In this document: one piece after another, positions 1 to 64,000 of the stretch
How positions within the stretch are numbered: position 1 is the first letter of the stretch
Layout of the letters: each line of letters opens with the position of its first letter
Source: a candidate division WWE3 bacterium RIFCSPHIGHO2_01_FULL_40_23
Lineage (GTDB): Bacteria > Patescibacteriota > WWE3 > UBA101185 > 2-01-FULL-41-18
DNA length: 64,000 nt
Direction: 5' to 3'
Assembly (NCBI GenBank): GCA_001772615.1
Contig: MEUZ01000003.1
Coordinates: 350,433 to 414,432, forward strand
Translations under genes and position numbers: made by a program
Notes under the pieces: model-generated
Databases searched by the model: none
Told to the model about the DNA's origin: nothing
Seen by the model: only the letters and a program-made list of their open reading frames with translations

Positions 1-2040
1 GGCCGCCCTTGCATATCCAATGGAAAGCTTTCTCTGAAGTAAAGAAGCGGATGCCCGATCACTTGCGGAAACTATCTTCACAGCCTCTTCAAAAAGCTCA
101 TCCGAAGACTCCATAATACTATTTTTCGGCGCAACAGGCTTTACCACCTCCTCTTTATATTCAGGCCTTACTCCGCTGCCCTTCAAAAAGGTTACAAGGT
201 TATTTATTTCTTTATCGGATATAAACACGCCCTGGATTCTAACCGGTTTTGAAGTTTCGGGAGGGACATAAAGCATATCTCCTTTTCCAAGAAGCTTCTC
301 GGATCCTATCGTGTCTATGATTATCCTTGATTCAATCTGGCTTGCAACGGAAAAAGCTACTCTTGTTGGTATATTTGCTTTTATAAGTCCAGTAATGACA
401 TCAACCCTAGGGCTTTGAGTGGATAAAATAAGATGAACTCCTGTTGCTCTTGATAATTGTGCCAGTCTGCATATAGCTTTTTCCATTTCACCCGGAGCAA
501 GAGCCATAAGCTCTGCAAGCTCATCAACAATTATCACAATGTAAGGAAGCGCCTGAAAACCCGACAGCTCGTTATATGCCGAAATGTTTCTCACTTTGGC
601 GTTTTCAAAAAGTTTATACCTTCTTTCCATTTCCGAAACTGCCCATTTAAATGCCATCGGAGCTTTTTCAACATCCGTAATTACGGGAACAAGAAGATGG
701 GGGATATCATTGTAATTAACGAGCTCAACCCTCTTTGGATCAACCAGTATAAACTTGCACTCCGCGGGAGAACATCTGTAAAGAAGTGAGAACAAAATTG
801 AATGAAGAAACACTGACTTTCCTGAACCTGTACTACCCGCGATAAGAATATGGGGCATTTTAGAAATATCCGCGATGCAGGGCTGGCCGGCAACATTATG
901 CCCAAGCGTAATCGTAAGTTTTGATTTTGAAGCCTTCATAATATCCGAAGTGACCATGCCCTTAAATGAAACAATGGCGGTTGAGAAGTTTGGGACCTCA
1001 ATACCTATTAAAGACTTTCCGGGGATGGGGGCTTCTATTCTTACAGAACCCGTGGGAGAAGCCAAAGCCAAGGCTATATCATTTTGAAGATTGGTTACTT
1101 TTGCAATTTTGGTAACGGATGTAATTTCAAGCGCATATTGGGTGACTGCTGGACCAAAGTTAGTTTCTGCAACCCTTGTTTTTATACCAAAAGACGCAAG
1201 AGTCTTTTCTATTACCTGCTTTCTTGCATTAACATCGCCCCTATCTGCGGCCATAGATGAGGGCTCCGAAAGAAGCTCAATGGGCGGATACTCCCACACC
1301 TTATCAGTATAAGGAAGGTTTTGGGGAGAAGATCTTCTCCCATTGAAAGAGCCCCCGTCTCTAACATCAAGAGGCTCTGAAGCGCTTGGTATAACTTCCA
1401 GAAAAGGCCCCTTGCGTTTAGGCCTTTCATAAACTTCCCCATTTGAATCCTCATCCTCACTTGAACTATTTCCGATATTTGCACCGCGGGGAAAAACAGA
1501 GGATGACTCTTTCTGAAAGGAGGGTAAAAAACTAAATTTGGTCTTAAAGTTATCTTTGGTTTTTGAAAGAAACCCAAACATCTGCTCAAATGAAACATCA
1601 AATACCAAAACCGCTGAAATAAGAAGAGCGCACAAAAGAAGCAGAACACCCCCGAAAATTGTTACGCTTCCCCTTAGCATTTCGGACACATTCAGTCCCA
1701 CAAAACCCCCCGCCTCTTCCGAGAAAAAGATGGACGAAAGTGAAGAAATAGCAAGAGTAGCAATAAGAAGCCCAAATAAAACCCTGAAGTCAACAAACTT
1801 CCATTTTAAAAACCTAAACAAAAGAAGCGATATCAGAATAAAAATAAATGGGAGGAAAATGGATCCGTACCCCAAAACCGAAAGCTGGATATCATGAACA
1901 ATTGATAAAAGACTGCCGTTATCGGTAACTAGGGAAATAAGGCTTAAACCCGAAGCAGCCAGAAAAATAACACCCAAGACCGATTTCAGGCTGTCACTTT
2001 TTATCTTAAATTTAAGGGATTTCTTGCGTCCTCTAGGCAT
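1..2040 (-). CDS. ftsK: DNA translocase FtsK/SpoIIIE, 3'-partial (C-terminus runs off the window start)
   Basis: The minus-strand reading frame is continuous from the ATG at 2040..2038 to position 1. The N-terminus is MPRGRKKSLKFKIKSDSLKSVLGVIFLAASGL, a multi-TM region. The motor domain contains Walker A LGHNVAGQPCIADISKMPHILIAGSTGSGKSV at about 960..800. No in-frame stops were found in the stretch I translated. Confidence 0.85.
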   Translation of the reverse strand, partial: MPRGRKKSLKFKIKSDSLKSVLGVIFLAASGLSLISLVTDNGSLLSIVHDIQLSVLGYGSIFLPFIFILISLLLFRFLKWKFVDFRVLFGLLIATLAISSLSSIFFSEEAGGFVGLNVSEMLRGSVTIFGGVLLLLCALLISAVLVFDVSFEQMFGFLSKTKDNFKTKFSFLPSFQKESSSVFPRGANIGNSSSEDEDSNGEVYERPKRKGPFLEVIPSASEPLDVRDGGSFNGRRSSPQNLPYTDKVWEYPPIELLSEPSSMAADRGDVNARKQVIEKTLASFGIKTRVAETNFGPAVTQYALEITSVTKIAKVTNLQNDIALALASPTGSVRIEAPIPGKSLIGIEVPNFSTAIVSFKGMVTSDIMKASKSKLTITLGHNVAGQPCIADISKMPHILIAGSTGSGKSVFLHSILFSLLYRCSPAECKFILVDPKRVELVNYNDIPHLLVPVITDVEKAPMAFKWAVSEMERRYKLFENAKVRNISAYNELSGFQALPYIVIIVDELAELMALAPGEMEKAICRLAQLSRATGVHLILSTQSPRVDVITGLIKANIPTRVAFSVASQIESRIIIDTIGSEKLLGKGDMLYVPPETSKPVRIQGVFISDKEINNLVTFLKGSGVRPEYKEEVVKPVAPKNSIMESSDELFEEAVKIVSASDRASASLLQRKLSIGYARAA

Positions 2041-2150
2041 TAGCCCTATATTATCAAAAACACTCCAAATTGTCTTGTGGTGTCTGTTGATTACTGCGTC
2101 AAAAATGTCATTTCCGATTTTGTTAAAATGACTCAAAGATATTTAGTAAG

Positions 2151-3878
2151 ATGAAGATAAACAAATCGCAGAAAAAATTCATTAAGGCAAACTATAAATA
2201 CCTAACCGCAAAAGAGCCCGCGGAAAAAACGGGGTTAACGGAAAAAGAAATAAATGACCACTTTAAAAAGGAAGGCATGAGGGAAAAGCTGGCTGCTTTA
2301 GACGTAGGAAATATTTTCAAACCAACCTCAATTTCAGAAATCAGGGACTTCTTAATTGAAAACTTCGGTACGATTCTGCTTCTTACCATCACAACTTTTC
2401 TGGTCTTTGCAAACTCGCTTTTAGGGCAGTTTGTATCCGATGATATCGGAGGGTACAGAGACCATCCTTCAGTCAGAGAGCCAATACTTTCACCAAACAA
2501 CTTTTACTCACAAATGATTTTTTACAGAATAATGTTTCGGATTTTTAATCTTGACCCTGTACCTCTTCACTTATCGTCGCTTCTTATACATATTGCTGCT
2601 GTAATCCTTACTTTTATCCTCATTTCAGCTATATTCGGAAAGAGGATCGGGGTAATTTCATCGCTTCTTTTTGCTACCCACCCCGTCAACTCGGAGGCCG
2701 TTGCATGGATTTCATCCCTCAACTACCTTATAAACGGAGCCGTGTTTGGTATAACCTCCCTTCTTTACATACTCTATAGAAATTCGCTTAATAAAAAATA
2801 TCTCCTTTTCTCGCTTGGTTTCTTTTCTTTTTCGGTTTTTTTCACAACAATCCCATGGATTATAACTATCCCGCCTCTCCTTCTTATAATTGATCAATTT
2901 TTCCTTGAAAAAAAGTTTTCTTTTAAAAAAGTTCTTACTATTTCTTTATTTGTTATTCCCATAGCACTCTTTTGGGTATTAAAGGCAGGGTGGATAAGCG
3001 ACAGGGTAATACAAGTTAAGAGCTCCAGAGAGAATCCTTACTCAAACACTCCTTATATAGCAGGCGCCGCATATACGGTAGAAAAAAGCCTTGAACTTCT
3101 TGTATTCCCCAGGGACCTCACCCTTTACCATGAAGGCGAAATAATAGAAAAAACCTACCTTTACTTTATGTACTTTGTAACCGGATCCTTGCTTTTCTTA
3201 TCTGTAATTTTGGTGAGGAAAGGAAGAAAAGTGTCGGGGTTGATCTTATTTTTCATTGTTTCTTTAGGACCGGCCTTAAGCCCGATTCACGTAGCATGGT
3301 ACGCTGCCGAAAGATATATTTACATTGGCTCAATTGCATTCACAGCTCTTTTGGCAATGATATTTCTAAAACTTGAGGAAATTTCCGGAAGGAGAAACAC
3401 GGCGCTGATCCTTACAGGAATACTTGTTTTTGCTTACTCTGTTAGAACTATTATGAGAAACGCTGAATGGCAGACCCCGAAAAAACTTTGGCTTGCAACT
3501 GACAGAGTTTCCCCAAGAAGCCCCAAAGTGCATAACAATCTTGGAGATATTTATTCGCAGGAAGGAAACTTGCAAAAATCCGCCGAAGAATTCTCAAAAG
3601 CAATTTTACTTTCTCCCGAATACACAGATGCCATCCATAACCTTGGGGTAACCTATATCAAAGCCCAAAGATATGACCTTGCAAAACAGGCGCTTTTAAG
3701 AGTTGTTCAAATTGACCCGTACATGGCTCCCGCCTGGGTTAAACTTGGGGCGCTAGAATTCGGAGAAGGAAATAACGACAAGGCAATAGAGTATTTTGAG
3801 AACGCTCTTAAAGCAGATCCGAATAACCAGGACGCTAAAAAACTTCTGGAGAGAATCTTAACTCCTAAACTTCAATGA
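2151..3878 (+). CDS. Multi-pass membrane protein with C-terminal TPR repeats; putative GT-C (PMT/ArnT-like) glycosyltransferase
   Basis: 575 aa. The N-terminal roughly 420 aa is hydrophobic with many TM segments. The C-terminus carries TPR-like repeats (NLGDIYSQEGNLQKSAEEFSKAI..., NLGVTYIKAQRYDLAKQAL..., KLGALEFGEGNNDKAIEYFENALKADPNN). Confidence 0.6.
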   Translation: MKINKSQKKFIKANYKYLTAKEPAEKTGLTEKEINDHFKKEGMREKLAALDVGNIFKPTSISEIRDFLIENFGTILLLTITTFLVFANSLLGQFVSDDIGGYRDHPSVREPILSPNNFYSQMIFYRIMFRIFNLDPVPLHLSSLLIHIAAVILTFILISAIFGKRIGVISSLLFATHPVNSEAVAWISSLNYLINGAVFGITSLLYILYRNSLNKKYLLFSLGFFSFSVFFTTIPWIITIPPLLLIIDQFFLEKKFSFKKVLTISLFVIPIALFWVLKAGWISDRVIQVKSSRENPYSNTPYIAGAAYTVEKSLELLVFPRDLTLYHEGEIIEKTYLYFMYFVTGSLLFLSVILVRKGRKVSGLILFFIVSLGPALSPIHVAWYAAERYIYIGSIAFTALLAMIFLKLEEISGRRNTALILTGILVFAYSVRTIMRNAEWQTPKKLWLATDRVSPRSPKVHNNLGDIYSQEGNLQKSAEEFSKAILLSPEYTDAIHNLGVTYIKAQRYDLAKQALLRVVQIDPYMAPAWVKLGALEFGEGNNDKAIEYFENALKADPNNQDAKKLLERILTPKLQ

Positions 3879-5577
3879 TGCTGACAAGGACCAAAGGCTC
3901 TCTTCCCGTCTTTTTATATAAAAACCTTGAAAGGGCTTTTTCAAGGTTTGATCTGAAAAGCCCCTTGTTCCCATAATCTTTTTTATTCTGACTAAACGCA
4001 TTTCTTACAACATTTGAGGCATCACTGATAAGACTTTGGGATTCTTTCACATAAATAAAGCCTCTTGTTAATATATCAACCGCATTTATCTCCTTATCTT
4101 TTTTAACAGTCACTACTGCCGCCATAATCCCATTTGTTGAAAGGACATTTCTGTCTTCAATAACTTTTTCACCCACATCCCCAACAAGTCTCCCGTCAAC
4201 ATATACATTGGATAAACTTAACCTTTCTCCCTTTTTAGAAGTCCCTCCTGAAAGTAAAATAGAATCCCCTTCAAGAAGCTCAAAGATATTTTCCTTTTTT
4301 ACCCCCATATCCGAAATCATATTTGCATAAGCCCTCATATGCCTTACTGTACCTCCTATTGGCATATAATATTTAGGTTTGCATAAAGCGGCCATTAGTT
4401 TAAGATCACCCTTTAAGCCATGTCCTGAAACGTGCAAATTTCCCTGAATTTCAGATTCAATTACAACCGCTCCATTTAAGATTAATCTGTCTATGAGAGT
4501 TTCCACATCATCTCTGACTCCGGGAGGGTTCGGGTCGGCCGAGAAAACAACATAAGCTCCGTCTAAAAGCTCAATATCCTTATGCTCTCCACGTGAAATT
4601 CTGCCAATTGCCGACTCCGGCTGGCCGTAAGCGCCCGCCACAATATACATAAGTTCAGATTGATTAAATCTTCTGCTTTTTTCTTTGGGGATAAAGGTAT
4701 CCTGGGGAAAGTTAAGATACCCAAGTTTTATTGCAACCTCAACAACCTGGTCAATAGCCCGACCGGAAAAAACCACCTTTCTTCCATGCTTTACCGCGCT
4801 TGAAATAGCCTGCTCAAGCCTTGAGACGTTTGAAGAGACTGTAGTCACAAAAAACTGCTTGCCGTGAGCCGCTTCAAGTAAGGAATCAAAGGAGTCTTCT
4901 ATTGTCTTTTCACTTCTTGCATACCCTTCGGTTGTTGCACCCAAACAGTCGGATAAGAGAAGGGTAACCCCGTTTTGACAAAGCCTTGACACTTTTGCTA
5001 CGTCAAAAGGTTTATCCAAGACAGGTGTCCAGTCAAACTTGTAGTCGGCGCAATGAATTACCATTCCCTGCGGGGTATCAATTGAAATACCGCATGAGTC
5101 TGGAACCGAGTGGTTAACCCTGAAATAATCTACTTTAAAAGGACCAACAGCAACCGGACCTCCTTCAGGATCAACCATCCTTAAACTTGTTCCCGAAAGC
5201 ATATCTTTTTCTTTTAACTTTACCTGTATCAAACCCTGAACAAGCCTTGTCGCGAAAACTGGCATTTTAAGGTCTTTTAAAACAAAAGGTATAGCCCCAA
5301 TATGATCGTCATGCCCATGTGTTACAAATAAAGCTTTAACCTTATGGGAATTTTCAAGTAAGTAGGTAATATCAGGAAGAACGACATCAACCCCAAGCAT
5401 TTCAGCATCAGGAAACCCAATCCCGCAGTCAACGATAATTATGTCGTCACCGTATTCATAAACAGTCATGTTTTTGGTGACGCCCGTTGTCCCGCCAAGA
5501 GTTAAAATTTTTAACGGCAGCTTACCCGAGGTGTTTTGTGAAAACTTCTCCCCTTCCTGCAAAAACTTAAATTTCAT
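3865..5577 (-). CDS. rnj: Ribonuclease J (metallo-beta-lactamase / beta-CASP)
   Basis: 570 aa. Contains ILTLGGTTGVTKNMTVYEYGDDIIIVDCG and THGHDDHIGAIPF (the HxHxDH motif); length and domain order match RNase J. Confidence 0.85.
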   Translation of the reverse strand: MKFKFLQEGEKFSQNTSGKLPLKILTLGGTTGVTKNMTVYEYGDDIIIVDCGIGFPDAEMLGVDVVLPDITYLLENSHKVKALFVTHGHDDHIGAIPFVLKDLKMPVFATRLVQGLIQVKLKEKDMLSGTSLRMVDPEGGPVAVGPFKVDYFRVNHSVPDSCGISIDTPQGMVIHCADYKFDWTPVLDKPFDVAKVSRLCQNGVTLLLSDCLGATTEGYARSEKTIEDSFDSLLEAAHGKQFFVTTVSSNVSRLEQAISSAVKHGRKVVFSGRAIDQVVEVAIKLGYLNFPQDTFIPKEKSRRFNQSELMYIVAGAYGQPESAIGRISRGEHKDIELLDGAYVVFSADPNPPGVRDDVETLIDRLILNGAVVIESEIQGNLHVSGHGLKGDLKLMAALCKPKYYMPIGGTVRHMRAYANMISDMGVKKENIFELLEGDSILLSGGTSKKGERLSLSNVYVDGRLVGDVGEKVIEDRNVLSTNGIMAAVVTVKKDKEINAVDILTRGFIYVKESQSLISDASNVVRNAFSQNKKDYGNKGLFRSNLEKALSRFLYKKTGREPLVLVSIIEV

Positions 5578-5592
5578 AAAAGTAGGTTCATT

Positions 5593-6210
5593 TTAAATTA
5601 GGCTCATCTGCTTGTCATCTTTCTTTTTTATCCCTTTGTCTTCAAAATCTTTAAGGCCCATTATCATCACTTCCTTTATTTTCTTAAACTCCGTTCTTAG
5701 AATCTTCTCAACTGCGGGGTTTCGCAAAGCAGCGGCCGGGTGATATAAAGGAAAAATTATTTTATTTCCCACTTTTTTTGGGACCCCGTGGTCTTTAGAT
5801 ATTTTCCCATCCTTGTCAAAAAACTCAAGGGCAAACCTCCCAAGCGGCACAACCACTTTTGGACTGATTGCTCTAAGTTGTGAGTCAAGGTAAGGCGAGC
5901 AAGCCCTGACCTCATCAACCATAGGATCCCTATTTTCTGGAGGTCTATGTTTGATTATGTTTCCAATCCACACATCTTCTCTTTTTAAGCCGATGCTTCT
6001 TAACATTTCCTCAAGCATTTTACCCGCCCTTCCGACAAAAGGTCTTCCCTGCTGATCTTCATTGTATCCAGGAGCCTCGCCTATAAAGGCAATCTGTGAG
6101 TTAGGGTTTCCTTCACCTGGAACGGCGCGAGTAGCTGATTTACATAGTCTGCATTTTTTGCAGGAAACAACAGCTTTTTCAATTTGCCTTAAAACATCTA
6201 CTTTATTCAT
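5593..6210 (-). CDS. Uracil-DNA glycosylase, family 4
   Basis: 205 aa. Contains CKKCRLCKS...GEGNPNSQIAFIGEAPG...GRPFVGRAG, a family-4 UDG Fe-S type signature. Confidence 0.8.
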   Translation of the reverse strand: MNKVDVLRQIEKAVVSCKKCRLCKSATRAVPGEGNPNSQIAFIGEAPGYNEDQQGRPFVGRAGKMLEEMLRSIGLKREDVWIGNIIKHRPPENRDPMVDEVRACSPYLDSQLRAISPKVVVPLGRFALEFFDKDGKISKDHGVPKKVGNKIIFPLYHPAAALRNPAVEKILRTEFKKIKEVMIMGLKDFEDKGIKKKDDKQMSLI

Positions 6211-6297
6211 GAATTTAAGTTAAAGTGTATCATAAGCCATCATTTGAGCGTTGGCTAAGATTAATATAGTATGGGTAAAAACAGAAAGGAGACGGAC

Positions 6298-6564
6298 ATG
6301 AACACCACTTACATATGTTTGTCATCAACTGTAATTGGGATCATCTCGTTTGTGATCTTCAGCTATGGATTCGCAAAACACATGCAGGAAAAAATAGCTG
6401 GCGACCCCGATCTAAGCGATAGCGAAAGAGAGGAATCACTAACTTTCCTAAGAAAGTGGAAATTTGCGGCCCCCATTGGTCTTCTACTCTTTATGGGTGT
6501 GTTTGCATACGGAACATTGTTTGAACCCCCAGAGGCACCGCACCAGCATAAGAAAGGAGTTTAG
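6298..6564 (+). CDS. Small two-TM membrane protein, hypothetical (higher GC)
   Basis: The ATG at 6298 is preceded by aaaggagacggac. Two hydrophobic helices. Locally elevated GC. Confidence 0.5.
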   Translation: MNTTYICLSSTVIGIISFVIFSYGFAKHMQEKIAGDPDLSDSEREESLTFLRKWKFAAPIGLLLFMGVFAYGTLFEPPEAPHQHKKGV

Positions 6565-6565
6565 C

Positions 6566-6853
6566 ATGGCTGCCTGGTGGAACGAACTTTCTGCCATGAC
6601 AAGGGGGGCCATCATTACGGGGAGCATTATCTCCTACATTCTGATGGCCGTTCTGTATTTTCTCCTCTGGCTTGGTGGGGTGCTCGCCGAAGCGGAGAGG
6701 ACAGGGGGCGATACACATGAACCGATGCTCACCTACACTGAAGCTTTCCTGGCCGTAGTTTGCTTTATTCTTGCTCCGGTGGCGGTGTGGCCTCTCTTGC
6801 TCTACTCCCTCTACGTGATTTGGAAAGACGCAAGAAAAATAACCAAAGCTTGA
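6566..6853 (+). CDS. Small multi-TM membrane protein, hypothetical (higher GC)
   Basis: The ATG at 6566 is preceded by agaaaggagtttagc. The start overlaps the stop of the upstream ORF (translational coupling). Followed by the terminator at 6859-6890. Confidence 0.5.
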   Translation: MAAWWNELSAMTRGAIITGSIISYILMAVLYFLLWLGGVLAEAERTGGDTHEPMLTYTEAFLAVVCFILAPVAVWPLLLYSLYVIWKDARKITKA

Positions 6854-6858
6854 CCTCA

Positions 6859-6890
6859 AACCCGCCAGTCTGACACCCGGCGGGTTTTTC
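6859..6890 (+). terminator. Intrinsic terminator
   Basis: Stem cccgcc / ggcggg with a loop, then TTTTT. Confidence 0.6.
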
Positions 6891-6967
6891 AAATACAAAT
6901 GAAGGCATGCTTACTTTCGTACTGGAAGAAGAGGTTTAACTTCCACAGGTCTGTTGCTAAAATAATC

Positions 6968-8122
6968 CTTATGGAAAGCTATACTGCCATAGTTGTAGGA
7001 GGGGGTCCATCAGGTCTTGAATGCGCGCGGGAACTTAGCAAGCTCGGGCACAAAGTTCTGGTTTTAGAAAGATCAAAAATACCTGGAGAGCCAAACTTCT
7101 CTACGGGGGGAACACCTTTAGAAACGATTAATGAATACAACATTCCACTAAGCGTAACAAAAGATTATTTCAATAAAATTTCCCTAATAACTAATATTGA
7201 GAAGGCTGTTTTTACAAATGATTTTCCCGCAGGGTATGTTCTTGATTTCAGAGAGTTTAAAAAGCATCTTGCCGATGAAATTAGAAAAGGTCATGGATGG
7301 ACTGTTTATGGGTCTGACATCACAAATGTAAAGTTTGAAAGAGGCAAGATCAAAAGCCTTTCATTCGTGGTGGACGGACATCAAAAAGAGGTGTCCGCAA
7401 AGTACTTTATTGACGCAACGGCTAAGGAAGGAGCTTTAGTTTCAAAACTTGGATTAAGAAATCATAAAAACCATAAAACTACAACCGGCATTGAATACAT
7501 TGTTAAAGTTAAACTAGACGATTTTTACAAAAACAACCTCTGTATCTTTCTGGGGGGAAAGTACCTTCCCGACGGTTACGCCTGGGTTTTCCCTTTCGGG
7601 ACTGATACTTATAAAATTGGCGTGATTGTGTATGACGGGAAGGAAAGCGACTTTCAAAAACCTGAAGGGGGATACCTTGACTCTTTTTTACAATCAATTT
7701 CGAAGAATGGATTTGAGATACTTGAAAAACATGGAGGAACGCTTATTTTAACAAACGGTTTTAAGAGAAACGTTTGGGGAAACATAATATCTGTCGGCGA
7801 TAACGCGGGTATGTGCAATCCGTTATTCGCCGAAGGGATCAGGCACGCGCTTTTCAGCGGGAGATTAGCCGCAAGAATCATAGATAAAACGGAAAGGGGA
7901 AATTTAGAAATCAACCACCTGCTTAATTACGATGCACAACTAAATAAATACAAAGGAAGCTCATGGGGTATAGGCAGGTTCTTTGCAGACCTCCTATATC
8001 ACACTAAAAACGACAAGCTAAAGGACCTCCTGACAAAAAGGGTTTCCAAGCTTTCATGTAATGACGTGATAGACACCGGCTTTGAATACAATTTCTCCTC
8101 ACTCCTTAAACTCCTCAAATAA
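6968..8122 (+). CDS. FAD-dependent oxidoreductase, geranylgeranyl reductase family
   Basis: MESYTAIVVGGGPSGLECARELSKLGHKVLVLER is a Rossmann dinucleotide-binding N-terminus. About 385 aa. The alternative upstream ATG at 6899 is less likely. Confidence 0.7.
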   Translation, partial: LMESYTAIVVGGGPSGLECARELSKLGHKVLVLERSKIPGEPNFSTGGTPLETINEYNIPLSVTKDYFNKISLITNIEKAVFTNDFPAGYVLDFREFKKHLADEIRKGHGWTVYGSDITNVKFERGKIKSLSFVVDGHQKEVSAKYFIDATAKEGALVSKLGLRNHKNHKTTTGIEYIVKVKLDDFYKNNLCIFLGGKYLPDGYAWVFPFGTDTYKIGVIVYDGKESDFQKPEGGYLDSFLQSISKNGFEILEKHGGTLILTNGFKRNVWGNIISVGDNAGMCNPLFAEGIRHALFSGRLAARIIDKTERGNLEINHLLNYDAQLNKYKGSSWGIGRFFADLLYHTKNDKLKDLLTKRVSKLSCNDVIDTGFEYNFSSLLKLLK

Positions 8123-8160
8123 AAACCGCCCCTTGAGAAACCAAAGAGCGGTCATAGACC

Positions 8161-9171
8161 TTACACAATCATGCTAGCAACACTTTCGAGTGTGCCATCC
8201 GGAAGCGTAAGAGCCTGAATAAACTTTCCTGCAAGCGGTAGGCGTGAAGCTGCAATCTGATGAAAAGGATCAATCAGGCTGTTGACCACACAACCACAAT
8301 GGGAGCAGTCCGCTTCAGGGCCAAAGATACACTGCCCCTTGGGCTTCCCGTGAAAGTCGTAGGATATAACCCTGTTGGCGATTGCACACATTGCAGGCGA
8401 ATACGTAGCAGTATGATCCGGATGCAAAGTGCCAATTTGCGCTTCACTCATATTGATCCTCGCACCCATCTGCCGAAGCTTGAGGAGAAGCTCCACAAAG
8501 TCTGCTCTTTGCGCATCGGTCGGAGCCCAATCGGGAAGGCTTTCCCCAATGGGAGGTGTGGCGGTACTAAATACCATCCCATCAATCCCAGGGAAACCAT
8601 CCAGCTGCCAAATCAACCTTTCCATCTCTCCCGCGTTGGCGCTCATAAGCACCGTGTGGCTGAAGACTGGGAAAACATGGCCTAAAGCACTAGCTTTCTC
8701 ACGCCCTAAAAGTATTTGGCGTCTTGCCCTATCAGCCAAACCTGGAACGCCCCTCAAACGGTTATGCATCTCATCAGGCCCATCAATACTCACAACGTAG
8801 GTCACGGGAGATTGCCTTCCATTCTTTACGAAAGTTCCCATCTCGTAGAAGAAGGTTGTAATAATCCATGTGATCGGCGTGATCCCGACAACATGATGAA
8901 GCTCTTTCCTTCGCGCTCCAGGTTCACCTCCTACTATGGTCAGGTGAACCGCCCCTGCTTTAACTGCATCCGAGATAATCTTTACCCAACCCTCAATGGG
9001 GAGCCCGTGAGGGCCCGATTTAATCACCGGCACGTAGCAATCAGGGCATTCCATAGGGCAAACCTGGGTTATCTCAACCGATAAGCCCATGTACCCATTA
9101 GCCCCAAGTCTTGAAACCGGAGTAGCCAGCCTTGCCAAAGTCATAAAGTTATGCCAGCTTGACATCTTCAC
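8161..9171 (-). CDS. Radical SAM protein with a C-terminal auxiliary Cys cluster (twitch/SPASM-like)
   Basis: CPMECPDCY has CxxxCxxC spacing. The C-terminal cysteines lie in MCAIANRV, GQCIFGP and ADCSHCGC. Markedly higher GC than neighbouring genes. Confidence 0.65.
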   Translation of the reverse strand: MKMSSWHNFMTLARLATPVSRLGANGYMGLSVEITQVCPMECPDCYVPVIKSGPHGLPIEGWVKIISDAVKAGAVHLTIVGGEPGARRKELHHVVGITPITWIITTFFYEMGTFVKNGRQSPVTYVVSIDGPDEMHNRLRGVPGLADRARRQILLGREKASALGHVFPVFSHTVLMSANAGEMERLIWQLDGFPGIDGMVFSTATPPIGESLPDWAPTDAQRADFVELLLKLRQMGARINMSEAQIGTLHPDHTATYSPAMCAIANRVISYDFHGKPKGQCIFGPEADCSHCGCVVNSLIDPFHQIAASRLPLAGKFIQALTLPDGTLESVASMIV

Positions 9172-9306
9172 TCTCCTTTCGCATTTTGGTTTTGGCTAAT
9201 GTTACTATAAATTATCACAATTACAAACTTTGTATAATCACTCGTGAGTTTAATTTAAGGATAATAACAAACCTGATATAATAAGGCTTAGAAAGGAGTG
9301 ACACCC

Positions 9307-9567
9307 GTGGAGATAAACGCACTAACAATTGGTGCAGCTTATGTTGTTATAAACTACATTGTTGTGGGGATAGTCGTCGGTAGCTTACTTTACGAACTCA
9401 TGAAAGAAGTTCGCAAGAAGAAAGCATATAGTGGGGTGGACTGGAGAACACATGCGCCCAGCCGGTGGGAAATGCCAGCTCTTATCACGGCTTTTGCACT
9501 TTCCCCAATTTCATTACCTGCTTCTTTCCTCCTGCTCCTGTTCCTTCTGGAATATGCACCGGGGTAG
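9307..9567 (+). CDS. Small membrane protein, hypothetical (higher GC)
   Basis: GTG start with aaaggag 7 nt upstream. Hydrophobic. Followed by a terminator. Confidence 0.45.
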   Translation: MEINALTIGAAYVVINYIVVGIVVGSLLYELMKEVRKKKAYSGVDWRTHAPSRWEMPALITAFALSPISLPASFLLLLFLLEYAPG

Positions 9568-9585
9568 CAGGAACGCGAGAGTTAA

Positions 9586-9628
9586 AACAGCCCCTAAAAT
9601 CAGGTGAACCAAGAGGGCTGTTTTTTAT
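9586..9628 (+). terminator. Intrinsic terminator
   Basis: Stem cagccc ... gggctg, then TTTTTT. Confidence 0.5.
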
Positions 9629-9648
9629 TCTTCTGTTAAAATGCCTGT

Positions 9649-10938
9649 ATGCTTTCTCTGATAATCGTTAAGGCCGTGCTTATCTGTATCCGCACATTTA
9701 CAAAATATTCCGGTACTGCTCTTCCCGGTCTCATTGTAGAAACCTACTTTCCCAAAACCTTTGAAAAACTTTTAAGAAATATAAAGCACATGGTTCTTGT
9801 TACAGGAACAAACGGCAAAACCACAACTTCAAGAATGCTTTGCCATCTGCTTAAAAAAAATAATGTGGGTTTTATTTCAAATCCGAGTGGTTCCAATTTA
9901 TTAAGAGGGATTGCATCAACTCTAGCCGAAAATTCGGACATTGCAGGAAATATAAAAACTAATCTGGCTGTTTTTGAGATAGAGGAGGCAAGTCTTCCGA
10001 AACTTACAGGTATAATAAGGCCCGACATAATTATCGTAACAAACATTTTCCGGGACCAGCTTGATGCATACGGTGAAATTGACAAAACGTACCAATACCT
10101 AAAAGAGGGCATAGAAAAATCCGATAACCCAAGATTAATCCTAAACGCGGATGATGAAAGGGTGAGAAGCTTAAGAAATTTTTCAAAAAATGAGGTGGAT
10201 CTTATTTCTTTTGAAAAAGCTTACCTAAGGCATATAAAATTTGAGAATAGAGAAAGTAAAAATACTGCCACCAATATTAAAGCATGTGAGATTAGAAATG
10301 TTGAGGTTCATAAGGACTTAGGTATTTCCTTTGATCTTTCTTACGGTGAAGGAAAAATTAAAAAGATTGCAACTTTATCCCCCGGTTTTCATAACGCTTT
10401 TAACGCATCGGCCGCTATTATCAGCTTTGACTCTCTCTCAAAACTTGGGGTAGTTAAAGCTAATAAACCTGATACCAGCTTAAGCGATTTCAAACCCCCA
10501 TTTGGAAGAGGCGAAATTATTAAGGTAGGAAATACTAAATTTCAGATCCTTCTTTTTAAAAATCCTGCCGGAGCAAACCTTAATCTTCATCTTCTTGAAA
10601 GTGTACAGAAGCGTGAAGCGGTATTTTTAATTCTTAATGACAACACGGCAGACGGGAAAGATGTTTCATGGATCTGGGATTGCGATTTCACTCTTTTGAA
10701 AAATCTTAACTTCAAAAACGTTTACATCTCGGGAACAAGAGCCTTTGATCTGGCCTTAAGGCTAAAGTATGAAGGAATTGAAGTTTCCCAAGTAGATGGG
10801 AACGCACATAAAATACTTGATTTAATTCTTAAAGAAAACTTTGATATGGTGTATGTACTTCCAACCTACACAGCAATGCTTTCAGTCAGGGGTTTACTAT
10901 CACAACATACTGGAGTTAAAGAAATTTGGAAACACTAA
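9649..10938 (+). CDS. murT: Lipid II isoglutaminyl synthase subunit MurT (Mur-ligase family with DUF1727-like C-terminus)
   Basis: Contains MVLVTGTNGKTTTSRML, a Mur ligase P-loop. 429 aa. Immediately followed by the GatD partner. Confidence 0.8.
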   Translation: MLSLIIVKAVLICIRTFTKYSGTALPGLIVETYFPKTFEKLLRNIKHMVLVTGTNGKTTTSRMLCHLLKKNNVGFISNPSGSNLLRGIASTLAENSDIAGNIKTNLAVFEIEEASLPKLTGIIRPDIIIVTNIFRDQLDAYGEIDKTYQYLKEGIEKSDNPRLILNADDERVRSLRNFSKNEVDLISFEKAYLRHIKFENRESKNTATNIKACEIRNVEVHKDLGISFDLSYGEGKIKKIATLSPGFHNAFNASAAIISFDSLSKLGVVKANKPDTSLSDFKPPFGRGEIIKVGNTKFQILLFKNPAGANLNLHLLESVQKREAVFLILNDNTADGKDVSWIWDCDFTLLKNLNFKNVYISGTRAFDLALRLKYEGIEVSQVDGNAHKILDLILKENFDMVYVLPTYTAMLSVRGLLSQHTGVKEIWKH

Positions 10939-10951
10939 GGAGAATAAGGGT

Positions 10952-11716
10952 ATGAACCTAAAACTAAACCACTTATATTCCCAAAACCTTAACATTTACG
11001 GAGATCTTGGAAATATTATTGCCTTTAAATACAAGGCAGAAAAAGCGGGGATAAACCTTTATGTGTCTCACACAGAAATCGGTGAAGAAATAAGCGAAGC
11101 CGATATTTACTTTATAGGAGGCGGGCAGGATCAAGACCAAATCCTGGTCTATGAGGATCTTCTTAGACACAAAGGCTTCATCCTAAATGAAGTTGAGAAA
11201 GGCAAAGTTTTTCTTCTTATTTGTGGAGGCTACCAGCTTTTTGGCAAATACTTTGTGGATGGAGAGGGGAATGCGCTAAAGGGGCTTTCCATTCTTGATC
11301 TTGAAACTAACTCACCGGATAGCAAAGTTTCATCCCGCTGCATTGGAAATATTGTTGCTCAATTAAACAGTGGGTTTATTAAACACTGGGACGTTGATGC
11401 ATCTTTTTCAAAATACATAGTTGGTTTTGAAAATCACGGAGGGCAAACTAAACTTCTAACTGACCAGGTTAAACCGATTGGAGAGGTAATCAAGGGCTTT
11501 GGCAATAACTCAACCGACAAAGTTGAAGGCTGTTTTTACAAAAACATCATCGGATCATATATGCATGGGTCCTTCCTTCCCAAAAACCCCCACATCACAA
11601 ACGCCATTTTAAAAAAAGCCCTCTTGCAAAAGTACAATGATGTAACTTTTGAAAACCTCTATGAAGGGGAGGAAAAGAAAGCTCATCAACTGATCCTCAT
11701 GAGATCTGGATTTTAA
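10952..11716 (+). CDS. gatD: Lipid II isoglutaminyl synthase glutaminase subunit GatD (CobQ-like GATase)
   Basis: NIYGDLGNIIAF...IYFIGGGQDQDQ...LICGGYQLFGKYF matches the GatD signature. RBS aaggag lies upstream of the ATG at 10952. Confidence 0.8.
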   Translation: MNLKLNHLYSQNLNIYGDLGNIIAFKYKAEKAGINLYVSHTEIGEEISEADIYFIGGGQDQDQILVYEDLLRHKGFILNEVEKGKVFLLICGGYQLFGKYFVDGEGNALKGLSILDLETNSPDSKVSSRCIGNIVAQLNSGFIKHWDVDASFSKYIVGFENHGGQTKLLTDQVKPIGEVIKGFGNNSTDKVEGCFYKNIIGSYMHGSFLPKNPHITNAILKKALLQKYNDVTFENLYEGEEKKAHQLILMRSGF

Positions 11717-11729
11717 AGCCGTAAGAGAA

Positions 11730-12797
11730 TCAAATAGTTCCTCGGGGCAAGTAATTCTTTAAATTCTGGGCGTTAATATTAACCGATTTGCTTTTACCCT
11801 CCACAATCTCTCTAGCAACTTTTCTTGCTATTGCTTCAAGGGTTCTATTTAAACTTCTGATACCGGAATCAAAACCCAAAGGTCTTATGACCTGCCCCCA
11901 AAGACCGGGATCAATTGTAAGATCCTCCTTTGTCAGTCCCGCGTTAGCTAAAACTTTAGGCAAAAGATAGTCCCTGGCGATAACCTCCTTTTCATAATCC
12001 GTGTATGAAGGCATTTTTATAATCTCCATTCTGTCAAGAAGCGCCGTAGATAAAGTCCCAAGCCCGTTTGCACTGCAGACAAACAAAACTTCAGATAAAT
12101 CAACGGGATAATCAATATAATGATCCCTGAAAGAAGTGTTTTGATTAGGGTCCAAAATTTCAAGAAGGGTTGCCATCACATCCTGTCTTAACCCAGTCTC
12201 ACCGCTTGACTTGTCTATTTCATCAAGAAGGATCAAAGGGTTCATTACACCTGATCTTACCAAAGCTTTTATAATCTGGCCCGGCTCCGCTTCAGGAAAG
12301 ACTTTACTTCTTCCTCTTAACTCCAGTACGGAGCCAATACCTCCCATTGCAATCCTTACAAACTTTCTGCCAAGAGCATCCGCAAGAGATATGGCAAAAG
12401 TAGTTTTCCCGATGCCCTGCAGACCTACAAACAAAAGTATCGGAGATTTTGAAATCGCTTCCTTTACTGATCTTCCCTTAAGTATCGCGGTTGATAAATA
12501 CTCAAGTATTCTATCCTTCACTTCCTCAAGCCCAAAATGATTGGCATCAAGAAGCTTTTTAGTCGCAGAAAGATCAAGATTGTCGGTCGTTCTTTTGCTC
12601 CAGGGGATGCTGACAAGAATATCAATATATCTTGCCAAAGTGTCATACCCTTCGGTATAACCCCCAAGCTTTGCCATCCTGTTAAGACGGTCAAGCATCC
12701 CTTTTACTCTTTTTAAAAGTTCAGGGGGCATCCCGACCGAAGTATTTACCCGATCCGAAAGTTCCTTAAGTTCCTCAAAAACAAATTCTTCTGCCAT
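11730..12797 (-). CDS. Lon-like AAA+ ATPase module without the N-terminal LAN domain or the C-terminal protease domain
   Basis: LDANHFGLEEVKDRILEYL, Walker A GLQGIGKT, Walker B LILLDEIDKSS and the sensor region NTSFRDHYIDYPVDLSEVLFVCSANGLGTLSTALLDRMEIIKM all align with the Lon AAA+ module. The protein ends at 355 aa with no Ser-Lys protease domain. Confidence 0.75.
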   Translation of the reverse strand: MAEEFVFEELKELSDRVNTSVGMPPELLKRVKGMLDRLNRMAKLGGYTEGYDTLARYIDILVSIPWSKRTTDNLDLSATKKLLDANHFGLEEVKDRILEYLSTAILKGRSVKEAISKSPILLFVGLQGIGKTTFAISLADALGRKFVRIAMGGIGSVLELRGRSKVFPEAEPGQIIKALVRSGVMNPLILLDEIDKSSGETGLRQDVMATLLEILDPNQNTSFRDHYIDYPVDLSEVLFVCSANGLGTLSTALLDRMEIIKMPSYTDYEKEVIARDYLLPKVLANAGLTKEDLTIDPGLWGQVIRPLGFDSGIRSLNRTLEAIARKVAREIVEGKSKSVNINAQNLKNYLPRGTI

Positions 12798-12803
12798 AAA
12801 TGC

Positions 12804-13739
12804 CTAATTTAATACGTAACTATTCTTATTTCTTTTAACCATCACATCAACAATTTCCGAAAACCTGGATTTATATAAAGGACTTTTCTTTAACTCTGAA
12901 AGATCCTCGCTTGCCGATTCAGTTAGCAGAAGGATAAGAAGCTTTCCCTGCGAGGGAACGGAGTTTTTTGCGGTTGCGTACTTTGAATTTAATGAAAAAC
13001 TTAAAATGGTCTTGCCCTTTGCTCTTTTTACATCCTCAAAAACTTCCGAGTCATTTGAGACAACCAAATAATCATCAACAAGCCGCGCTGAAAAACTGGA
13101 CTCTTTTGTAGCTTCCGCAAGAACACTTAGCTTTTCATTATTCTTGGCCTTTGATAAAAATCCCCATACTCTTTTTCGGCCGGAGCCATTCTTATCCTTA
13201 ATTCTTGAGAATATTACATACTGTCTATCAAGAAGAGTTTCGACATCAGACAGCTTAAGGTCGGTTTTTGGAACCGATGTGGAAAGCGGTAAATTCGTAA
13301 AAGAAGATAAAAATTTAGAAATATCAAATCCCTCCACATACAAATCAACATCGGGCGGAATCAGAGAAGATAGGGACTGATTGCCAAATGAGGCAAGGGG
13401 AAGATCAGCGTCCGTTTTTAATATCCTCTCATCAACCAAGACCTCTTTAACGGGAGTGCTTCTTTTTTTTGTGATTGCATTAAGCCTTGATAAAAACATA
13501 GCCGAAGCAGTTAAAAGGATAATTACCAAAATGAAAACGATGTAAGAAGTTTTAAGTTTTAAAATATCTTTTGAGAATTCTTCCTTAACAATAAAAAGCG
13601 GGGGTGTTAAATGACCTTTAAGGTAAGTCCTGACATCGGCTGAGGTTAGCTCCTGCGGAAGCTTCGCACCGCATCTGAAACAAAAGTAATTACCGACAAT
13701 TCCAAGTCCTTCTCTGCAAACAGGGCAGGTTCTTTCCAT
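12804..13739 (-). CDS. Zinc-ribbon membrane protein, hypothetical
   Basis: CPVCREG...CFRCG is an N-terminal zinc ribbon, followed by one TM helix and a roughly 230-aa extracytoplasmic region. It sits 7 nt upstream of the Lon-like gene. Confidence 0.55.
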   Translation of the reverse strand: MERTCPVCREGLGIVGNYFCFRCGAKLPQELTSADVRTYLKGHLTPPLFIVKEEFSKDILKLKTSYIVFILVIILLTASAMFLSRLNAITKKRSTPVKEVLVDERILKTDADLPLASFGNQSLSSLIPPDVDLYVEGFDISKFLSSFTNLPLSTSVPKTDLKLSDVETLLDRQYVIFSRIKDKNGSGRKRVWGFLSKAKNNEKLSVLAEATKESSFSARLVDDYLVVSNDSEVFEDVKRAKGKTILSFSLNSKYATAKNSVPSQGKLLILLLTESASEDLSELKKSPLYKSRFSEIVDVMVKRNKNSYVLN

Positions 13740-13798
13740 AAGAGTATTCTAACAAAGACGAAGAGACCAACAAATAGACTTAAGTTACGATCAAAACC

Positions 13799-15988
13799 TC
13801 AGCGCCTTGGAGGCCTTCCGCCAAAACCTCTTCTTCTATTGTCATCAAAGTTTCGCCTTCTTTCAAAACCGCCCTTCGTATTACCTCCATTCTCACTTAA
13901 CGTTTTTTTGGAAAGGCTTATCTTGCCCGAAGAAGGATCAACATCCAAAACCTTTACAGTAACCTTATCTCCTTCCTTTAACACATCTCTTACATTGGTC
14001 ACATACTCATTTGAAAGTTCGCTCACATGAACAAGACCTTCTTTCCCGGGGGAAATCTCCACAACGGCGCCAAAATCAAGGATCTTTTTTACTGTACCCT
14101 CGTAAACTTCACCGGGCATAATAACCCTGGTTAATGCTTCTACCATTGACTTTGCCTTATCCATACCCTCGGATGAAGGAGCGGAAATTGAAATAGTTCC
14201 GTCATCCTCAATCCCAAGCGTTGCACCTGTTTTTGACTCAATATCTCTAATTGTCTTCCCTCCGCTTCCAATGACAAGCCCTATCTGTTCAGGCTTAATT
14301 TTTATGGTGATCATTTTAGGAGCATACTCGCTAAGAGCAGTCCTTGGAGATGGTATAGCCTCATACATTTTGTCAAGAATTTTAAGTCTTGCTCTTTTTG
14401 ACTGCTCAACAATTTTTGGAAGAAGGTCCAAAGGAACTCCTTTAGTCAGCTTGATATCAACCTGAACGGAGGTCACACCTTCTCTTGTACCAGTCATCTT
14501 AAAATCCATAAAACCGTAAGCATCTTCCCTGTACGCTATATCGGTTAAAATCACAAACTCTGTTTCTTCCTCGTTTGCAATAAGTCCTATGGCAATTCCG
14601 GCAACGTGACCTTTTATCGGAACCCCTGCATCCATTAACGCTAAAGAAGAACCGCAGGTGGAGGCCATAGATGACGAACCGCTTTGAGATAACACCTCGC
14701 TTACAAGCCTTACCATATAAGGAAATATGCTCTTATCAGGAAGAACAGGATACATAGCTTTTTCGGCAAGCATCCCATGACCGATTTCACGCCCGCCGGG
14801 CGCTCCTCCAAGCCTTTTGGCAAGCTCCCCGACCGAATATTGAGGCGCGTTGTAATGGTGTATATATCTTTTTGATTCCTCGCCGTACATACTTTGAATT
14901 AACTGTTCCAAAGAAGGAGAGCCAAGCGTGACAACCGTCAAAGCCTGCGTCAGGCCTCTTGTAAATAAGGCACTTCCGTGTGTTCTTGGAAGGACCGAAA
15001 GCTCAACCTGCACATCTCTTATATCCTCAACACCTCTTCCATCAGATCTTTTCTTTTCCTCCAACACAAGATGGCGCATCTCATCGGTTTCAACTTTGTA
15101 AAATGCTCTTGCCATTTCATTTTTCGTATATTTTCCTTCAAAAGCGTTAAAAAGTTCCTCCAAAAGTATCTGCTCTTCAGCCTGCATTTCGGTTTTTTCA
15201 AGATTCTTCTGCATCATCTCCCTAACCCTTTTTCCTATTGTGTTTCTTACATCCGTTACAAGCTCTGAAGGCAAGGCTTTTGACACATACAAATACTTAT
15301 CATTCCCAACCTCACTTGCAAACTCTTTAAGAAAAGAGGAAAGATCTTTTGTATTTTCATTTACAAAATTAACGGCTTCCACAATCTTTTCTTCCGAAAG
15401 ATCGGAACATTGTGCCTCCATCGCAAGAAATTTCTCATTTATTAAGGAGACCACAAGATCCATCGTGGATTCATCCAAAGCCTCAACTGAAGGGTTTAAA
15501 ATAAAGTTTCCCTCTTTATCTATTCCGACTCTTGAGGTGACCATAGGGCCGTTCCAAGGAATATCGGATGAGTGAAGCGCAGCCGAGGTCGCAATCATTG
15601 CGAGGACTTCGGGGTCTGAATCCTTGTCAATTGACAAAACCGTAACCACAACGTTTATTTCATCCTGATAATCCTTAGGGAATAAAGGGCGTATGGCGTG
15701 GTCTATCAGCCTGCCTGCAATTCTTGCTTGATCAGTGGGTGCACCTTCTCTTTTAACCCACCTTGAAGATTTTATTAAACCCCCCGCGTAAAGCTTTTCT
15801 TCATAGTTTACTGTCAAGGGAAGAAAGTCTACCTCGGTTTTAGGGGTTCCTGAAACCACCGCTGCAATGACAACGGTGTCACCCCATCTCGCGTAAACCG
15901 CGCTATTTGCCTGCTTTGCAAGCTTTCCGGTCTCAAGGCTTAAAGACCTTCCCGAAAACATCATTTCTTTTTTTACATATTTATTCAT
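13799..15988 (-). CDS. pnp: Polynucleotide phosphorylase
   Basis: 729 aa with two RNase PH domains, KH and S1 domains, and an Arg/Gly-rich C-terminal tail. Confidence 0.9.
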   Translation of the reverse strand: MNKYVKKEMMFSGRSLSLETGKLAKQANSAVYARWGDTVVIAAVVSGTPKTEVDFLPLTVNYEEKLYAGGLIKSSRWVKREGAPTDQARIAGRLIDHAIRPLFPKDYQDEINVVVTVLSIDKDSDPEVLAMIATSAALHSSDIPWNGPMVTSRVGIDKEGNFILNPSVEALDESTMDLVVSLINEKFLAMEAQCSDLSEEKIVEAVNFVNENTKDLSSFLKEFASEVGNDKYLYVSKALPSELVTDVRNTIGKRVREMMQKNLEKTEMQAEEQILLEELFNAFEGKYTKNEMARAFYKVETDEMRHLVLEEKKRSDGRGVEDIRDVQVELSVLPRTHGSALFTRGLTQALTVVTLGSPSLEQLIQSMYGEESKRYIHHYNAPQYSVGELAKRLGGAPGGREIGHGMLAEKAMYPVLPDKSIFPYMVRLVSEVLSQSGSSSMASTCGSSLALMDAGVPIKGHVAGIAIGLIANEEETEFVILTDIAYREDAYGFMDFKMTGTREGVTSVQVDIKLTKGVPLDLLPKIVEQSKRARLKILDKMYEAIPSPRTALSEYAPKMITIKIKPEQIGLVIGSGGKTIRDIESKTGATLGIEDDGTISISAPSSEGMDKAKSMVEALTRVIMPGEVYEGTVKKILDFGAVVEISPGKEGLVHVSELSNEYVTNVRDVLKEGDKVTVKVLDVDPSSGKISLSKKTLSENGGNTKGGFERRRNFDDNRRRGFGGRPPRR

Positions 15989-16102
15989 TTTTAACTCGGG
16001 AAAATAAAGTTTAGAGTCAAGAGTAAGAGGCCTAAATCCGGATGCAACAAAGTTACATTCAGGTTTGCACCTCCTATCTTAGTAAGTCTTAACGGTAATA
16101 CT

Positions 16103-16372
16103 TTATTTCTCCAGTTTTAACTTTTCTACTATTTTTTTGTATCTCTCCTCATCCTTCTTCTTAAGATAAAGAAGGAGTCTTCTCCTTTTATTGACCATCT
16201 GCAAAAGCCCTCTTCTTGAGTGTACATCTTTTTTATGATCTTTAAGATGGGTTGAAAGGGAGTTTATCCTTTCGGTTAAAAGAGCAACCTGCACCTCTGG
16301 TGATCCCGTATCGCCTTTATGCGTCTTGTAGGATTCTATGATTTTGGTCTTTTTCTCTTTAACAAGCGTCAT
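16103..16372 (-). CDS. rpsO: 30S ribosomal protein S15
   Basis: 89 aa with a typical S15 sequence, positioned upstream of pnp. Confidence 0.9.
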
Positions 16373-16430
16373 ATCTTACTGTTATTGTAGCAACAAAAAC
16401 CTACAATGGCAACCGAAACAAATGGGAAAT

Positions 16431-17093
16431 TTACCTATCTTCCACAGAAGAGGCGTTATAAGTTATACCTGCTAAAAGGGCTTTAGCCGTCTCCTTGTCC
16501 ACTTTATAGTGCCAGGCGGCTAATTTATAAAGAACAAGCTGGCATAAGCCTCCGCTTTCAGGTTCAATCACATTTAAAGTTCCGTAGTTTTCATTCTTTG
16601 TGGAATTATCAATGTTGATTAAAAAAATCTTCTTTATTTCTTCTTTATATTCGTTAAACACTTCCCCGTGATCCGTAAGTTTTGGCGCTCCAATTGAGAT
16701 AACTAGATCATAATCAAAGCCTGCTGTGGAAAAGCCGACTCTTGAAGTGTCAAAATCTTTGGAAACAGGGTGCAGGATAATTTTACAGACATTACCCTCA
16801 ATAACGTAATTTACTTTTTCTATATGAGTTCCTCCATAATCAATGCTGACAACAAGATCCCTTGTCCCCTTAACCGGAGTGACTTCATCTTTAGAAATAA
16901 GATTTACCGCCTCAAACGGAATCGGATAAGGGTACATAAAAGAAACATTTTTCCCGGAGTTTTTCAGCGATCTGTAAAGGGCAATTCCCGCGCATAAACC
17001 GTCCATACCCGAACCTCTGGTGGGAATCACAACAGCGTTTTTAGCCTCATATATTAAATCTGTGACCTGTTTTCCTTCTTTTAGTACAAGCAT
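16431..17093 (-). CDS. DHH-family (NrnA/CnpB-like) domain protein, probably catalytically inactive and lacking the DHHA1 domain
   Basis: Aligns with the NrnA N-terminal domain (VVIPTRGSGMDGLCAGIALY; DLVVSIDYGG). The DHH motif position reads INIDNS. Only 220 aa. Confidence 0.5.
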   Translation of the reverse strand: MLVLKEGKQVTDLIYEAKNAVVIPTRGSGMDGLCAGIALYRSLKNSGKNVSFMYPYPIPFEAVNLISKDEVTPVKGTRDLVVSIDYGGTHIEKVNYVIEGNVCKIILHPVSKDFDTSRVGFSTAGFDYDLVISIGAPKLTDHGEVFNEYKEEIKKIFLINIDNSTKNENYGTLNVIEPESGGLCQLVLYKLAAWHYKVDKETAKALLAGITYNASSVEDR

Positions 17094-17259
17094 AAAATTT
17101 GGGCAAGTAACTCACGGTAATATCAGAAATGACAGGGCGAAGAATGAGTGGGGCTTATTTTACCTTGTAAAGACTATAGGGTCAAGCTTAGCTTTTGACT
17201 GTAATCAAATTAAAAGATAGGATGAACGCAAGAGGGGTAAGTTGAGAGGAGAGTTACGT

Positions 17260-17520
17260 ATGGCAAAAAAAACATGGCCAAGGACGCCTGAAGTAAACGA
17301 AATGTTTGTCGTGGCACTGGATCCGGATGAGGCTTATTCGTTTTTCGTTGAGGGCTCATCTGAAGCTGTTGAGCTGGAAAGGGGCACCCATCTTAAGTTC
17401 GTAGGTATACAGAAAACCCCGGGAAGAGGCACCTATTATGTTTTTGCTAACGGGGGCAGGCGATTGGTGATAGAAGATTTCTTAGCGGAAACACACGTTC
17501 ATCCTGTAAGGGAGCAATAA
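17260..17520 (+). CDS. Hypothetical small protein (higher GC)
   Basis: MAKKTWPRTPE..., about 86 aa, with no recognisable motifs. Followed by a hairpin terminator. Confidence 0.4.
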   Translation: MAKKTWPRTPEVNEMFVVALDPDEAYSFFVEGSSEAVELERGTHLKFVGIQKTPGRGTYYVFANGGRRLVIEDFLAETHVHPVREQ

Positions 17521-17522
17521 AT

Positions 17523-17558
17523 CAGCCGGGAGAGAAATAAAAGACCTACCCGGCTTTT
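17523..17558. terminator. Intrinsic terminator between convergent genes
   Basis: Stem agccggg / cccggct, then TTTT. Confidence 0.5.
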
Positions 17559-17561
17559 AAC

Positions 17562-19034
17562 TTACAAAACCTCAATTATATCTTTCACTTTAATATCTTT
17601 AAAAATAGGATTTAGAAGAACACCGCACTCAACGTCTTTTCCAACAACATTAACCTCTTCTTTTCCACGCCTTAAGTGCTTTATTTTGGCCGTAAAAATA
17701 GGCTCCTCCGCACTCTCCCTGAAGATTGAAATTTTGGCACCCTGCCTTAAAGCCCCGCCTAAAACTTTGCACCCTGCTACAATATCACCCGATTCAAGAG
17801 GGAATACTTTAAGCACTTCAGCCCTTCCTTTTACTTTAACCTCTTCTTTAAACAAAACCTCTTTAAGAAGGCTCTCAACTTCATCCAGAAGCTTATAAAT
17901 AATGGTGTATGCTCTGACTGTCACTTTCATGCTGTCAGCAAGCTCTAAGACCTTTGAGGGAACTTTAGTATTAAAACCAAAAATTAGACCTTTAGATGAA
18001 TGGGCAAGAAGAACATCGGATTCCGATATATCTCCCGTGGCTTTATGTAAAAATTTAAGCCTGGCTTCGGGAGTCTCAAGCTTCTTTAATGAACCTTCAA
18101 GAGCCTCCAAAGATCCGTGTGCGTCCGCTTTCAAGATTAAATTAATGACCTTTGTAGAGTCTAAAACCTTTTCCTCCTCGGGCACGGTTTCTTTTTTTAC
18201 ATCCAAAAGATCTTTATTCTTAACGCTCACAAAGACTTCACCCGCGGGTGGGACTATAGGGAACCCCAAAACCTCAATGGGATCCGATGGAGTAGCGTCT
18301 TTCACCTGTGTTCCGGTAAAATCAAAAAGAGATCTAACCTTGCCGGAAGTTTTATAGGTGTATATCTCATCGCCCACTTTTAAAGTTCCGTTTTTAATAA
18401 TCGCGGTAAAAAGCGGCCCTTTTTTCGCATCAAGCTTAGACTCAATTATTACCCCTTCCAGATCACCCTTTGGGTCGGCTTTAAGCTCAAGTATTTCGGA
18501 TAAAGCGAGGATTGAGTCTAAAAGCTTATCAACACCCAATCCTGTTTTAGCGGAAACAGGAACACAAATTACGTCACCTCCGAATCCTTCAACCAAAACC
18601 TCATTTTCCGCAAGCTGCTGCTTCACTTTATCGGGATTTGCCTGCGGGAGATCCATTTTATTTATAGCAACAATAATTTGGGAGTTTGCCGCTTTCGCGT
18701 GTGAAATAGCCTCTTTAGTTTGAGGCATAACACCGTCATCACCCGAAACTACGAGAATAACAATATCCGAAACCTTCCCCCCTCTTCCCCTCATTTTGGC
18801 AAAAGCCTCATGCCCGGGAGTGTCAATAAAAGTTATTTTCCTATCCTTATATATAACCTGATAAGCGCCTATTTTCTGCGTAATGCCACCGTGCTCGCCC
18901 TCGGCTACTTTTGACTTACGAATATAATCTAAAAGGGAAGTTTTTCCATGGTCAACATGACCCATCACAGCTACAACTGGAGGCCTTATAAAAGGGTATT
19001 CTTTTTTTGAGGTTAAAGCACTTTCTTTTTTCAT
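17562..19034 (-). CDS. infB: Translation initiation factor IF-2 (short form)
   Basis: VVAVMGHVDHGKTSLLD G-domain. 490 aa, lacking the long N-terminal region. Confidence 0.9.
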   Translation of the reverse strand: MKKESALTSKKEYPFIRPPVVAVMGHVDHGKTSLLDYIRKSKVAEGEHGGITQKIGAYQVIYKDRKITFIDTPGHEAFAKMRGRGGKVSDIVILVVSGDDGVMPQTKEAISHAKAANSQIIVAINKMDLPQANPDKVKQQLAENEVLVEGFGGDVICVPVSAKTGLGVDKLLDSILALSEILELKADPKGDLEGVIIESKLDAKKGPLFTAIIKNGTLKVGDEIYTYKTSGKVRSLFDFTGTQVKDATPSDPIEVLGFPIVPPAGEVFVSVKNKDLLDVKKETVPEEEKVLDSTKVINLILKADAHGSLEALEGSLKKLETPEARLKFLHKATGDISESDVLLAHSSKGLIFGFNTKVPSKVLELADSMKVTVRAYTIIYKLLDEVESLLKEVLFKEEVKVKGRAEVLKVFPLESGDIVAGCKVLGGALRQGAKISIFRESAEEPIFTAKIKHLRRGKEEVNVVGKDVECGVLLNPIFKDIKVKDIIEVL

Positions 19035-19045
19035 TTGCTTTCTTT

Positions 19046-20155
19046 CTATTCATTGCCGTTTTTTTCTTGATCTTTTACTTCTTCTGACTCGGGCGTTTCT
19101 TGCGCGCTATCTTCACTGACCTTCTCTTTTTTATCTTCTTCCACCTCTGTTTTTTCCTCCACAGGACTCTCAACTGCGGGTTCCTCCTCACTTAAGGAAT
19201 CTACTTCAGGCTTGGCTGTATCGTTTAATCCCTTTATATCTATTCTCCACCCCGTAAGTTTTGCCGCAAGCCTTACATTCTGGCCTTCTTTTCCTATGGC
19301 GAGGCTTAACTGATCATCAGGAACTATAACCTTCGCTTCTTTATTGTCCCTATCTGCGATCACATCCGCAACCTTGGCGGGGGAAAGGCTTGCCGCAATA
19401 AACCTGTCAATTTCAGGGTTATATGGAATTATATCTATTTTCTCACCGTTTAACTCTGCAATAATAGCCTGAACCCTGACACCCTTCTGCCCGACACAGC
19501 TTCCAACCGGATCAACATTGGATTCTTTGGATGAAACTGCGATTTTTGTCCTGCTTCCAGGCTCCCTTGAGATAGCTTCAACCCTCACAACTCCCTGCGC
19601 GACTTCAGGGACTTCCATTGCAAAAAGATTACTAACAAAAAGGGGATCGGCTCTTGAGACGATTATTTCAAGGCCTCTTCCACCTTCTCTTATATCTTTT
19701 ACCAAAACTTTAAGCTTCTGGTTTAAAGAGTATTTTTCGGTTTGAATCTGCTCCGACTGCGGAAGGATACCTTGCGCCTTTCCAAGATCAACAATCACAA
19801 CTCCCTTTTCCATTCTGAAAATATGCGCATTAACAATTGTCCCGATTTTTTTCTTGAAGTCGGCAAACACAGTTTCCTTTTCACTTTCTCTTATTTTTTG
19901 CAAAATTACCTGTTTTGCGGTTTGAGCTGCAATCCTTCCAAAACCGGAAGGGGTTACATCCTCACCACCTTTATAAATTTTTGCTTCGCCCGTGTCGGAA
20001 TCAACGGTTGCCGTAATATCCTCGGTAGTTGAACCGTAATCTTTTTTATAAGCGGATACAAGCGCCGCTCTTATTGTTTCCAGAACCGACTCAACAGGAA
20101 TGCCCCTTTCGGTCGCAACCTGATTTAAAGCTGCATTAAATTCCGATATTGCCAT
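19046..20155 (-). CDS. nusA: Transcription termination/antitermination factor NusA
   Basis: N-terminal domain, S1 and two KH domains, plus an acidic C-terminal tail. Lies upstream of infB. Confidence 0.9.
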   Translation of the reverse strand: MAISEFNAALNQVATERGIPVESVLETIRAALVSAYKKDYGSTTEDITATVDSDTGEAKIYKGGEDVTPSGFGRIAAQTAKQVILQKIRESEKETVFADFKKKIGTIVNAHIFRMEKGVVIVDLGKAQGILPQSEQIQTEKYSLNQKLKVLVKDIREGGRGLEIIVSRADPLFVSNLFAMEVPEVAQGVVRVEAISREPGSRTKIAVSSKESNVDPVGSCVGQKGVRVQAIIAELNGEKIDIIPYNPEIDRFIAASLSPAKVADVIADRDNKEAKVIVPDDQLSLAIGKEGQNVRLAAKLTGWRIDIKGLNDTAKPEVDSLSEEEPAVESPVEEKTEVEEDKKEKVSEDSAQETPESEEVKDQEKNGNE

Positions 20156-20304
20156 AAAAAGAAAGGTGGGATTTTAGCCCACCATTATCAAAAATACTTC
20201 CTGTAAGTTATCACAAAGAGGGCGCCAAATCAAGAAGCAGCGGATATAAAATGGCTTTCAAAAGGAAAAGCCAAAGGCGTAAGCTAAATGTATAATAATG
20301 GAAT

Positions 20305-20700
20305 ATGGTTTCTACCCTTGAACAAACCTTCCCAGCAACTTACGAAAGAGATTCCGACAATGTGATAGCGCAGATAAAATCCCTTGAAGAAGAGATGATG
20401 AAAGAACACAAACTATCAGTAACGGCTCAAAAGCCAAATCCTCTACTGGAGTTTGCTGGGGGGGATAATAGTAACGGCCTAAGCGACAGAGTTGACATAT
20501 CCCTATCCTCAAGAGAAAAGAATCTTGATGCTATAGATATCTTGAAAGCGGTGAGACAAATTGAAGTATTGGTTACCAGAAACAGAGGGCATATTGACAA
20601 AAGTGCCTTCAATTCTCTTAACGATCTTGTGTATCAAAAATTAACGGAGGCCTTAACGGAAGGTGTTGACTTTAATCTCAAATTTACAGCAGAGTTTTAA
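20305..20700 (+). CDS. Hypothetical protein
   Basis: 131 aa. A TATAAT box ends about 7 nt before the ATG, so the transcript may be leaderless. Confidence 0.4.
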   Translation: MVSTLEQTFPATYERDSDNVIAQIKSLEEEMMKEHKLSVTAQKPNPLLEFAGGDNSNGLSDRVDISLSSREKNLDAIDILKAVRQIEVLVTRNRGHIDKSAFNSLNDLVYQKLTEALTEGVDFNLKFTAEF

Positions 20701-20744
20701 TATCTCCATTGACACCATACTGAAACCATGGCTATGATTTATTA

Positions 20745-21182
20745 ATGGCTTTACTGGATAAGATTAGGGAATTTGCAAAAACTATTCCGGCCGAAGTTAA
20801 AGAGAGTAAGGATACATACACACTGGAGTTTGTCCTCGCGGAAAGAAAAGCCTTCCTTACAAAACAGAAACTCACATATACGGCGAAATTTAAAATTGAT
20901 GAAAGTAGTAAGGAACTAAGATTTACGGAAATGTTAAAAGAGACAGGCATTGGTCTCTCAAGCGGGGATTCGGATATGAGTCCCGGCTTTGGCTTTAAAG
21001 CCGAGAGTTACAACACATCTTCAGGAGCAAGGGAGGGCACAATCGAAGAGCAGTCTAAAATCTTTGGCGAAAAATATTCTTATAACTTTGATTACTCTTC
21101 CGTCAGAAAAAAACTGGAGGAGCTATCAAAAGAAGAAAGCTATAATTTTAAATACGTATTAACCGGTTCAGGTCTACAGTAA
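20745..21182 (+). CDS. Hypothetical protein
   Basis: 145 aa with no motifs. Confidence 0.4.
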   Translation: MALLDKIREFAKTIPAEVKESKDTYTLEFVLAERKAFLTKQKLTYTAKFKIDESSKELRFTEMLKETGIGLSSGDSDMSPGFGFKAESYNTSSGAREGTIEEQSKIFGEKYSYNFDYSSVRKKLEELSKEESYNFKYVLTGSGLQ

Positions 21183-21200
21183 AGACCAAGGAAAGGATTT

Positions 21201-21680
21201 ATGCTTAACTCAAAAGGCATCGCGGGAAAAGTTATTTTAATAACATGCGGGGGCCTCCTTGTTCTGTTTGTTTTATTTATAGCCCTCGTATTTGGCCTTG
21301 CATCTAAAGGCAATGAAGGGCCCATTAAAGCCGCGGAAGAATTCTTAGACACAATGTCTTCAAGAGAGCTTGAAAAAGCTTATTACTCAACTTCCGGTGC
21401 ATTTCAGAAAGAAGTTTCAAAAGATCAGTTTATGGTATTTGCAGAGCAGTATCCCATCCTTGTTAAAAAAGAAAAAGTTTCTTTTTCGCAAAGGTCAACG
21501 AACAATGATACAGCAGTTCTTAGCGGGACAATCACGGGCGACGGAGGCAAAAAATCCCCCATTACCATAAACCTTGTGAAAGAAGGGGAGGTATGGAAAG
21601 TACTTAACTTAAGCCTAAGAGAAGAAGACGTGCCTAAGGACGATTTAGACACCGATTCATTTGACACTTCTTTGGACTAA
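21201..21680 (+). CDS. Membrane-anchored hypothetical protein
   Basis: N-terminal TM anchor followed by a soluble domain. Confidence 0.45.
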   Translation: MLNSKGIAGKVILITCGGLLVLFVLFIALVFGLASKGNEGPIKAAEEFLDTMSSRELEKAYYSTSGAFQKEVSKDQFMVFAEQYPILVKKEKVSFSQRSTNNDTAVLSGTITGDGGKKSPITINLVKEGEVWKVLNLSLREEDVPKDDLDTDSFDTSLD

Positions 21681-22618
21681 AGTAGCTTTCTATATTCCTC
21701 CAAAAGCTTCTTTTGTTCCTTTGAAAGCTTTTGAGGAATAATAACAAACAATCTCACAAACATGTCACCTCTCTGTGTGCTTCTTAATCTTGGCATGCCT
21801 TTTCCTTTAATTCTAAATTCGGTGCCGGGCTGTGTGCCTTGCGGAACTCTCATCCTCGTTACGGATTCTCCTGCTCCTGAAAGGGGATCAACAACGGGTA
21901 TTTCAACCTCATCCCCAAGGATTGCCTGAACAAATGAAACTTCCTTGGTCACATAAATGTCATCACCGTGCCTTTGAAAAACTTTATGGGGATAAATTCT
22001 TATCGTTATATGAAGATCTCCTGGAGGAAGCCCACTAGGACCTTCTTCACCGTAGCCCTCAAACCTTAATTCATTTCCATCCCTTATTCCCGCGGGAATT
22101 TTAATCTTTAACCTCTTGCCGTTAATATTTATTTCTTCCTCCCTTCCCCTAACCGAATCGGCAAAAGATATTGTCATCTCATAATCAAGATTTTTGCCTT
22201 TTCTTGGCCTCCTTGAACCCCCAAATCCCCTAAACCCAAAAACCTGCTCAAAAATGTCAAAGGGATCAAAGTCCTCCCCAAAGCCTTCAAAACCTTGACC
22301 GCCTGTTGAATAAGTATAGGTAAATGGACCCCACTGCCCGGCTCGCTGCCCCCCGAAACCGCCAAATGGACCCTCTCCGGGAAATCCTCCGTAACCCGGT
22401 TGAGCCGTGCCATAGGTATCATACATTTTTCTTTTTTGCGGATCTGACAAAACCTGATACGCTTCGTTTATCTCTTTAAACTTGGCCTCCGCTGCCGTTT
22501 TATCTTTTGCAACATCGGGATGGTGCTCTTTTGCCAGCCTTTTATAAGCGGCTTTGATTTCTTCTCCCGAAGCGTTTTTTGAAATTCCTAAAATTTCATA
22601 ATAATCTCTTTGAGCCAT
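21677..22618 (-). CDS. dnaJ: J-domain chaperone DnaJ (type II, no CxxCxGxG zinc-finger repeats)
   Basis: J domain with HPD (YYEILGISKNASGEEIKAAYKRLAKEHHPD), a G/F-rich linker and C-terminal substrate-binding domains. Confidence 0.85.
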   Translation of the reverse strand: MAQRDYYEILGISKNASGEEIKAAYKRLAKEHHPDVAKDKTAAEAKFKEINEAYQVLSDPQKRKMYDTYGTAQPGYGGFPGEGPFGGFGGQRAGQWGPFTYTYSTGGQGFEGFGEDFDPFDIFEQVFGFRGFGGSRRPRKGKNLDYEMTISFADSVRGREEEININGKRLKIKIPAGIRDGNELRFEGYGEEGPSGLPPGDLHITIRIYPHKVFQRHGDDIYVTKEVSFVQAILGDEVEIPVVDPLSGAGESVTRMRVPQGTQPGTEFRIKGKGMPRLRSTQRGDMFVRLFVIIPQKLSKEQKKLLEEYRKLL

Positions 22619-22640
22619 AGTAAAATGTATTTTACATCAA

Positions 22641-22678
22641 AAATAAAAAAGGGCGTCCGACTTAAAGCCAAACGCCCC
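22641..22678 (-). terminator. Intrinsic terminator downstream of the small membrane ORF
   Basis: Reads ggggcgt..acgccc followed by TTTTTTATTTTT on the minus strand. Confidence 0.55.
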
Positions 22679-22703
22679 AAAGTTTCGGGTGCACACTTTC
22701 CTC

Positions 22704-22922
22704 TCAAGGTGCTACCGGGGCTTTTGGAAAAATAAAAGCCGCCAAAGAAAGGGCGAGCGAAAAAAGTAGGGGTGCAATGAGGGCCCTCACTATTTCTTCA
22801 AAATCCCAGCTATGCCCCGTTATCCAATCGGCAGTAAAGCTTCCAAGCATTACAAAAGAGAGGAAAACGAATGTGACTATAAAGCCAAACGCCGCTCCCG
22901 TGAACCGAAGTCTAAGGTTCAT
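22704..22922 (-). CDS. Small membrane protein, hypothetical
   Basis: 72 aa with two TM helices. Confidence 0.4.
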   Translation of the reverse strand: MNLRLRFTGAAFGFIVTFVFLSFVMLGSFTADWITGHSWDFEEIVRALIAPLLFSLALSLAAFIFPKAPVAP

Positions 22923-23103
22923 CTTAAATCTCCTTTCTTCTCTACGCCGATTGTAGCAGATAACGTTTACTAATTCATTTTTCCATTATGGGAATGTAAA
23001 AAGTGCTAAATTCGGCACCTGCATTTTTGCAATTTATAGATAGGAAATGTTAACATTTACCAACGCACAGGAGAAGCTAACCAAACTAAAGAGGAGAGGA
23101 AAG

Positions 23104-23475
23104 ATGCTAACCCTTTTGATTTTCAATTTCCCAAATCAGATAAGAATTCAAGGAGAAGTGGTAGAAACTCTATTCAAAGCACTCGCCGGTCTGTGTCAAA
23201 TAAGCGAGAGAGATATCAGGCCGCATATTCTAAATACTGCCTGCTGTTTACTTGAGCCGAATGGGAGGCTGGCCCAGCCCTACAGACACGGTGTGCATGT
23301 TCTAGTTGAATGGCAGGAAAAGCGCGATGATCTTACCGTAATCGCTGGCATCGCTTTTGCCATACAAGCCTTTCTGGATGCACATGGATTTGGCGACTAC
23401 TCCGATATCCTTTTCCTTGGCACACAGGCGCATTTCCACCATGGGGAACTGGTTTTGGCTACGCCCCAAGCATGA
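23104..23475 (+). CDS. Hypothetical protein (higher GC)
   Basis: Start MLTLLIFNF... downstream of aggagaggaaag. About 123 aa. Confidence 0.4.
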   Translation: MLTLLIFNFPNQIRIQGEVVETLFKALAGLCQISERDIRPHILNTACCLLEPNGRLAQPYRHGVHVLVEWQEKRDDLTVIAGIAFAIQAFLDAHGFGDYSDILFLGTQAHFHHGELVLATPQA

Positions 23476-23592
23476 ACTACACACAAGCCCTGTCTTTTAA
23501 AAGCGGGGCTTTTGTCCCCCATTTAAACTCCCATTGATGACGGTAAAGGCATTATGATAAAATAGGGATTAGATAAACGAAAGGAGAAGGCT

Positions 23593-23895
23593 ATGATTTC
23601 AGTAAAGGTCACAACCGATGGGGTGCCACTAGTTCCTTTCATGGAAAGACTCCAGATCGCGATCAAAAGGTTCATCGCAGGGTACACCTCAATTCCTGAA
23701 AGGGATATTGAAGTAAATTGGTGTTTTGGAACAGCCCCGCAAGCCCGAAACCTCAGTGTAGCTCTTGAAGTTCAAGGCACGACACAGGAAACACTCGGAA
23801 CCAGGCTTTTACAACTCCTGACGGGGAATCGAGTGCTTCCCGAATCTGTGAGGGATGTTTCGGTAACCGTAAATGGAGTCACAAACCGCTTATGA
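23593..23895 (+). CDS. Hypothetical protein (higher GC)
   Basis: RBS aaaggagaagg upstream. 100 aa. Followed by the terminator at 23925-23953. Confidence 0.45.
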   Translation: MISVKVTTDGVPLVPFMERLQIAIKRFIAGYTSIPERDIEVNWCFGTAPQARNLSVALEVQGTTQETLGTRLLQLLTGNRVLPESVRDVSVTVNGVTNRL

Positions 23896-23924
23896 CACCT
23901 TCAACGGCTACCGACAAGAAATTC

Positions 23925-23953
23925 AACCCTGATATCAAACGTCAGGGTTTTTT
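23925..23953 (+). terminator. Intrinsic terminator
   Basis: Stem ccctga / tcaggg, then TTTTTT. Confidence 0.6.
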
Positions 23954-23975
23954 ATTCCTACAATTTCAAACGGAT

Positions 23976-24052
23976 TGTCATTCCGGCGCCTGTCCACCTA
24001 TGGCGGGAAAGCCAGAATCTATTATGAGATCCTGGATCAAGTCCAGGATGAC
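23976..24052. repeat. Palindromic repeat family copy R7
   Basis: tgtcattccggc...gcgggaaagccagaatct...atcctggatcaagtccaggatgaca shares core and ends with the other copies. Confidence 0.6.
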
Positions 24053-24078
24053 AAACACCTTTATGCAGCAATAAAAGC

Positions 24079-26004
24079 CTACTCAACAACCTCACCTTCA
24101 ACCGGGCCTTGACTGTCTGAATCAGAAGGCCCTCCTCCCGAACCACTTCCTCCTGATGGACCGGAAGAACCCGGACCTTCGGGACCCGTAGATGTTCCCG
24201 CCCCGGTCTGTCCCTGGCCGTACATGTACTGACCAATCTTTTGAAGGCTCGCAGACAAATCTGAAGTCTTATTTTTAAGCTCCGTTGCGTCAGCCGTTGA
24301 TAAAACATCCCGTATCCCTTTCACCTTATCTTCAATTTCCTTTTTTAAGTCGGCAGGAACTTTGTCTCCTGCATCCCTTAAAGACTTCTCCGCCGTATAG
24401 CAAAGGTTATCAGCCGTATTTCTGGCTTCTGCCAGTTCTTTTCTCTTTCTATCTTCTTCGGCGTGCGCCCCTGCTTCCTTTACCATCCTGTCAACCTCTT
24501 CTTTTGACAAACCCGTCCCTCCCTGTATCGTAATATGCTGTTCCTTATTGGTAGCCTTATCTTTTGCCTTCACGTTTAAAATCCCATTAGCGTCTATATC
24601 AAACGCAACCTCAACCTGCGGAACTCCACGCGGTGCGGGTGGAATCCCGTCAAGAATAAATCTTCCAAGACTTTTATTATCCGAAGCCATCTCTCGCTCT
24701 CCCTGCAAAACATTAACCTCAACCGAAGTCTGATTATCGGCAGCCGTTGAAAACACCTGTGAAGCAGACGTAGGAATGGTTGTGTTTCGCTTTATTAGAG
24801 GCGTCATTACACCTCCGAGTGTCTCAAGCCCAAGAGTCAGAGGCGTAACATCAAGAAGAAGGATATCTTTAACTTCTCCACCTAAAACACCCCCCTGAAT
24901 GGCGGCGCCAACGGCCACAACTTCATCAGGATTAACTCCCATGTGGGGCTCCTTTCCAAAAAAGTTTCTGACCGTCTCAACAACTTTAGGCATTCTTGTC
25001 ATACCCCCGACAAGAACAACTTCATCTATATCCTTAACCGTAACTCCTGCATCAGAAAGTGCACGTTCAATAGGAGAAACGGTTCTTTGAATGAGCCCAT
25101 CCATAAGCTGTTCCAGCTTAGCCCTGGTAAGCTTAACCTGAAGGTGCTTGGGGCCTGAAGAATCGGCAGTAATAAAAGGTATATTAATTTCAGTTTCCAT
25201 TACGGATGAAAGTTCTATTTTTGCCTTCTCCGCCGCATCCTTTAATCTTTGCAATGCCTGCCTGTCTTTTGACAAATCAATTCCATTCTCTTTTTTAAAC
25301 TCGGAGGTTAAAAAGTTAATTAAAACGTTGTCAAAATCATCACCTCCAAGGTGCGTGTCTCCATTGGTCGACTTAACTTCAAAGACCCCGTCTCCTATTT
25401 CAAGAACCGAAACGTCAAAAGTCCCCCCGCCAAGGTCATAAACACATATCCTCTCGTTTTTCTTTTTATCAAGGCCGTAAGCAAGGGATGCGGCCGTCGG
25501 CTCATTAATAATTCTTTTCACATCAAGCCCTGCAATCTGCCCCGCTTCCTTGGTCGCATTTCTTTGAGAGTCGTCAAAATAAGCGGGGACTGTAATAACT
25601 GCTTCAGTTACCACTTGACCAAGAAACGCTTCCGCATCCGCCTTTAATTTAGATAAAATTTTTGCTGAAATTTCTTGAGGAGTATAAATTGTGCCTTCTA
25701 TCTCAACGCAGGCAAGTCCCCCTTTCCCCTCAACAATGTTATACGGAAGCGCTTTAATAAGATTTTGAACTTCGGGGTCTGAAAACCTTCTTCCCATAAG
25801 TCTTTTGATAGAAAAAATAGTGTTTTTTGGATTTACTATCTGCTGTCTTTTAGCGGGCACACCAACCAGATTTTTGGAAGGATCAACAATTGAGGGTGTT
25901 GTATTCATCCCTTCTCTGTTTGGCATAACTTTAGGGGAACCTGCTTCCATAACGGCCATGCATGAATTTGTTGTTCCAAGATCAATTCCTATAATTTTTC
26001 CCAT
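24079..26004 (-). CDS. dnaK: Chaperone DnaK (Hsp70)
   Basis: [18 protein letters not shown], 641 aa, Gly-rich C-terminus. Confidence 0.95.
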
Positions 26005-26078
26005 ATAAAATCCTCCTTTAAGTAAAAGATAACTTCATTATAGAGTTGATATTCATTCTCCCTCTTCAAGAACAAATA

Positions 26079-26534
26079 TCAGCTTCCAATGGCTTTCCCT
26101 ACCTTAACTCTGGCGGGGCGGATAACTTTATCACGTATTTTATAGCCTTTTAATACCACCTCTATAACTTTATTATCTTCGCCTTCAACAATTTCCGAAG
26201 CTTCCATTGACGAAGGGTCAAAATCTTTTCCTAAAGCTTCTATTTCTTCCGCACCCTCATCCTTTATAATATCCGAAAGCTGTTTTGTAATAAGAGCCAA
26301 CCCCTGATCTGAAAGATGCTCGCAGAGGTTTTCAAGATTATCAAGAACGGGTATAAGCCTTTCAAGAAGAATAAAATTTGAAAATGCGACCACCGCTTCT
26401 TTTTCTTCATTAAATCTTCTCTCAAGATTTTTATAATCAGCCAAGGCTCTTTTCCAGCTTTCTTCGAGCTCTTTTACCTTTAAATCTTTTTCATTTTGTT
26501 TTTGATCGTTCTGATCTGAAATATTATTATCCAT
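26079..26534 (-). CDS. grpE: Nucleotide exchange factor GrpE
   Basis: 151 aa with a coiled-coil and beta domain. Located between hrcA and dnaK. Confidence 0.8.
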   Translation of the reverse strand: MDNNISDQNDQKQNEKDLKVKELEESWKRALADYKNLERRFNEEKEAVVAFSNFILLERLIPVLDNLENLCEHLSDQGLALITKQLSDIIKDEGAEEIEALGKDFDPSSMEASEIVEGEDNKVIEVVLKGYKIRDKVIRPARVKVGKAIGS

Positions 26535-27259
26535 TACCAGCTTGCACCTAACTCCTCAAGTAAACTTTTTACATATCTTACCGAAGGAACAATAGTTCCA
26601 TATGGCATTCTCGCAGGCCCTAAAACGGCGACCACGCCCGAATGCCTGCCAGATGAATAAGGCGCAAATACAATACAGCATGGTTTAAGATTTGTTAACC
26701 CCGTTTCCTCTCCAATTATAGTTTTTACGTCCTTATCCGAATGAGCTCTTTCAAAAATCTGATGCAAAATCTCATGGTTATCAAGAAGATGCAACGCAGC
26801 TTTAGCAACATCAATTTCCCAAAACTCTTTTTCATCCAAAACATTTACGCTTCCCGCATAAAATACATGCCCATCATAAGTTGTGGTTATTGCAAGTTTT
26901 TTAGTAAATTCAGAAAGGGCTATAGCCGCCTGTCTTAAAAGTTTTTCAAATTCAAATCTTACAGGCCAGAGCTTTTGCTTCATGGCTACTTCCTGAAGGA
27001 TTGGAAGCTCGGATTCATCAAGGAGCTGATCAACGTAAAATCTAAACCCCATAGTAGTTGGAGTTCTGCCTGCTGAAGTATGCCTCATTTCAAGAAAACC
27101 CTTTTTAATAAGATCCACCATTTCATTTCTTACGGTTGCGGCTGAAACTTTAAGCTTATACTTTTCAACAAGCTTCTGCGACCCAACGGCATCGGACGAA
27201 TCTATATACTCCTGAATAATGGCTTTTAGAAGACCTACCTGCCTTTCCGAAAGATCCAT
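26534..27259 (-). CDS. hrcA: Heat-inducible transcription repressor HrcA
   Basis: The N-terminal wHTH MDLSERQVGLLKAIIQEYIDSSDAVGSQKLV is typical of HrcA. Heads the hrcA-grpE-dnaK operon. Confidence 0.8.
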   Translation of the reverse strand: MDLSERQVGLLKAIIQEYIDSSDAVGSQKLVEKYKLKVSAATVRNEMVDLIKKGFLEMRHTSAGRTPTTMGFRFYVDQLLDESELPILQEVAMKQKLWPVRFEFEKLLRQAAIALSEFTKKLAITTTYDGHVFYAGSVNVLDEKEFWEIDVAKAALHLLDNHEILHQIFERAHSDKDVKTIIGEETGLTNLKPCCIVFAPYSSGRHSGVVAVLGPARMPYGTIVPSVRYVKSLLEELGASW

Positions 27260-27426
27260 AAGTGTGTATGTTGCACGGCGCTTGAGCAGTAAACCCCCGG
27301 CAAAATAAAATTTAATAAATTAAGTTTTCACTTATCAGTATTATATTTAGAGTGCCAACTTGTCAAGAGCTAAGTTTGAGGATGTTGTTGATTTAAAGCT
27401 TATAGTAAACTATGATTGTTTGTAAC

Positions 27427-28116
27427 ATGAATTTTCACATCATCACGCTCTTTCCTGAAATGTTTGAGGGGGTATTTGAGCGCTCGCTTATAAAAAGAGC
27501 CAGAGAGAAAGGGATCATTAACATAAACCTTATCCAGCTAAGAGATTTTGCTATTGATAGGCATGGGACGGTTGACGACAAACCATACGGCGGCGGTGTT
27601 GGGATGCTCCTTATAGCAAAACCTATTTTTGATGCCGTCAGATCTGTTTATCCAAGTGCCGGTAACCCTTCCGAAAAATCAACAAATAAGAGAGTGATAC
27701 TTCTTTCACCAAGAGGAGAAAAGCTTTCACAGGAAAAGGTTAAAAAGCTTTCAAAGCTTTCAGAAATAATTTTAATTTGCGGAAGGTATGAAGGCGTTGA
27801 TGATAGGGTTCACAGCCTTTGCGATGAAGAGATTTCAATCGGGGACTATGTGCTATCCGGAGGTGAGATACCGGCAATGGTTTTAGTGGACTCTGTATCA
27901 AGACTTATTAAAGGCGTTTTAATAAAAGAGGAAGCTTTAAAAACTGAATCATTTACAAACGGCGTAATTGAATTTCCCCAGTATACAAGGCCAGAAAATT
28001 TTGAGGGTATGAAAGTCCCTGAAATTTTATTATCGGGAGATCATAAAAAAATTGAGGACTGGAAAAAAGAGCAGGCAAGAAAACTTACAAAAGATAAAAG
28101 ACCCGACCTTTTATAG
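27427..28116 (+). CDS. trmD: tRNA (guanine37-N1)-methyltransferase TrmD
   Basis: MNFHIITLFPEMFEG... is the SPOUT TrmD signature. Start taken at the second ATG. Confidence 0.85.
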   Translation: MNFHIITLFPEMFEGVFERSLIKRAREKGIININLIQLRDFAIDRHGTVDDKPYGGGVGMLLIAKPIFDAVRSVYPSAGNPSEKSTNKRVILLSPRGEKLSQEKVKKLSKLSEIILICGRYEGVDDRVHSLCDEEISIGDYVLSGGEIPAMVLVDSVSRLIKGVLIKEEALKTESFTNGVIEFPQYTRPENFEGMKVPEILLSGDHKKIEDWKKEQARKLTKDKRPDLL

Positions 28117-28215
28117 AGATTGCTTCGCTACGCTCGCAATGACTTTGTTAACATTCCCGTCATTGCGAGGACCCGCCTCTCAAGCGAGGCGAGAGGGCGG
28201 GGACGAAGCAATCTA
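28117..28215. repeat. Nested GC-rich palindromic element R1
   Basis: The outer inverted repeat is gattgcttcg...cgaagcaatc. Inner inverted repeats are ctcgcaatgac/gtcattgcgag and ccgcctctc/gagagggcgg. Confidence 0.6.
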
Positions 28216-28280
28216 GCCCATTTATCTGATTTGAAAAAATTTCCTGTTGTTGTAGACTAAAACTCCAAAGGAGACGACCA

Positions 28281-28640
28281 ATGAACGGCAAACCAAAGGC
28301 AGTTCTGTTTTTGGATTCGAACGAGTCTTACTTGCGTTTTTGGAAGTATGAGCTAAGAAGCGTATTACATGTCCTCACCGCCCAAACCACGAGGCAAGCT
28401 AAAGAGGTTTTCAACCAAAACAACGGCAAGTACAACATTATTGCCATTGTAATTGACGTGGGGGTGGACAAATTTCCAGAGTTCCTAGCGTTCATTAAAA
28501 AAAGTGCAGGGTACATAGGCGAAATAATCGCCACAGCTAGCACCTTCAATGAATATCAACGCTTTTTAAGGCTTGATTTCACCGTGGGTGTTATTAAGAC
28601 TGACGCAGCCGACAAGATCCGAGAGCTTGCACACAAGTAA
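28281..28640 (+). CDS. Hypothetical protein, possibly receiver-domain-like (higher GC)
   Basis: 119 aa. The VLFLDSNESY...IIAIVIDVG pattern resembles a CheY-like fold. Weak call. Confidence 0.35.
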   Translation: MNGKPKAVLFLDSNESYLRFWKYELRSVLHVLTAQTTRQAKEVFNQNNGKYNIIAIVIDVGVDKFPEFLAFIKKSAGYIGEIIATASTFNEYQRFLRLDFTVGVIKTDAADKIRELAHK

Positions 28641-28649
28641 CTCTCTATC

Positions 28650-28682
28650 ACCCGTTTGCCACCAAAAGCAAGCGGGTTTTTT
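28650..28682 (+). terminator. Intrinsic terminator
   Basis: Stem acccgtttgc/gcaagcgggt, then TTTTTT. Confidence 0.6.
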
Positions 28683-28721
28683 AATTTGACACTAAAATAC
28701 ATAGTAGTATCATTAACCGCA

Positions 28722-30308
28722 ATGGAGATAAAAAGATCAGCGCTTTACCTCTTTTTCTTATCCTTATTTTTTTTAGTCTTTATATACGGTAACAAAGCTT
28801 TTGGGATGGCTATCATTTATCCGGAACCTTACCCCGTTTTTACCAATGAACAAAAAGCCGTAATTTACTATGACGAAAAAACCGGAATGGAAACTCTTGT
28901 TGCGTCAACAACCTTCAGAGGTGAAGCTAAAGATTTCGGTTGGATTATCCCAACACCTTCAAAACCAGAGGTTACCGCAGTTAAAGATGATATCTTCACG
29001 GCGCTTGATGCCCTCACGCAACCTAAGTATGATTACCCGGCACCTGTTATGCCCTTGTATTCACTATCAGGTCTTTCTGTATCCGAAAGGGCGGTAGATA
29101 CCGTTAAAGTTTTAGAAACCAAAAACGTTGATGTTTATACCACAACTATAGTTGAAGCCAACGATAAAGAATCTCTTTTAAAATGGCTTGAAGAAAATAA
29201 TTACAAAGTTTCAAAAAGTATGGAGTTTGTTCTTAATGATTATGTTAATAAAAACTATTACTTCGTTCTTGCCAAAATTAATACTGAAGCCTTAGGAGCT
29301 TTTGTTTCAGGCCAGCTTAAAGAAGGTCATATTAATCCCCTTAAAGTAACTTTTGCAACCAAAAATATTATTTATCCATTAAGACTAACGGGCGCGGGAT
29401 CATATCAGGAAGCAGGGAGAAAAATTGCGGCATACTCCTTTGAGCAAGGTATGGAAGGCTGGTGGATTGACTACGCAACCTACAAACCCTCATCTCAACC
29501 GGGGGCATCTTCAGAACCCGTACAGGTTGCCCCTAATACTGCGCTATCAACAGATTTCTCCAAACACGGCACTTACTCACTAAAGATCACAGGACAAAAT
29601 GCAACAAGCCTTAAAACTACTGTGTCAGATCTGACGCCCGGGACTCAATATGTACTATCGGCATATGTCAGAAGCAAAAACCCTGTATCGGGAAATGCCT
29701 TGCTAAGAGTAGAGGGCGGAAATTTATACCTTAAATCAGCGCCTCTTTCCTTAAGAGAGTTGGCAGATTGGAAAAAGTTGGAGCTTCCTTTTGCCGCAAC
29801 TTCAACCTATCACGAGCTTTACCTTACCGTAAGCGATATGAGTACGGAAGGAGAAATATATTTTGATGTGATACAGCTTGAGGAAGGCAGCGTCTCAACC
29901 GAATTCACGCAGGAAAAACTTCCTAACCAGGGAAAGTATCAAAACTATTATTCAAACTCGGCAACTGTTTTATTGTATGTAATTGCCAATCACAAAAAAG
30001 ATGTTCCGGGTTTTACAACAGCATACGCGGGCTGGGTTAAGGAAGATAAGCTTGAAAAACTTTCAACTCTTGACAGCGGGGAGCCGTGGATGAATTTCAC
30101 GGGAAGGAAGTATCTTACAAAACTTTCAAGGTACATGCCCTATTCACAAATGAATAATGATCTTGTTATTAATAATGCCGAGAACAATAATCCTGTCGGA
30201 ACCGGTGAGGTTTATCTTCAGAAGCCTTTTAGATTTTTATTCGTTATCATTCTTCCTATAGCGCTTGAAGTTGCATTAATTGTATACTTTATTAAAAGGA
30301 GGAAATAA
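28722..30308 (+). CDS. Secreted/membrane-anchored protein, DUF2330-like N-terminal domain with a carbohydrate-binding-module-like region and a C-terminal TM anchor
   Basis: Signal peptide MEIKRSALYLFFLSLFFLVFIYG. A GWIIPTP motif. A beta-rich region SLKITGQNATSLKTTVSDLTPGTQYVLSAYV... A C-terminal hydrophobic helix followed by KRRK. Confidence 0.5.
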   Translation: MEIKRSALYLFFLSLFFLVFIYGNKAFGMAIIYPEPYPVFTNEQKAVIYYDEKTGMETLVASTTFRGEAKDFGWIIPTPSKPEVTAVKDDIFTALDALTQPKYDYPAPVMPLYSLSGLSVSERAVDTVKVLETKNVDVYTTTIVEANDKESLLKWLEENNYKVSKSMEFVLNDYVNKNYYFVLAKINTEALGAFVSGQLKEGHINPLKVTFATKNIIYPLRLTGAGSYQEAGRKIAAYSFEQGMEGWWIDYATYKPSSQPGASSEPVQVAPNTALSTDFSKHGTYSLKITGQNATSLKTTVSDLTPGTQYVLSAYVRSKNPVSGNALLRVEGGNLYLKSAPLSLRELADWKKLELPFAATSTYHELYLTVSDMSTEGEIYFDVIQLEEGSVSTEFTQEKLPNQGKYQNYYSNSATVLLYVIANHKKDVPGFTTAYAGWVKEDKLEKLSTLDSGEPWMNFTGRKYLTKLSRYMPYSQMNNDLVINNAENNNPVGTGEVYLQKPFRFLFVIILPIALEVALIVYFIKRRK

Positions 30309-30934
30309 TGGCTCTTGCTACGGTGGCGCCCTATACATACATGAATCCCTATGATTTTATCGGCCCGGTAATAGTTCTTGGAGCATTAATACTCTTGGTT
30401 GGAGCAGGATACCTTATTCTTAAATTTATACTTGGCGGTGGGACCGTCTCATCTAAAATTGAATCCGCTAAAAGAGGCTATTATTATCTACTTTCTTTTA
30501 TCACTCTTTCAATCCTCTACTTTGCGGCATCGGACACCTTGAGTCTTTTACTCTCAACCATTACAGGGTCTAATTACTACGGGTACTCATATGAAAATTT
30601 CGCAAGGGGAATTGCCTTAAGAGCGGCAGTACTCATTGTTGTCCTCCCGGTTTATATTTACCACTGGTTTGCCGCCTCAAAACAGGTTCTCTCGCCAGAT
30701 GAAGAGGTAAGAAGCTTTGCGCAAAGGGAAAGAAAAGGGTACGTCCAAATAGTTCTTACTTTTTCAACAATAATACTTATTATTACAGGTGTCAGATTTA
30801 TTTATCTTCTATTGCTTCTTGGCCTTGGTGTTTCGGGAGTTGAACTGTCAAGTTTTACCATGCCGTTTTCATATTCTCTTGGGATTCTTGCCATCTGGCT
30901 TTACCATTTAAAGATCCTAAAAGAAAATTCCTGA
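30308..30934 (+). CDS. Multi-pass membrane protein, hypothetical
   Basis: Its ATG overlaps the stop of the previous ORF (taATGg). About 6 TM helices. Confidence 0.5.
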   Translation: MALATVAPYTYMNPYDFIGPVIVLGALILLVGAGYLILKFILGGGTVSSKIESAKRGYYYLLSFITLSILYFAASDTLSLLLSTITGSNYYGYSYENFARGIALRAAVLIVVLPVYIYHWFAASKQVLSPDEEVRSFAQRERKGYVQIVLTFSTIILIITGVRFIYLLLLLGLGVSGVELSSFTMPFSYSLGILAIWLYHLKILKENS

Positions 30935-30978
30935 AATCTTTCCGAAAGACTTGTTTTTTCATCCACCTTTAAAACCGT

Positions 30979-31007
30979 TTGACATTTAAACTATGCGTTG
31001 ATATATA
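30979..31007 (+). promoter_or_regulatory. Sigma70-type promoter (TTGACA, 17-nt spacer, TATATA)
   Basis: ttgaca 30979-30984, a 17-nt spacer, tatata 31002-31007. Confidence 0.6.
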
Positions 31008-31014
31008 TAAATCA

Positions 31015-31223
31015 CACGGCACCTCCTTGCCGGAGTCAATGTCGATTGGGTGGTTGCTCCCAAAGTAACCACCCAAACTAATAACCCACAGATCCGACTT
31101 CAAAAAGAAGGATCTGTTTACAGTGCGGCCCACCAGGTTTTGCTGTCCGCGAGAGGCCCGCAAAACCTGACACCGAAGAGGGGACCTATGAGTGCTTTCG
31201 CATCCAGGGTCCCCTATTTTGTA
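31015..31223 (+). ncRNA. Candidate small non-coding RNA (about 210 nt), family unassigned
   Basis: Bounded by a consensus promoter and an intrinsic terminator (ggggacc...ggtcccc plus TATTTTGT at 31178-31223). Contains internal hairpins gggtggtt/aaccaccc, agatcc/ggatct and ggttttgc/gcaaaacc. No convincing ORF. It lies in a convergent intergenic region. Confidence 0.45.
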
Positions 31224-31224
31224 C

Positions 31225-31290
31225 GTCATTCCTGCGAAAGCAGGAATCTGGAGATCCCAGGTCATCCGCCAGCTGGCGGACGGGATGACA
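31225..31290. repeat. Palindromic repeat family copy R2
   Basis: gtcattcctgcgaaagcaggaatctggagatcccaggtcatccgccagctggcggacgggatgaca. Confidence 0.65.
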
Positions 31291-31300
31291 TAAAGTCAGT

Positions 31301-33139
31301 TTAAGAAGACAAAACACTTCTAAAAGCTTCTTGCGGGATGTCAACTTTTCCAAATCTCTTTAAACGTTTTTTTCCTTCTTTTTGCTTTTCAAGAAGTTTA
31401 TCCTTTCTTTCCCTATGTCCACCTGACATTTTCTTTAAAACATCCTTTCTTACTGCGGGAATATTTTCCCTTGCAATAATCTTTCCCGAAATTGCCGCCT
31501 GGAGAGATATTTCAAACTGGTGCTTTGGAATTACATTTTTTAACTTTTCCAGAACGCTCCTTCCATACTTTTGCGCGCTCTCCGCGACAACAATTTGAGA
31601 AAGGGGACCAACAATTTCTCCATGAACCAAAATATCAAGCTTTACGGCGTTAACAGGGCGATAATCCAAAAAGTCATAATCAAGACTTCCAAATCCCGAG
31701 GATACTGACTTAAGCTCATCAAAAAAGTTTAATATAAGCTCTGAAAGCGGAAGTTCGTATGCAAGTGTCACCTTTTTTTCAGAGAGGTAATCCATCCTTT
31801 TTAAAACACCTCTATGATTTTCGCAAAGCTCTATAACTCTTCCGAGAAAATCGGTCGGGACAAAAATTGATATTTTAATCCAAGGCTCATAAATTTCCTT
31901 GATCTCCGAAATAGATGGCATTTGAGACGGGGAATCCACTTCAACTTCGGATCCCTCATTAAGTTTGACTTTATATGAAACGTTAGGTATTGAGGAAATA
32001 AGATTTAAATTGTACTCGCGCTCAAGTCTTTCCTGCACTACTTCGGCGTGAAGTAAACCAAGAAAGCCGCATCTGAATCCAAAGCCAAGGGCTGATGAAG
32101 ACTCCGGCTCAAAAGAAAGGGAAGAATCTGACAGGCTTAATTTCAAAAGAGCTTCCCGCAGTGCCGGGAATTTATCATTTTCTGTAGGGTAGAGTGATAG
32201 AAATACAAAAGGCTTTACTTCCTTGTAACCCGGTAGGGCTTCTGAAGTAGTTTCGGTTTTGAGGGGAATGTCCCTGTCTAAAACTACAGTATCTCCAACC
32301 CTCACCTTTTTTATTTCCTTTAAACCTGTTGCAATATACCCAACTTCGCCTGCAGAAAGAATTGAAGCCTTTTTCCTTTGCGGAGAGAAAAATCCAATCT
32401 CTTCAGGAAAAGAGCCAACTCCCGTCGCAAGAAATCTAATTTTCTCTTTCTTTAAAGTATCCTCTTGTGAGATCTTCCCATCAACCACTCTCACTAGTGC
32501 AACAACCCCGAGGTATTCATCAAAAAAGGAATCAAAGATCAAAGCCCTGAATGGACCGTCCTCCTTTCCTGAAGGCGGTGGAACTCTTTTAATTATCTCC
32601 CTTAAAAGATTTTCCGTATTCTGCCCGGTTTTTGCGGAGACAAAAACAATATCTTCTTTTTTAAAACCTAAAGTTGAAACTAAATCTTTCGCAACTTTTT
32701 CAGGCTCGGATGAAGGAAGGTCAATTTTATTTACAACCGGAATTATCGTTAAACCTGCTTCCATTGCCTTATAAACATTTGACAAGGTTTGGGCTTCTAT
32801 ACCCTGCGTTGCGTCCACAACCAAGACCGTGCCTTCGCACGCGGCAAGTGACCTTGAAACTTCATATGAGAAGTCAACGTGCCCCGGTGTGTCAATAAGG
32901 TTAAGTTCGTAGGTCTCCGACTTTTCGGGGGTGTAAAACATCCTAACGGCCTTCAACTTTATTGTGATGCCCTTCTCCCTCTCAAGGTCCATGCTGTCAA
33001 GAGTCTGCTCACGCATCTCCCTTTTATCTAAAGTTTTAGTAATCTCAAGAAAGCGGTCCGCCAAAGTTGACTTCCCATGGTCAATATGGGCAATAATGCA
33101 AAAATTCCTTATATTCTTTGGAGAAATACCTTCCCGCAT
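31301..33139 (-). CDS. lepA: Elongation factor 4 (LepA)
   Basis: NIRNFCIIAHIDHGKSTLADRFL. Start placed at MREGISPKNIRNF. The ORF track extends further 5'. Confidence 0.9.
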   Translation of the reverse strand: MREGISPKNIRNFCIIAHIDHGKSTLADRFLEITKTLDKREMREQTLDSMDLEREKGITIKLKAVRMFYTPEKSETYELNLIDTPGHVDFSYEVSRSLAACEGTVLVVDATQGIEAQTLSNVYKAMEAGLTIIPVVNKIDLPSSEPEKVAKDLVSTLGFKKEDIVFVSAKTGQNTENLLREIIKRVPPPSGKEDGPFRALIFDSFFDEYLGVVALVRVVDGKISQEDTLKKEKIRFLATGVGSFPEEIGFFSPQRKKASILSAGEVGYIATGLKEIKKVRVGDTVVLDRDIPLKTETTSEALPGYKEVKPFVFLSLYPTENDKFPALREALLKLSLSDSSLSFEPESSSALGFGFRCGFLGLLHAEVVQERLEREYNLNLISSIPNVSYKVKLNEGSEVEVDSPSQMPSISEIKEIYEPWIKISIFVPTDFLGRVIELCENHRGVLKRMDYLSEKKVTLAYELPLSELILNFFDELKSVSSGFGSLDYDFLDYRPVNAVKLDILVHGEIVGPLSQIVVAESAQKYGRSVLEKLKNVIPKHQFEISLQAAISGKIIARENIPAVRKDVLKKMSGGHRERKDKLLEKQKEGKKRLKRFGKVDIPQEAFRSVLSS

Positions 33140-33197
33140 GGGGAGAATTGTAGCATATAAAAATCCCCGTCTAGTTGAACCTAAGACGGGGAACAAA

Positions 33198-33539
33198 CTA
33201 CTTCTTTCTGAAGGGAAACGCAAACCTTAACGGGAGGAAAAAATGAATTCCCGCAAGAGTCATAACCACGGCATTGGCGACCGAAAGCGTGAAGCCGGGT
33301 TTATACTCAACATAATTAAGCGTAAAAGTCGGAAGGATTGCCCCCCAAAGAAAAATCTTGGAGATAAACCTTGCCGCTTTTCCGCTATTCTGACTGGCCC
33401 AGATCCCAATCGCTCCTAAAACATAAGCTATGGGGCGATAGTCTGAAAATGACCTGGCTACGAGCACCCCAGCAAAAAACATCAGAACTCCAAGTAGAAC
33501 AGGACCTAAAAGGTCCCTGTCAAATGAGGTCCTCTTCAT
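33198..33539 (-). CDS. Small membrane protein, hypothetical
   Basis: 113 aa, about 3 TM helices, slightly higher GC. Confidence 0.4.
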   Translation of the reverse strand: MKRTSFDRDLLGPVLLGVLMFFAGVLVARSFSDYRPIAYVLGAIGIWASQNSGKAARFISKIFLWGAILPTFTLNYVEYKPGFTLSVANAVVMTLAGIHFFLPLRFAFPFRKK

Positions 33540-33586
33540 CTTCGTCTTCGTCTCCTTTCAATTTGGATAGAATTAATTATATCATA

Positions 33587-35269
33587 CTATAGGCTCTGAT
33601 CTTGAACTCCTCCTGGAACGTCCCCGCTTGCTACTGATGCAACACTAGTAGCTGCTTCCACTCCCGATTTAAACCCAATCCTTCTTATAAGCCTGTACAA
33701 TAACTCCACCTCCCTGACTGAAAACACCTTAGTAAAAAGCAAATAAGATAAAAATCCAAAGAGGCAAGCCGTAAGAGTCAAAATCAAAAGCGGAACGGTT
33801 CTTGTTGTATCAAAGATAAACTTTTCAAGAAGCTTCATCGGCGCATATAAAGATATTCCCATAAATAAAGCGGCATAGCTGATCTTAACAAAAGGATTAA
33901 ATAAGGATTCAAGGTTAAAACCCGAAACTTTTTTATGAAGAAGAAACATTAATATAAGAAAGTCAAAAATACTGCTGACCGAATAAGAAAAGGCAATTGA
34001 CCAGACACCGTAATTCAAAACCTTAACAAGATAATACGAAAACGCAACATCAAAAGGTATTGTAAAAAGCATTACTTTAAGAGGAGTTTTTGTATCATGA
34101 AGCGCGTAAAAGGCTCTTGTAACAAGATAAACCGCGCTTTGGGAAAAAATTGACAAACTAAAGAAGGCAACCGCGTAAGAAGTGGCAAGCGTCGCAAACC
34201 ATGAAAACTTTGACGTTCCATAAACAAGCCTTACAACAGGCACTCTTAAAACAAGGAGAACAATCGCCGCAGGAATCACAAGAAAAAGCATCTGGTGCAA
34301 TGAAGTTGTAAATGTTTCTTTAAATTTTTCAAATTTCTGATCATCTGATTCATAAGCGAGGGTTGGAAGCGCTGCGTTTGCGATAGAAACACCGAAAAGA
34401 TTAATCGGAAAGCTTTGAAGCTGCTCCGCAAATTTAAACACAACTACGGAGGACGAAGAAATAAGTATGGCCAAAGATGTGTCAATTAAAGCTGAAACCT
34501 GATTTATGGCTGAAGCGAGAAGCCTTGAAGGAGTAAGTTTTAAAATTTCCCTCACACCCTTTTCCTTAAAATCAAGACTAAAGGAATGAGAAAAATTAAC
34601 CCTCTTAAGGAGGGGAAGCTGGATCAGAAGATGAAGAATGGCCCCGATTACGACGCCGTAAGCGGCGCTTCTTACACCCATAAAGGGGGCAAGAAAAACC
34701 ACACCCAAAATCATCCCGACATTGTATAAAACGGGGGCAAGAGATGGGACAAGAAAGTACCTGAAAGACTGAAGGATGCTTGTCACAAAGCTTGAAACTA
34801 TAAGGATAATTTGAGCAACAACCATAATCCTCATAAGTTCTTCACCAAGCAAAAGCTCTGACTCCGTGAAGTTCCCAAGAGACATTGCAAACATAAGTTT
34901 CTTCGCAAAAATAAAAGCTAAAATACCAAGAAGCAGGAAAGCAAAAAGCGAAATATTAATAATAGATGAGGATATGTGCCAGGCTTCCCCCTCATCTTTT
35001 TTCATATATGAAGTAAAAATAGGGATAAAAACGGAAGAAAAAGTCCCAACAACAAGGATGCTGAAAATAAAAGAGGGTATCCGATCAGCGGTAAAAAAGA
35101 CTCCAAGATCCGATGAATCCCCAAAGTAAGAAGATAAAACCCTAGTCCTTACAAAAGAAAGAAGAGCCGCTAAAGCGTAGGTTATACTGATTATTGAAGC
35201 GGCCGAAATTATGGTTTTTTGCGTCTGAAAGAGAAATGAAGTCCCGTTTTTAAGCACTGACTTGACCAT
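33587..35269 (-). CDS. murJ: Lipid II flippase MurJ (MviN)
   Basis: 560 aa with about 14 TM helices. The N-terminal pattern is typical of MurJ. Confidence 0.8.
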   Translation of the reverse strand: MVKSVLKNGTSFLFQTQKTIISAASIISITYALAALLSFVRTRVLSSYFGDSSDLGVFFTADRIPSFIFSILVVGTFSSVFIPIFTSYMKKDEGEAWHISSSIINISLFAFLLLGILAFIFAKKLMFAMSLGNFTESELLLGEELMRIMVVAQIILIVSSFVTSILQSFRYFLVPSLAPVLYNVGMILGVVFLAPFMGVRSAAYGVVIGAILHLLIQLPLLKRVNFSHSFSLDFKEKGVREILKLTPSRLLASAINQVSALIDTSLAILISSSSVVVFKFAEQLQSFPINLFGVSIANAALPTLAYESDDQKFEKFKETFTTSLHQMLFLVIPAAIVLLVLRVPVVRLVYGTSKFSWFATLATSYAVAFFSLSIFSQSAVYLVTRAFYALHDTKTPLKVMLFTIPFDVAFSYYLVKVLNYGVWSIAFSYSVSSIFDFLILMFLLHKKVSGFNLESLFNPFVKISYAALFMGISLYAPMKLLEKFIFDTTRTVPLLILTLTACLFGFLSYLLFTKVFSVREVELLYRLIRRIGFKSGVEAATSVASVASGDVPGGVQDQSL

Positions 35270-35300
35270 AATGACTCATATGCTATCATAGGCTTCGTCT

Positions 35301-35612
35301 ATGGCAAACACAAAATCAGCCCTAAAGGCGTTAAGACAATCAAAAAAGAGGGCAAGCGAAAATCTGTTCTGGAAAGAAAGGGTAAGGTCCTTAGTGAGAG
35401 AAATAAAGACGCCTACTTCAAATCCTGATATACTTAATGAACAATTCAGTAAGTTGCAAAGCTACCTGGACAAAGCGGTTAAAAACAAAGTTATTCACAA
35501 AAATAAAGCCGCCAGACTTAAGTCCAGAGTGCTTAAAGCTGCCCATGCCAAATCAACAAAACCCAAACCCTCCAAAGGATCAAAGCCCCATAAGTCCGAA
35601 CCTGATAAGTGA
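35301..35612 (+). CDS. rpsT: 30S ribosomal protein S20
   Basis: MANTKSALKALRQSKKRASEN... Confidence 0.9.
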   Translation: MANTKSALKALRQSKKRASENLFWKERVRSLVREIKTPTSNPDILNEQFSKLQSYLDKAVKNKVIHKNKAARLKSRVLKAAHAKSTKPKPSKGSKPHKSEPDK

Positions 35613-36126
35613 AATTGAAAGACCTTATTCCAAAACCATTGTACAGCGATCAAATACTCTTTTAATCATAGCGGGGTATTTACTTCTTATTGCCGAGATA
35701 ATTTCAGCGAGTCTTATAGCTTTTAATGTGAAGATTACAAATGACCTTAAAGAGATAGATGCTACCTTTAAAGAAAAAGCAACTCTACTAAATGACTACA
35801 AGGACTTTGAGGCAAAAGCCATCCGTGTATCAAAAAAAATTGACTCGTTCTATAGAATCAAAGCACTAAATGACAAAAAACAGCAGAAAATAAAAATAAT
35901 TTATGATTCAACTCCCGCGGACGTACAGGTCTCAAGCTTTTCACTTTCCGAAGGGATTTTATCTCTTGGTTTAAGAGCATCGGAGGGAGTTTCCTTTGCA
36001 AAATTTATAGCATCATATCTTTCAAATAGTATTGTAAAAGAGATCTCTTTAAGTTCGGCGGTTTACGACCCTGTATCACAAGGCTATGAATTCCGGGTTG
36101 ATGTTTACATTACGGAGGGGAAATGA
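35545..36126 (+). CDS. PilN-like bitopic membrane protein (start uncertain; overlaps the rpsT 3' end in another frame)
   Basis: TM helix TLLIIAGYLLLIAEIISASLIAF, followed by a coiled-coil and an alpha/beta domain. There is no in-frame ATG/GTG/TTG after the rpsT stop, so the only ATG (35545) lies inside rpsT. Confidence 0.45.
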   Translation: MPNQQNPNPPKDQSPISPNLISEIERPYSKTIVQRSNTLLIIAGYLLLIAEIISASLIAFNVKITNDLKEIDATFKEKATLLNDYKDFEAKAIRVSKKIDSFYRIKALNDKKQQKIKIIYDSTPADVQVSSFSLSEGILSLGLRASEGVSFAKFIASYLSNSIVKEISLSSAVYDPVSQGYEFRVDVYITEGK

Positions 36127-36713
36127 GCCCGCTTCAATTTAGATTCTGGAACAGATATCAAAGACAATATCTTTATGAGCCAAAGAAAAAAGCAACTTTG
36201 CTTCTTGCAACCATTACCGTTTTACTAGTTCTCATTTATCTTTTTGGCATCAGAAATCAAATTACTCTAATTAAAGAAAGATTAGCCTTTATAAAAGAAA
36301 AGGAAACTAAAATTAAAACCATGAATGAAAATCTGGAAATTTTATCCACAATCAGACCGGTATACAGCCAGTCCGCAGGCTCAATCAGAAAGCTTGAAGA
36401 TTACATACCCGATGAAGAAGCCCTCCCTGACCTTCTTGAGTATATGTCAATTTCTGCTCCCAATTACGGCTTTCAGTTAATAGGCCTCTTCCCAAGAGAA
36501 GAACCCTCGGACGATCCAAATCTCAAAGCTACAAGGCTTGACATCAGATTTTCTGGGAGTCCTCAAAGAGTCTTTGATTTAATAAAGGAGTTAGAAAACT
36601 ACAAGCGCTTTATTGGAGTAAATTCAATAGTAATAGGGAGCGGGCAAGTTTACGGATACGAGGAAACCAGGCTTGATGTAACGGTTTACTCCCTTAAGGA
36701 GGCCAATGAATAA
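36123..36713 (+). CDS. PilO-like type IV pilus assembly protein
   Basis: An N-terminal TM helix, a coiled-coil, and a C-terminal region LPDLLEYMSISAPNYGFQLIGLFPREE...IRFSGSPQRVFDLIKELENYKRFIGVNSIVI that fits the PilO family. Confidence 0.55.
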   Translation: MSPLQFRFWNRYQRQYLYEPKKKATLLLATITVLLVLIYLFGIRNQITLIKERLAFIKEKETKIKTMNENLEILSTIRPVYSQSAGSIRKLEDYIPDEEALPDLLEYMSISAPNYGFQLIGLFPREEPSDDPNLKATRLDIRFSGSPQRVFDLIKELENYKRFIGVNSIVIGSGQVYGYEETRLDVTVYSLKEANE

Positions 36714-36879
36714 AAGAGCTTTCTTTTTAGTATGTACAACTTTAATAACCGTAGTATTATTAATATGGATAAACTTTTACTTTGAATATATTTACGAAGG
36801 AAGTGCCAATGTGGTATCCTTAAGAGAGACAGGGTTAAGTGTAGAAAAGTTTGAAGGTCTTAAAAACCTTGTCAGGTAA
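36706..36879 (+). CDS. Small TM protein (57 aa), hypothetical
   Basis: Its ATG overlaps the PilO-like stop. It has a single TM helix. It falls below the ORF-track length cutoff. Confidence 0.3.
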   Translation: MNKRAFFLVCTTLITVVLLIWINFYFEYIYEGSANVVSLRETGLSVEKFEGLKNLVR

Positions 36880-36887
36880 GCCTGCCT

Positions 36888-37445
36888 ATGAATTCTACAG
36901 AAGCCAAACAGGGATTTATAACTTTTGTAATAACACTCGTTGTTGCAAGTGGAGTTTTTGCCGCTTTGTATCTTGCCGTAAATAAACTTAATACAAAAGC
37001 GGAGGTTGAAGTCGCAGTCAGTGACCAGACCGTTGTAAGCGCGCCTACCCCCGCACCAAGAGAAACTGCGAAGGAAGAAAAACAGAAGGAAAATGTATTT
37101 GCAGCGCTTGTCAAACCTGAAACCCCAACAGAAGGGAGTGCTAAAGATGATGTGAAAAAGGAAGAGGTAAAAGGAGATACGACAACCCTTGCAACAGACA
37201 CACCCAAACAGGAAACAAAGCAGGAGTTAAAAAAGCTTCCCGAGAAAAGTTCCAAAGTCCTCGGAGCCGCGGATAACGCACCGCAAACTACACCAGGCGC
37301 CGTACCGACAACCGGCACAGGATCTTTCACATCTCTTATTCTTATTTCAGCTATTTTTATAATTTACGGAACTTACTTTGGGCTAAAGAGGGCAAGACCC
37401 CTTGCAATAAGAAACTTTGAAAGAAGGATAACTAAAGGACTCTAA
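36888..37445 (+). CDS. Low-complexity surface protein with a prepilin-like N-terminus and a sortase-type C-terminal sorting signal (VPTTG + TM + KRAR)
   Basis: The N-terminus reads MNSTEAKQGFITFVITLVVASGV. The middle is T/P/K/E-rich. The C-terminus is AVPTTGTGSFTSLILISAIFIIYGTYFGLKRARP. Confidence 0.55.
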   Translation: MNSTEAKQGFITFVITLVVASGVFAALYLAVNKLNTKAEVEVAVSDQTVVSAPTPAPRETAKEEKQKENVFAALVKPETPTEGSAKDDVKKEEVKGDTTTLATDTPKQETKQELKKLPEKSSKVLGAADNAPQTTPGAVPTTGTGSFTSLILISAIFIIYGTYFGLKRARPLAIRNFERRITKGL

Positions 37446-38128
37446 CTCACAAGTTCTCCCACTACAAGAAGTCTTAATGTTTTTGAACCAGGCGGGACGC
37501 AAGTCATAAGAATTGCCGTCTTACCGACTCTTGGCTTTTTCAATGGGTTCATATCAAAAACATCCACCTCCGAAGGCTTTAAAACAATTCTTTGAGAAAC
37601 TTTGTAAGTGTAGTCTTTCCCATCGTAGTTCATAGTAAAAGTGTCTCCCTTTGAAAGTTTAGTGAGAGTAGAAAATATAGTTTTATAATCCTTTGGATTA
37701 AAAAAGATCGGAAGAGCGGAATGACCGTATATAAAAACATTTCCCTCTTCCCCGGGCAGCGAAGTACCTTTGTAATGCCCAAGAAAGTTATCGGGAGCAA
37801 GGTTTACCGAATTAGTCTCAACTTTAGCTCCCTTTATCCCAAGCTTTGGAACCGAAAGTGTAAAAACCGCAGGCACATTTTTCACCGAAATTTCTCTTTT
37901 ATCCTCTCTTGAAAGCTCCGAAAAACTAAATTCACTAAATCCTGTCTCCTCCTTTACAACACCTGGAACAATAGGACTAGTAAAAACAGTGCTTAACTTA
38001 AGATTTAAAAAAGGAGATATAATAAAAGTTGCGATAAGCGTTACTCCAAAACCGATTAAAATTAAAGGAAAAATAAAAGAGATAACGAAAAAATGTGTGT
38101 TCGCCCCTGAAAGAAACTTCATAGTCAA
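37442..38128 (-). CDS. Sortase family transpeptidase
   Basis: An N-terminal TM helix, the His motif FIYGHS, the catalytic Cys in ILMTCVP (TLxTC-like), and a downstream Arg. Confidence 0.75.
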   Translation of the reverse strand: MTMKFLSGANTHFFVISFIFPLILIGFGVTLIATFIISPFLNLKLSTVFTSPIVPGVVKEETGFSEFSFSELSREDKREISVKNVPAVFTLSVPKLGIKGAKVETNSVNLAPDNFLGHYKGTSLPGEEGNVFIYGHSALPIFFNPKDYKTIFSTLTKLSKGDTFTMNYDGKDYTYKVSQRIVLKPSEVDVFDMNPLKKPRVGKTAILMTCVPPGSKTLRLLVVGELVS

Positions 38129-38820
38129 ACTGCGATCTTTTCTATAATTAGCGGTATGGCAAGATCGGCTTCCATCTTCCCGCTTTTAAGATTAAGATCC
38201 GTCTCGTAAAAAAGACGGTAAAGCTTTCTCACGTCTTCTTTAGAAAACTTTCCTGCTTGGGATTTTACTTTACTCTTAACAAAGGGATGAAGTTTTTCAA
38301 AAGCTTTTGATTCAAAGAGACAAAAAGCCAAATTTCTGATGGCATAAACACACATCCCCAAAATCTCAAACTCATCATCTCCCTTTTCAAGAAGGACATT
38401 AAGCTCTTTATAAGCCTCTCGTTTATTCTTCCCCATTAGAGAATCAAGAAAATTAAAAACATTTACTTTTATCTCTTTCTTAAACTCTTTTACATTAAAT
38501 TTAAACTTTGAAGCCTCTTTAATAAGGTAATGGGTTTTAGGAAGCGTACTCATTGAATAAAAAATCAGATCATTTCCGGATTTTTTATCAGTTAAAAGGC
38601 CAAAAAGGCCCGGGAAGTCAAAAGCTTTATCCTTAGTTACATCAACCGAGACTACAGACTTCTGTCCGAAAATATCCATAGTCAGGTATCGTGAGGCAAT
38701 TTCGGACGGCGCCAAGTCAGTAGACTTTAAGTCGGTCAATGAAGCACCGCCTGAATTTTTAATATCCAAAATGCTCTGTCTTAAAAGAACAGGGTCGTCT
38801 CCATGGAAAACGTAAATCAT
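38125..38820 (-). CDS. holA: DNA polymerase III delta subunit (HolA), short form
   Basis: The MIYVFHGDDPVLL start and the C-terminal ...LYRLFYETDLNLKSG..DLAIPLIIEKIA are typical of HolA. Confidence 0.6.
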   Translation of the reverse strand: MIYVFHGDDPVLLRQSILDIKNSGGASLTDLKSTDLAPSEIASRYLTMDIFGQKSVVSVDVTKDKAFDFPGLFGLLTDKKSGNDLIFYSMSTLPKTHYLIKEASKFKFNVKEFKKEIKVNVFNFLDSLMGKNKREAYKELNVLLEKGDDEFEILGMCVYAIRNLAFCLFESKAFEKLHPFVKSKVKSQAGKFSKEDVRKLYRLFYETDLNLKSGKMEADLAIPLIIEKIAV

Positions 38821-39884
38821 TAATCTCCGAATAAAAATTTAGAAACGTAAGCATGTATCTGCGAATAGTTTCCCGCTTTTGGTATTAGTACATACGCACC
38901 TCCGTAAAGCGTTGTGTCCTCGGGAGCGTATAATAAACCGCCTTCATCTTGCGAGCTTCTGTCATCAAGCACAATGGATTTGATTTCGGAAAAACCGACA
39001 CTCCTTGCAATATCATAAAGTCCTTGAACTTCAGAAAGCTTTAAATCAGTCTCCACATAAGTATTGTATGTGTCATATAATTCTTTGATTTTAACGGGAT
39101 TTGAGAGAGTTTCCAAAGAGAGCACCTTGTCTCTTATTGCAAGAATGACCTTCTGCTGTCTTTTGGCTCTTGCAAAATCAGTGCCTTCATCATTACCACC
39201 CTTTCTTGATCTTGAAAAGATAAGAGCTGTTTCCGAATCCATCCTCTGAAGACCCGCGTCAAAATGCACATGCTTATATCTACTTTCCTCCGGAAGCGCA
39301 TCCTCCATTCCCTCAATGGGATAAAAGTAATCATCAAAAGAGCGATCAACATTTACGTCAATTCCGCCAAGTATGTCAACCATCTTTTTAAAAGCATTAA
39401 AATCGATGACCGCATAATAATGAATTGGGACGCCAAGAATACCTCCCACAAGCTCGTCCATATCGGACACACCATTTACGGCATAAACGGCGTTAAGCTT
39501 TAGGTAACCTCCGTTTGGAGAATTAACAATAAGATCGCGCGGAAGAGAAATCATAACAATATCTTTTGAAGCTCTTCCAACCGAGGCCACAAGTATCGTA
39601 TCCGTCAGGCCCCCATCTGCCACCCCCTGCCTTCTGTCAAGACCTAAAATCAACACGTTTGTTCTCCCGTCAGTTTCCTTTAGTTCCCTTGGGGAAACAA
39701 AACTTGAAACTAAGGAAACAGAACTTAAAAGAGCGGAGAAACCCTCGCGGTTAAATACAACAAAAACTGCTAAAAGAACAAAGACAAAAAGCAAAACCAA
39801 AAAAGGCTTTAAAAAAGAACCTTTCTTATTCTCCTCTTTGTTTTTTTCCTGCAGATTTACCGCGCCGAGATCTATATACCTCAT
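38820..39884 (-). CDS. LytR-CpsA-Psr (LCP) family cell-wall polymer transferase
   Basis: An N-terminal TM helix and NVLILGLDRR...TDTILVASV...LPRDL, which are LCP signatures. Confidence 0.8.
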   Translation of the reverse strand: MRYIDLGAVNLQEKNKEENKKGSFLKPFLVLLFVFVLLAVFVVFNREGFSALLSSVSLVSSFVSPRELKETDGRTNVLILGLDRRQGVADGGLTDTILVASVGRASKDIVMISLPRDLIVNSPNGGYLKLNAVYAVNGVSDMDELVGGILGVPIHYYAVIDFNAFKKMVDILGGIDVNVDRSFDDYFYPIEGMEDALPEESRYKHVHFDAGLQRMDSETALIFSRSRKGGNDEGTDFARAKRQQKVILAIRDKVLSLETLSNPVKIKELYDTYNTYVETDLKLSEVQGLYDIARSVGFSEIKSIVLDDRSSQDEGGLLYAPEDTTLYGGAYVLIPKAGNYSQIHAYVSKFLFGD

Positions 39885-39933
39885 AAGAACACAAATAATT
39901 AAATATAAACTTTTTTATACTAATCCTTTTTCC

Positions 39934-40608
39934 TCACAAAGATTTTACTATTGAATTATGAAGAAAAACAAAAGAATCGGGGGAAAGACTTGCCTGCCCG
40001 ACCAAAAACCCCGTAAGGCCGAAATCTTTATCAAGTAGCTGATCTATATTTTTTTCATTTACTGAACCTCCGTACAAAAGATCCCTGCTTCCTATAACTT
40101 CTCTTATTTTACTTATGGCTTCGGCCACTGCATCAGGGGGTGTTTCTTTATAACTTTCACCTGAAATATTCAGTGGATCCTCCCATACCAAAACTATCCT
40201 TTCATCAAAATCTTTCCTGAAATCTCTTGGAGACCTTAGGCAAAGTATTGGCATAACTCCTAAAGAAAGGCAGTTTTCAACTTTAAGCAAAACTTTATCA
40301 AAACTCTCCCTGCGCTCGCTATGCCCAACAATAGAATATCTGCAAAAATCTTTGACTTGAAACGCAGAGACCTCCCCCGTATGTGCACCTCCGGGGAATT
40401 CGGACACATCCTGCGCAGAGACGAATACGTTTGAGAGACCATATTTTTCAATTAAATTAAATACATCTGAAAGATAAGCAAGCGAAGGCGATATCGCAAC
40501 ATTAACATTGTCATTAGCCTTGTATTTACCGGCAAAGGAGTCAAACCAGGATTTAATTTCACTTAAATTTTTATTCTGTTTCCAGTTTGCTATCAGAAGC
40601 TTTTTCAT
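39934..40608 (-). CDS. tpiA: Triosephosphate isomerase
   Basis: IANWKQN, IVGHSERR, YGGSVN. Start placed at MKKLLIANWK. Confidence 0.85.
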   Translation of the reverse strand: MKKLLIANWKQNKNLSEIKSWFDSFAGKYKANDNVNVAISPSLAYLSDVFNLIEKYGLSNVFVSAQDVSEFPGGAHTGEVSAFQVKDFCRYSIVGHSERRESFDKVLLKVENCLSLGVMPILCLRSPRDFRKDFDERIVLVWEDPLNISGESYKETPPDAVAEAISKIREVIGSRDLLYGGSVNEKNIDQLLDKDFGLTGFLVGQASLSPDSFVFLHNSIVKSL

Positions 40609-41449
40609 AAATCTTATTAATGTTTGTGTATACAAGATCCGGAAGAGCTTCCAGATCTTCATGCACATAATCGTATCCAAGAGAATTTAAACATGCAAAT
40701 GCGAGAGGAATACTGCTGTAGATTGACTCCGAAAACACACACGAGACCAGCGAGTGAATAAAAACGTTTCCTCCGTTTTCTCCAAGATTTGAACGTGCAC
40801 ACCCCATAGGACATCCCGAACAGGAAGGATTACTACCAGCTTCAATAAGCATTTCGCCAACCTTCCCAAGCATCTCATTATACTGCCTGTCATATCTTTC
40901 CCGATTTTCAATCTGAAAACCGGACGTCGCCGAAACGACAATACCTTTAATACCAGCTTCTCCCAGCTTCTTAGAAAGCCTCTGATCACCAAATGCAAAA
41001 TACCCATCAATCAAAACCGATCCATCTAAAACCTCCACTCCGCACCGTCTTCCTGGAATACCAAGAGATTCCACAGCTGTATCCGCGGGAACCAAAACGG
41101 CGCCAGAGCCGTCAAGAACAAGAACACAAGGTTCCCTTGCCTTTTTTTCCAGTATAAAGGCGTCAACACCGGTATATTTAAGCCTTGTTGAAAGCCTGCC
41201 CCCTCCATAAGTATCCACAAACTTGCCTTCATCTAAAAAAGCCACACAGGTTTTTGATGCATAAGGGAAAAATCCATTTAAAGGACCTATGGAAAAGACA
41301 ATAGGATCCAGATTCTGATAATCAAGTACGAGTTTTGAGGCTGTCCCCACGCCACCAACATATGCTCTTAAATCAGGGTATGACTTCTTTGCCGATTCCC
41401 CCTTTTCCAAATCTACATGAACTACTGTAATACTATCCTCTCTAGACAT
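40571..41449 (-). CDS. Aldehyde:ferredoxin oxidoreductase (AOR) family protein, truncated (N-terminal domain plus CxxCxxxC segment only)
   Basis: AYVGGVGTASKLVLD...IVFSIGPLNGFFPYASKTCVAF aligns with the AOR N-domain. SNPSCSGCPMGCARS matches the AOR 4Fe-4S ligand motif. About 250 residues of the pterin-binding C-terminal domains are absent. Confidence 0.6.
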   Translation of the reverse strand: MSREDSITVVHVDLEKGESAKKSYPDLRAYVGGVGTASKLVLDYQNLDPIVFSIGPLNGFFPYASKTCVAFLDEGKFVDTYGGGRLSTRLKYTGVDAFILEKKAREPCVLVLDGSGAVLVPADTAVESLGIPGRRCGVEVLDGSVLIDGYFAFGDQRLSKKLGEAGIKGIVVSATSGFQIENRERYDRQYNEMLGKVGEMLIEAGSNPSCSGCPMGCARSNLGENGGNVFIHSLVSCVFSESIYSSIPLAFACLNSLGYDYVHEDLEALPDLVYTNINKIYEKASDSKLETE

Positions 41450-41717
41450 CTTCCTCCGCTTTAAACTCAAGCCCCTCTTCCTGGCCACCTTCCTCAACAC
41501 TAAAACATCCCTTGGGGCAGATCTCCGAAATTTTATTTACATCAAGATCATTTACCGACGGATCAAGATGAATATCATACCCTTTTTTTCCTCCCATAAT
41601 CCTTATCGGAGAGCCTTCAAAAGAAGCTTTTCCAACCTGTCTCTGCGCCGCCAAAACGCAAAGCTCACATCCGATACATTTTTCGGGAAAGGAAACCTTT
41701 AGTATTTTTTTATTCAT
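41442..41717 (-). CDS. 4Fe-4S ferredoxin
   Basis: CIGCELC...ICPKGC. 91 aa. Confidence 0.7.
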   Translation of the reverse strand: MNKKILKVSFPEKCIGCELCVLAAQRQVGKASFEGSPIRIMGGKKGYDIHLDPSVNDLDVNKISEICPKGCFSVEEGGQEEGLEFKAEEDV

Positions 41718-42747
41718 AAAAATTAAGGGCTAAAAGGCCTGGAAGCTTGTTTCCTGAAATATACTCAAGCATTGCCCCGCCGCCCATCGAAACAAAGCTC
41801 ATTTTATCTGTAATTTTAAGTTTATTCAAAGCCTCTATTGTATCGCCTCCTCCAACAAGACTAAACGCCTTGCTGTTAATAATCGCCTCCGCTATTTCCT
41901 TTGTACCTGATAAATAAGCGTCATCTTCTATTTTCCCCATAGGCCCGTTCCAAATAACAGTTTTTGCGGTATCAATTACATTGCTAAACATTTTAACTGT
42001 TTTAGGACCTATGTCCTCTTTGTCCCCAAGATAATCAATGGGAACAAGGATTTTGTAATTATTGTCAGTTTCATAGTTAATTCCAAGCCTTCCACCAAGA
42101 AGGACAAAGTCCGAAATCTTTAAAAATTTTGAGATAACGGGAAGCTTGGTTTCAAGCTTAATGCCTCCAAAAACCGCAACAAGTGGAGTTTCATAATTTG
42201 AGATAACTTTATTTATATTTTCAATTTCCCTTTCAAGCCTAAAGCCAGAGTAAGCATCTAAAAATTTCGGAACCTGTGAGATTGAAGCGTGCTCCCTGTG
42301 AGAAGTTGCAAAACACTCATTTACGTAAAGGTCCCCAAAGGAAGCTATGTCCTTGGCAAAGTTCTCATCATTTTTTTCCTCCCTTGGATCAAACCTTAAA
42401 TTCTCAAGAAGAAGAATGGTCCCGTCTTCCATCACTTTTAAAGTCTGATATAACTCTGTGCCTAAAGCTACATTTAGTTTTATAACGTCGTAACCTAAAG
42501 AAGTAAGGTACTCGGCAATAGGTGTAAGCCTTAACTCTTCTACAATTTTCCCTTCGGGCCTCCCAAGATGCCCCATCAAGATAACCTTCACGTTTCTTAA
42601 GACAAGGTAGTCAAGCGTCTCTCTCATTGCCTCAAGTCTTGAAGGATCGGTAATTACCCCATCTTGCACAGGCACATCAAGATCTCCTCGTACTAAAACG
42701 CGCTTTCCCTGAAGAAGAATTTTATTGAGCTTGTTTAGAGAGTCCAT
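41710..42747 (-). CDS. pgk: Phosphoglycerate kinase
   Basis: RVLVRGDLDVPV, 345 aa (somewhat short). Confidence 0.85.
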   Translation of the reverse strand: MDSLNKLNKILLQGKRVLVRGDLDVPVQDGVITDPSRLEAMRETLDYLVLRNVKVILMGHLGRPEGKIVEELRLTPIAEYLTSLGYDVIKLNVALGTELYQTLKVMEDGTILLLENLRFDPREEKNDENFAKDIASFGDLYVNECFATSHREHASISQVPKFLDAYSGFRLEREIENINKVISNYETPLVAVFGGIKLETKLPVISKFLKISDFVLLGGRLGINYETDNNYKILVPIDYLGDKEDIGPKTVKMFSNVIDTAKTVIWNGPMGKIEDDAYLSGTKEIAEAIINSKAFSLVGGGDTIEALNKLKITDKMSFVSMGGGAMLEYISGNKLPGLLALNFYE

Positions 42748-42930
42748 AGCAGGATAAATTCCTTTAAAACTGTGCCTTTAATTATAGTCCAAACCTTGAC
42801 CAAGTACATAAACCTATAGTGCAAATGAGAATTCCTTAACTGTAGGTTGACCCACTATCCAATCAATATTACAATATATATTGTACATACAGCTTCTACC
42901 AAATCAACAACCCCCAATAAATGCACCTAG

Positions 42931-43264
42931 ATGGTTTATGAAATTGATCAATCGGGAAAAATTGAGGACACTTCGAAGGATACTGTCCTTTGCATATCAA
43001 ATGGCTATTACTTATCAGTTAAATTAAAGGCGAAGACTAAAAGGCAGTTACAGAAAATATTTAGAAAAAACGGCCAAACTAGAAATTAAGAACGAATGCG
43101 ACCCGGATATTCATTTTAACTCAATAGGTAAGAAGTCAAGAGCACACCTGCGAGCTAAGGAAGTAGCAAAAGGAAAAATTAAACCTAAAAAAATTGTAAG
43201 CCTTAAGGATATTTTAAGAGAGCTTAATGTGACCGAGGTCGGTAAACGACTTGCGAATGCTTAA
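42931..43264 (+). pseudogene. Possible frameshifted small ORF (two adjacent reading frames of about 52 and about 60 codons)
   Basis: MVYEIDQSGKIEDTSKDTVLCISNGYYLSVKLKAKTKRQLQKIFRKNGQTRN* is followed in the +1 frame by ...KLEIKNECDPDIHFNSIGKKSRAHLRAKEVAKGKIKPKKIVSLKDILRELNVTEVGKRLANA*. Promoter-like TTGACC..TATAGT boxes lie upstream. Confidence 0.3.
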
Positions 43265-43358
43265 GCCAGAGCTGATTTTGCAACAAGTGCAAACTACACC
43301 TTCTGTGGGTCGGCATCCACTCGGTCAAGAAACAATATAGCAATATCCGTTGCTTCAG

Positions 43359-44462
43359 TCAAGACTTGACAACTTCGCTAACCATTTCAACAAGCCTGTT
43401 GGAGTAGCCCCATTCGTTGTCATACCAAGCAACAACTTTAAGAAGATCCCCGTCAATAACTTTAGTTAAAGACAAATCAACAATTGCCGAATATGGTGAG
43501 CCTATAACATCCGATGACACAAACGGCTCATAAGTTGCATCAATTACGTTTTTATACAGGGGATTTTTCTTAGCTTCCAAAAACGCTTCATTTACTTCCT
43601 CAACCGTCACTTCCCTTTTAACAAGCATTGTGAAATCCGATAAAGAACCGGTCATGACGGGAGCCCTAACTGAAAGCCCGTCAAACAAACCTTTCAGCTC
43701 CGGAATAACTTCAGTAGTAGAAACCGCGGCACCGGTTGTTGTTGGAACCAGATTAAATCCCGCTGCTCTTGCTCTTCTTAAATCATGGTGTAGAGGGGGC
43801 GGAGGCCCGTCCACAATCATCTGCTCTGCGGTAATAGCGTGAATTGTAGTCATGGAAGCTTTTAAAATCCCAAACTTTGAGTGAATTATTCCCGCAACCG
43901 GTGAAATGCAGTTTGTGGTGCAGGAAGCGTTTGATACAACTTCCTCGCCCAGGTATTTGTCAGAATTTACTCCAAGAAGATAAGTCTGAACTGAACCGCC
44001 CTTGGCGGGAGCCGAGATTATAACCTTTTTAGCACCGGCCTTAACATGTACCGCGGCATCATTATTGTTTGTATATCTTCCGGTGCACTCAAGCACAACA
44101 TCAATACTTAAATTTTTCCATGGAAGAAGCGCGGGATCCTTCTGCGATAAAACCAGAGTTTTTTTACCGTTAACTAAAAGGTGCGCCTCACCTCCTGAAG
44201 CAGCCTCAAAATGCTTTTTCTCGGGAGTGTTTCCTTCAACGTGGAATGTACTTCCTCCCTCTTCAACTTTCACTTCTTTATCATAAATGCCATAAACCGT
44301 GTCATATTTTAAAAGATGAGCTAAAACTTTGGCATCTGTAAGATCATTAACCGCTACAATTTCTATATCGGGTTTATCAAAGGCAATTTTAAAGGCGGCC
44401 CGGCCGATTCTGCCAAAGCCGTTAATAGCTACTCTTATGGGCATAGGTATTTTTCCCATCAT
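43359..44462 (-). CDS. gap: Glyceraldehyde-3-phosphate dehydrogenase
   Basis: VAINGFGRIGR and the catalytic SCTTNC. The start may be the internal MPIRVAING (44444). Confidence 0.9.
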   Translation of the reverse strand: MMGKIPMPIRVAINGFGRIGRAAFKIAFDKPDIEIVAVNDLTDAKVLAHLLKYDTVYGIYDKEVKVEEGGSTFHVEGNTPEKKHFEAASGGEAHLLVNGKKTLVLSQKDPALLPWKNLSIDVVLECTGRYTNNNDAAVHVKAGAKKVIISAPAKGGSVQTYLLGVNSDKYLGEEVVSNASCTTNCISPVAGIIHSKFGILKASMTTIHAITAEQMIVDGPPPPLHHDLRRARAAGFNLVPTTTGAAVSTTEVIPELKGLFDGLSVRAPVMTGSLSDFTMLVKREVTVEEVNEAFLEAKKNPLYKNVIDATYEPFVSSDVIGSPYSAIVDLSLTKVIDGDLLKVVAWYDNEWGYSNRLVEMVSEVVKS

Positions 44463-44475
44463 CCAGGACCCAGCA

Positions 44476-44590
44476 TGTCATTCTGGCGAAAGCCAGAATC
44501 TAAAATGGTCATCGCGAGTCCACCAGCCGGCGGACGTGGCGATCTCTAGAGATTGCTATTCGAACTTCGTTCGAACGCTCGCAAAGACAA
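44476..44590. repeat. Palindromic repeat family copy R3 (compound)
   Basis: tgtcattctggcgaaagccagaatct...gattgctattcgaacttcgttcgaacgctcgcaaag. The second half resembles R1. Confidence 0.6.
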
Positions 44591-44629
44591 GATGCGTATC
44601 AGGAGTCTGAACTCTTACCTTTCCACCAA

Positions 44630-44899
44630 CTATTTGGCAAGAACTGAATCCAGCCAGTTTTTAAACATATCTCTTGTCATCGCGCCAATCTTTCTGTCAA
44701 TCTCCTTCTCGTCTTTAAGAATTACATAAGTCGGGATACTCATAACACCGTACTTTCCAGCCGCTTCCCCATTTGTATCAACGTCAATTTTACTAAACTT
44801 GATTTTACCCGCGTAAAGCTTTTCCGCTTCTTCAATTATCGGCTTCATTGCATGACACGGCCCGCACCAATCTGCAAAAAAATCAATAAATTCAAACAT
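44630..44899 (-). CDS. trxA: Thioredoxin (short, 89 aa)
   Basis: The WCGPC active site, with a strong AGGAGG RBS upstream. Confidence 0.8.
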   Translation of the reverse strand: MFEFIDFFADWCGPCHAMKPIIEEAEKLYAGKIKFSKIDVDTNGEAAGKYGVMSIPTYVILKDEKEIDRKIGAMTRDMFKNWLDSVLAK

Positions 44900-44941
44900 A
44901 TTTTATTCCTCCTAGGTGTGTATGATAACATACAATTTACC

Positions 44942-45946
44942 ATGCATAACAGTTTTAAAATCCCGGCTTTGTTAACTGTGCTTGCCGCTATCATATTTTC
45001 CGTCCTTGCCACCTTTAAAATTTACAGAGAAGGGAAACTCCCAAACATACTTGCCAAAGCTTCAAAGGAAGAATCGGTACTCGCTAACACAAAGACAAAT
45101 AGTGACCTGTACAGAAAAACTTTAAGAAAATTTTACGTTTTGGATAAGGACCTTAAATTTAACGAACCGACCGAATCGGCTTACCCGATAGAAATAAAGG
45201 CCAACAATGCTCTTGTCCTTGATCTTTCAGAAGGAGAGATCCTTTTTGAAAAAGATCTGAAAGAAAGGGTTCCTATAGCTTCCCTGGTTAAAATAATGAC
45301 TACCATTATTGCCCTTGAGCACAAAGACACTGAAGATGAAATGACCGTAAGCGAAAAAGCCGGTTTGACAGGAGAAAACTCAATGGAGATCACCGCCGGT
45401 GAAACCTACACTTTAAGGGAGCTCCTTTACGGGTTAATCTTGCATTCAGGAAATGACGCGGCCGTAGCAATTGCAGAAAACACAGCCGAAAGTGAAGAAA
45501 ACTTTGTTGAATGGATGAACATTAAGGCGGGAGAGCTTGGGCTTTCAGATACAAAATTTTATGATGCAAGCGGTTTAAATGATAATAGCTACAGCACCGC
45601 GTATGATCTAGCCAAACTTACAAGATACGCAATGAAAAACCCCGACTTTAAAGAGGTAGTTAAAACTCTTGAATATGAAATCCTGCCGACTGAAAAACAC
45701 AAATATATTTACCTTTACAACCAGACAAACCTGTTAAGATCGTACCCGGGTGTTGAAGGTGTTAAAACCGGCTTTACCGAAGAGGCGGGGCTTTGCCTTG
45801 TGACATATGTAAAGTATGGGGATAAAGAGCTTATAGGAGTGGTTCTTGGAAGCTCCGACAGAAAATACGACATGGTTTTAATGCTTGACTACGCCTTTGA
45901 GAAGCTTGGGATTAAGGCAGACCACCCGCTTATTACGGTTCAATAG
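44942..45946 (+). CDS. D-alanyl-D-alanine carboxypeptidase (serine-type, PBP5-like)
   Basis: The SxxK motif (ASLVKIM), SGN (HSGNDAA), KTG (KTGFT), and an N-terminal TM anchor. Confidence 0.75.
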   Translation: MHNSFKIPALLTVLAAIIFSVLATFKIYREGKLPNILAKASKEESVLANTKTNSDLYRKTLRKFYVLDKDLKFNEPTESAYPIEIKANNALVLDLSEGEILFEKDLKERVPIASLVKIMTTIIALEHKDTEDEMTVSEKAGLTGENSMEITAGETYTLRELLYGLILHSGNDAAVAIAENTAESEENFVEWMNIKAGELGLSDTKFYDASGLNDNSYSTAYDLAKLTRYAMKNPDFKEVVKTLEYEILPTEKHKYIYLYNQTNLLRSYPGVEGVKTGFTEEAGLCLVTYVKYGDKELIGVVLGSSDRKYDMVLMLDYAFEKLGIKADHPLITVQ

Positions 45947-46195
45947 CGGAAAAGAAATCGCTTGAAATAAGCGCCCAGCCCCATTTTTTACAAAACTCAC
46001 CCGCGGAGATGTAAGGAGCACTTTGGCAACGGCCTCGGCCCGCCTCAGAGCCAGAGATCTGCCCGGAAGCATATCCCACTTCCAAAGCCAGATAAGGGGC
46101 CTAAGCACCAGCTCGTAAAAGGCTCCGAAAGACAAGAACATCAAAGCCAAAATGCCAAGGGGGTTATAGAAAACCCCGAGAATTTGGTCAAACAT
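45878..46195 (-). CDS. Small membrane protein, hypothetical (higher GC; 3' end overlaps the dacA-like gene)
   Basis: A strong RBS aaggagagaaac lies upstream of the ATG at 46195. Hydrophobic N-terminus. Confidence 0.35.
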   Translation of the reverse strand: MFDQILGVFYNPLGILALMFLSFGAFYELVLRPLIWLWKWDMLPGRSLALRRAEAVAKVLLTSPRVSFVKNGAGRLFQAISFPLLNRNKRVVCLNPKLLKGVVKH

Positions 46196-46333
46196 GGTTT
46201 CTCTCCTTCTGTTTGTTTGAGTGCCGGTTTTCAGAGATTATACCCTATAGTTATATACGCGTGCAAGTACCCCACTCCGCCGACAACTTTTAGGTGAGTC
46301 GAAAAGCCCAATTGTGCTAAACTTTTACACGCA

Positions 46334-48259
46334 ATGGAACTTTTTCAAAACCTAAACAAAGAACAGACCGAAGCGGCAATGCACCTTGAAGGGCCAGCTC
46401 TGGTAGTTGCCGGTCCAGGGTCAGGAAAAACAAGGGTGTTAACTCACAGGGTTGCCTATCTTATCAACGAACAAAAGATCCATGAGTCAAACATTTTAGT
46501 TGTAACTTTCACAAACAAAGCCGCGAATGAGATAAAAGAGAGGCTTAAAAACTTACTGCAGGAGGATGTTAAGCTCCCCTGGGCCGGAACATTTCATTCA
46601 ATCTGCTCAAAAATTTTAAGAAGAGACGGTTATCTTATCGGCATCAGCCCTTCATTTGCCATTTATGACGAAGATGACCAAAGAGCTCTAATAAAAGGTG
46701 TTCTTAAAGATTTAAATTTACCTCCAACAAAAATTAATCCTTATGCAGTACTCTCAAAAATTTCAGGTGCGAAAAACGAGTTGATTGATGAACACGAATA
46801 TCCCAAATACGCTTTTGGGTACTTCGCGGAAGTGGTTGCAAGGGTGTATCCGATATATCAAAAACGTTTGCGTGAGAACAATGCTTTGGATTTTGATGAT
46901 TTGATAATGGAGACAGTGAGGCTTTTCGAAAACGGGCAGGTTCTTGAAAAATACCAAAACCAACTCCAATTTATCCTCATTGACGAATACCAAGACACAA
47001 ACAAAGCCCAGTACATTTTATCAAAGCTCCTTGCCCAAAAACACGGAAACATTTTCGTTGTCGGGGACATGTCTCAAGCAATTTATTCATTCAGAGGCGC
47101 AGATTTTAGAAACATCCTTAACTTTGAAAAAGATTATAAAGACGCAAAGATTTATAACCTTGAAGAAAACTACAGATCAACTAAAACAATCATTGAAGCC
47201 GCAAGAAACTTAATCACAAAAAATTCAACCCATGTGCCTTTAAATCTCTGGACCAAAAACAAAGAGGGGCAAAAGGTAAAAGTGTATGAAGCTTTTGACC
47301 ACATAGACGAAGCTTTATTTATCGCACAGGAAATAAAAAACGAAATAATAAAAGGGGGGCTTTCATTTGCTGACATTGCAGTACTTTACCGCACAAACGC
47401 GCAGTCAAGAAACATTGAAGAAATGCTTTTAAAAGAGGGCATCCCTTATAAACTCGTTGGTGGCGTGAGATTTTATTCAAGAAAGGAAATTAAAGATTTA
47501 ATTTCTTATTTAAGAGTTATTCATAACCCTTCGGATTCAATTTCCTGGGAAAGAATTATTAACACACCACCAAGAGGACTTGGCAAAAAAGCTGTGGAAA
47601 AGCTCAAGGAAGAAAAATGGGACATAGATAAGATTTCACAAGTTACAAAACTGCCTTTTAAAGAATGGGTTTCACAAATAGAAACTCACACCACTCCTGA
47701 GCTTCTTGAGGATGTTATTTCTAAAACAAGATATATTGAATGGCTAAATGACGGAACCGAGGAAAACCTATACCGAATAGAAAACATAAAAGAGCTTAAA
47801 TCAGTTGCCTCGCTTTTTTCAAATCTGTCCGACTTTCTGGAAAATGTGTCTCTTATTGAAAGTACCGACAAACCGCGCTCTGAAGAAAAAGATGCGGTAA
47901 CTCTTATGACTGTGCACGCGGCAAAAGGCCTTGAATTTCCGGTAGTCTTTATTATGGGGATGGAGGAAGGGCTTTTTCCACATTCAAGAAGCTATCTTGA
48001 CTTAAACGAACTTGAAGAAGAAAGGCGCCTTTGTTACGTAGCAATAACACGGGCAAAAGAGAAGCTTTTTTTAACGCATGCAAAATCGCGTTTGTATTTT
48101 GGAAGCACGCAGTCAAATATAATTTCAAGGTTTATCATTGAAATCCCGCAGGAACTTTTAGAATCAAATCATGTACTTAATAAACACGGCTCATCTAATT
48201 TTGAAATTGAGGAGTTTTTAGATAAACTTCAGAGTGAGAGAGAACTTGAAATAAGATAA
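46334..48259 (+). CDS. pcrA: ATP-dependent DNA helicase PcrA/UvrD
   Basis: GPGSGKTRVLTHRVAYLI and the UvrD motifs. 641 aa. Confidence 0.85.
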   Translation: MELFQNLNKEQTEAAMHLEGPALVVAGPGSGKTRVLTHRVAYLINEQKIHESNILVVTFTNKAANEIKERLKNLLQEDVKLPWAGTFHSICSKILRRDGYLIGISPSFAIYDEDDQRALIKGVLKDLNLPPTKINPYAVLSKISGAKNELIDEHEYPKYAFGYFAEVVARVYPIYQKRLRENNALDFDDLIMETVRLFENGQVLEKYQNQLQFILIDEYQDTNKAQYILSKLLAQKHGNIFVVGDMSQAIYSFRGADFRNILNFEKDYKDAKIYNLEENYRSTKTIIEAARNLITKNSTHVPLNLWTKNKEGQKVKVYEAFDHIDEALFIAQEIKNEIIKGGLSFADIAVLYRTNAQSRNIEEMLLKEGIPYKLVGGVRFYSRKEIKDLISYLRVIHNPSDSISWERIINTPPRGLGKKAVEKLKEEKWDIDKISQVTKLPFKEWVSQIETHTTPELLEDVISKTRYIEWLNDGTEENLYRIENIKELKSVASLFSNLSDFLENVSLIESTDKPRSEEKDAVTLMTVHAAKGLEFPVVFIMGMEEGLFPHSRSYLDLNELEEERRLCYVAITRAKEKLFLTHAKSRLYFGSTQSNIISRFIIEIPQELLESNHVLNKHGSSNFEIEEFLDKLQSERELEIR

Positions 48260-48271
48260 GGAGACGGCAAG

Positions 48272-48439
48272 ATGAAAAGGTTGAGGAGAAAAAATCAAAC
48301 CAAGGCCGGTATGAATGTAGAAGTTCGACCGATTGGGGCATCCAGGAGAAAATCCAAAAGCGTATTTAGAAGCGTTCTTGCCAACTTAAAGGGTCCAGTC
48401 AACCTTGTGCTGAGGCTCGTGCAGAATATTTTTTATTGA
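48272..48439 (+). CDS. Small basic ORF (55 aa), hypothetical
   Basis: RBS aaggagacggcaag, then ATG. MKRLRRKNQTKAGMNVEVRPIGASRRKSKSVF... It falls below the ORF-track cutoff. Confidence 0.25.
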   Translation: MKRLRRKNQTKAGMNVEVRPIGASRRKSKSVFRSVLANLKGPVNLVLRLVQNIFY

Positions 48440-48526
48440 TCCTAAGGGCTCTTATGAACGGTAGATAAGGGCCCTATAGTATTTTAAAGTTGGGGAGTTG
48501 GTTTATAATATTCCCTATCCAGATAT

Positions 48527-49267
48527 ATGAGTAAAATAGCTTCAATTTTAGCATCCATTGCTTTAACCCTATCTCCTCAAGTAGACAAAAGTTTTGATGT
48601 GGCAAAGGAGAAAACATACATCAACGAACAAACGTTAGTTAAAACCGAAACAAGGTTTTCACAAAAAGAGATAGCGGAGTCAGATCCAATTGGATATGAA
48701 ACTTCATACCGCGACGATGAAAATCTTGAATTTGGCGAAACTAAAATCTTAAATAAAGGCGAAAACGGCGAGGAAGTTAAAGCATATAGAATAACTTACT
48801 ATGATGAAGAAATTTTGGATAAAGAGCTCATCAACACAGAGATTAAAGAGCCAAAAAATGAGGTAGTTCTAAAGGGAACTAAAATTTCCTGGAAAAAAGA
48901 AGACGCCAACAGATGCGGGGAGTTTAAATACTGGCATAAATATGAAAATGTTTATATGACTACCTACACTCCCCAATGCCTGGGATGTAATGCCTGGACG
49001 TCCATTGGGCTCAAGGCTGGGTATGGAATAGTAGCTGTTGATCCAAAGAAAATTCCATACTGGACAAAAGTTTGCATTCCAGGTTATGGAATAGCGGTAG
49101 CGGGAGATACGGGAGGGGCAATGAGAAGTTATCCCGGACTTCTTATTGACCTTGGCTTTCCTTCCCTTGCACCGCAGGATAAATGGCTGACAACCGGAAG
49201 GTATGATATGTATATTTTAAACAACGAGGATAAAAGAGACAGGTTTTTTGTTGGTGATTTAAGATGA
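48527..49267 (+). CDS. G5 and 3D domain-containing cell-wall protein
   Basis: The C-terminal 3D-domain pattern IAVDPKKIPYWTKVCIPGYGIAVAGDTGGAMRSYPGLLID. A signal/anchor at the N-terminus. Confidence 0.7.
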   Translation: MSKIASILASIALTLSPQVDKSFDVAKEKTYINEQTLVKTETRFSQKEIAESDPIGYETSYRDDENLEFGETKILNKGENGEEVKAYRITYYDEEILDKELINTEIKEPKNEVVLKGTKISWKKEDANRCGEFKYWHKYENVYMTTYTPQCLGCNAWTSIGLKAGYGIVAVDPKKIPYWTKVCIPGYGIAVAGDTGGAMRSYPGLLIDLGFPSLAPQDKWLTTGRYDMYILNNEDKRDRFFVGDLR

Positions 49268-49270
49268 GGG

Positions 49271-50035
49271 ATGAAAGCAAAGAAAGAACTGGGGCAAAAT
49301 TTTTTAATTGACGAGCACATTGTAAACATTCTGATCCAGGAAGGAGAGGTAAATAACACAGATAAAGTTCTTGATATCGGATCCGGAAAAGGGTTTGTAA
49401 CCAAGGCTCTTTCTGAAAAAGCCGGGAATGTGCTGGGTGTTGAACTGGATAAAGATTTAATCCCTGTACTTACTTCAAACTTATCACAGTTTAAAAATGT
49501 TGAGATTGAAAACGGCGATATTCTGACTTTTTTAGAGGATAAATCTAATCACAAAAGGTTCAACAAGATAGTTTCTTCCATCCCATTTCAGATAACCTCT
49601 CCCCTTTTGCACAAAATCATAAATATCAGAAGCACAATAGATATTTGCGTCCTACTCATTCAAAAAGAGGTTGCCGAAAGGGTAACTGCAAAACCGCCAA
49701 AAGCAAATTACTTATCCATATTTCTTCAGACCTTTTTTAAGGTGGAGCTAATCACTGTTGTTAGTAAAGAATCATTTTATCCAAAATCTGAAGTTGACGG
49801 CGCAATTATAAAACTCACACCGCTAAAAAAATCTCTTGTAAAAGACGACGTCAAATATTCAAAATTCCTCCACCACGGGTTCACACAGCAAAGAAAGATG
49901 CTATATAAAAGGTTTAAAAAGGAAGTTTTAGAGAAGGCTGGTATAGATACAACAAGGAGAGCCGAAACTTTAAGCGTTGAAGAGTGGGTAAAGATATTCA
50001 AGAATTCATCCCTGATCTGGCCCATGTCATCCTGA
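49271..50035 (+). CDS. rsmA: 16S rRNA (adenine1518/1519-N6)-dimethyltransferase RsmA/KsgA
   Basis: KELGQNFLIDEHIV...LDIGSGKGFVT. Confidence 0.85.
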   Translation: MKAKKELGQNFLIDEHIVNILIQEGEVNNTDKVLDIGSGKGFVTKALSEKAGNVLGVELDKDLIPVLTSNLSQFKNVEIENGDILTFLEDKSNHKRFNKIVSSIPFQITSPLLHKIINIRSTIDICVLLIQKEVAERVTAKPPKANYLSIFLQTFFKVELITVVSKESFYPKSEVDGAIIKLTPLKKSLVKDDVKYSKFLHHGFTQQRKMLYKRFKKEVLEKAGIDTTRRAETLSVEEWVKIFKNSSLIWPMSS

Positions 50036-50039
50036 ATTT

Positions 50040-50085
50040 AATTCAGGATCTACAGTGAGATACCTGCTTTCGCAGGAATGGCAGA
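50040..50085. repeat. Palindromic repeat family copy R4 (reverse orientation)
   Basis: cctgctttcgcaggaatggcag is the reverse complement of the cattcctgcgaaagcagg core. Confidence 0.6.
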
Positions 50086-50090
50086 AAATT

Positions 50091-50852
50091 TCAGTCTTCC
50101 AAAATCTCAACAGAGTTAACGGTGACGTTTTCTAATGGATCGGATTTTTCCCTAAAAGCATTTTCCTTAACAGGTGTATCGGCAATTTTATCAACCACAT
50201 CCATCCCCTCTGCTACCTCACCGAAAATTACATAATTTTTCGGTAGTGGGTAATCGGCGTGCATTATAAAAAATTGGCTTCCGTTAGTATTCGGACCGGA
50301 GTTAGCCATAGCCAAAATACCTCTTGTGTAATCCCGTGTAATAGGTTCATCAGAAAATTTATAACCCGGGTCTCCTGTTCCATTTCCAAGCGGATCACCG
50401 CCCTGAATCATAAAACCTTTCATAATTCTGTGAAATCTTGTATTGCTATAAAAACCTTCTTTAGAAAGGAATACAAAATTATTTACCGTAACGGGAGTTT
50501 CTTTTTCAAAAAGGTCAACGGTTACATCCCCTTTTGATGTTTTTAGAACCGCTTTATAATCCTTGCCCTTTTTAAGAATCATCTCTGGAGGATTTTTATA
50601 TCTTCTAAAAGAAGCCACATTGCTTTGGGAAGATTCCTCTTCCTCATCTTTTTTCAGCCGGTCATCAGAAACTACAGAAGCAGCTTCTTCAGGTCTTTTT
50701 GACAGGGCGCTGAAAATAACAATTACAACAAGAACTCCTAAAACTATAGCAAGTACCTGGGTTTTTTGCATGATGGGGATTTTATCACACGGACGATACT
50801 CCTGTATATAAAACCCTCCCACAACTATGTATGGGAGGGTAGAGTAAATCAT
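50091..50852 (-). CDS. Cyclophilin-type peptidyl-prolyl isomerase with an N-terminal membrane anchor
   Basis: FHRIMKGFMIQGGDP...GILAMANSGPNTNGSQFFI. The start is ambiguous between 50852 and 50771. Confidence 0.85.
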   Translation of the reverse strand: MIYSTLPYIVVGGFYIQEYRPCDKIPIMQKTQVLAIVLGVLVVIVIFSALSKRPEEAASVVSDDRLKKDEEEESSQSNVASFRRYKNPPEMILKKGKDYKAVLKTSKGDVTVDLFEKETPVTVNNFVFLSKEGFYSNTRFHRIMKGFMIQGGDPLGNGTGDPGYKFSDEPITRDYTRGILAMANSGPNTNGSQFFIMHADYPLPKNYVIFGEVAEGMDVVDKIADTPVKENAFREKSDPLENVTVNSVEILED

Positions 50853-51169
50853 GCAAGAGGAGGAAATTTCCCCAGAAGGTAGGTTTCAATTTCAGACAGA
50901 AATTTCTCCTCATCTAGATTCCTCTCCCGGCAGGCCTTTTGAAGTGAAGCTATACCTTCTTGGGTAAGAGAGTATCCGTCTATCGAATAAACCGCCACGC
51001 CTCCCTGCACTAAAGGAATATATCCCTTAGGCTGGTCTGAACGGTCAGGGTTCATAAGCAGATAGGCGCTGAAATTCACAACTTTCGGGAATTCACCTCT
51101 TGTAGAAAGGTTTCCGCCGCTGATAAAGAGCTCGTAGTACCCTATCTTCGCAATTCTTGTGTATCTCAT
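50849..51169 (-). CDS. Hypothetical protein
   Basis: AGGAGG lies 8 nt upstream of the ATG at 51169. 106 aa. Confidence 0.4.
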   Translation of the reverse strand: MRYTRIAKIGYYELFISGGNLSTRGEFPKVVNFSAYLLMNPDRSDQPKGYIPLVQGGVAVYSIDGYSLTQEGIASLQKACRERNLDEEKFLSEIETYLLGKFPPLA

Positions 51170-51255
51170 CTCCCATTCCTCCTGTCTTTTGGGTTTGACC
51201 AAGTTTTACCACAACTTTAGGGCATCTCAAAACCGCTTCTTGCTATAATGGCTTT

Positions 51256-52953
51256 GTGAAGGTAAGAATTCCAAAATTCATAGCTATATCCACAATCTTT
51301 CTGTTTCTGTCTACAAGCCTCGCTCACGCCTCGGGAGAAATCATTAAAAAATTTAACTCCGAAGTATCAATATATAAAAATGGTGTCGTAAATGTTAGAG
51401 AAACCATAGTTTATGATTTCTCCACCCTGCAAAGACACGGGATATTTAGAGACATTCCATACACTCTAAAAAATTCGGAAGGCAAAGAATTTGAAATGCC
51501 CATAACTGTTCTTTCAGTCAAAAACGAATACGGACAGGACTATAAATACACACAGTCCAGAACAGGCGGAAACGTCTCGTTAAAAATCGGAGATCCCAAT
51601 AAAACAATCACCGGTGCTCACACCTACGTTATTACTTACGAGGTAGAAGGGACCTTGGAGGAGTTTTCGGACCATGACGAGCTCTACTGGAACGTAACAG
51701 GGAATGAGTGGAAAGTCCCTATAGAAACTTCTTCCGTCAGGCTGTTGTTTCCATCCGACGTGCCCGTCTCAAATCTGAAAATCGCTTGTTTTACAGGGCC
51801 CTTTGGATCTAAAGAAGTAAACTGCTCTCAAGTTTACGACCTTCTGCCAAGCCTTTTTGTAACAACCACAAAATATCTTAATCCAAACGAAGGCTTTACG
51901 ATCGTTGCGGGCTTTGACAAAGGTTACATAACCGTAATACCTAAAAAAGAAGTAAGCAAACTCCCGGAATATTTAGTTCTTGCAGGACTGTTCATCTGGT
52001 ATTTCCTTCTTCCCTTATCGGTTATTCTCATGTATCTAAAATACGGGAGAGACCCAAAAATAAATACCGCAATACCGGCATTGTTTGAGCCGCCTCTTGA
52101 TGGCAAAAGAAGACTAACACCAGCCGAGTCGGGAACTATTGTGGACGAATCTGCGGACGACAAAGACATTACCGCAACAATCGTGGACCTTGCAATAAGA
52201 GGTTACCTGAAAATAACGGAAAAGGATCAGAAGTCTCTTGGAGGATTGCTCTCCTCAAAAGATTACATCCTTACCAGAGAGGAAACGTATAAAAACAAAG
52301 AAGGAGAAGTAAAACTGGAAAAACATGAGGAAGCCTTAATTAATTCTTTGTTCAAGGACGGGGATGAGGTATCAACAGCGGATCTTTTAGACTCATTCAG
52401 TAAAGATGCTCAAAATATTAAAGATAATTTATATAAAAACGCTATCTCAAACGGATTTTTTCCGCATAATCCTAAAACAGTAAGAGACATCTGGCTTATT
52501 GTCGGATTTTTGTCTTTATTTACAATTAACGTTCCTCTTGGAGTTGTATGCATTGTATTTTCAAGGGTCATGCCAAGAAAGACTCTTAAAGGAGCTAAAA
52601 GCAAAGTTGATATTTTAGGCCTTAAGAGGTTTGTTTCTTCCCAGGAAAGACAGCTTAAGTTTCAAGAGGAGAACTGGTATTTATTTGAAAAGCTTCTCCC
52701 TTATGCTATAGCCTTGGGTGTGGCAGATGTATGGGCAAAAAGGTTTGAAAAACTTGGGGAAATACCTCAAAGAACCTGGTATACAGGAAACTCAAGTTTT
52801 AATTCATATACTTTCGCTAATTCGTTAGGCTCTCTTGGAACTTCTGTAGCGAGAGCGGCCACACCGACAAGCTCTTCTTCAGGTTTCTCAAGCGGATTTT
52901 CTGGAGGATCTTCCGGCGGTGGAGGCGGAGGCGGTGGCGGTGGGTCATGGTAA
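51256..52953 (+). CDS. DUF2207-like membrane protein with a Gly-rich C-terminal tail
   Basis: A signal peptide, an N-terminal beta-rich domain (DELYWNVTGNEW), internal TM helices, and a C-terminal SSGFSSGFSGGSSGGGGGGGGGGSW. Confidence 0.55.
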   Translation: MKVRIPKFIAISTIFLFLSTSLAHASGEIIKKFNSEVSIYKNGVVNVRETIVYDFSTLQRHGIFRDIPYTLKNSEGKEFEMPITVLSVKNEYGQDYKYTQSRTGGNVSLKIGDPNKTITGAHTYVITYEVEGTLEEFSDHDELYWNVTGNEWKVPIETSSVRLLFPSDVPVSNLKIACFTGPFGSKEVNCSQVYDLLPSLFVTTTKYLNPNEGFTIVAGFDKGYITVIPKKEVSKLPEYLVLAGLFIWYFLLPLSVILMYLKYGRDPKINTAIPALFEPPLDGKRRLTPAESGTIVDESADDKDITATIVDLAIRGYLKITEKDQKSLGGLLSSKDYILTREETYKNKEGEVKLEKHEEALINSLFKDGDEVSTADLLDSFSKDAQNIKDNLYKNAISNGFFPHNPKTVRDIWLIVGFLSLFTINVPLGVVCIVFSRVMPRKTLKGAKSKVDILGLKRFVSSQERQLKFQEENWYLFEKLLPYAIALGVADVWAKRFEKLGEIPQRTWYTGNSSFNSYTFANSLGSLGTSVARAATPTSSSSGFSSGFSGGSSGGGGGGGGGGSW

Positions 52954-52982
52954 ATAACTAGAAATTACTGAAATTAATGTTC

Positions 52983-53102
52983 TGTCATCCTGAACTGACT
53001 TTATGTCATGCCGGACCTGATCCGGCATCTATAATCCTAGATTCCCGCTTTCGCGGGAATGACACTTGATTCGTGTTGGAGCTTAGACCCTGCTTTCGCA
53101 GG
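52983..53102. repeat. Palindromic repeat family copy R5 (compound, TIR-bounded)
   Basis: tgtcatcc...catgccggacctgatccggcat...ctagattcccgctttcgcgggaatgaca, then cctgctttcgcagg. Confidence 0.65.
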
Positions 53103-53143
53103 AACAGACCTAACAAACCACCAACAAAAAAGGCCAGCTGTAA

Positions 53144-53440
53144 TTACTCAACTGGCCCAAGGTTTCTACCGCAACCGGGACAAATCCAATTCCCATGCTT
53201 ATTTACAGGAAGGGAAAAGCAATCCAGTCCAGAGCACATCGGCCGCAACTTCCTCCTAACTTCAGCCGGGGCAAGCCTTATCCCTGCTGCAGGTGTTTCC
53301 ACAGCGAAAACCCTTTTCGCAGCTTTAGTTGGCACACGCATTCTGCTTTGGTGATGTTCACCCCGATCACAGTCAGTACAAAATTCGCCATTATCTGCGA
53401 CCTTGTTTCTGCAACCGCACGAACAAGCGCAAGTTGCCAT
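53144..53440 (-). CDS. Cys-rich small protein (zinc-ribbon-like), hypothetical, higher GC
   Basis: MATCACSCGCRNKV...CTDCDRGEHH...CPGCGRN. A strong RBS gaaggaaggagaaagatc precedes the ATG. Confidence 0.5.
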   Translation of the reverse strand: MATCACSCGCRNKVADNGEFCTDCDRGEHHQSRMRVPTKAAKRVFAVETPAAGIRLAPAEVRRKLRPMCSGLDCFSLPVNKHGNWICPGCGRNLGPVE

Positions 53441-53530
53441 GATCTTTCTCCTTCCTTCGTATAGTATTTTTAAAATTATAAAACTCTTATCCGTTTTAGC
53501 AAGTCAATTCTAGATGCTATACTTTTGCGG

Positions 53531-54475
53531 ATGACAGAAAGATCAAGGCACATTGTTCAATCCCAAGAATGGGGCGAAATAAAGACAAAATATGGCACCA
53601 AGGCAGCCAAGGCCGGAAGTGTTCAATTCACAAAGCACAGGATCCCGTTCACCTCTTACTTTTACGGATATTCTCCCAAAGTAAACCCAAAAGAGATAAA
53701 CTTCAAAATCCTAGAGGAGATTTTGTTAAAAGAAAACGTTATCGCAATTAACTTTGACTGTCCGAATGTTACAACTGACGAAGAAGACTTTAAAGAAAAT
53801 GAAGACATTTTAAAAAAAGCCTGCACACCGTCAAAAAGAAACACTTTTTCAAAATATAACATCCTCTTTGACATCATCCCCACAGAAGACGTGCTTTTAT
53901 CAAACATGCACCCAAAAACAAGATACAACATAAAATACGCCGAAAAAAACGGCATTAAAGTACGGGAAGGAGGAGATAAAGATATAACTCTTTTTAATAA
54001 ACTTCAAAACGAAACAGCAAAAAGACAAAAATTTTATATACATCCCGACAGATATTACGGACTGATATGGGAAGTTTTATCAAAAAAAGGTATGGCAAAG
54101 CTTTTAGTTGCAGAGTATCAAGGAAAGCCAGTCTCATGCTGGATGCTTTTTCTGTATAAGGGCGTGCTTTATTACCCTTATGGAGCGTGGAGCGGTGAGC
54201 ATCAAAACCTCTTTCCAAATAACCTTTTGTGCTTTGAGGCTATAAAACAAGGCAAAAAGGAAGGATGCAAAACATTTGATATGTGGGGAGCGTCAAAAGA
54301 TCCCGAAAATAAAAATGATCCGTGGTATGGCTTCACTAAATTTAAACTTGGATTCGGCGGAAAGCATGTTGAATATATAAACTCGTACGACTTTGTTTTA
54401 AATCAACCCCTTTATCAAAGCTTCAATCTGATTAACGGTGTTAGGTGGGCTGTATTAAAGATGCTTAAAGGCTAA
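53531..54475 (+). CDS. FemAB-family peptidoglycan interpeptide-bridge aminoacyltransferase
   Basis: HIVQSQEWGEIK is FemX-like. Confidence 0.65.
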   Translation: MTERSRHIVQSQEWGEIKTKYGTKAAKAGSVQFTKHRIPFTSYFYGYSPKVNPKEINFKILEEILLKENVIAINFDCPNVTTDEEDFKENEDILKKACTPSKRNTFSKYNILFDIIPTEDVLLSNMHPKTRYNIKYAEKNGIKVREGGDKDITLFNKLQNETAKRQKFYIHPDRYYGLIWEVLSKKGMAKLLVAEYQGKPVSCWMLFLYKGVLYYPYGAWSGEHQNLFPNNLLCFEAIKQGKKEGCKTFDMWGASKDPENKNDPWYGFTKFKLGFGGKHVEYINSYDFVLNQPLYQSFNLINGVRWAVLKMLKG

Positions 54476-54481
54476 GCGAAA

Positions 54482-55375
54482 ATGAAGGATATAAGGCAGT
54501 CTGAAAACTGGGCCAAATATCTTTCGGGACTTGGATGGGAGTTTCAAAACATAAACGGAACTTTGATTTATCTAAAAAGGATAGGCCCATCTTCCGTAAC
54601 AAAGGTTCAAAGGCCTCAAAGTCTATCGGAGGGTAAGCTTAAAAAAATAGAGGACTCGGCCATTAAAAACAAAACCCTTTTTATTAAAATAGAACCATTG
54701 GACTCCAAAGGTGAAAAAAATCTTAAGAAAGCAGGCTTTGAGAGAAGCTTTTTTCCTCTTTTAACCCCAAGCTCAATTTTTATTGACTTAACTAAAAGTA
54801 AGGAAGACTTATGGAAAAATCTCAAAAAAGACGCGAAATATTCAATCAGAAAAGCGCAAAAAATCAACTTAAAAACCGATTTCTATGTAAACCCCAATCT
54901 CCAAACTTGCGAAAAGTTTTTTAAAATCCTTTTTGAAACAGGGAAACAGAAAAAATTTTATGTCCAGCCCTTCTCCGATCTTAAGACTAAAATAAATTCC
55001 TTTAAGGACTTATCAATAGTCACCCTTACCAAAAAAGACACAGAAATATTATCAGGAAGCCTTATACTTGCCTTTGAAGGAAACGCCTTTTACACCCACG
55101 CCGCATCAAGTAATGAAGGACGAAAATTTGGTTCATCATACTTTGAATTGTGGAGCACAATATTACACCTAAAGAAAAAAGGTATTAAAACTTTTGATCT
55201 TGAGGGAATTGCAGACGAAAGATTTCCAAGCTTTACCAAAAACTGGATGGGCTTCTCCTTTTTTAAAAAGAAATTCGGCGGGGAAATAATAAAATTTCCG
55301 CCTCCTTATATTAAATATTACAACAAAATTCTAACAACACTTAGAAAATTAATGAGAGCCCCCCTGCCGCTATAA
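54482..55375 (+). CDS. FemAB-family protein (tandem paralogue)
   Basis: IRQSENWAKYLSGLGW...TFDLEGIAD...FKKKFGG. The architecture parallels the previous ORF. Confidence 0.6.
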   Translation: MKDIRQSENWAKYLSGLGWEFQNINGTLIYLKRIGPSSVTKVQRPQSLSEGKLKKIEDSAIKNKTLFIKIEPLDSKGEKNLKKAGFERSFFPLLTPSSIFIDLTKSKEDLWKNLKKDAKYSIRKAQKINLKTDFYVNPNLQTCEKFFKILFETGKQKKFYVQPFSDLKTKINSFKDLSIVTLTKKDTEILSGSLILAFEGNAFYTHAASSNEGRKFGSSYFELWSTILHLKKKGIKTFDLEGIADERFPSFTKNWMGFSFFKKKFGGEIIKFPPPYIKYYNKILTTLRKLMRAPLPL

Positions 55376-55452
55376 AAACATACGTTTTGACTATATCTAA
55401 GATAGCGATTATCATTTCCGCACTAACTCGCACTGAAAAAAGGAGAAAGAGA

Positions 55453-55662
55453 ATGGAAGTCTATCTTAGGCCGTTGAAGGATGCCGATGATCAGATCGTC
55501 GGCTACGCCCTGGTTGATGAGAATTTTTGGTACGTCACCAATGCGGGGGAATTCACACCAAAGAGGGAGAATGCCAAAGTCTTTCGGCCAGGCAGCCCGC
55601 TTACATTGGTGGTTAACTTTTGCAAGCCGTACAACCTGAAAGTACTCCTTAGCCCCAATTAA
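55453..55662 (+). CDS. Hypothetical small protein (higher GC)
   Basis: RBS aaaaaggagaaagagaATG. 69 aa. A terminator follows. Confidence 0.4.
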   Translation: MEVYLRPLKDADDQIVGYALVDENFWYVTNAGEFTPKRENAKVFRPGSPLTLVVNFCKPYNLKVLLSPN

Positions 55663-55684
55663 GTACTGATCTTTAACCCCCATT

Positions 55685-55717
55685 ACCGCGGGACAAGAGC
55701 ACCCCGCGGTTTTTTCT
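55685..55717 (+). terminator. Intrinsic terminator
   Basis: accgcggg..ccccgcggt, then TTTTTT. Confidence 0.65.
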
Positions 55718-55811
55718 CGCCACTAAAAGGACCCTGTTATACAAACTTGCTCAAGTTTGCCACATTAACTCATTTGTTGCCGGGACAGATTTAGGTTACT
55801 ATCTGGTTGTA

Positions 55812-57608
55812 ATGACGGCAGATAGCACCCTTGTGCTTCTTGAAAAAACAGTTAGAAGGTTTCCTTTAACTCTAGCCTCTTCAACAGCATTCGTAATTTT
55901 AATGATTTACTTGATTGAGAAGCAATTTAATCCCAATGATGGCATCCTTAAATTGCTAATCATCTTGTCAATGGGAGTGCCGCTTTTTACCGCTCTTCAC
56001 CTTATTACAGAAGCAAAAGCAATTAAGAGAGTCCATAAAATCCTGCTGAATGGTCTTGGAGTGCTCGCCCTGGCAGTTTACTTTTTCTTGTACCTCCCAA
56101 AAAATATTGACCTGTTTACCGGAGGTCACATCAACAACATTGTCCTTCACCAGGTAGTTCTGTATCTCATTGCATTCTCATCACCATATTTAGTCAGAAA
56201 CAGTGAGGGCAACTTTAGAACCTACCTAAGGAAAATGGTTTTAAGGTTTGCCTTGAGCTTCATATTCTCCGCAATAGTTTACATGGGTATAACAGTGATA
56301 TTGAGTACTATAAACTATTTGTTTACCGTTAATATAAAGCCTGAACTTAACCTTCAATTATGGTTCGTAACGGCTAACTTTGTCGGTCTTTTCTACTTTC
56401 TTGCAGGTGTTCCCGCAAATTTTGATGATCTGGGGCAGGACCAGAAATGGCTGGATATTCTAAAAATTGCAACAGAATATATTCTCATACCTTTAAATTA
56501 TGCCTATCTGGTAATCTTGTATCTTTACCTTCTAAAAATCCTTATCACTCGAACTTGGCCTGAAGACGGTGTAAGTAATATTATTCTCGGGTATTCCATA
56601 TTTAGTATTTTCACCTGGGCTCTAGTACCAAACGGCGAGGATAAAATAAACTTAATCACGAAGTATTTTAAAAAACTGGTTTTTGCATCCCTCATACCTC
56701 TTGCCATAACTCTTCTTATTGCTATCGGTATAAGGATATCGGCTTATGGATATACCGAAAGACGGTACCTTCTTTTAATTCTTGGGATCTGGCTTCTTTT
56801 AAGTTCTGTGTATTTCGCATTAACAAAGACCCAATCGCTAAAATACATTTTCACGTCGTTAGTAATAATTGTGTTTGTATCCTCAATAGGTCCGCAAAGC
56901 GCGGTAAACGTGTCGCGAGTTAGCCAGCTGACAAGATTTAAGGACATTCTGGCAAAAAACGGGATGCTTATTGACGGTGTGGCTATCCCTCCCAAACAAG
57001 CAATCTCTGTACAAGATGCATACGAATTAAGATCAATAATCAGCTATCTCGGACACATTCATAACTTTTCAGGCATTGAAAACTCTTTTCCTAACATGCA
57101 GTTTGATAACTCAAACAAACTAGTATCGGAAAAGGAGACCTCCATACTAACTTTCTTAAACTTGCCCGATGCAAGACCTCATGAGCAATCGGATTATCTT
57201 TATCTGTCAACAAAAGACATTAATATTATGGATATTTCAGGGTATGACGTGATGCTCAAGATGTGCGGGGCATACCAGTTTGGAACCGTGTCATGCTCTT
57301 ATGAAGGAACTGACATAAAAGTATTAAGAACAAATGATGTAATTCAGATAGTCGCTGCAAATGAATCAATAAACTTTAATCTTAACGACATTGTCAAAAA
57401 TGCAAACCTTAACCCAAATAACTATAACTATGAGATAGATCCTAAAGACATGGATCTCGTTGAAGCCGGTTCAAATTATCGTGTAAAACTTTATATAACA
57501 TCACTATCGGGATACCTGACACCGGATGGAACCAGTATAAAAAGCGTGAACAGCGTGGACGGTTACGTACTCATTAAAAATCTTGCAGACAAACCCTTGC
57601 CAAATTAA
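55812..57608 (+). CDS. Polytopic membrane protein with a C-terminal extracytoplasmic domain, hypothetical (DUF4153-like)
   Basis: About 10 TM helices in the first 330 aa, then a soluble C-terminal region of about 260 aa. Confidence 0.5.
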   Translation: MTADSTLVLLEKTVRRFPLTLASSTAFVILMIYLIEKQFNPNDGILKLLIILSMGVPLFTALHLITEAKAIKRVHKILLNGLGVLALAVYFFLYLPKNIDLFTGGHINNIVLHQVVLYLIAFSSPYLVRNSEGNFRTYLRKMVLRFALSFIFSAIVYMGITVILSTINYLFTVNIKPELNLQLWFVTANFVGLFYFLAGVPANFDDLGQDQKWLDILKIATEYILIPLNYAYLVILYLYLLKILITRTWPEDGVSNIILGYSIFSIFTWALVPNGEDKINLITKYFKKLVFASLIPLAITLLIAIGIRISAYGYTERRYLLLILGIWLLLSSVYFALTKTQSLKYIFTSLVIIVFVSSIGPQSAVNVSRVSQLTRFKDILAKNGMLIDGVAIPPKQAISVQDAYELRSIISYLGHIHNFSGIENSFPNMQFDNSNKLVSEKETSILTFLNLPDARPHEQSDYLYLSTKDINIMDISGYDVMLKMCGAYQFGTVSCSYEGTDIKVLRTNDVIQIVAANESINFNLNDIVKNANLNPNNYNYEIDPKDMDLVEAGSNYRVKLYITSLSGYLTPDGTSIKSVNSVDGYVLIKNLADKPLPN

Positions 57609-57632
57609 ATCCATTGGTTAAACTTAGTTCTT

Positions 57633-58004
57633 ATGGAAAACGGATCAATACAAAAACGGATTGAAATCATTGAGACTTTGAGTAAAGAATTAAAATCGCT
57701 TAATGAAATGCTGAAAGAATCGCTTGAGAAAGATCCGACGTATATGAAAAGTGAAGAGGAGAAATCAAAAATCAGAGAGGAAGTAAAAGTTGCGAAGAAC
57801 AAAGCCGAGGAGAAAAGCGATGTTAAAAATATTCTTATGGAGATAAAAGAAAAAAGGGATGAAATTAAAGAGGCGAAAGAAACTCTTTCATTGGAGCTTG
57901 TTGAGTATTACAGGCAAAACAGTATATTAACGATAGAAGATGGGGAGGGAAGAGTAAGAGAAATGAAAATATCCGTAAGACTTTCAAACCCCAAACCACA
58001 ATGA
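57633..58004 (+). CDS. Coiled-coil protein, hypothetical
   Basis: 123 aa. Lys/Glu-rich with heptad repeats. Confidence 0.4.
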   Translation: MENGSIQKRIEIIETLSKELKSLNEMLKESLEKDPTYMKSEEEKSKIREEVKVAKNKAEEKSDVKNILMEIKEKRDEIKEAKETLSLELVEYYRQNSILTIEDGEGRVREMKISVRLSNPKPQ

Positions 58005-58076
58005 CATATCTAGAAATGCTTTTGAATTAATAGTGCGATATAATCCATTTTAGAACTTTGAGAGCATAAAAAAGGA

Positions 58077-58427
58077 GTGGAGATGAAGACTTTGTTTCAG
58101 GCTATTGTAGTAGCCGCCATGCCACTGTTTTTCCTGATCATCGGAATTTTAACCGGCGTACTGACGAAACTTGAGCTAGAGATTATTCTTTACGCGGCTC
58201 TGGTAATTTTGCTGGTTGTGCTTTCCGGATACGGGTTCTTCACCCTGCTGGGAGCCTCGTGGGATAAAAGCAAAAACGGGGTAGTCTGCCTTTTTGCCAG
58301 CCTGTTCATTTCGGTGGCAGCAGTACACGTCCCAAACGGTACTGTGCTTCCGTTCATCACATACATGCTTTTCCTAACGGGTGTGGGGCTTGGGCACTTC
58401 GTCCCATTTCCGAAAGCAAAGAAGTAA
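58077..58427 (+). CDS. Small polytopic membrane protein, hypothetical (higher GC)
   Basis: 116 aa with 4 TM helices. A terminator follows. Confidence 0.45.
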   Translation: MEMKTLFQAIVVAAMPLFFLIIGILTGVLTKLELEIILYAALVILLVVLSGYGFFTLLGASWDKSKNGVVCLFASLFISVAAVHVPNGTVLPFITYMLFLTGVGLGHFVPFPKAKK

Positions 58428-58430
58428 ACT

Positions 58431-58462
58431 TACCCCCGTAACAAATTTGCGGGGGCTTTTTA
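58431..58462 (+). terminator. Intrinsic terminator
   Basis: cccccg..cggggg, then CTTTTT. Confidence 0.6.
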
Positions 58463-61400
58463 TACCTCAAGTTCAAGCTGACTGTCCTCACCACCGCCTT
58501 TTGGAATACCGTTTGGCCAGCAATGAGCCCTGTAATCACAATTCACGCAGGTTTTGTAATTTGTAGTTCTTTCAAACTTTAGCTCTCTGATTTTTTTCAT
58601 CACATCTTTGATAGTAAGCTTAAGCTCCTCCAGCTCCCCCAAGGATATATTAAAAGAGTGCCTAGAAAACTTTCCATTTTTATCAGGCTCCACAAAATCG
58701 AGCTCTGCGTCAGTCACCGTAAAGTTAAATGTCCGGTCTAAATCGGCAAGAAGTTTATAAAAAACAAGCTGTCTTTTATATCCGCCGTTTGAGTACTTAG
58801 TCTTGCCCTCAACGTCATTCCTTGACTTTGCCTTCCCCGTTTTATAATCAATAACCTTCACATACTTTCGCGAGACGTCAACATAATCAATCTTGTCAAC
58901 TTTCCCATTAAGAGGAATGTTATCAAGATAAACTTTGGAGTTCCCATACCCAAAAAACTTTTCGGTAAAAAGAGGCTTTTGAAACTCTTTGTTATAAGAA
59001 CCAAAATAAGCTTTCAGGATTAAACTTCCTTTTGCCCTCGTTTCCAAAAAATCTCTTTCCGTTAAAATCTCCTCGCTAATTGCTTTTTCAAACTCTGATA
59101 AAAGATACGGCAGGTCGGGAAGCTTTCCCGTATTTTTAAACTCCCTGAAAAATATCTCCAAAGCCTTGTGAACGGCGGTTCCAAGCGCAAGATACTTATC
59201 CTTGGCCCTCGGGGTCCTAAGTAGATTATTAAGTTTAAATTTATAAGGGCATTCAAGATATGTATTTAACGCCGTAACCGAAAGGCTGAAATTTTTAAGA
59301 ACGCTTTTTAAGAAATCTTTTTCTTCTATTGAAACATTTTCAGAAGTAACCGGCTTTAAAATGTCTTTTAAAATTTCTTTGACGGAAGATTCATACTTTG
59401 AAACTTCGATCTCCTCCGTTTTGTCTTTTGAAATCTCGGAAATAAACATTGATGGAACTGCTTCTCTTAAAGACCCTTCGGTAAAATATGAATCCGCGTA
59501 TGTAACAAAAAGCCCTTTTTTTGCTCTCGTCATTGCAACGTAAAAAAGTCTTCTTTCATCCTCATTCTTTTCTTTTGACGCATCCAACGTCCCGGCTTTG
59601 TCTTTAACGCCAAGAGAAGCCCCGACAAGGCCTTCCGGAAGTTTTATTAAATCCCTGACTTTATTATTACCCCACTTTCCGTCAAAGCATTTAACTAAAA
59701 AGACATACTCAAACTCAAGGCCCTTTGACCTGTGAGCCGTCGTTAACAAAACAGAGTTATTTCTGATATTTAAAGCCTCCTCATTTATGGGAATTCCGCT
59801 TTCCTTAAGAATTAAAACATCCTCCATAAATTTCTTAAGGTTAAGAGAATGATCGGCTGTATTTAGCTTTTTAATTTCGGCAAACAAAGAATTTAATCTG
59901 TTTAATTTTTCTATGGAATCTCGGGAAGAAATCACCCAGTTTAAAAATCCCGATTCCTCTAAAACTCTTTCAAAAAAAGCGGTGAAAGTAAGATTAGAGT
60001 CTAGACTTTGCCACTCATAAAGCTTATCCAGAAACTTTTCAAAATTTAGGGCATTTAAAACCCCTGAAGATTTCTTAAAATCGGGATGATTTATTGCTTC
60101 AACAAAATTTATTTTCTTCTCACTAGCAAAGCGGGAAAGCTTAAGGGTGTCAACATAATCAAAGTCCAAAAACTCGTAATTAAAAATGGTGAAAAGATCA
60201 AGGTCCTCCTCTTTGCTTCTGACTTTTAAAATCACGTCAAGAAGCTTTAGGAGTTTATTAATGTCATAATCCTCTAAAACATTTTCCCCGCCTATAAGAT
60301 TAAACGGAATTCCCATCCTCCCAAACATGTCCGAGAAGTCTTTTGAATCCGCATTGTTCCTATAAATTACCGCAATTTCAGAAGGCAAGACCCCATCTTC
60401 CACAAGTTTTTTGATTTGTGTAGAAACAAAAAAGCTCTCCGTAATTCCAGAAGAAAAATGCCCGAGCTCTATCCTCTTATCTTCATATGTAACCGCACTT
60501 TCCTGCCTTTTTTCAACGTTTAGAAAATCCGTTAATTTAAGCTCATTATTTTTTATTAAATCCTCCGACGCGCCAATAATAACTTTCTGGCTTCTGTAAT
60601 TTTCCTTAAGGGTAATTATTTTTGCCTTCGGATAATTTTTTGTGAAAAAGAGTATGTTATCTAGTGAAGCTCCCTGAAATCTGTATATGGACTGTGAGTC
60701 ATCGCCCACCACAAACACATTTGCTTCGTCACCCCAGTAGCTTGCAAGAAGATGGGCAACTTTGTTCTGCGGAGAGTTTGTGTCCTGATATTCATCAACA
60801 AGAAAATACAAATATCTTTCCTGATAATCCCTAAGAAGATTTGCGTCGTTATCAAATCTTTCGGTAACAAGATTAATCATGTCTTCAAAGTCATACCGGT
60901 TTTTCTCTTTCAATTTTTGTAAATATCTTGAGTAAACATCCAAAACCTCCGAGAGTTTTTCAAAGTTTTCGCTTTTTTCTATAAACTTCTCAAAATCTTT
61001 TTCCGAGATACCCTCCCTTTTCAAATCCTGTATTGTTCTAATCAAAGATCTTACATAGTAGTACCTGCCTCCAAACGGTCTAATATTTTTATAACCTCCC
61101 TCGTCAAGAATTTCCCTGAATATCTGAACCCTTTCAAGATCAGATAAAGGCTCAAGATCTTCCGAAAGGACAAACCTGTCGGGGTTACTTCTTAAAATGT
61201 CTGAACAGAAGGAATGAAAGGTATAAATGTTCACGTAATAAGCTTCCGAACCTATTATTGATAAAAGCCTTTCCCTCATGGCTTTAACACCGGAGTCGGT
61301 AAAGGTGAGAGCCAAAATTGCAGATGAGGGTGTATCGGTCTTTTTGAGAATGTTTGCAATTCTCATAGTGAGAACCTGCGTCTTTCCCGTTCCGGGTCCC

Positions 61401-61519
61401 GCGATAACTAAAACGGGGCCTTCTATAGTGTCAACCGCTTCTTTCTGCTTTGGGTTTAGCTCTTTGTATAAAGATTCAAATGTTTCTGTATGGGCCTTCT
61501 TGGACATACTCATCAGCAT
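58460..61519 (-). CDS. UvrD/PcrA-like SF1 helicase fused to a C-terminal PD-(D/E)XK (RecB/Cas4-like, Cys-cluster) nuclease; AddA/AdnB-like
   Basis: The N-terminal VLVIAGPGTGKTQVL and the UvrD motifs. The C-terminal VIDYKTGK...FVEPDKNGK...CVNCDYRAHC. About 1015 aa. The start may be the internal MSKKAH. Confidence 0.75.
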   Translation of the reverse strand: MLMSMSKKAHTETFESLYKELNPKQKEAVDTIEGPVLVIAGPGTGKTQVLTMRIANILKKTDTPSSAILALTFTDSGVKAMRERLLSIIGSEAYYVNIYTFHSFCSDILRSNPDRFVLSEDLEPLSDLERVQIFREILDEGGYKNIRPFGGRYYYVRSLIRTIQDLKREGISEKDFEKFIEKSENFEKLSEVLDVYSRYLQKLKEKNRYDFEDMINLVTERFDNDANLLRDYQERYLYFLVDEYQDTNSPQNKVAHLLASYWGDEANVFVVGDDSQSIYRFQGASLDNILFFTKNYPKAKIITLKENYRSQKVIIGASEDLIKNNELKLTDFLNVEKRQESAVTYEDKRIELGHFSSGITESFFVSTQIKKLVEDGVLPSEIAVIYRNNADSKDFSDMFGRMGIPFNLIGGENVLEDYDINKLLKLLDVILKVRSKEEDLDLFTIFNYEFLDFDYVDTLKLSRFASEKKINFVEAINHPDFKKSSGVLNALNFEKFLDKLYEWQSLDSNLTFTAFFERVLEESGFLNWVISSRDSIEKLNRLNSLFAEIKKLNTADHSLNLKKFMEDVLILKESGIPINEEALNIRNNSVLLTTAHRSKGLEFEYVFLVKCFDGKWGNNKVRDLIKLPEGLVGASLGVKDKAGTLDASKEKNEDERRLFYVAMTRAKKGLFVTYADSYFTEGSLREAVPSMFISEISKDKTEEIEVSKYESSVKEILKDILKPVTSENVSIEEKDFLKSVLKNFSLSVTALNTYLECPYKFKLNNLLRTPRAKDKYLALGTAVHKALEIFFREFKNTGKLPDLPYLLSEFEKAISEEILTERDFLETRAKGSLILKAYFGSYNKEFQKPLFTEKFFGYGNSKVYLDNIPLNGKVDKIDYVDVSRKYVKVIDYKTGKAKSRNDVEGKTKYSNGGYKRQLVFYKLLADLDRTFNFTVTDAELDFVEPDKNGKFSRHSFNISLGELEELKLTIKDVMKKIRELKFERTTNYKTCVNCDYRAHCWPNGIPKGGGEDSQLELEV

Positions 61520-61567
61520 GAATTATAACGGATTGACACACAGAAAAGCTTAAACTAAAGTTGTCCC

Positions 61568-62002
61568 ATGGATGAGGAAAGAAAGCTGGTTTTTGAACTT
61601 TTAAAAGCGGCGGGCATTCCCGATAACGAAATTGAAAGCTATTACTCCAAGATGATTACATTGTCTCTTACCTACCTTGTAGCCTTCACACTTTCGGCCC
61701 TTAACGAGGATGAAAAAGAAAAGCTGACAAAAGAGCTTAAAGATTCTTCAAAACAGGCGGATATAATTATTCAAAAACTAAAAGAAGCTTGTGAGTCTTC
61801 GCAGAACAAGCCTGACATAAGGGACATAGCCGCCCTTGCAAAAATAAAAGCCTCTTCAGAATTTTTCGGGTCGGTTTACGACAAAGCAGACGAGGGGCAT
61901 AAGACAAAACTTATTGAAGTTTACAGAGGTATAATTACCTCAAACCCCACACATAAAGAAAATATTGAGAATGTGATTAATGCGTTCGGGAAGGAGGACT
62001 AG
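61568..62002 (+). CDS. Hypothetical protein
   Basis: 144 aa, helical. Confidence 0.4.
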   Translation: MDEERKLVFELLKAAGIPDNEIESYYSKMITLSLTYLVAFTLSALNEDEKEKLTKELKDSSKQADIIIQKLKEACESSQNKPDIRDIAALAKIKASSEFFGSVYDKADEGHKTKLIEVYRGIITSNPTHKENIENVINAFGKED

Positions 62003-62003
62003 T

Positions 62004-62555
62004 ATGAGAGAAGGACCACCTTTGGAAATGCCCCATGAGGAAGTTTCTACCGCCGGTTCTGAAGCTGCAAAACCGGACGAGGGGTTTACGATTAGAATAC
62101 TAGGGATTGATGTCCCTGAACCTGTAGCTACAAAAGCCGCGGTTGTATTAGTTGCAACCGCAACAGCTTTTGCACAGGCTAAGGAAGCTCTTGGATCTAA
62201 TTTTGAGGTACCCACTACACCCGAGGAAGGAGCGAAAGAGGCAATGAAGCTATTAATCGGGGTAGGAGGCGGCGCAGTCCTACTCGGAGCCGGGCTTGCA
62301 GTGGGAATGCGAATTAAAAGGGCTTGGGAGGAGGGCGATACTCACCAACAGCCTTCGGAAGAACCACGGCCTAGAGGCCAAGGATATAAAGACTCCCGCG
62401 AGGAGGCACTAGATCGGGGTATTGGGCAGGCTCAAGCCTCGGCTCCATTTGTTTCCAGAATGAGGGGTGCTTCACCAGTCGAAAGGTTAGAAGCTCTAAG
62501 AGACTTAGAAAACCCTACCAGGGGATCAAGAAAATCTCTATCAGAACTAACATAA
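62004..62555 (+). CDS. Membrane-anchored hypothetical protein (higher GC)
   Basis: ATG 1 nt after the upstream stop. A TM helix LLIGVGGGAVLLGAGLAVGM. Low-complexity charged regions. Confidence 0.4.
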   Translation: MREGPPLEMPHEEVSTAGSEAAKPDEGFTIRILGIDVPEPVATKAAVVLVATATAFAQAKEALGSNFEVPTTPEEGAKEAMKLLIGVGGGAVLLGAGLAVGMRIKRAWEEGDTHQQPSEEPRPRGQGYKDSREEALDRGIGQAQASAPFVSRMRGASPVERLEALRDLENPTRGSRKSLSELT

Positions 62556-62571
62556 CAAAGGGTAATCTAAA

Positions 62572-64000
62572 CTACGGAGTCCCTTTTTTATACACATTCA
62601 AAATCTTCACACCATCAGCCCAAACAGAATGTACCTCCTCAAAACTCTCGGGAACTACTACTTCACCCCTAAAATTAGTCACATAATAATCCGGCTCTTT
62701 GGTTTTCTGGCTTACATCAAGCCTTTTTCTGTCCGGCTCCGGAAGGATCAGGGTGTTATTTTTCCCCGGGTAATTCGCCACTTTAACTTTTATCTTATCC
62801 CTGTCATCGGTTCTCACTATATATTCAAGACCCTTTCTGTAGGAAAGCCCCCAATAATCAAGATCAAACCTTTGCCCGATTGTGCTTTTTTCACCCGCAA
62901 AAACATTAAAGTACATATTCTCAAAAGGGTGATTTCTGTACATAAAACCTAAAGCTAAAAGCGCGTTAACCAACACCGCAAGAATAAGAGCTCGTTTTAA
63001 GAAAAAGCCAGAAGCATTAACCGCGAAAGTCAGAATATACACAAAAGCCGGGTATATAAAAAAGAGCTGGCGCCATTCATCATATAAAACAGACTTTAAA
63101 AGTATTACTGAAAGAAGAGGAACAAAAAACCAAAGCAAGATAAGCATGTCTTCTTTTCTTAAAGAACTTCGTTTATAGACAAAATAAAAAAGCCCTAGAC
63201 AGAAAACAAAAATATAAGCTGGTGGGATGGTAACAAGCATCCATCCGGGAGCATAATAAAAAGGCAAATTTACGCTTTCTATCTTCTTTCCGTAAAAAAG
63301 CATTTCAGTTGGCTGCGGGTAATATTTAAAAGCTTTAATAAAGTTTCCGACAGGGTTTTCCCAAAGAGTGGGCCAGAATAAAACGGTAAAAATAGCTGTA
63401 ACCAAGACATAGACAACCAACGGTTTTAATTCCTGCTTTAGCAAGGATAAACTTAAGCCTGAATCTATAATTGTCATCCCGGGCTTGACCCGGGATCTAG
63501 ATTCCCGCTTTCGCAGGAATGACAGTGTATACGGTAATAAAACCCCGCTTGAGATAAAGAGGGCAACAAAAAAGGGGATTAAAACGCCAAGAATCCTTGT
63601 GTCAATTAAAACAGCAGAAGTAAAAGCCAGAATAAACGCGCTAAAGTAACTTCTCTTATCCAAAAACTGTAGTACAAAATAAACGTTTATTATAAAAAAC
63701 GACAAAAAAACCATATCTTTTGAGTTATAAAAAGAGTGGGCAAAAAGCCTTGGAGTTAAAACCAAAACCGCGCTTCCAAGAAGTGAAAGCCACGTGCCAA
63801 ACCTTTTTCTTAATAACAAAAAGAAGAACAAAACACCGGCATATTGCGTCATAAAAGTTAGAAAGTGCCTTGAAAAATAAATTTCCCGTGAGTCGCTTAA
63901 ATTAAATATTTTTTGAGCACCTACCAGAAAAACTTCAAAAACGGGGCCGTAAAATTTATCTATTTTATCAAGAGGTTTCTTGTCTCTTAGAAAAACATGA
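62572..64000 (-). CDS. GT-C fold (PMT/ArnT-like) membrane glycosyltransferase, 5'-partial; contains an in-frame repeat insertion
   Basis: The reading frame is open through 64000 upstream of the listed Met. It is multi-TM. An 18-aa insert LSFLRKRESRSRVKPGMT is encoded by repeat R6. Confidence 0.6.
   Translation of the reverse strand, partial: HVFLRDKKPLDKIDKFYGPVFEVFLVGAQKIFNLSDSREIYFSRHFLTFMTQYAGVLFFFLLLRKRFGTWLSLLGSAVLVLTPRLFAHSFYNSKDMVFLSFFIINVYFVLQFLDKRSYFSAFILAFTSAVLIDTRILGVLIPFFVALFISSGVLLPYTLSFLRKRESRSRVKPGMTIIDSGLSLSLLKQELKPLVVYVLVTAIFTVLFWPTLWENPVGNFIKAFKYYPQPTEMLFYGKKIESVNLPFYYAPGWMLVTIPPAYIFVFCLGLFYFVYKRSSLRKEDMLILLWFFVPLLSVILLKSVLYDEWRQLFFIYPAFVYILTFAVNASGFFLKRALILAVLVNALLALGFMYRNHPFENMYFNVFAGEKSTIGQRFDLDYWGLSYRKGLEYIVRTDDRDKIKVKVANYPGKNNTLILPEPDRKRLDVSQKTKEPDYYVTNFRGEVVVPESFEEVHSVWADGVKILNVYKKGTP
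63472..63525. repeat. Palindromic repeat family copy R6, 54 nt, inserted in-frame in a CDS
   Basis: tgtcatcccgggcttgacccgggatctagattcccgctttcgcaggaatgacag; near-identical to the right half of R5. Confidence 0.7.

Follow-up and report, generated by a model that had tools for sequence, protein, structure and literature searches.

A shortened aldehyde:ferredoxin oxidoreductase homologue and its small Fe-S partner in the glycolytic gene block of WWE3/Katanobacteria: a conserved gene pair with a possible role in electron transfer

What is a gene of the aldehyde:ferredoxin oxidoreductase (AOR) family doing in the middle of a glycolytic operon, when only about half of the enzyme is encoded there? 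The question is raised by a locus from the WWE3/Katanobacteria, ultra-small bacteria that are known solely through metagenomic or single-cell genome sequences. In the 64-kb stretch of DNA that was analyzed (the window), a cysteine-rich open reading frame (ORF) and an ORF with the N-terminal domain of the AOR family lie between pgk and tpi. This observation is confirmed: both genes sit inside a gap-pgk-tpi series on the minus strand, in the order given by the original prediction, which had been made by reading the sequence (Table 1). That prediction described the pair as a truncated AOR with an intact ferredoxin and left two explanations side by side, the decaying relic of a pathway similar to that of the archaeal enzyme GAPOR or a repurposed small redox protein. 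We refer to the two proteins as mini-AOR and FDL, the latter being the small Fe-S partner.

Table 1. Features of the locus, numbered from the first nucleotide of the window
Feature	Position	Strand	Identification
gap	43359-44462	-	type I GAPDH; TIGR01534 378.8 bits (cut-off 367.2)
pgk, 345 aa	41710-42747	-	Pfam PGK, 336 bits
FDL (small Cys-rich Fe-S partner), 91 aa	41442-41717	-	Fer4 20.5 bits, below cut-off
mini-AOR, 292 aa	40571-41449	-	Pfam AFOR_N, 65.2 bits
tpi, 224 aa	39934-40608	-	Pfam TIM, 136 bits
mini-AOR CSGCPMGC codons (C210-S-G-C213-P-M-G-C217)	40799-40822	-	three of the four predicted [4Fe-4S] ligands
mini-AOR H232-S-L-V-S-C237 codons	40739-40756	-	remnant of the AOR D-x-x-G-L-C motif

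The genes are packed tightly. The pgk gene lies directly upstream of FDL, and the two genes share 8 nt at the stop of pgk and the start of FDL; the FDL stop is overlapped, again by 8 nt, by the start of mini-AOR, an ATG at 41449 with GGAGG ahead of it (the longer ORF that carries the AFOR_N match runs from 40571 to 41500). At the other end, tpi starts at the ATG at 40608 and overlaps the 3' end of mini-AOR by 38 nt, an overlap that had been noticed at the outset. The conserved block reads trx-gap-pgk-FDL-miniAOR-tpi-lytR-holA-sortase, with gap as its first glycolytic gene. The order FDL, mini-AOR, tpi is kept in all 73 of the 73 WWE3/Patescibacteria loci that have enough contig, with mostly overlapping genes and modal spacings of -17 and -4 nt. 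In most loci pgk stands upstream of FDL, but in 13 loci gap directly adjoins FDL with no pgk in between. An apparent GAPDH-PGK fusion in one locus (L044) was rejected, since it is produced by a stretch of N. The triosephosphate isomerase has an unusual loop 6, WEDPLNISGESY, which is identical in its best solved relative (7r7m, E=1.3e-45), and its catalytic N, K, H and E are conserved across the 73 loci. It is worth pointing out that the strict adjacency to tpi is weak evidence of a functional tie, because it reflects a single ancestral event.

The membership of mini-AOR in the AOR family, proposed from the letters, is significant in a formal search: it passes the Pfam AFOR_N model (PF02730) at E=8.6e-18, with a gathering score of 29.8 bits to compare with the score in Table 1. 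The same Pfam search gave no match to AFOR_C (PF01314). The family profile aligns with residues 8-220 of P. furiosus AOR (1aor), and its cluster loop with residues 285-299. The AlphaFold2 model (pLDDT 93.6, pTM 0.92) finds AOR-family chains only in Foldseek, with E values of 1e-12 to 1e-16 and a TMq of about 0.6. Mini-AOR is some 290-310 aa short of the full-length AORs of 580-605 aa, and a MAFFT alignment with the AORs of Methanothrix and Caldisericaceae places the losses inside the protein. About 46 aa are missing behind domain 1, a gap of about 190 aa falls between the CxxCxxxC loop and the cysteine that is the fourth cluster ligand, and about 40 aa have gone close to the C-terminus. What is retained is domain 1, the loop, the segment with the fourth cysteine and the C-terminal helices, and with them both ends of the AOR chain. 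Internal deletions have removed those parts of domains 2 and 3 that bind the tungstopterin and serve catalysis. The original prediction was right about the missing pterin-binding residues; its word "truncated" does not hold, with the deletions internal and the C-terminal segment of the fourth cysteine still there.

The short length alone could suggest that a full-length AOR was cut short by a frameshift or an error of assembly, an explanation whose chance we regard as next to nil. The C-terminal AOR segment follows the internal gaps in frame and in the same ORF, tpi begins before the mini-AOR stop and leaves no space for extra sequence, and a full-length AOR cannot be restored by correcting the assembly. 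The same architecture recurs in independent assemblies, among them the closed genome CP006914, and an identical mini-AOR protein is present on two contigs.

The CxxCxxxC cluster motif picked out by the original prediction is indeed that of the AOR family: CSGCPMGC aligns with 1aor residues 288-295, so that C210, C213 and C217 correspond to Cys288, Cys291 and Cys295. The fourth cluster ligand, Cys494, has its counterpart in C237, as seen when the MAFFT alignment with the Methanothrix AOR is mapped onto the 1aor numbering. These four cysteines are conserved in at least 97% of 75 mini-AOR family sequences. All four [4Fe-4S] ligands are thus present in the chain, and binding of a cluster is predicted, with the proximity of the cysteines taken from homology. 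The situation is very different for the pterin and Mg ligands and the catalytic residues of P. furiosus AOR, which are Arg76, Arg182, Glu313, Asp338, Asp343, His448, Lys450 and Asp489. The segments bearing Glu313, Asp338, Asp343, His448 and Lys450 are absent from mini-AOR, the pterin-site Arg182 has become Phe151, a Phe that is invariant across a 34-sequence alignment, the pterin-binding Asp489 has become H232, and the Arg76 position is K66. With its pterin ligands deleted or replaced, mini-AOR cannot bind the bis-pyranopterin tungsten cofactor as known AORs do. H232, together with C253, N255 and H263, is new to the mini-AOR clade and conserved inside it. The stretch CLNxLGYDY was considered as the first AOR pterin motif (CDELGLD, residue 338) and rejected, as by MAFFT and the 1aor mapping it lies in domain 3, beyond Cys494.

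Could the protein nevertheless be a working aldehyde or glyceraldehyde-3-phosphate:ferredoxin oxidoreductase, providing a GAPOR-like bypass with a scavenged cofactor held in some novel manner or with pterin domains supplied in trans? The gap and pgk operon context would suit such an enzyme, as would the likely full-AOR-fold ancestor at the same locus (see below) and K66 at the position of Arg76, the link from pterin to cluster in P. furiosus AOR. However, the lack of AFOR_C, the deleted pterin segments and the substitutions of Arg182 and Asp489 make this reading very improbable, as do the intact gap and pgk genes. With the GAPOR_Arch model (NF040818), whose cut-off is 1300 bits, mini-AOR gave no match at E<=0.1 and the 540-aa relatives described below scored only 17.9 bits. 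The nearest full-length relatives are enzymes of the AOR type whose Fe-S subunit is a separate protein; the specific link to GAPOR has therefore been dropped. The original prediction had also pointed to genes for tungsten or molybdopterin use elsewhere in the genome. No genes for tungstate transport or cofactor biosynthesis were found in the 64-kb window, which is about 7% of a genome this size, and this much of the comparison speaks against a catalytic role. A split enzyme was rejected locally: the pterin-binding middles of four AORs, searched by tblastn against the window and 76 family loci, found the cysteine motif only, and neither the window nor the flanks of those loci contain an AFOR_C-like sequence.

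The partner protein is also a reduced one. The label of an intact 4Fe-4S ferredoxin does not apply to FDL, at least not in the canonical sense of a 2x[4Fe-4S] protein: its Fer4 score falls below the cut-off of 21.1 bits, other Fer4 models score it well under their cut-offs, and it has a single cysteine set, one CxxCxxC (C14, C17, C20) with a distal C67-P68, which suffices for one [4Fe-4S] cluster. At least 97% of 77 sequences keep C14, G16, C17, C20, C67 and P68, which are invariant in 26 paired sequences; C71 shows no conservation among the 77. By BLASTP, FDL matches the Fe-S subunit whose gene precedes that of the Methanothrix AOR, being homologous to both ends of that subunit, which itself matches PRK09898 and DmsB-type models. 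The second and third cysteine groups of the subunit, and the CxxCxxC of its fourth group, are missing from FDL, so it does not have the makings of a four-cluster protein of the YdhY/DmsB type. FDL is the one-cluster remnant of a four-cluster subunit of about 150 aa, of which it keeps the CxxCxxC at the start and the Cys-Pro at the end.

Are the two genes on their way out? Mini-AOR has homologues in 108 clusters of 189-309 aa, the full-length members being 272-309 aa; PF02730 is found in all except one short fragment and PF01314 in none of the 108. The family makes about 40 clusters at 50% identity and diverges down to 33-35% identity, and the mini-AOR form is monophyletic with 99% bootstrap in a neighbor-joining (NJ) tree. 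The ORF is intact and stable in length in more than 70 species-level genomes, and mini-AOR keeps its dedicated partner FDL in every case examined. The dN/dS of mini-AOR is 0.02-0.06 in close pairs, with an overall median of 0.11, and lies below that of tpi, so that mini-AOR is more conserved than its neighbor; the median for FDL is 0.15. By these measures, mini-AOR is an intact gene family conserved across WWE3/Katanobacteria and under strong purifying selection. Half the length of an AOR, an overlap with the next gene and sister lineages with a long form are what one might expect if mini-AOR were a pseudogene or the decaying remains of an AOR/GAPOR pathway that once existed. But decay is hard to reconcile with a stable ORF under such selection, with conserved ligands, with a confidently modelled fold or with so deep a clade, and we consider it extremely unlikely.

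While the decay has to be given up, the notion of descent from an older pathway finds some backing in the sister lineages. Full-length homologues at the syntenic position, which the original prediction had proposed for comparison, do exist in part: sister WWE3-like lineages carry AOR-like proteins of 538-550 aa (P0146, P0258, P0288 and P0145) at the same locus, which reads trx-gap-...-pgk-FDL-[AOR-like]-lytR-holA with an FDL partner of 78-79 aa, and none of the five sister-form loci examined has tpi. The model of P0146 has the whole three-domain AOR fold, with a TMq of 0.86-0.87 to 1aor and 1b25, and the 540-aa type, unlike mini-AOR, keeps Pfam AFOR_C. These proteins are the closest relatives of mini-AOR, by profile (E about 1e-41) and as its sister in the NJ tree (73% bootstrap), and they share with it a Lys at Arg76, a Phe at Arg182 and the C-terminal motif LN/E-x-LG...HE. 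The ancestor at the mini-AOR locus thus probably had the full AOR fold, judging from the model. Taken together with the homology of FDL, the sequences indicate that FDL and mini-AOR descend from a two-subunit AOR, made of a catalytic subunit and a poly-ferredoxin subunit. In a 550-aa subgroup at the same locus (P0145 and P0151), all the cluster cysteines have been lost, and the retention of the gene in that lineage consequently needs no cluster, a point that counts against the electron-transfer reading given below.

What the pair does at present is a matter of interpretation, and the idea of a repurposed small redox protein, already offered in the original prediction, is the one that fits the evidence. 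With moderate confidence, we infer that mini-AOR and FDL are a repurposed two-cluster electron-transfer heterodimer and not a GAPOR. The pair would no longer oxidize aldehydes; what is left of AOR domain 1 would serve as a scaffold that holds one cluster and docks FDL, giving a heterodimer with two [4Fe-4S] clusters. Such a protein may act as a low-potential electron-transfer protein, either a ferredoxin-like carrier or an adaptor, and would be co-expressed with lower glycolysis. The published WWE3 genome has an alpha/beta pyruvate:ferredoxin oxidoreductase (PFOR), a type 3b NiFe hydrogenase and "a ferredoxin oxidoreductase-like protein", and a ferredoxin gene is not mentioned in that paper (PMC3812714). 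Going by this one gene inventory, the pair could plausibly serve the two-subunit PFOR and the cytoplasmic NiFe hydrogenase. Among the ORFs of the window, Fe-S cysteine motifs occur in FDL and mini-AOR and in no others; a Pfam search of the 30 other long ORFs found housekeeping genes only, none of them for the molybdenum cofactor or tungsten, for PFOR, a hydrogenase or a further ferredoxin. No RNA family was found when the complete window was scanned with Rfam.

The electron-transfer reading can be carried further. FDL and mini-AOR might be an unrecognised class of heterodimeric ferredoxin, formed when a tungsten enzyme lost its catalytic core, and the main low-potential carrier of Katanobacteria, connecting PFOR and hydrogenase with the glycolytic flux; we regard this as an unlikely, speculative extension. 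In a bolder version still, the heterodimer would dock on the co-translated triosephosphate isomerase (TIM), PGK or GAPDH and couple triose-phosphate turnover to Fe-S redox chemistry without a pterin.

A different possibility, which we rate as less likely, is that mini-AOR is a pseudoenzyme, a non-redox scaffold or regulator of TIM, PGK or GAPDH in which the cluster is structural or acts as a sensor of redox state or oxygen. The invariant place in the glycolytic block and the overlap with tpi would agree with such a role, the cysteine-free P0145/P0151 subgroup suggests a function that is independent of the cluster, and the four clade-specific residues (H232, C253, N255 and H263) suggest that a new surface or site has arisen. 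The full ligand sets of both proteins, each at the conservation given above, and the Fe-S partner that is always kept are nevertheless what a relay would require, and a TIM of this type has been solved under the plain name of triosephosphate isomerase (7r7m).

If the electron-transfer heterodimer is accepted, the pair is a natural case of an enzyme cut down to an electron-transfer module: the core that binds the cofactor is gone, the four cluster ligands remain, and so do the corresponding end-pieces of the partner. All the WWE3/Katanobacteria loci examined carry the pair, within the metabolic operon that is their most conserved one. The series from the two-subunit AOR through the 540-aa form to the 280-aa mini form makes a tractable case of an Fe-S scaffold that may have outlived the loss of its cofactor. 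If the pair is indeed the ferredoxin of these cells, it would fill a gap in the inventory of electron carriers in Katanobacteria. Databases name the mini-AOR proteins "aldehyde:ferredoxin oxidoreductase", a label that would put a false aldehyde-oxidizing or GAPOR-like step into metabolic reconstructions. No description of the mini-AOR family was found in the literature on AOR or tungsten in WWE3, Katanobacteria, Patescibacteria or the CPR.

We would like to end with the known systems to which the pair can be compared. GAPOR, a monomeric pterin enzyme of about 650 aa that replaces GAPDH and PGK, is similar to mini-AOR in belonging to the AOR superfamily and in its association with triose-phosphate metabolism. 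Unlike the case of GAPOR, GAPDH and PGK are both encoded at the mini-AOR locus and the pterin core is missing. With P. furiosus AOR (1aor), FOR (1b25) and WOR5 (6x1o), mini-AOR has the fold and sequence of domain 1 in common; the four cluster cysteines and the C-terminal helix segment of the AOR family are retained, whereas domains 2 and 3 have lost about 300 residues. A further parallel is with the two-subunit AORs, which include Aromatoleum AorAB (8c0z), BamBC (4z3w), E. coli YdhV/YdhY and the operons of Methanothrix and Caldisericaceae (L077-L081). Their Fe-S partner is about 150 aa long with four cysteine motifs, in contrast to the 76-94 aa and one cluster of FDL, and their large subunit has the catalytic core that mini-AOR lacks; no gene for an FAD subunit was seen at the mini-AOR locus. 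What the two-subunit AORs and the mini-AOR locus have in common is the Fe-S subunit gene directly upstream of the AOR-like gene, and the signature SIGPLNGFFP.A.KT.

An ORF with an aldehyde:ferredoxin oxidoreductase (AOR) N-terminal domain does lie in the gap-pgk-tpi block, as the original prediction had it, and the match is statistically solid: Pfam AFOR_N (PF02730), whose gathering score is 29.8, matches at 65.2 bits (E=8.6e-18), and the Pfam scan gave no match to AFOR_C (PF01314). The true start of this ORF is most likely the ATG at 41449, which gives a 292-aa protein, here called the mini-AOR; it has a GGAGG 5 bases upstream and an 8-nt overlap with the stop of the preceding Cys-rich small Fe-S ORF, and the N-termini of homologues agree with it. 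The start of tpi is the ATG at 40608 (MKKLLIANWK), so that its first 38 nt also belong to the AOR-like ORF. The gap-pgk spacer has no Rfam match and no long ORF; the short plus-strand ORF within it (MVYEIDQSGKIEDTSKDTV...) is without a homologue in other loci, and related genomes have a varying set of small, opposite-strand genes in place of this spacer. Of the 30 other long ORFs scanned in the window, most have housekeeping roles (RNase J, PNPase, IF-2, NusA, DnaK/DnaJ/GrpE/HrcA, TrmD, MurT/GatD, UvrD, an AddA-like helicase-nuclease, FemAB, KsgA); the others comprise a few with domains of unknown function and three that match no Pfam family. No RNA family reached the Rfam threshold over the whole 64 kb.

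Features of the trx-to-sortase block and its gap-pgk spacer
Feature	Position	Strand	Remarks
trx	44630-44899	minus	first gene of the tight block
gap	43359-44462	minus	type I GAPDH; TIGR01534 378.8 bits vs cut-off 367.2; NAD-binding domain matched in two stretches, apparently with an insertion at ~residues 60-95
gap-pgk spacer	42748-43358		611 nt
ORF in spacer	42931-43089	plus	52 aa
pgk	41710-42747	minus	short: 345 aa vs 379-position Pfam profile, two matched stretches
small Fe-S ORF	41442-41717	minus	Cys-rich, 91 aa
ORF with AOR N-terminal domain	40571-41500	minus	Pfam AFOR_N
tpi	39934-40608	minus	Pfam TIM 136 bits
lytR, holA, sortase gene		minus	remaining members of the block, beyond tpi

Among 5.8 billion proteins searched, 108 clusters are 35-58% identical to the mini-AOR, and their named members belong to candidate division WWE3 or Patescibacteria. 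PF02730 is present in all of them except one short fragment, PF01314 in none, and the full-length homologues measure 272-309 aa; in an exhaustive profile search, about 40 short-type clusters at 50% identity precede the full-length AORs. Scanning one genome per species yielded 76 loci, including one in the closed genome of WWE3 bacterium RAAC2_WWE3_1 (CP006914). The order small Fe-S ORF, mini-AOR, tpi is kept wherever the contig is long enough (73/73), the typical neighbourhood being trx-gap-pgk-pair-tpi-lytR-holA-sortase, where the pair stands for the first two of these genes. Spacing is mostly negative (mode -17 nt between small ORF and mini-AOR, -4 nt between mini-AOR and tpi), which implies co-transcription and probably translational coupling of the three genes. 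At 13 loci (L001, L002, L008, L009, L013, L016, L034, L039, L069, L071-L074) gap leads straight into the small Fe-S gene, pgk being absent from the interval.

For the mini-AOR, pairs that are 90-97% identical give a Nei-Gojobori dN/dS of 0.02-0.06, the closest pairs being used because dS is near saturation in many others; the median is 0.11 over 44 pairs, with medians of 0.15 for the small Fe-S ORF and 0.11 for tpi. When the two genes are compared within one genome pair, the mini-AOR proves better conserved than tpi, e.g., 94% vs 83% identity. Its AlphaFold2 model is very confident (pLDDT 93.6, pTM 0.92), and the only significant PDB matches of the model are nine AOR-family chains (E 1e-12 to 1e-16, TMq ~0.6). 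The conserved family, the stable length, the low dN/dS and the confident fold exclude the decaying relic that had been considered, and the same short architecture in many loci, the closed genome among them, excludes an assembly error.

Against P. furiosus AOR (1aor), the family profile aligns over residues 8-220 (domain 1) and again over 285-299, where the mini-AOR CSGCPMGC pairs with C288-Y-A-C291-P-I-G-C295. The closest classical AORs from the genome scan, those of Methanothrix (580 aa) and a Caldisericaceae homologue (619 aa, counted from the first possible start of its ORF), served as further references and share the signature SIGPLNGFFP.A.KT with the family. Beyond the cysteine loop, ~190 residues are absent from the short proteins, whose next segment, HSLVAC.FA..IYSD...FSCLN.LGYDYTHEDLE, aligns with NSLVGCLFARGVYTE...ALGAVGITKTKDDLQ of the AORs. 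The Methanothrix AOR maps onto 1aor over its full length (E=1e-79) and places this segment at D489-S-A-G-L-C494; C237 of the window protein is therefore the fourth cluster ligand, and H232 replaces the pterin-binding Asp489. All four predicted [4Fe-4S] ligand cysteines are thus retained, each in at least 97% of 75 sequences. Domain 1 has also lost two short loops, and other deletions took out ~46 aa between it and the cysteine loop and ~40 aa ahead of the last helix. Arg76, Arg182, Glu313, Asp338, Asp343, His448, Lys450 and Asp489 of 1aor are residues that we take to have pterin-binding or active-site roles. In the mini-AORs, Lys stands in place of Arg76, the Arg182 position is invariantly Phe (34-sequence alignment), and the segments with Glu313, Asp338, Asp343, His448 and Lys450 are missing. 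A 260-aa protein from the representative search, P0175, is also of a short AFOR_N type, is without the cysteine motif, and has a C-terminal segment (IYSQIPIAFACLEAVG..THEELE) resembling that of the mini-AOR; it may represent an independent or further reduction.

The small Fe-S ORF scores 20.5 bits against Pfam Fer4, just below the cut-off of 21.1. Only C14, G16, C17, C20 and C67-P68 are conserved at 97% or more among 77 orthologues, C71 of the window protein not being among them; judged by its sequence, one CxxCxxC and a distal Cys-Pro would be enough for one [4Fe-4S] cluster. In Methanothrix, the gene immediately upstream of the AOR encodes a 150-aa protein, and BLASTP matches the small ORF to both the N-terminus (LKVAHPERCIGCLGC...) and the C-terminus (FCPHDVLRLEE) of this protein, which itself matches YdhY-like (PRK09898) and DmsB-type four-cluster subunit models. 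Since the small ORF corresponds to the ends of a four-cluster subunit, both partners of an ancestral two-subunit AOR have been trimmed in parallel to one cluster each, and we infer that the cluster kept by the small subunit is the one facing the large subunit.

Among full-length proteins, those that match the mini-AOR profile best (E ~1e-41) are 538-550 aa long, come from related Patescibacteria and carry both AFOR_N and AFOR_C. All five loci examined for this type (L084-L088) share the backbone uvrD-trx-gap-...-pgk-...-lytR-holA-sortase...pilO-pilN-S20-murJ, and in each the long gene occupies the exact place of the window's mini-AOR plus tpi; tpi is absent within 6-7 kb in all five. A 78-79-aa CxxCxxC...CP protein precedes the long gene in four of them, L088 having no small Fe-S gene. 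The model of one such long protein, P0146, shows a complete AOR fold (TMq 0.86-0.87, rmsd 3.4-3.5 A to 1b25 and 1aor); its family has Phe at the Arg182 position and Trp or Tyr at the Asp338 position, and is unalignable by sequence with 1aor residues 357-512. In a simple neighbour-joining tree of the N-domain (225 columns), the mini-AORs are monophyletic (99% bootstrap), with the 540-aa type as their sister group (73%). This topology and the shared locus indicate that the mini form arose once, from a full-length AOR-like gene already beside gap and pgk.

The neighbouring tpi belongs with 7r7m, a solved TIM of the same short type (216 aa; E=1.3e-45), and shares its WEDP.NIS loop 6. The usual TIM loop 6 is of the Glu-Pro-x-Trp-Ala-Ile-Gly-Thr-Gly type, and that of the window protein is non-canonical (VWEDPLNISGESY). 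The window protein reaches the curated cut-off of none of the NCBIfam TIM models; across 73 orthologues the catalytic N, K, H and E are kept. Insertion of tpi here in the ancestor of the mini-AOR lineage fits a report in which some TIM sequences of Katanobacteria grouped with those of archaea, read by its authors as lateral transfer (Jaffe et al. 2020, PMC7304191).

A conventional AOR or GAPOR is out of the question for the mini-AOR: it has lost the cofactor-binding core and is not matched by the GAPOR_Arch model, neither the window nor the flanks of the 76 family loci contain an AFOR_C-like sequence, and gap and pgk are intact. What selection has preserved are the Fe-S sites of the large and small subunits and the domain-1 scaffold, and the simplest interpretation is that the pair would form a heterodimer with two [4Fe-4S] clusters and carry or relay electrons at low potential. 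The earlier idea of a repurposed small redox protein agrees with this reading, inferred from the preserved Fe-S sites. In P0145 and P0151 of the sister type (550 aa; L087 7001-8653), the CxxCxxxC and the fourth cysteine are both lost, and the upstream 78-aa protein keeps its cysteines; this reduction is opposite to that of the mini-AOR, the cluster being lost and the pterin domains kept. A gene kept without any cluster cysteines speaks for the main rival, in which the protein would have no redox role but would scaffold or regulate the glycolytic enzymes encoded next to it, its cluster being structural or sensing; we consider this rival rather improbable. For the electron-carrying heterodimer, partners can be proposed. 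A published WWE3 genome encodes a two-subunit pyruvate (or 2-oxoacid):ferredoxin oxidoreductase, an ADP-forming acetyl-CoA synthetase and a type 3b NiFe hydrogenase, and lists "a ferredoxin oxidoreductase-like protein" among the electron carriers, its main text naming no ferredoxin gene (PMC3812714). From these enzymes and this list, we would give even chances to the pair being the ferredoxin-like partner of the pyruvate:ferredoxin oxidoreductase and the hydrogenase, in which case it would be produced in step with lower glycolysis.

The evolutionary anatomy of the mini-AOR is thus clear-cut and somewhat surprising, and its function is a proposal. Our literature search found no paper describing the family, whose members are labelled in databases as "aldehyde:ferredoxin oxidoreductase", "AOR N-terminal domain-containing protein" or hypothetical. 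By descent and N-domain it belongs to the AOR superfamily, but it is without the AFOR_C, pterin ligands and catalytic residues that define AOR enzymes; in its working it would be comparable at most to the electron-transfer half of AorAB, BamBC or YdhVY.

What the first reader, a model, noticed from the sequence alone, without database searches (positions are those of the whole stretch)
63472..63525. Repeat element inserted in-frame inside the GT-C glycosyltransferase gene
The 54-nt element is exactly 18 codons. The glycosyltransferase ORF (62572 to beyond 64000, minus strand) reads straight through it, encoding LSFLRKRESRSRVKPGMT between hydrophobic segments. A homologous repeat elsewhere encodes IPAFAGMT in a spurious ORF. 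In-frame tolerated insertion of a palindromic element into a protein, as seen with rickettsial RPEs, is unusual and suggests recent mobility.
Basis: seen in the sequence. Interest (0 to 1): 0.6.

Follow-up and report, generated by a model that had tools for sequence, protein, structure and literature searches.

The report
Known hairpin repeat inside glycosyltransferase gene
A 53-base pair of hairpin repeats, of a type already known from Neisseria and Rickettsia, sits in frame inside a membrane glycosyltransferase gene of a candidate-phylum (WWE3) bacterium and adds 18 amino acids to a flexible loop; this is a real but already described kind of event.

Summary
Window 63472-63524 is a 53-nt element, TGTCAT...ATGACA, made of two hairpins. 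The minus-strand GT-C/PMT_2 glycosyltransferase gene reads through it as LSFLRKRESRSRVKPGMT. Six other loci in the window carry related hairpins, all intergenic. None of 119 homologues has the segment. It lies in a length-variable loop between two transmembrane helices that AlphaFold models with low confidence. Six contigs from six samples carry the identical 53-mer, which excludes a chimera.

The element is not new. It is a dimer of CGTC/TGTC-tagged REPs (Di Nocera 2013), which are the same as Neisseria dRS3/NTS, the Ssn-related motifs (Chenal 2025) and Rickettsia RPE-6. That 2013 paper lists in-frame Rickettsia insertions encoding the same peptides (SFPRKRES, SFLRKQES, DSRFRGND). The RPE analogy is therefore homology, not just resemblance.

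Both hairpin sequences occur exactly in many contigs: the 22-mer in genomes of many phyla, the 25-mer in contigs of 28-71% GC. Some of these copies lie next to Ssn-type GIY-YIG genes. I found five more in-frame cases: Mfd, YchF, RsmF, a DNA methylase and another GT-C.

"Recent mobility" is not shown, and no ssn gene lies in the 74 kb examined. What is new is the host phylum (CPR) and the host gene.

The parts
63472..63524 (.). 53-nt dimer of two tagged REP hairpins, with the TGTC tags outward ('HH' dimer in Di Nocera's terms). The two tails overlap in the palindrome CTAG. It lies inside the coding sequence.
   Evidence: Sequence. Fold. Boundaries set by comparison with the other copies. The 53-mer is identical in 6 contigs.
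63472..63500 (+). Hairpin 1: TGTCAT-CCCGGG-CTTGA-CCCGGG-ATCTAG. It has an 8-bp stem (counting the A-T pairs) and a 5-nt loop, and it matches the published SRM search pattern exactly.
   Evidence: SRM regular-expression match. The exact 25-mer occurs in more than 120 metagenome contigs of 28-71% GC. It lies next to Ssn homologues in L147, L182, L192 and L206.
63497..63524 (-). Hairpin 2, read on the mRNA strand: TGTCATTCCTGCGAAAGCGGGAATCTAG. It has an 8-bp stem with one G.T pair and a GAAA loop. It is the CGTC-1 / dRS3 / NTS type and differs from the NTS consensus CGTCATTCCCGCGMAVGCGGGAATCYRG at 2 positions.
   Evidence: NTS consensus from PMC11893778. The related 22-mer pattern TTCCYGCTTTCGCRGGAATGAC, which this copy's own sequence fits, occurs in more than 120 stretches of genomes from many phyla.
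62572..64000 (-). GT-C (PMT_2, ArnT-like) glycosyltransferase gene. The C-terminal 475 of 522 codons are in the window, and the stop codon is at 62572-62574. The insert is residues 206-223 of the full protein P0001.
   Evidence: Pfam PF13231, 27.1 bits against a cutoff of 26.1. P0001 is 100% identical, from candidate division WWE3. AlphaFold pLDDT 86.9. Foldseek hits to ALG12, STT3 and ArnT.
53005..53063 (.). Intergenic sister copy. It is a tag-outward dimer (GTCATGCCGGACCTGATCCGGCATC ... GATTCCCGCTTTCGCGGGAATGAC) lying 52 nt after ORF 51256..52953. Its right unit fits dRS3 and the SRM pattern exactly and reads IPAFAGMT in one frame.
50026..50082 (.). Intergenic sister copy. It is a tag-outward dimer between two convergent ORFs, and it supplies the TGA stop codon (50033-50035) of ORF 49271..50035.
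31225..31289 (.). Intergenic sister copy. It is a tag-outward dimer (GTCATTCCTGCGAAAGCAGGAATC ... GGGATGAC) lying 12 nt from the 3' end of ORF 31301..33223 (minus strand).
23977..24052 (.). Intergenic sister copy. It is a tag-outward dimer with a degenerate left unit and an intact right unit (GTCATCCTGGACTTGATCCAGGATC on the minus strand). It lies 27 nt from the 3' end of ORF 24079..26034 (minus strand).
44477..44549 (+). Intergenic sister locus with two tagged hairpins in the same orientation: GTCATTCTGGCGAAAGCCAGAATCTA, then GTCATCGCGAGTCCACC...GGCGATCTCTAG.

Best explanation
Window 63472-63524 is a non-coding selfish repeat that ended up inside a gene and was tolerated.

What it is. It is a dimer of two short CGTC/TGTC-tagged palindromic REPs. 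This superfamily has also been described as Neisseria dRS3/NTS, as 'Ssn-related motifs' (SRM), and as Rickettsia RPE-6 and RPE-4. Each unit is [C/T]GTC, then AT, a 6-bp GC-rich stem, a 4-5 nt loop, the return stem, AT, and a C-plus-short tail. The two units face each other with the tags outward and share CTAG.

Where it sits. The gene encodes a GT-C (PMT_2/ArnT-like) glycosyltransferase of a WWE3 (candidate phyla radiation) bacterium and overlaps a GT2 gene directly upstream. The dimer lies in the loop between transmembrane helices 6 and 7, which by helix counting and charge is cytoplasmic (inferred).

Why it was tolerated (inferred):
- The net length change keeps the reading frame.
- The frame in use is one of only two of the six frames without a stop codon.
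- The encoded peptide is hydrophilic and strongly basic (6 K/R, 1 E), which suits a cytoplasmic loop.
- This loop already varies in length across the family, and AlphaFold models it as poorly ordered.

Shown here: the family identity, the in-frame reading, absence from homologues, the loop location, and assembly support.

Inferred: that the protein still works, and that such repeats are spread as single-stranded DNA hairpins by a small GIY-YIG Ssn-type nuclease acting in trans. The repeat-Ssn association is published, and I reproduced it here in other contigs. Transposition by Ssn has never been demonstrated. No ssn gene was found in the 74 kb of this genome that I could read.
For: Family identity:
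- Hairpin 1 matches the SRM pattern. Hairpin 2 is 2 mismatches from the NTS consensus.
- Stem and loop sizes, TGTC tags and the HH-dimer form fit the description of CGTC REPs.
- The encoded peptide matches those listed for intragenic R. conorii CGTC-1 (RPE-6) copies.

Dispersed family in this genome:
- Six other loci in the window, mostly within 60 nt of gene 3' ends. One supplies a stop codon.

Lineage-specific insert:
- Absent from 29 aligned homologues.
- The SKD-to-WPxLW spacing is 92 residues in 53 of 113 homologues and 116 here.

Real and intact gene:
- All 42 invariant alignment columns are kept.
- AlphaFold pLDDT is 86.9 and pTM 0.88, with the insert region at 53-65.
- GT-C fold hits.
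- A GT2 gene directly upstream overlaps it by 10 nt.

Not an artefact:
- 15 contigs carry the protein. Six from six samples, with more than one contig-naming style, have the identical 53-mer and flanks.
- A population variant with one substitution elsewhere in the protein keeps the insert.

Frames: only 2 of 6 are open.

Charge pattern: the putative cytoplasmic loops are net positive.

Recurrence: in-frame copies occur in a DNA methylase and another PMT_2 gene, and in Mfd, YchF and RsmF.

Ssn link: GIY-YIG Ssn homologues lie within 120 nt of the exact hairpin-1 25-mer in four metagenome contigs, and next to a hairpin-2 match in L076.
Against: - No empty site or close orthologue exists. The nearest homologue is 48% identical and not syntenic. 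So the insertion event, its exact length and its age are inferred, not observed.
- No target-site duplication or conserved target is visible at the seven loci.
- No ssn gene is present in the window or in the 10 kb beyond it. The rest of the genome could not be searched.
- Function of the modified enzyme is untested.
- The cytoplasmic placement of the loop rests on helix counting, the positive-inside rule and recalled ArnT topology, not on a measurement.
- Hairpin 2 fails the strict SRM pattern by one base (the C-to-T change that also turns Pro into Leu).
Confidence: 0.85

Rival explanations
1. The gene is a dead or dying pseudogene. The repeat insertion inactivated the transferase, and the open frame is simply not yet broken.
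For: Function is untested. The Pfam score is only just above threshold. CGTC REP insertions hit unrelated genes with no sign of functional constraint.
Against: The 522-codon ORF is intact. All 42 family-invariant residues are retained. The fold is predicted with confidence outside the loop. The gene overlaps a GT2 partner gene upstream. The sequence is identical or nearly so in 15 contigs. The insert lies in the one loop that varies in length across the family.
Confidence: 0.08
2. The in-gene copy is kept because it does something. It could act as an Ssn cleavage or recombination site that modulates exchange of a surface-glycan gene, as proposed for NTS near Neisseria surface genes. Or it could act as an mRNA structure that affects stability or translation of the operon.
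For: Both hairpins are nearly perfect. NTS repeats cluster near membrane-protein genes in Neisseria, and Ssn limits transformation there. Another PMT_2 GT-C gene, in a Terriglobia genome, also carries an in-frame copy.
Against: In-frame copies occur in unrelated housekeeping genes: Mfd, YchF, RsmF and a DNA methylase. That pattern fits neutral tolerance better. No ssn gene was found nearby. There is no comparative evidence that the hairpin has been conserved over time at this site.
Confidence: 0.07
3. The stretch is an assembly or binning artefact: a chimeric join through a repeat shared by two different loci.
For: Short repeats can cause mis-joins in metagenome assemblies. The genome is a metagenome-assembled genome.
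Against: The repeat is only 53 nt, shorter than a read. Both halves of the protein align to one family across the junction and fold as one domain. Six contigs from six samples, with more than one contig-naming style, carry the identical 53-mer and flanks.
Confidence: 0.01

Closest known systems
CGTC-tagged REPs, families CGTC-1 and CGTC-2 (Di Nocera, De Gregorio & Rocco 2013, BMC Genomics 14:522, PMC3733652)
   Same: The tag is CGTC, often TGTC. Stems are 8 bp and begin with A-T pairs. Loops are 4 or 5 nt, followed by a 3-nt tail. Most copies form dimers with tags outward. Most lie just downstream of ORFs, and some provide stop codons. Intragenic in-frame copies and dimers are reported, encoding the same peptides.
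   Different: The 2013 survey found them in Proteobacteria, Chlorobi, Bacteroidetes, Spirochaetes and Thermotogae, not in candidate phyla radiation bacteria or DPANN archaea. Here the dimer has no spacer, its tails overlap, and it pairs two different unit types. The tail is CTA rather than the consensus CCA. My family assignment uses stem and loop length only, because I could not see their consensus figure.
Rickettsia palindromic elements RPE-6 and RPE-4 (Ogata et al. 2000, 2002)
   Same: Di Nocera et al. equate R. conorii CGTC-1 with RPE-6. They are inserted in frame in functional genes, often in membrane proteins, and encode SFPRKRES, SFLRKQES, VIPAKAGI or DSRFRGND.
   Different: The host is a free-living groundwater CPR bacterium, not an intracellular alphaproteobacterium. 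The classic RPE-1 elements are about 150 bp and unrelated in size.
Neisseria dRS3 / NTS and Ssn-related motifs with SsnA GIY-YIG ssDNA nucleases (Chenal et al. 2025, Nat Commun 16:2388, PMC11893778)
   Same: Hairpin 2 is the NTS with 2 mismatches. The intergenic copy at 53041-53060 fits ATTCCC-N8-GGGAAT exactly. Hairpin 1 fits the SRM pattern. The critical C after the palindrome and the GTC before it are present. The exact hairpins lie next to Ssn homologues in other contigs.
   Different: No ssn gene was seen in the 74 kb examined. No role in transformation is known here. In Neisseria only about 2% of copies are inside genes.
REPINs mobilised by RAYT transposases (GTAG REPs)
   Same: Both are inverted doublets of short hairpins that form the repeated unit. 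Both are non-autonomous, mostly extragenic, and thought to move as single-stranded DNA.
   Different: The tag is CGTC/TGTC, not GTAG. CGTC REPs were reported to lack an associated tyrosine transposase.

Membership tests
CGTC-tagged REP (Di Nocera 2013) | Unpaired CGTC tag (TGTC or CCTC allowed) at one end of the stem-loop | tested here: met
   Both units start with TGTC (63472-63475 on the plus strand; 63524-63521 on the minus strand). The allowed variants are quoted.
CGTC-tagged REP (Di Nocera 2013) | Stem of 8-9 bp beginning with complementary A-T pairs, loop of 4-5 nt, short 3-nt tail | tested here: met
   Hairpin 1 is ATCCCGGG/CTTGA/CCCGGGAT plus CTA. Hairpin 2 is ATTCCTGC/GAAA/GCGGGAAT plus CTA, with one G.T pair. 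The tail is CTA against the consensus CCA.
CGTC-tagged REP (Di Nocera 2013) | Multi-copy and dispersed, mostly as dimers with tags outward, close to the 3' ends of ORFs | tested here: met
   There are seven loci in 64 kb. Five are tag-outward dimers. The hairpin count is 11 against 1.08 in shuffles.
Ssn-related motif / NTS (Chenal 2025) | Match to HGTCWYN(0-2)YYVSBRHN(0-5)WNVSBRGN(0-2)RNCYNB, or to the NTS consensus with at most 1 mismatch | tested here: inconclusive
   Hairpin 1 matches the SRM pattern. Hairpin 2 misses it by one base and has 2 mismatches to the NTS consensus. The intergenic copy at 53037-53064 matches.
Ssn-related motif / NTS (Chenal 2025) | An Ssn (GIY-YIG, cd10448) gene in the same genome, typically flanked by the motif | not tested
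   tblastn with Ssn homologues found nothing in the window or the adjacent 10 kb. In other contigs the exact hairpins do flank Ssn homologues. Ssn-like proteins exist in CPR, for example Wildermuthbacteria.
Ssn-related motif / NTS (Chenal 2025) | Bound and cut by the cognate Ssn as single-stranded DNA only | not testable with these tools
   This needs a biochemical assay.
Rickettsia RPE-6 (= R. conorii CGTC-1) | Same repeat unit, inserted in frame in ORFs, encoding the conserved peptide | tested here: met
   The encoded SFLRKRES compares with the listed SFPRKRES (RC0382) and SFLRKQES...DSRFRGND (RC0249, RC0378). The equivalence of CGTC-1 and RPE-6 is taken from the paper, not re-derived from Rickettsia DNA.
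MITE (miniature inverted-repeat transposable element) | 15-30 bp terminal inverted repeats, target-site duplication, and derivation from an insertion sequence | tested here: not met
   The termini are only the 6-nt TGTCAT/ATGACA. No duplication appears at any of the seven loci. MITE features are quoted.
GT-C glycosyltransferase (host gene) | PMT_2/ArnT-type multi-pass fold with a conserved acidic motif in the first external loop | tested here: met
   PF13231 hit. Foldseek hits to ALG12, STT3, ALG9 and ArnT. W33-D34-E35 are invariant in the alignment.

The most novel reading that the evidence does not exclude
CGTC/SRM hairpin dimers may be currently mobile far outside the Proteobacteria, including in CPR bacteria and DPANN archaea. 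They may move between phyla together with Ssn nucleases. That would explain why identical 22-25-nt hairpins occur in genomes of many phyla and in metagenome contigs of 28% to 71% GC. They would then act as a general, prokaryote-wide source of short in-frame peptide insertions, which is the Rickettsia RPE phenomenon generalised. Membrane-protein loops and repair or translation factors would be the recurrent survivors.
Probability: 0.3. Interest if true: 0.55.

Novelty: new member of a known kind. Interest (0 to 1): 0.28.

Why it matters
On its own this is one more tolerated in-frame insertion of a repeat type that has been described for over a decade.

Its modest value has three parts:
- It extends CGTC/SRM repeats, and their in-frame insertion, to a candidate phyla radiation genome. 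Through the related loci it also extends them to a DPANN archaeal genome.
- It links three literatures that use different names for one repeat: RPE-6, dRS3/NTS/SRM and CGTC REPs.
- It shows that annotators should expect peptides such as SFPRKRES, VIPAKAGI, DSRFRGND and IPAFAGMT both in spurious ORFs and as genuine loop insertions.

The wide sharing of exact hairpin sequences across very different genomes deserves a proper survey.

Tried and rejected
- Rfam at gathering thresholds: no hit anywhere in the window.
- Literature search for the encoded peptides: nothing. The search on the DNA words is what led to the Ssn paper.
- Variant without the insert in the 90%-identity protein cluster: all three members carry it.
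- Synteny check to confirm the closest homologue P0002 as an orthologue: its contig is not syntenic, and the second PMT_2 gene on that contig is unrelated.
- Test of whether the two other homologues with long loops at the same place (P0014, P0110) also carry a REP: their DNA shows no clean tagged hairpin. Recurrent insertion at this exact loop is therefore not supported.
- GIY-YIG search in the window by motif pattern and tblastn: none.
- Long ORFs spanning repeats in high-GC loci (L026, L037, L083, L095, L108, L119): judged by eye to be spurious from their low-complexity Arg/Ala/Gly-rich translations, and not Pfam-tested. In L053 the repeat lies upstream of the real start codon. L022, L231 and L183 had no Pfam support.
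- MITE and GTAG-REP/RAYT classifications: rejected on tag, terminal repeats and lack of a duplication.
- Chimera: rejected.
Full report
OBSERVATION. Window 63472-63525 reads ATTGTCATCCCGGGCTTGACCCGGGATCTAGATTCCCGCTTTCGCAGGAATGACAGTG in its context. The minus-strand frame that stops at 62572-62574 stays open to the window edge. It translates this stretch as LSFLRKRESRSRVKPGMT, between the hydrophobic runs ...FFVALFISSGVLLPYT and ...LKPLVVYVLVTAIFTVLFW. On the mRNA strand the segment folds into two adjacent hairpins closed by GUCAU/AUGAC. The energy is -32.5 kcal/mol against -21.4 +/- 2.9 for shuffles, and none of 200 shuffles folds as well. The 24-mer of the second hairpin recurs at 31225, 50059 and 53040, giving 4 matches against 0 expected.

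BOUNDARIES AND ANATOMY. Every copy is bounded by (T/C)GTCAT...ATGAC(A). It consists of two units. Unit 1 on the plus strand is TGTCAT-CCCGGG-CTTGA-CCCGGG-ATCTAG (63472-63500). Unit 2 on the minus strand is TGTCAT-TCCTGC-GAAA-GCGGGA-ATCTAG (63524-63497). The units face each other with the GTC tags outward and share the palindrome CTAG. Only two of the six frames of the 53-mer lack a stop codon. These are VIPGLTRDLDSRFRRND and the one in use, SFLRKRESRSRVKPGMT.

THE FAMILY IN THIS GENOME. A structural scan (G[TC]CAT, stem of at least 6 bp, loop of 3-6 nt, ATC) finds 11 hairpins in the window, against 1.08 +/- 1.0 (maximum 4) in 100 dinucleotide-preserving shuffles. They group into loci at 23977-24052, 31225-31289, 44477-44549, 50026-50082, 53005-53063 and 63472-63524. 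A related, longer-stemmed pair lies at 28122-28216. All except the glycosyltransferase copy are intergenic, and most lie within 60 nt of a gene's 3' end. The dimer at 50026 supplies the TGA stop codon (50033-50035) of ORF 49271..50035. Rfam finds nothing in the window.

THE HOST GENE. The translated ORF hits Pfam PMT_2. It is 100% identical to P0001, a 522-aa protein of candidate division WWE3 bacterium RIFCSPHIGHO2_01_FULL_40_23. A GT2 glycosyltransferase gene lies directly upstream and overlaps it by 10 nt. An AlphaFold model built on 30 homologues has pLDDT 86.9 and pTM 0.88. Its best structural matches are the GT-C enzymes ALG12, STT3, ALG9 and ArnT. P0001 retains all 42 invariant columns of the alignment, including W33-D34-E35.

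IS THE SEGMENT AN INSERT? Residues 206-223 of P0001 face gaps in all 29 aligned homologues. Across 113 homologues the distance from the SKD motif to the WPxLW motif is 92 residues in 53 cases and 81-98 in nearly all. P0001 has 116. No homologue carries an RKRES or AGMT peptide there. Two homologues also have long loops at this place (P0014 and P0110), but their DNA shows no tagged hairpin. The loop is simply a length-variable spot. In the model the insert extends helix 182-214 and then becomes coil, with pLDDT 65, 59 and 53 in the three ten-residue blocks that cover it. The next helix starts at residue 231. I counted helices from a cytoplasmic N-terminus with the WDE loop outside, as in ArnT (from my own knowledge of that structure). 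On that count this is the cytoplasmic loop after the sixth helix. The other putative cytoplasmic loops are net positive, and the insert adds 6 K/R and 1 E. The nearest homologue is only 48% identical and not syntenic. No empty site can therefore be shown, and the age of the insertion cannot be estimated.

NOT AN ARTEFACT. The protein is encoded on 15 contigs. Six of them, from six samples, with more than one contig-naming style, carry the identical 53-mer and flanks. A population variant with one substitution elsewhere keeps the insert.

WHAT THE REPEAT IS. A full-text search for the DNA words led to Chenal et al. 2025. That paper defines the Neisseria Transformation Sequence (NTS), CGTCATTCCCGCGMAVGCGGGAATCYRG, which contains dRS3 (ATTCCC-N8-GGGAAT). 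It also defines a degenerate 'Ssn-related motif' (SRM) found in many bacteria, often flanking genes for small GIY-YIG single-strand-specific nucleases. Unit 2 differs from the NTS consensus at two positions. Unit 1 and the intergenic copy at 53037-53064 match the SRM pattern.

An earlier paper, Di Nocera et al. 2013, had already classified these as CGTC-tagged REPs. Its description covers:
- a CGTC tag, often TGTC;
- 8-9 bp stems that start with A-T pairs;
- 4-5 nt loops and a 3-nt tail;
- dimers mostly with the tags outward;
- locations close to ORF 3' ends;
- intragenic copies.

That paper equates CGTC-1 with Neisseria dRS3 and with R. conorii RPE-6, and CGTC-4 with RPE-4. Its supplementary table of intragenic copies lists SFPRKRES (RC0382), SFLRKQES...DSRFRGND dimers (RC0249, RC0378), VIPAKAGI and CHSRESGNP in R. 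conorii proteins, many of them membrane proteins. The peptide in this glycosyltransferase is the same one.

DISTRIBUTION AND ASSOCIATION, RE-TESTED HERE. The pattern TTCCYGCTTTCGCRGGAATGAC for unit 2 occurs exactly in more than 120 stretches of species-representative genomes. These include Alpha-, Beta- and Gammaproteobacteria, Dehalococcoidia, Bacteroidota, Omnitrophota, several CPR lineages, a Tisiphia (Rickettsiaceae) endosymbiont and a Nanoarchaeota genome. The 25-mer of unit 1 occurs exactly in more than 120 metagenome contigs with 28-71% GC, usually as the left arm of a tag-outward dimer. Contigs L193 and L212 pair it with the same unit 2, separated by spacers of about 20-30 nt. Ssn-type GIY-YIG ORFs lie within 120 nt of that 25-mer in L147, L182, L192 and L206, and within 1 kb in L185. 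One lies next to a unit-2 match in L076, and another is present in L078. The Ssn family is very large and includes a CPR (Wildermuthbacteria) member. No Ssn homologue is present in the window or in the 10 kb beyond it. The rest of this genome was out of reach.

OTHER IN-FRAME COPIES. I examined the 146 unit-2 matches and the 130 unit-1 matches in the fetched loci. I looked for long ORFs reading through the repeat, then checked the low-GC candidates with Pfam. Five are convincing:
- An N6_N4 DNA methylase in the Nanoarchaeota genome. The Pfam domain match runs across a dimer inserted just before the DIILDFFLGSGTT motif that aligns to solved DNA methyltransferases (L057).
- Another PMT_2 GT-C gene, in a Terriglobia genome (L059).
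- Mfd/TRCF (L212), YchF (L217) and RsmF (L223).

That is about 2% of the sampled copies, the same order as the 2% reported for N. meningitidis. The high-GC candidates looked like spurious ORFs from their Arg/Ala/Gly-rich translations and were not Pfam-tested.

MECHANISM. The most likely account is neutral tolerance of a selfish repeat. Insertions that break a gene are lost from the population. This one survives because it keeps the frame, uses a stop-free frame, and encodes a basic, flexible peptide in a loop that tolerates length changes. The identity, position and integrity parts of this account are shown. Continued enzyme function is inferred. The spread of such hairpins by an Ssn nuclease acting on single-stranded DNA is a hypothesis, raised in the 2025 paper from the repeat-gene-repeat architecture, and it is not demonstrated anywhere. 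Alternatives are a pseudogene, a selected role as a cleavage, recombination or RNA element, and a chimera. These are weighed under the rival explanations. The chimera is excluded, and the other two are unlikely but not excluded.

VERDICT. This is a known class of repeat and a known class of event, and what is new is the host phylum and the host gene. Interest is low to moderate.

Noticed in passing
window 50026-50082: This tag-outward REP dimer lies between two convergent ORFs. It overlaps the end of ORF 49271..50035 and supplies that ORF's TGA stop codon (50033-50035), so the last codons of that gene come from the repeat.
   Followed up: partly
window 28122-28216: This is a different CGTC-tagged pair, with tags inward and much longer stems (GTCATTGCGAG... 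/ ...GCAATC type). It lies 4 nt after ORF 27409..28116. It appears to be a second repeat family in the same genome.
   Followed up: no
window 44477-44549: Two tagged hairpins lie in the same orientation (head-to-tail), an arrangement the 2013 survey calls negligible. They lie in the gap between ORFs 43359..44477 (minus) and 44648..45946 (plus).
   Followed up: no
L057 1500-1600 (Nanoarchaeota MAG, contig JAHIPG010000372.1): A canonical Neisseria-type NTS (GTCATTCCCGCGCAGGCGGGAATCCAG), plus a second unit, is inserted in frame in an N6_N4 DNA methylase just before the DIILDFFLGSGTT motif. The contig is archaeal-labelled and has 37% GC.
   Followed up: partly
L212 about 3850-3950; L217 about 3650-3700; L223 about 1690-1720: In-frame REP units or dimers occur inside Mfd/TRCF, YchF GTPase and RsmF methyltransferase genes in unrelated metagenome contigs. 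This echoes the published bias toward repair and housekeeping genes.
   Followed up: partly
loci L007-L126 and L127-L246: Exactly identical 22-25-nt hairpin sequences are shared widely. The 22-mer occurs in genomes of many phyla, and the 25-mer in metagenome contigs of 28% to 71% GC. This is hard to explain without either strong constraint from a recognising protein or frequent horizontal transfer.
   Followed up: partly
window 63501-63507, within hairpin 2: One base departs from the canonical stem: ATTCCTGC on the mRNA strand instead of ATTCCCGC. This change weakens the stem to a G.T pair and also changes the usual Pro of SFPRKRES to Leu (SFLRKRES). The same Leu appears in some R. conorii copies (SFLRKQES).
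   Followed up: no
L247 1153-2721: The contig that carries the closest homologue (P0002) holds a second 522-aa PMT_2 gene. It is unrelated in sequence to P0001 (25% identity over 211 residues), so these small genomes can carry several GT-C paralogues.
   Followed up: yes
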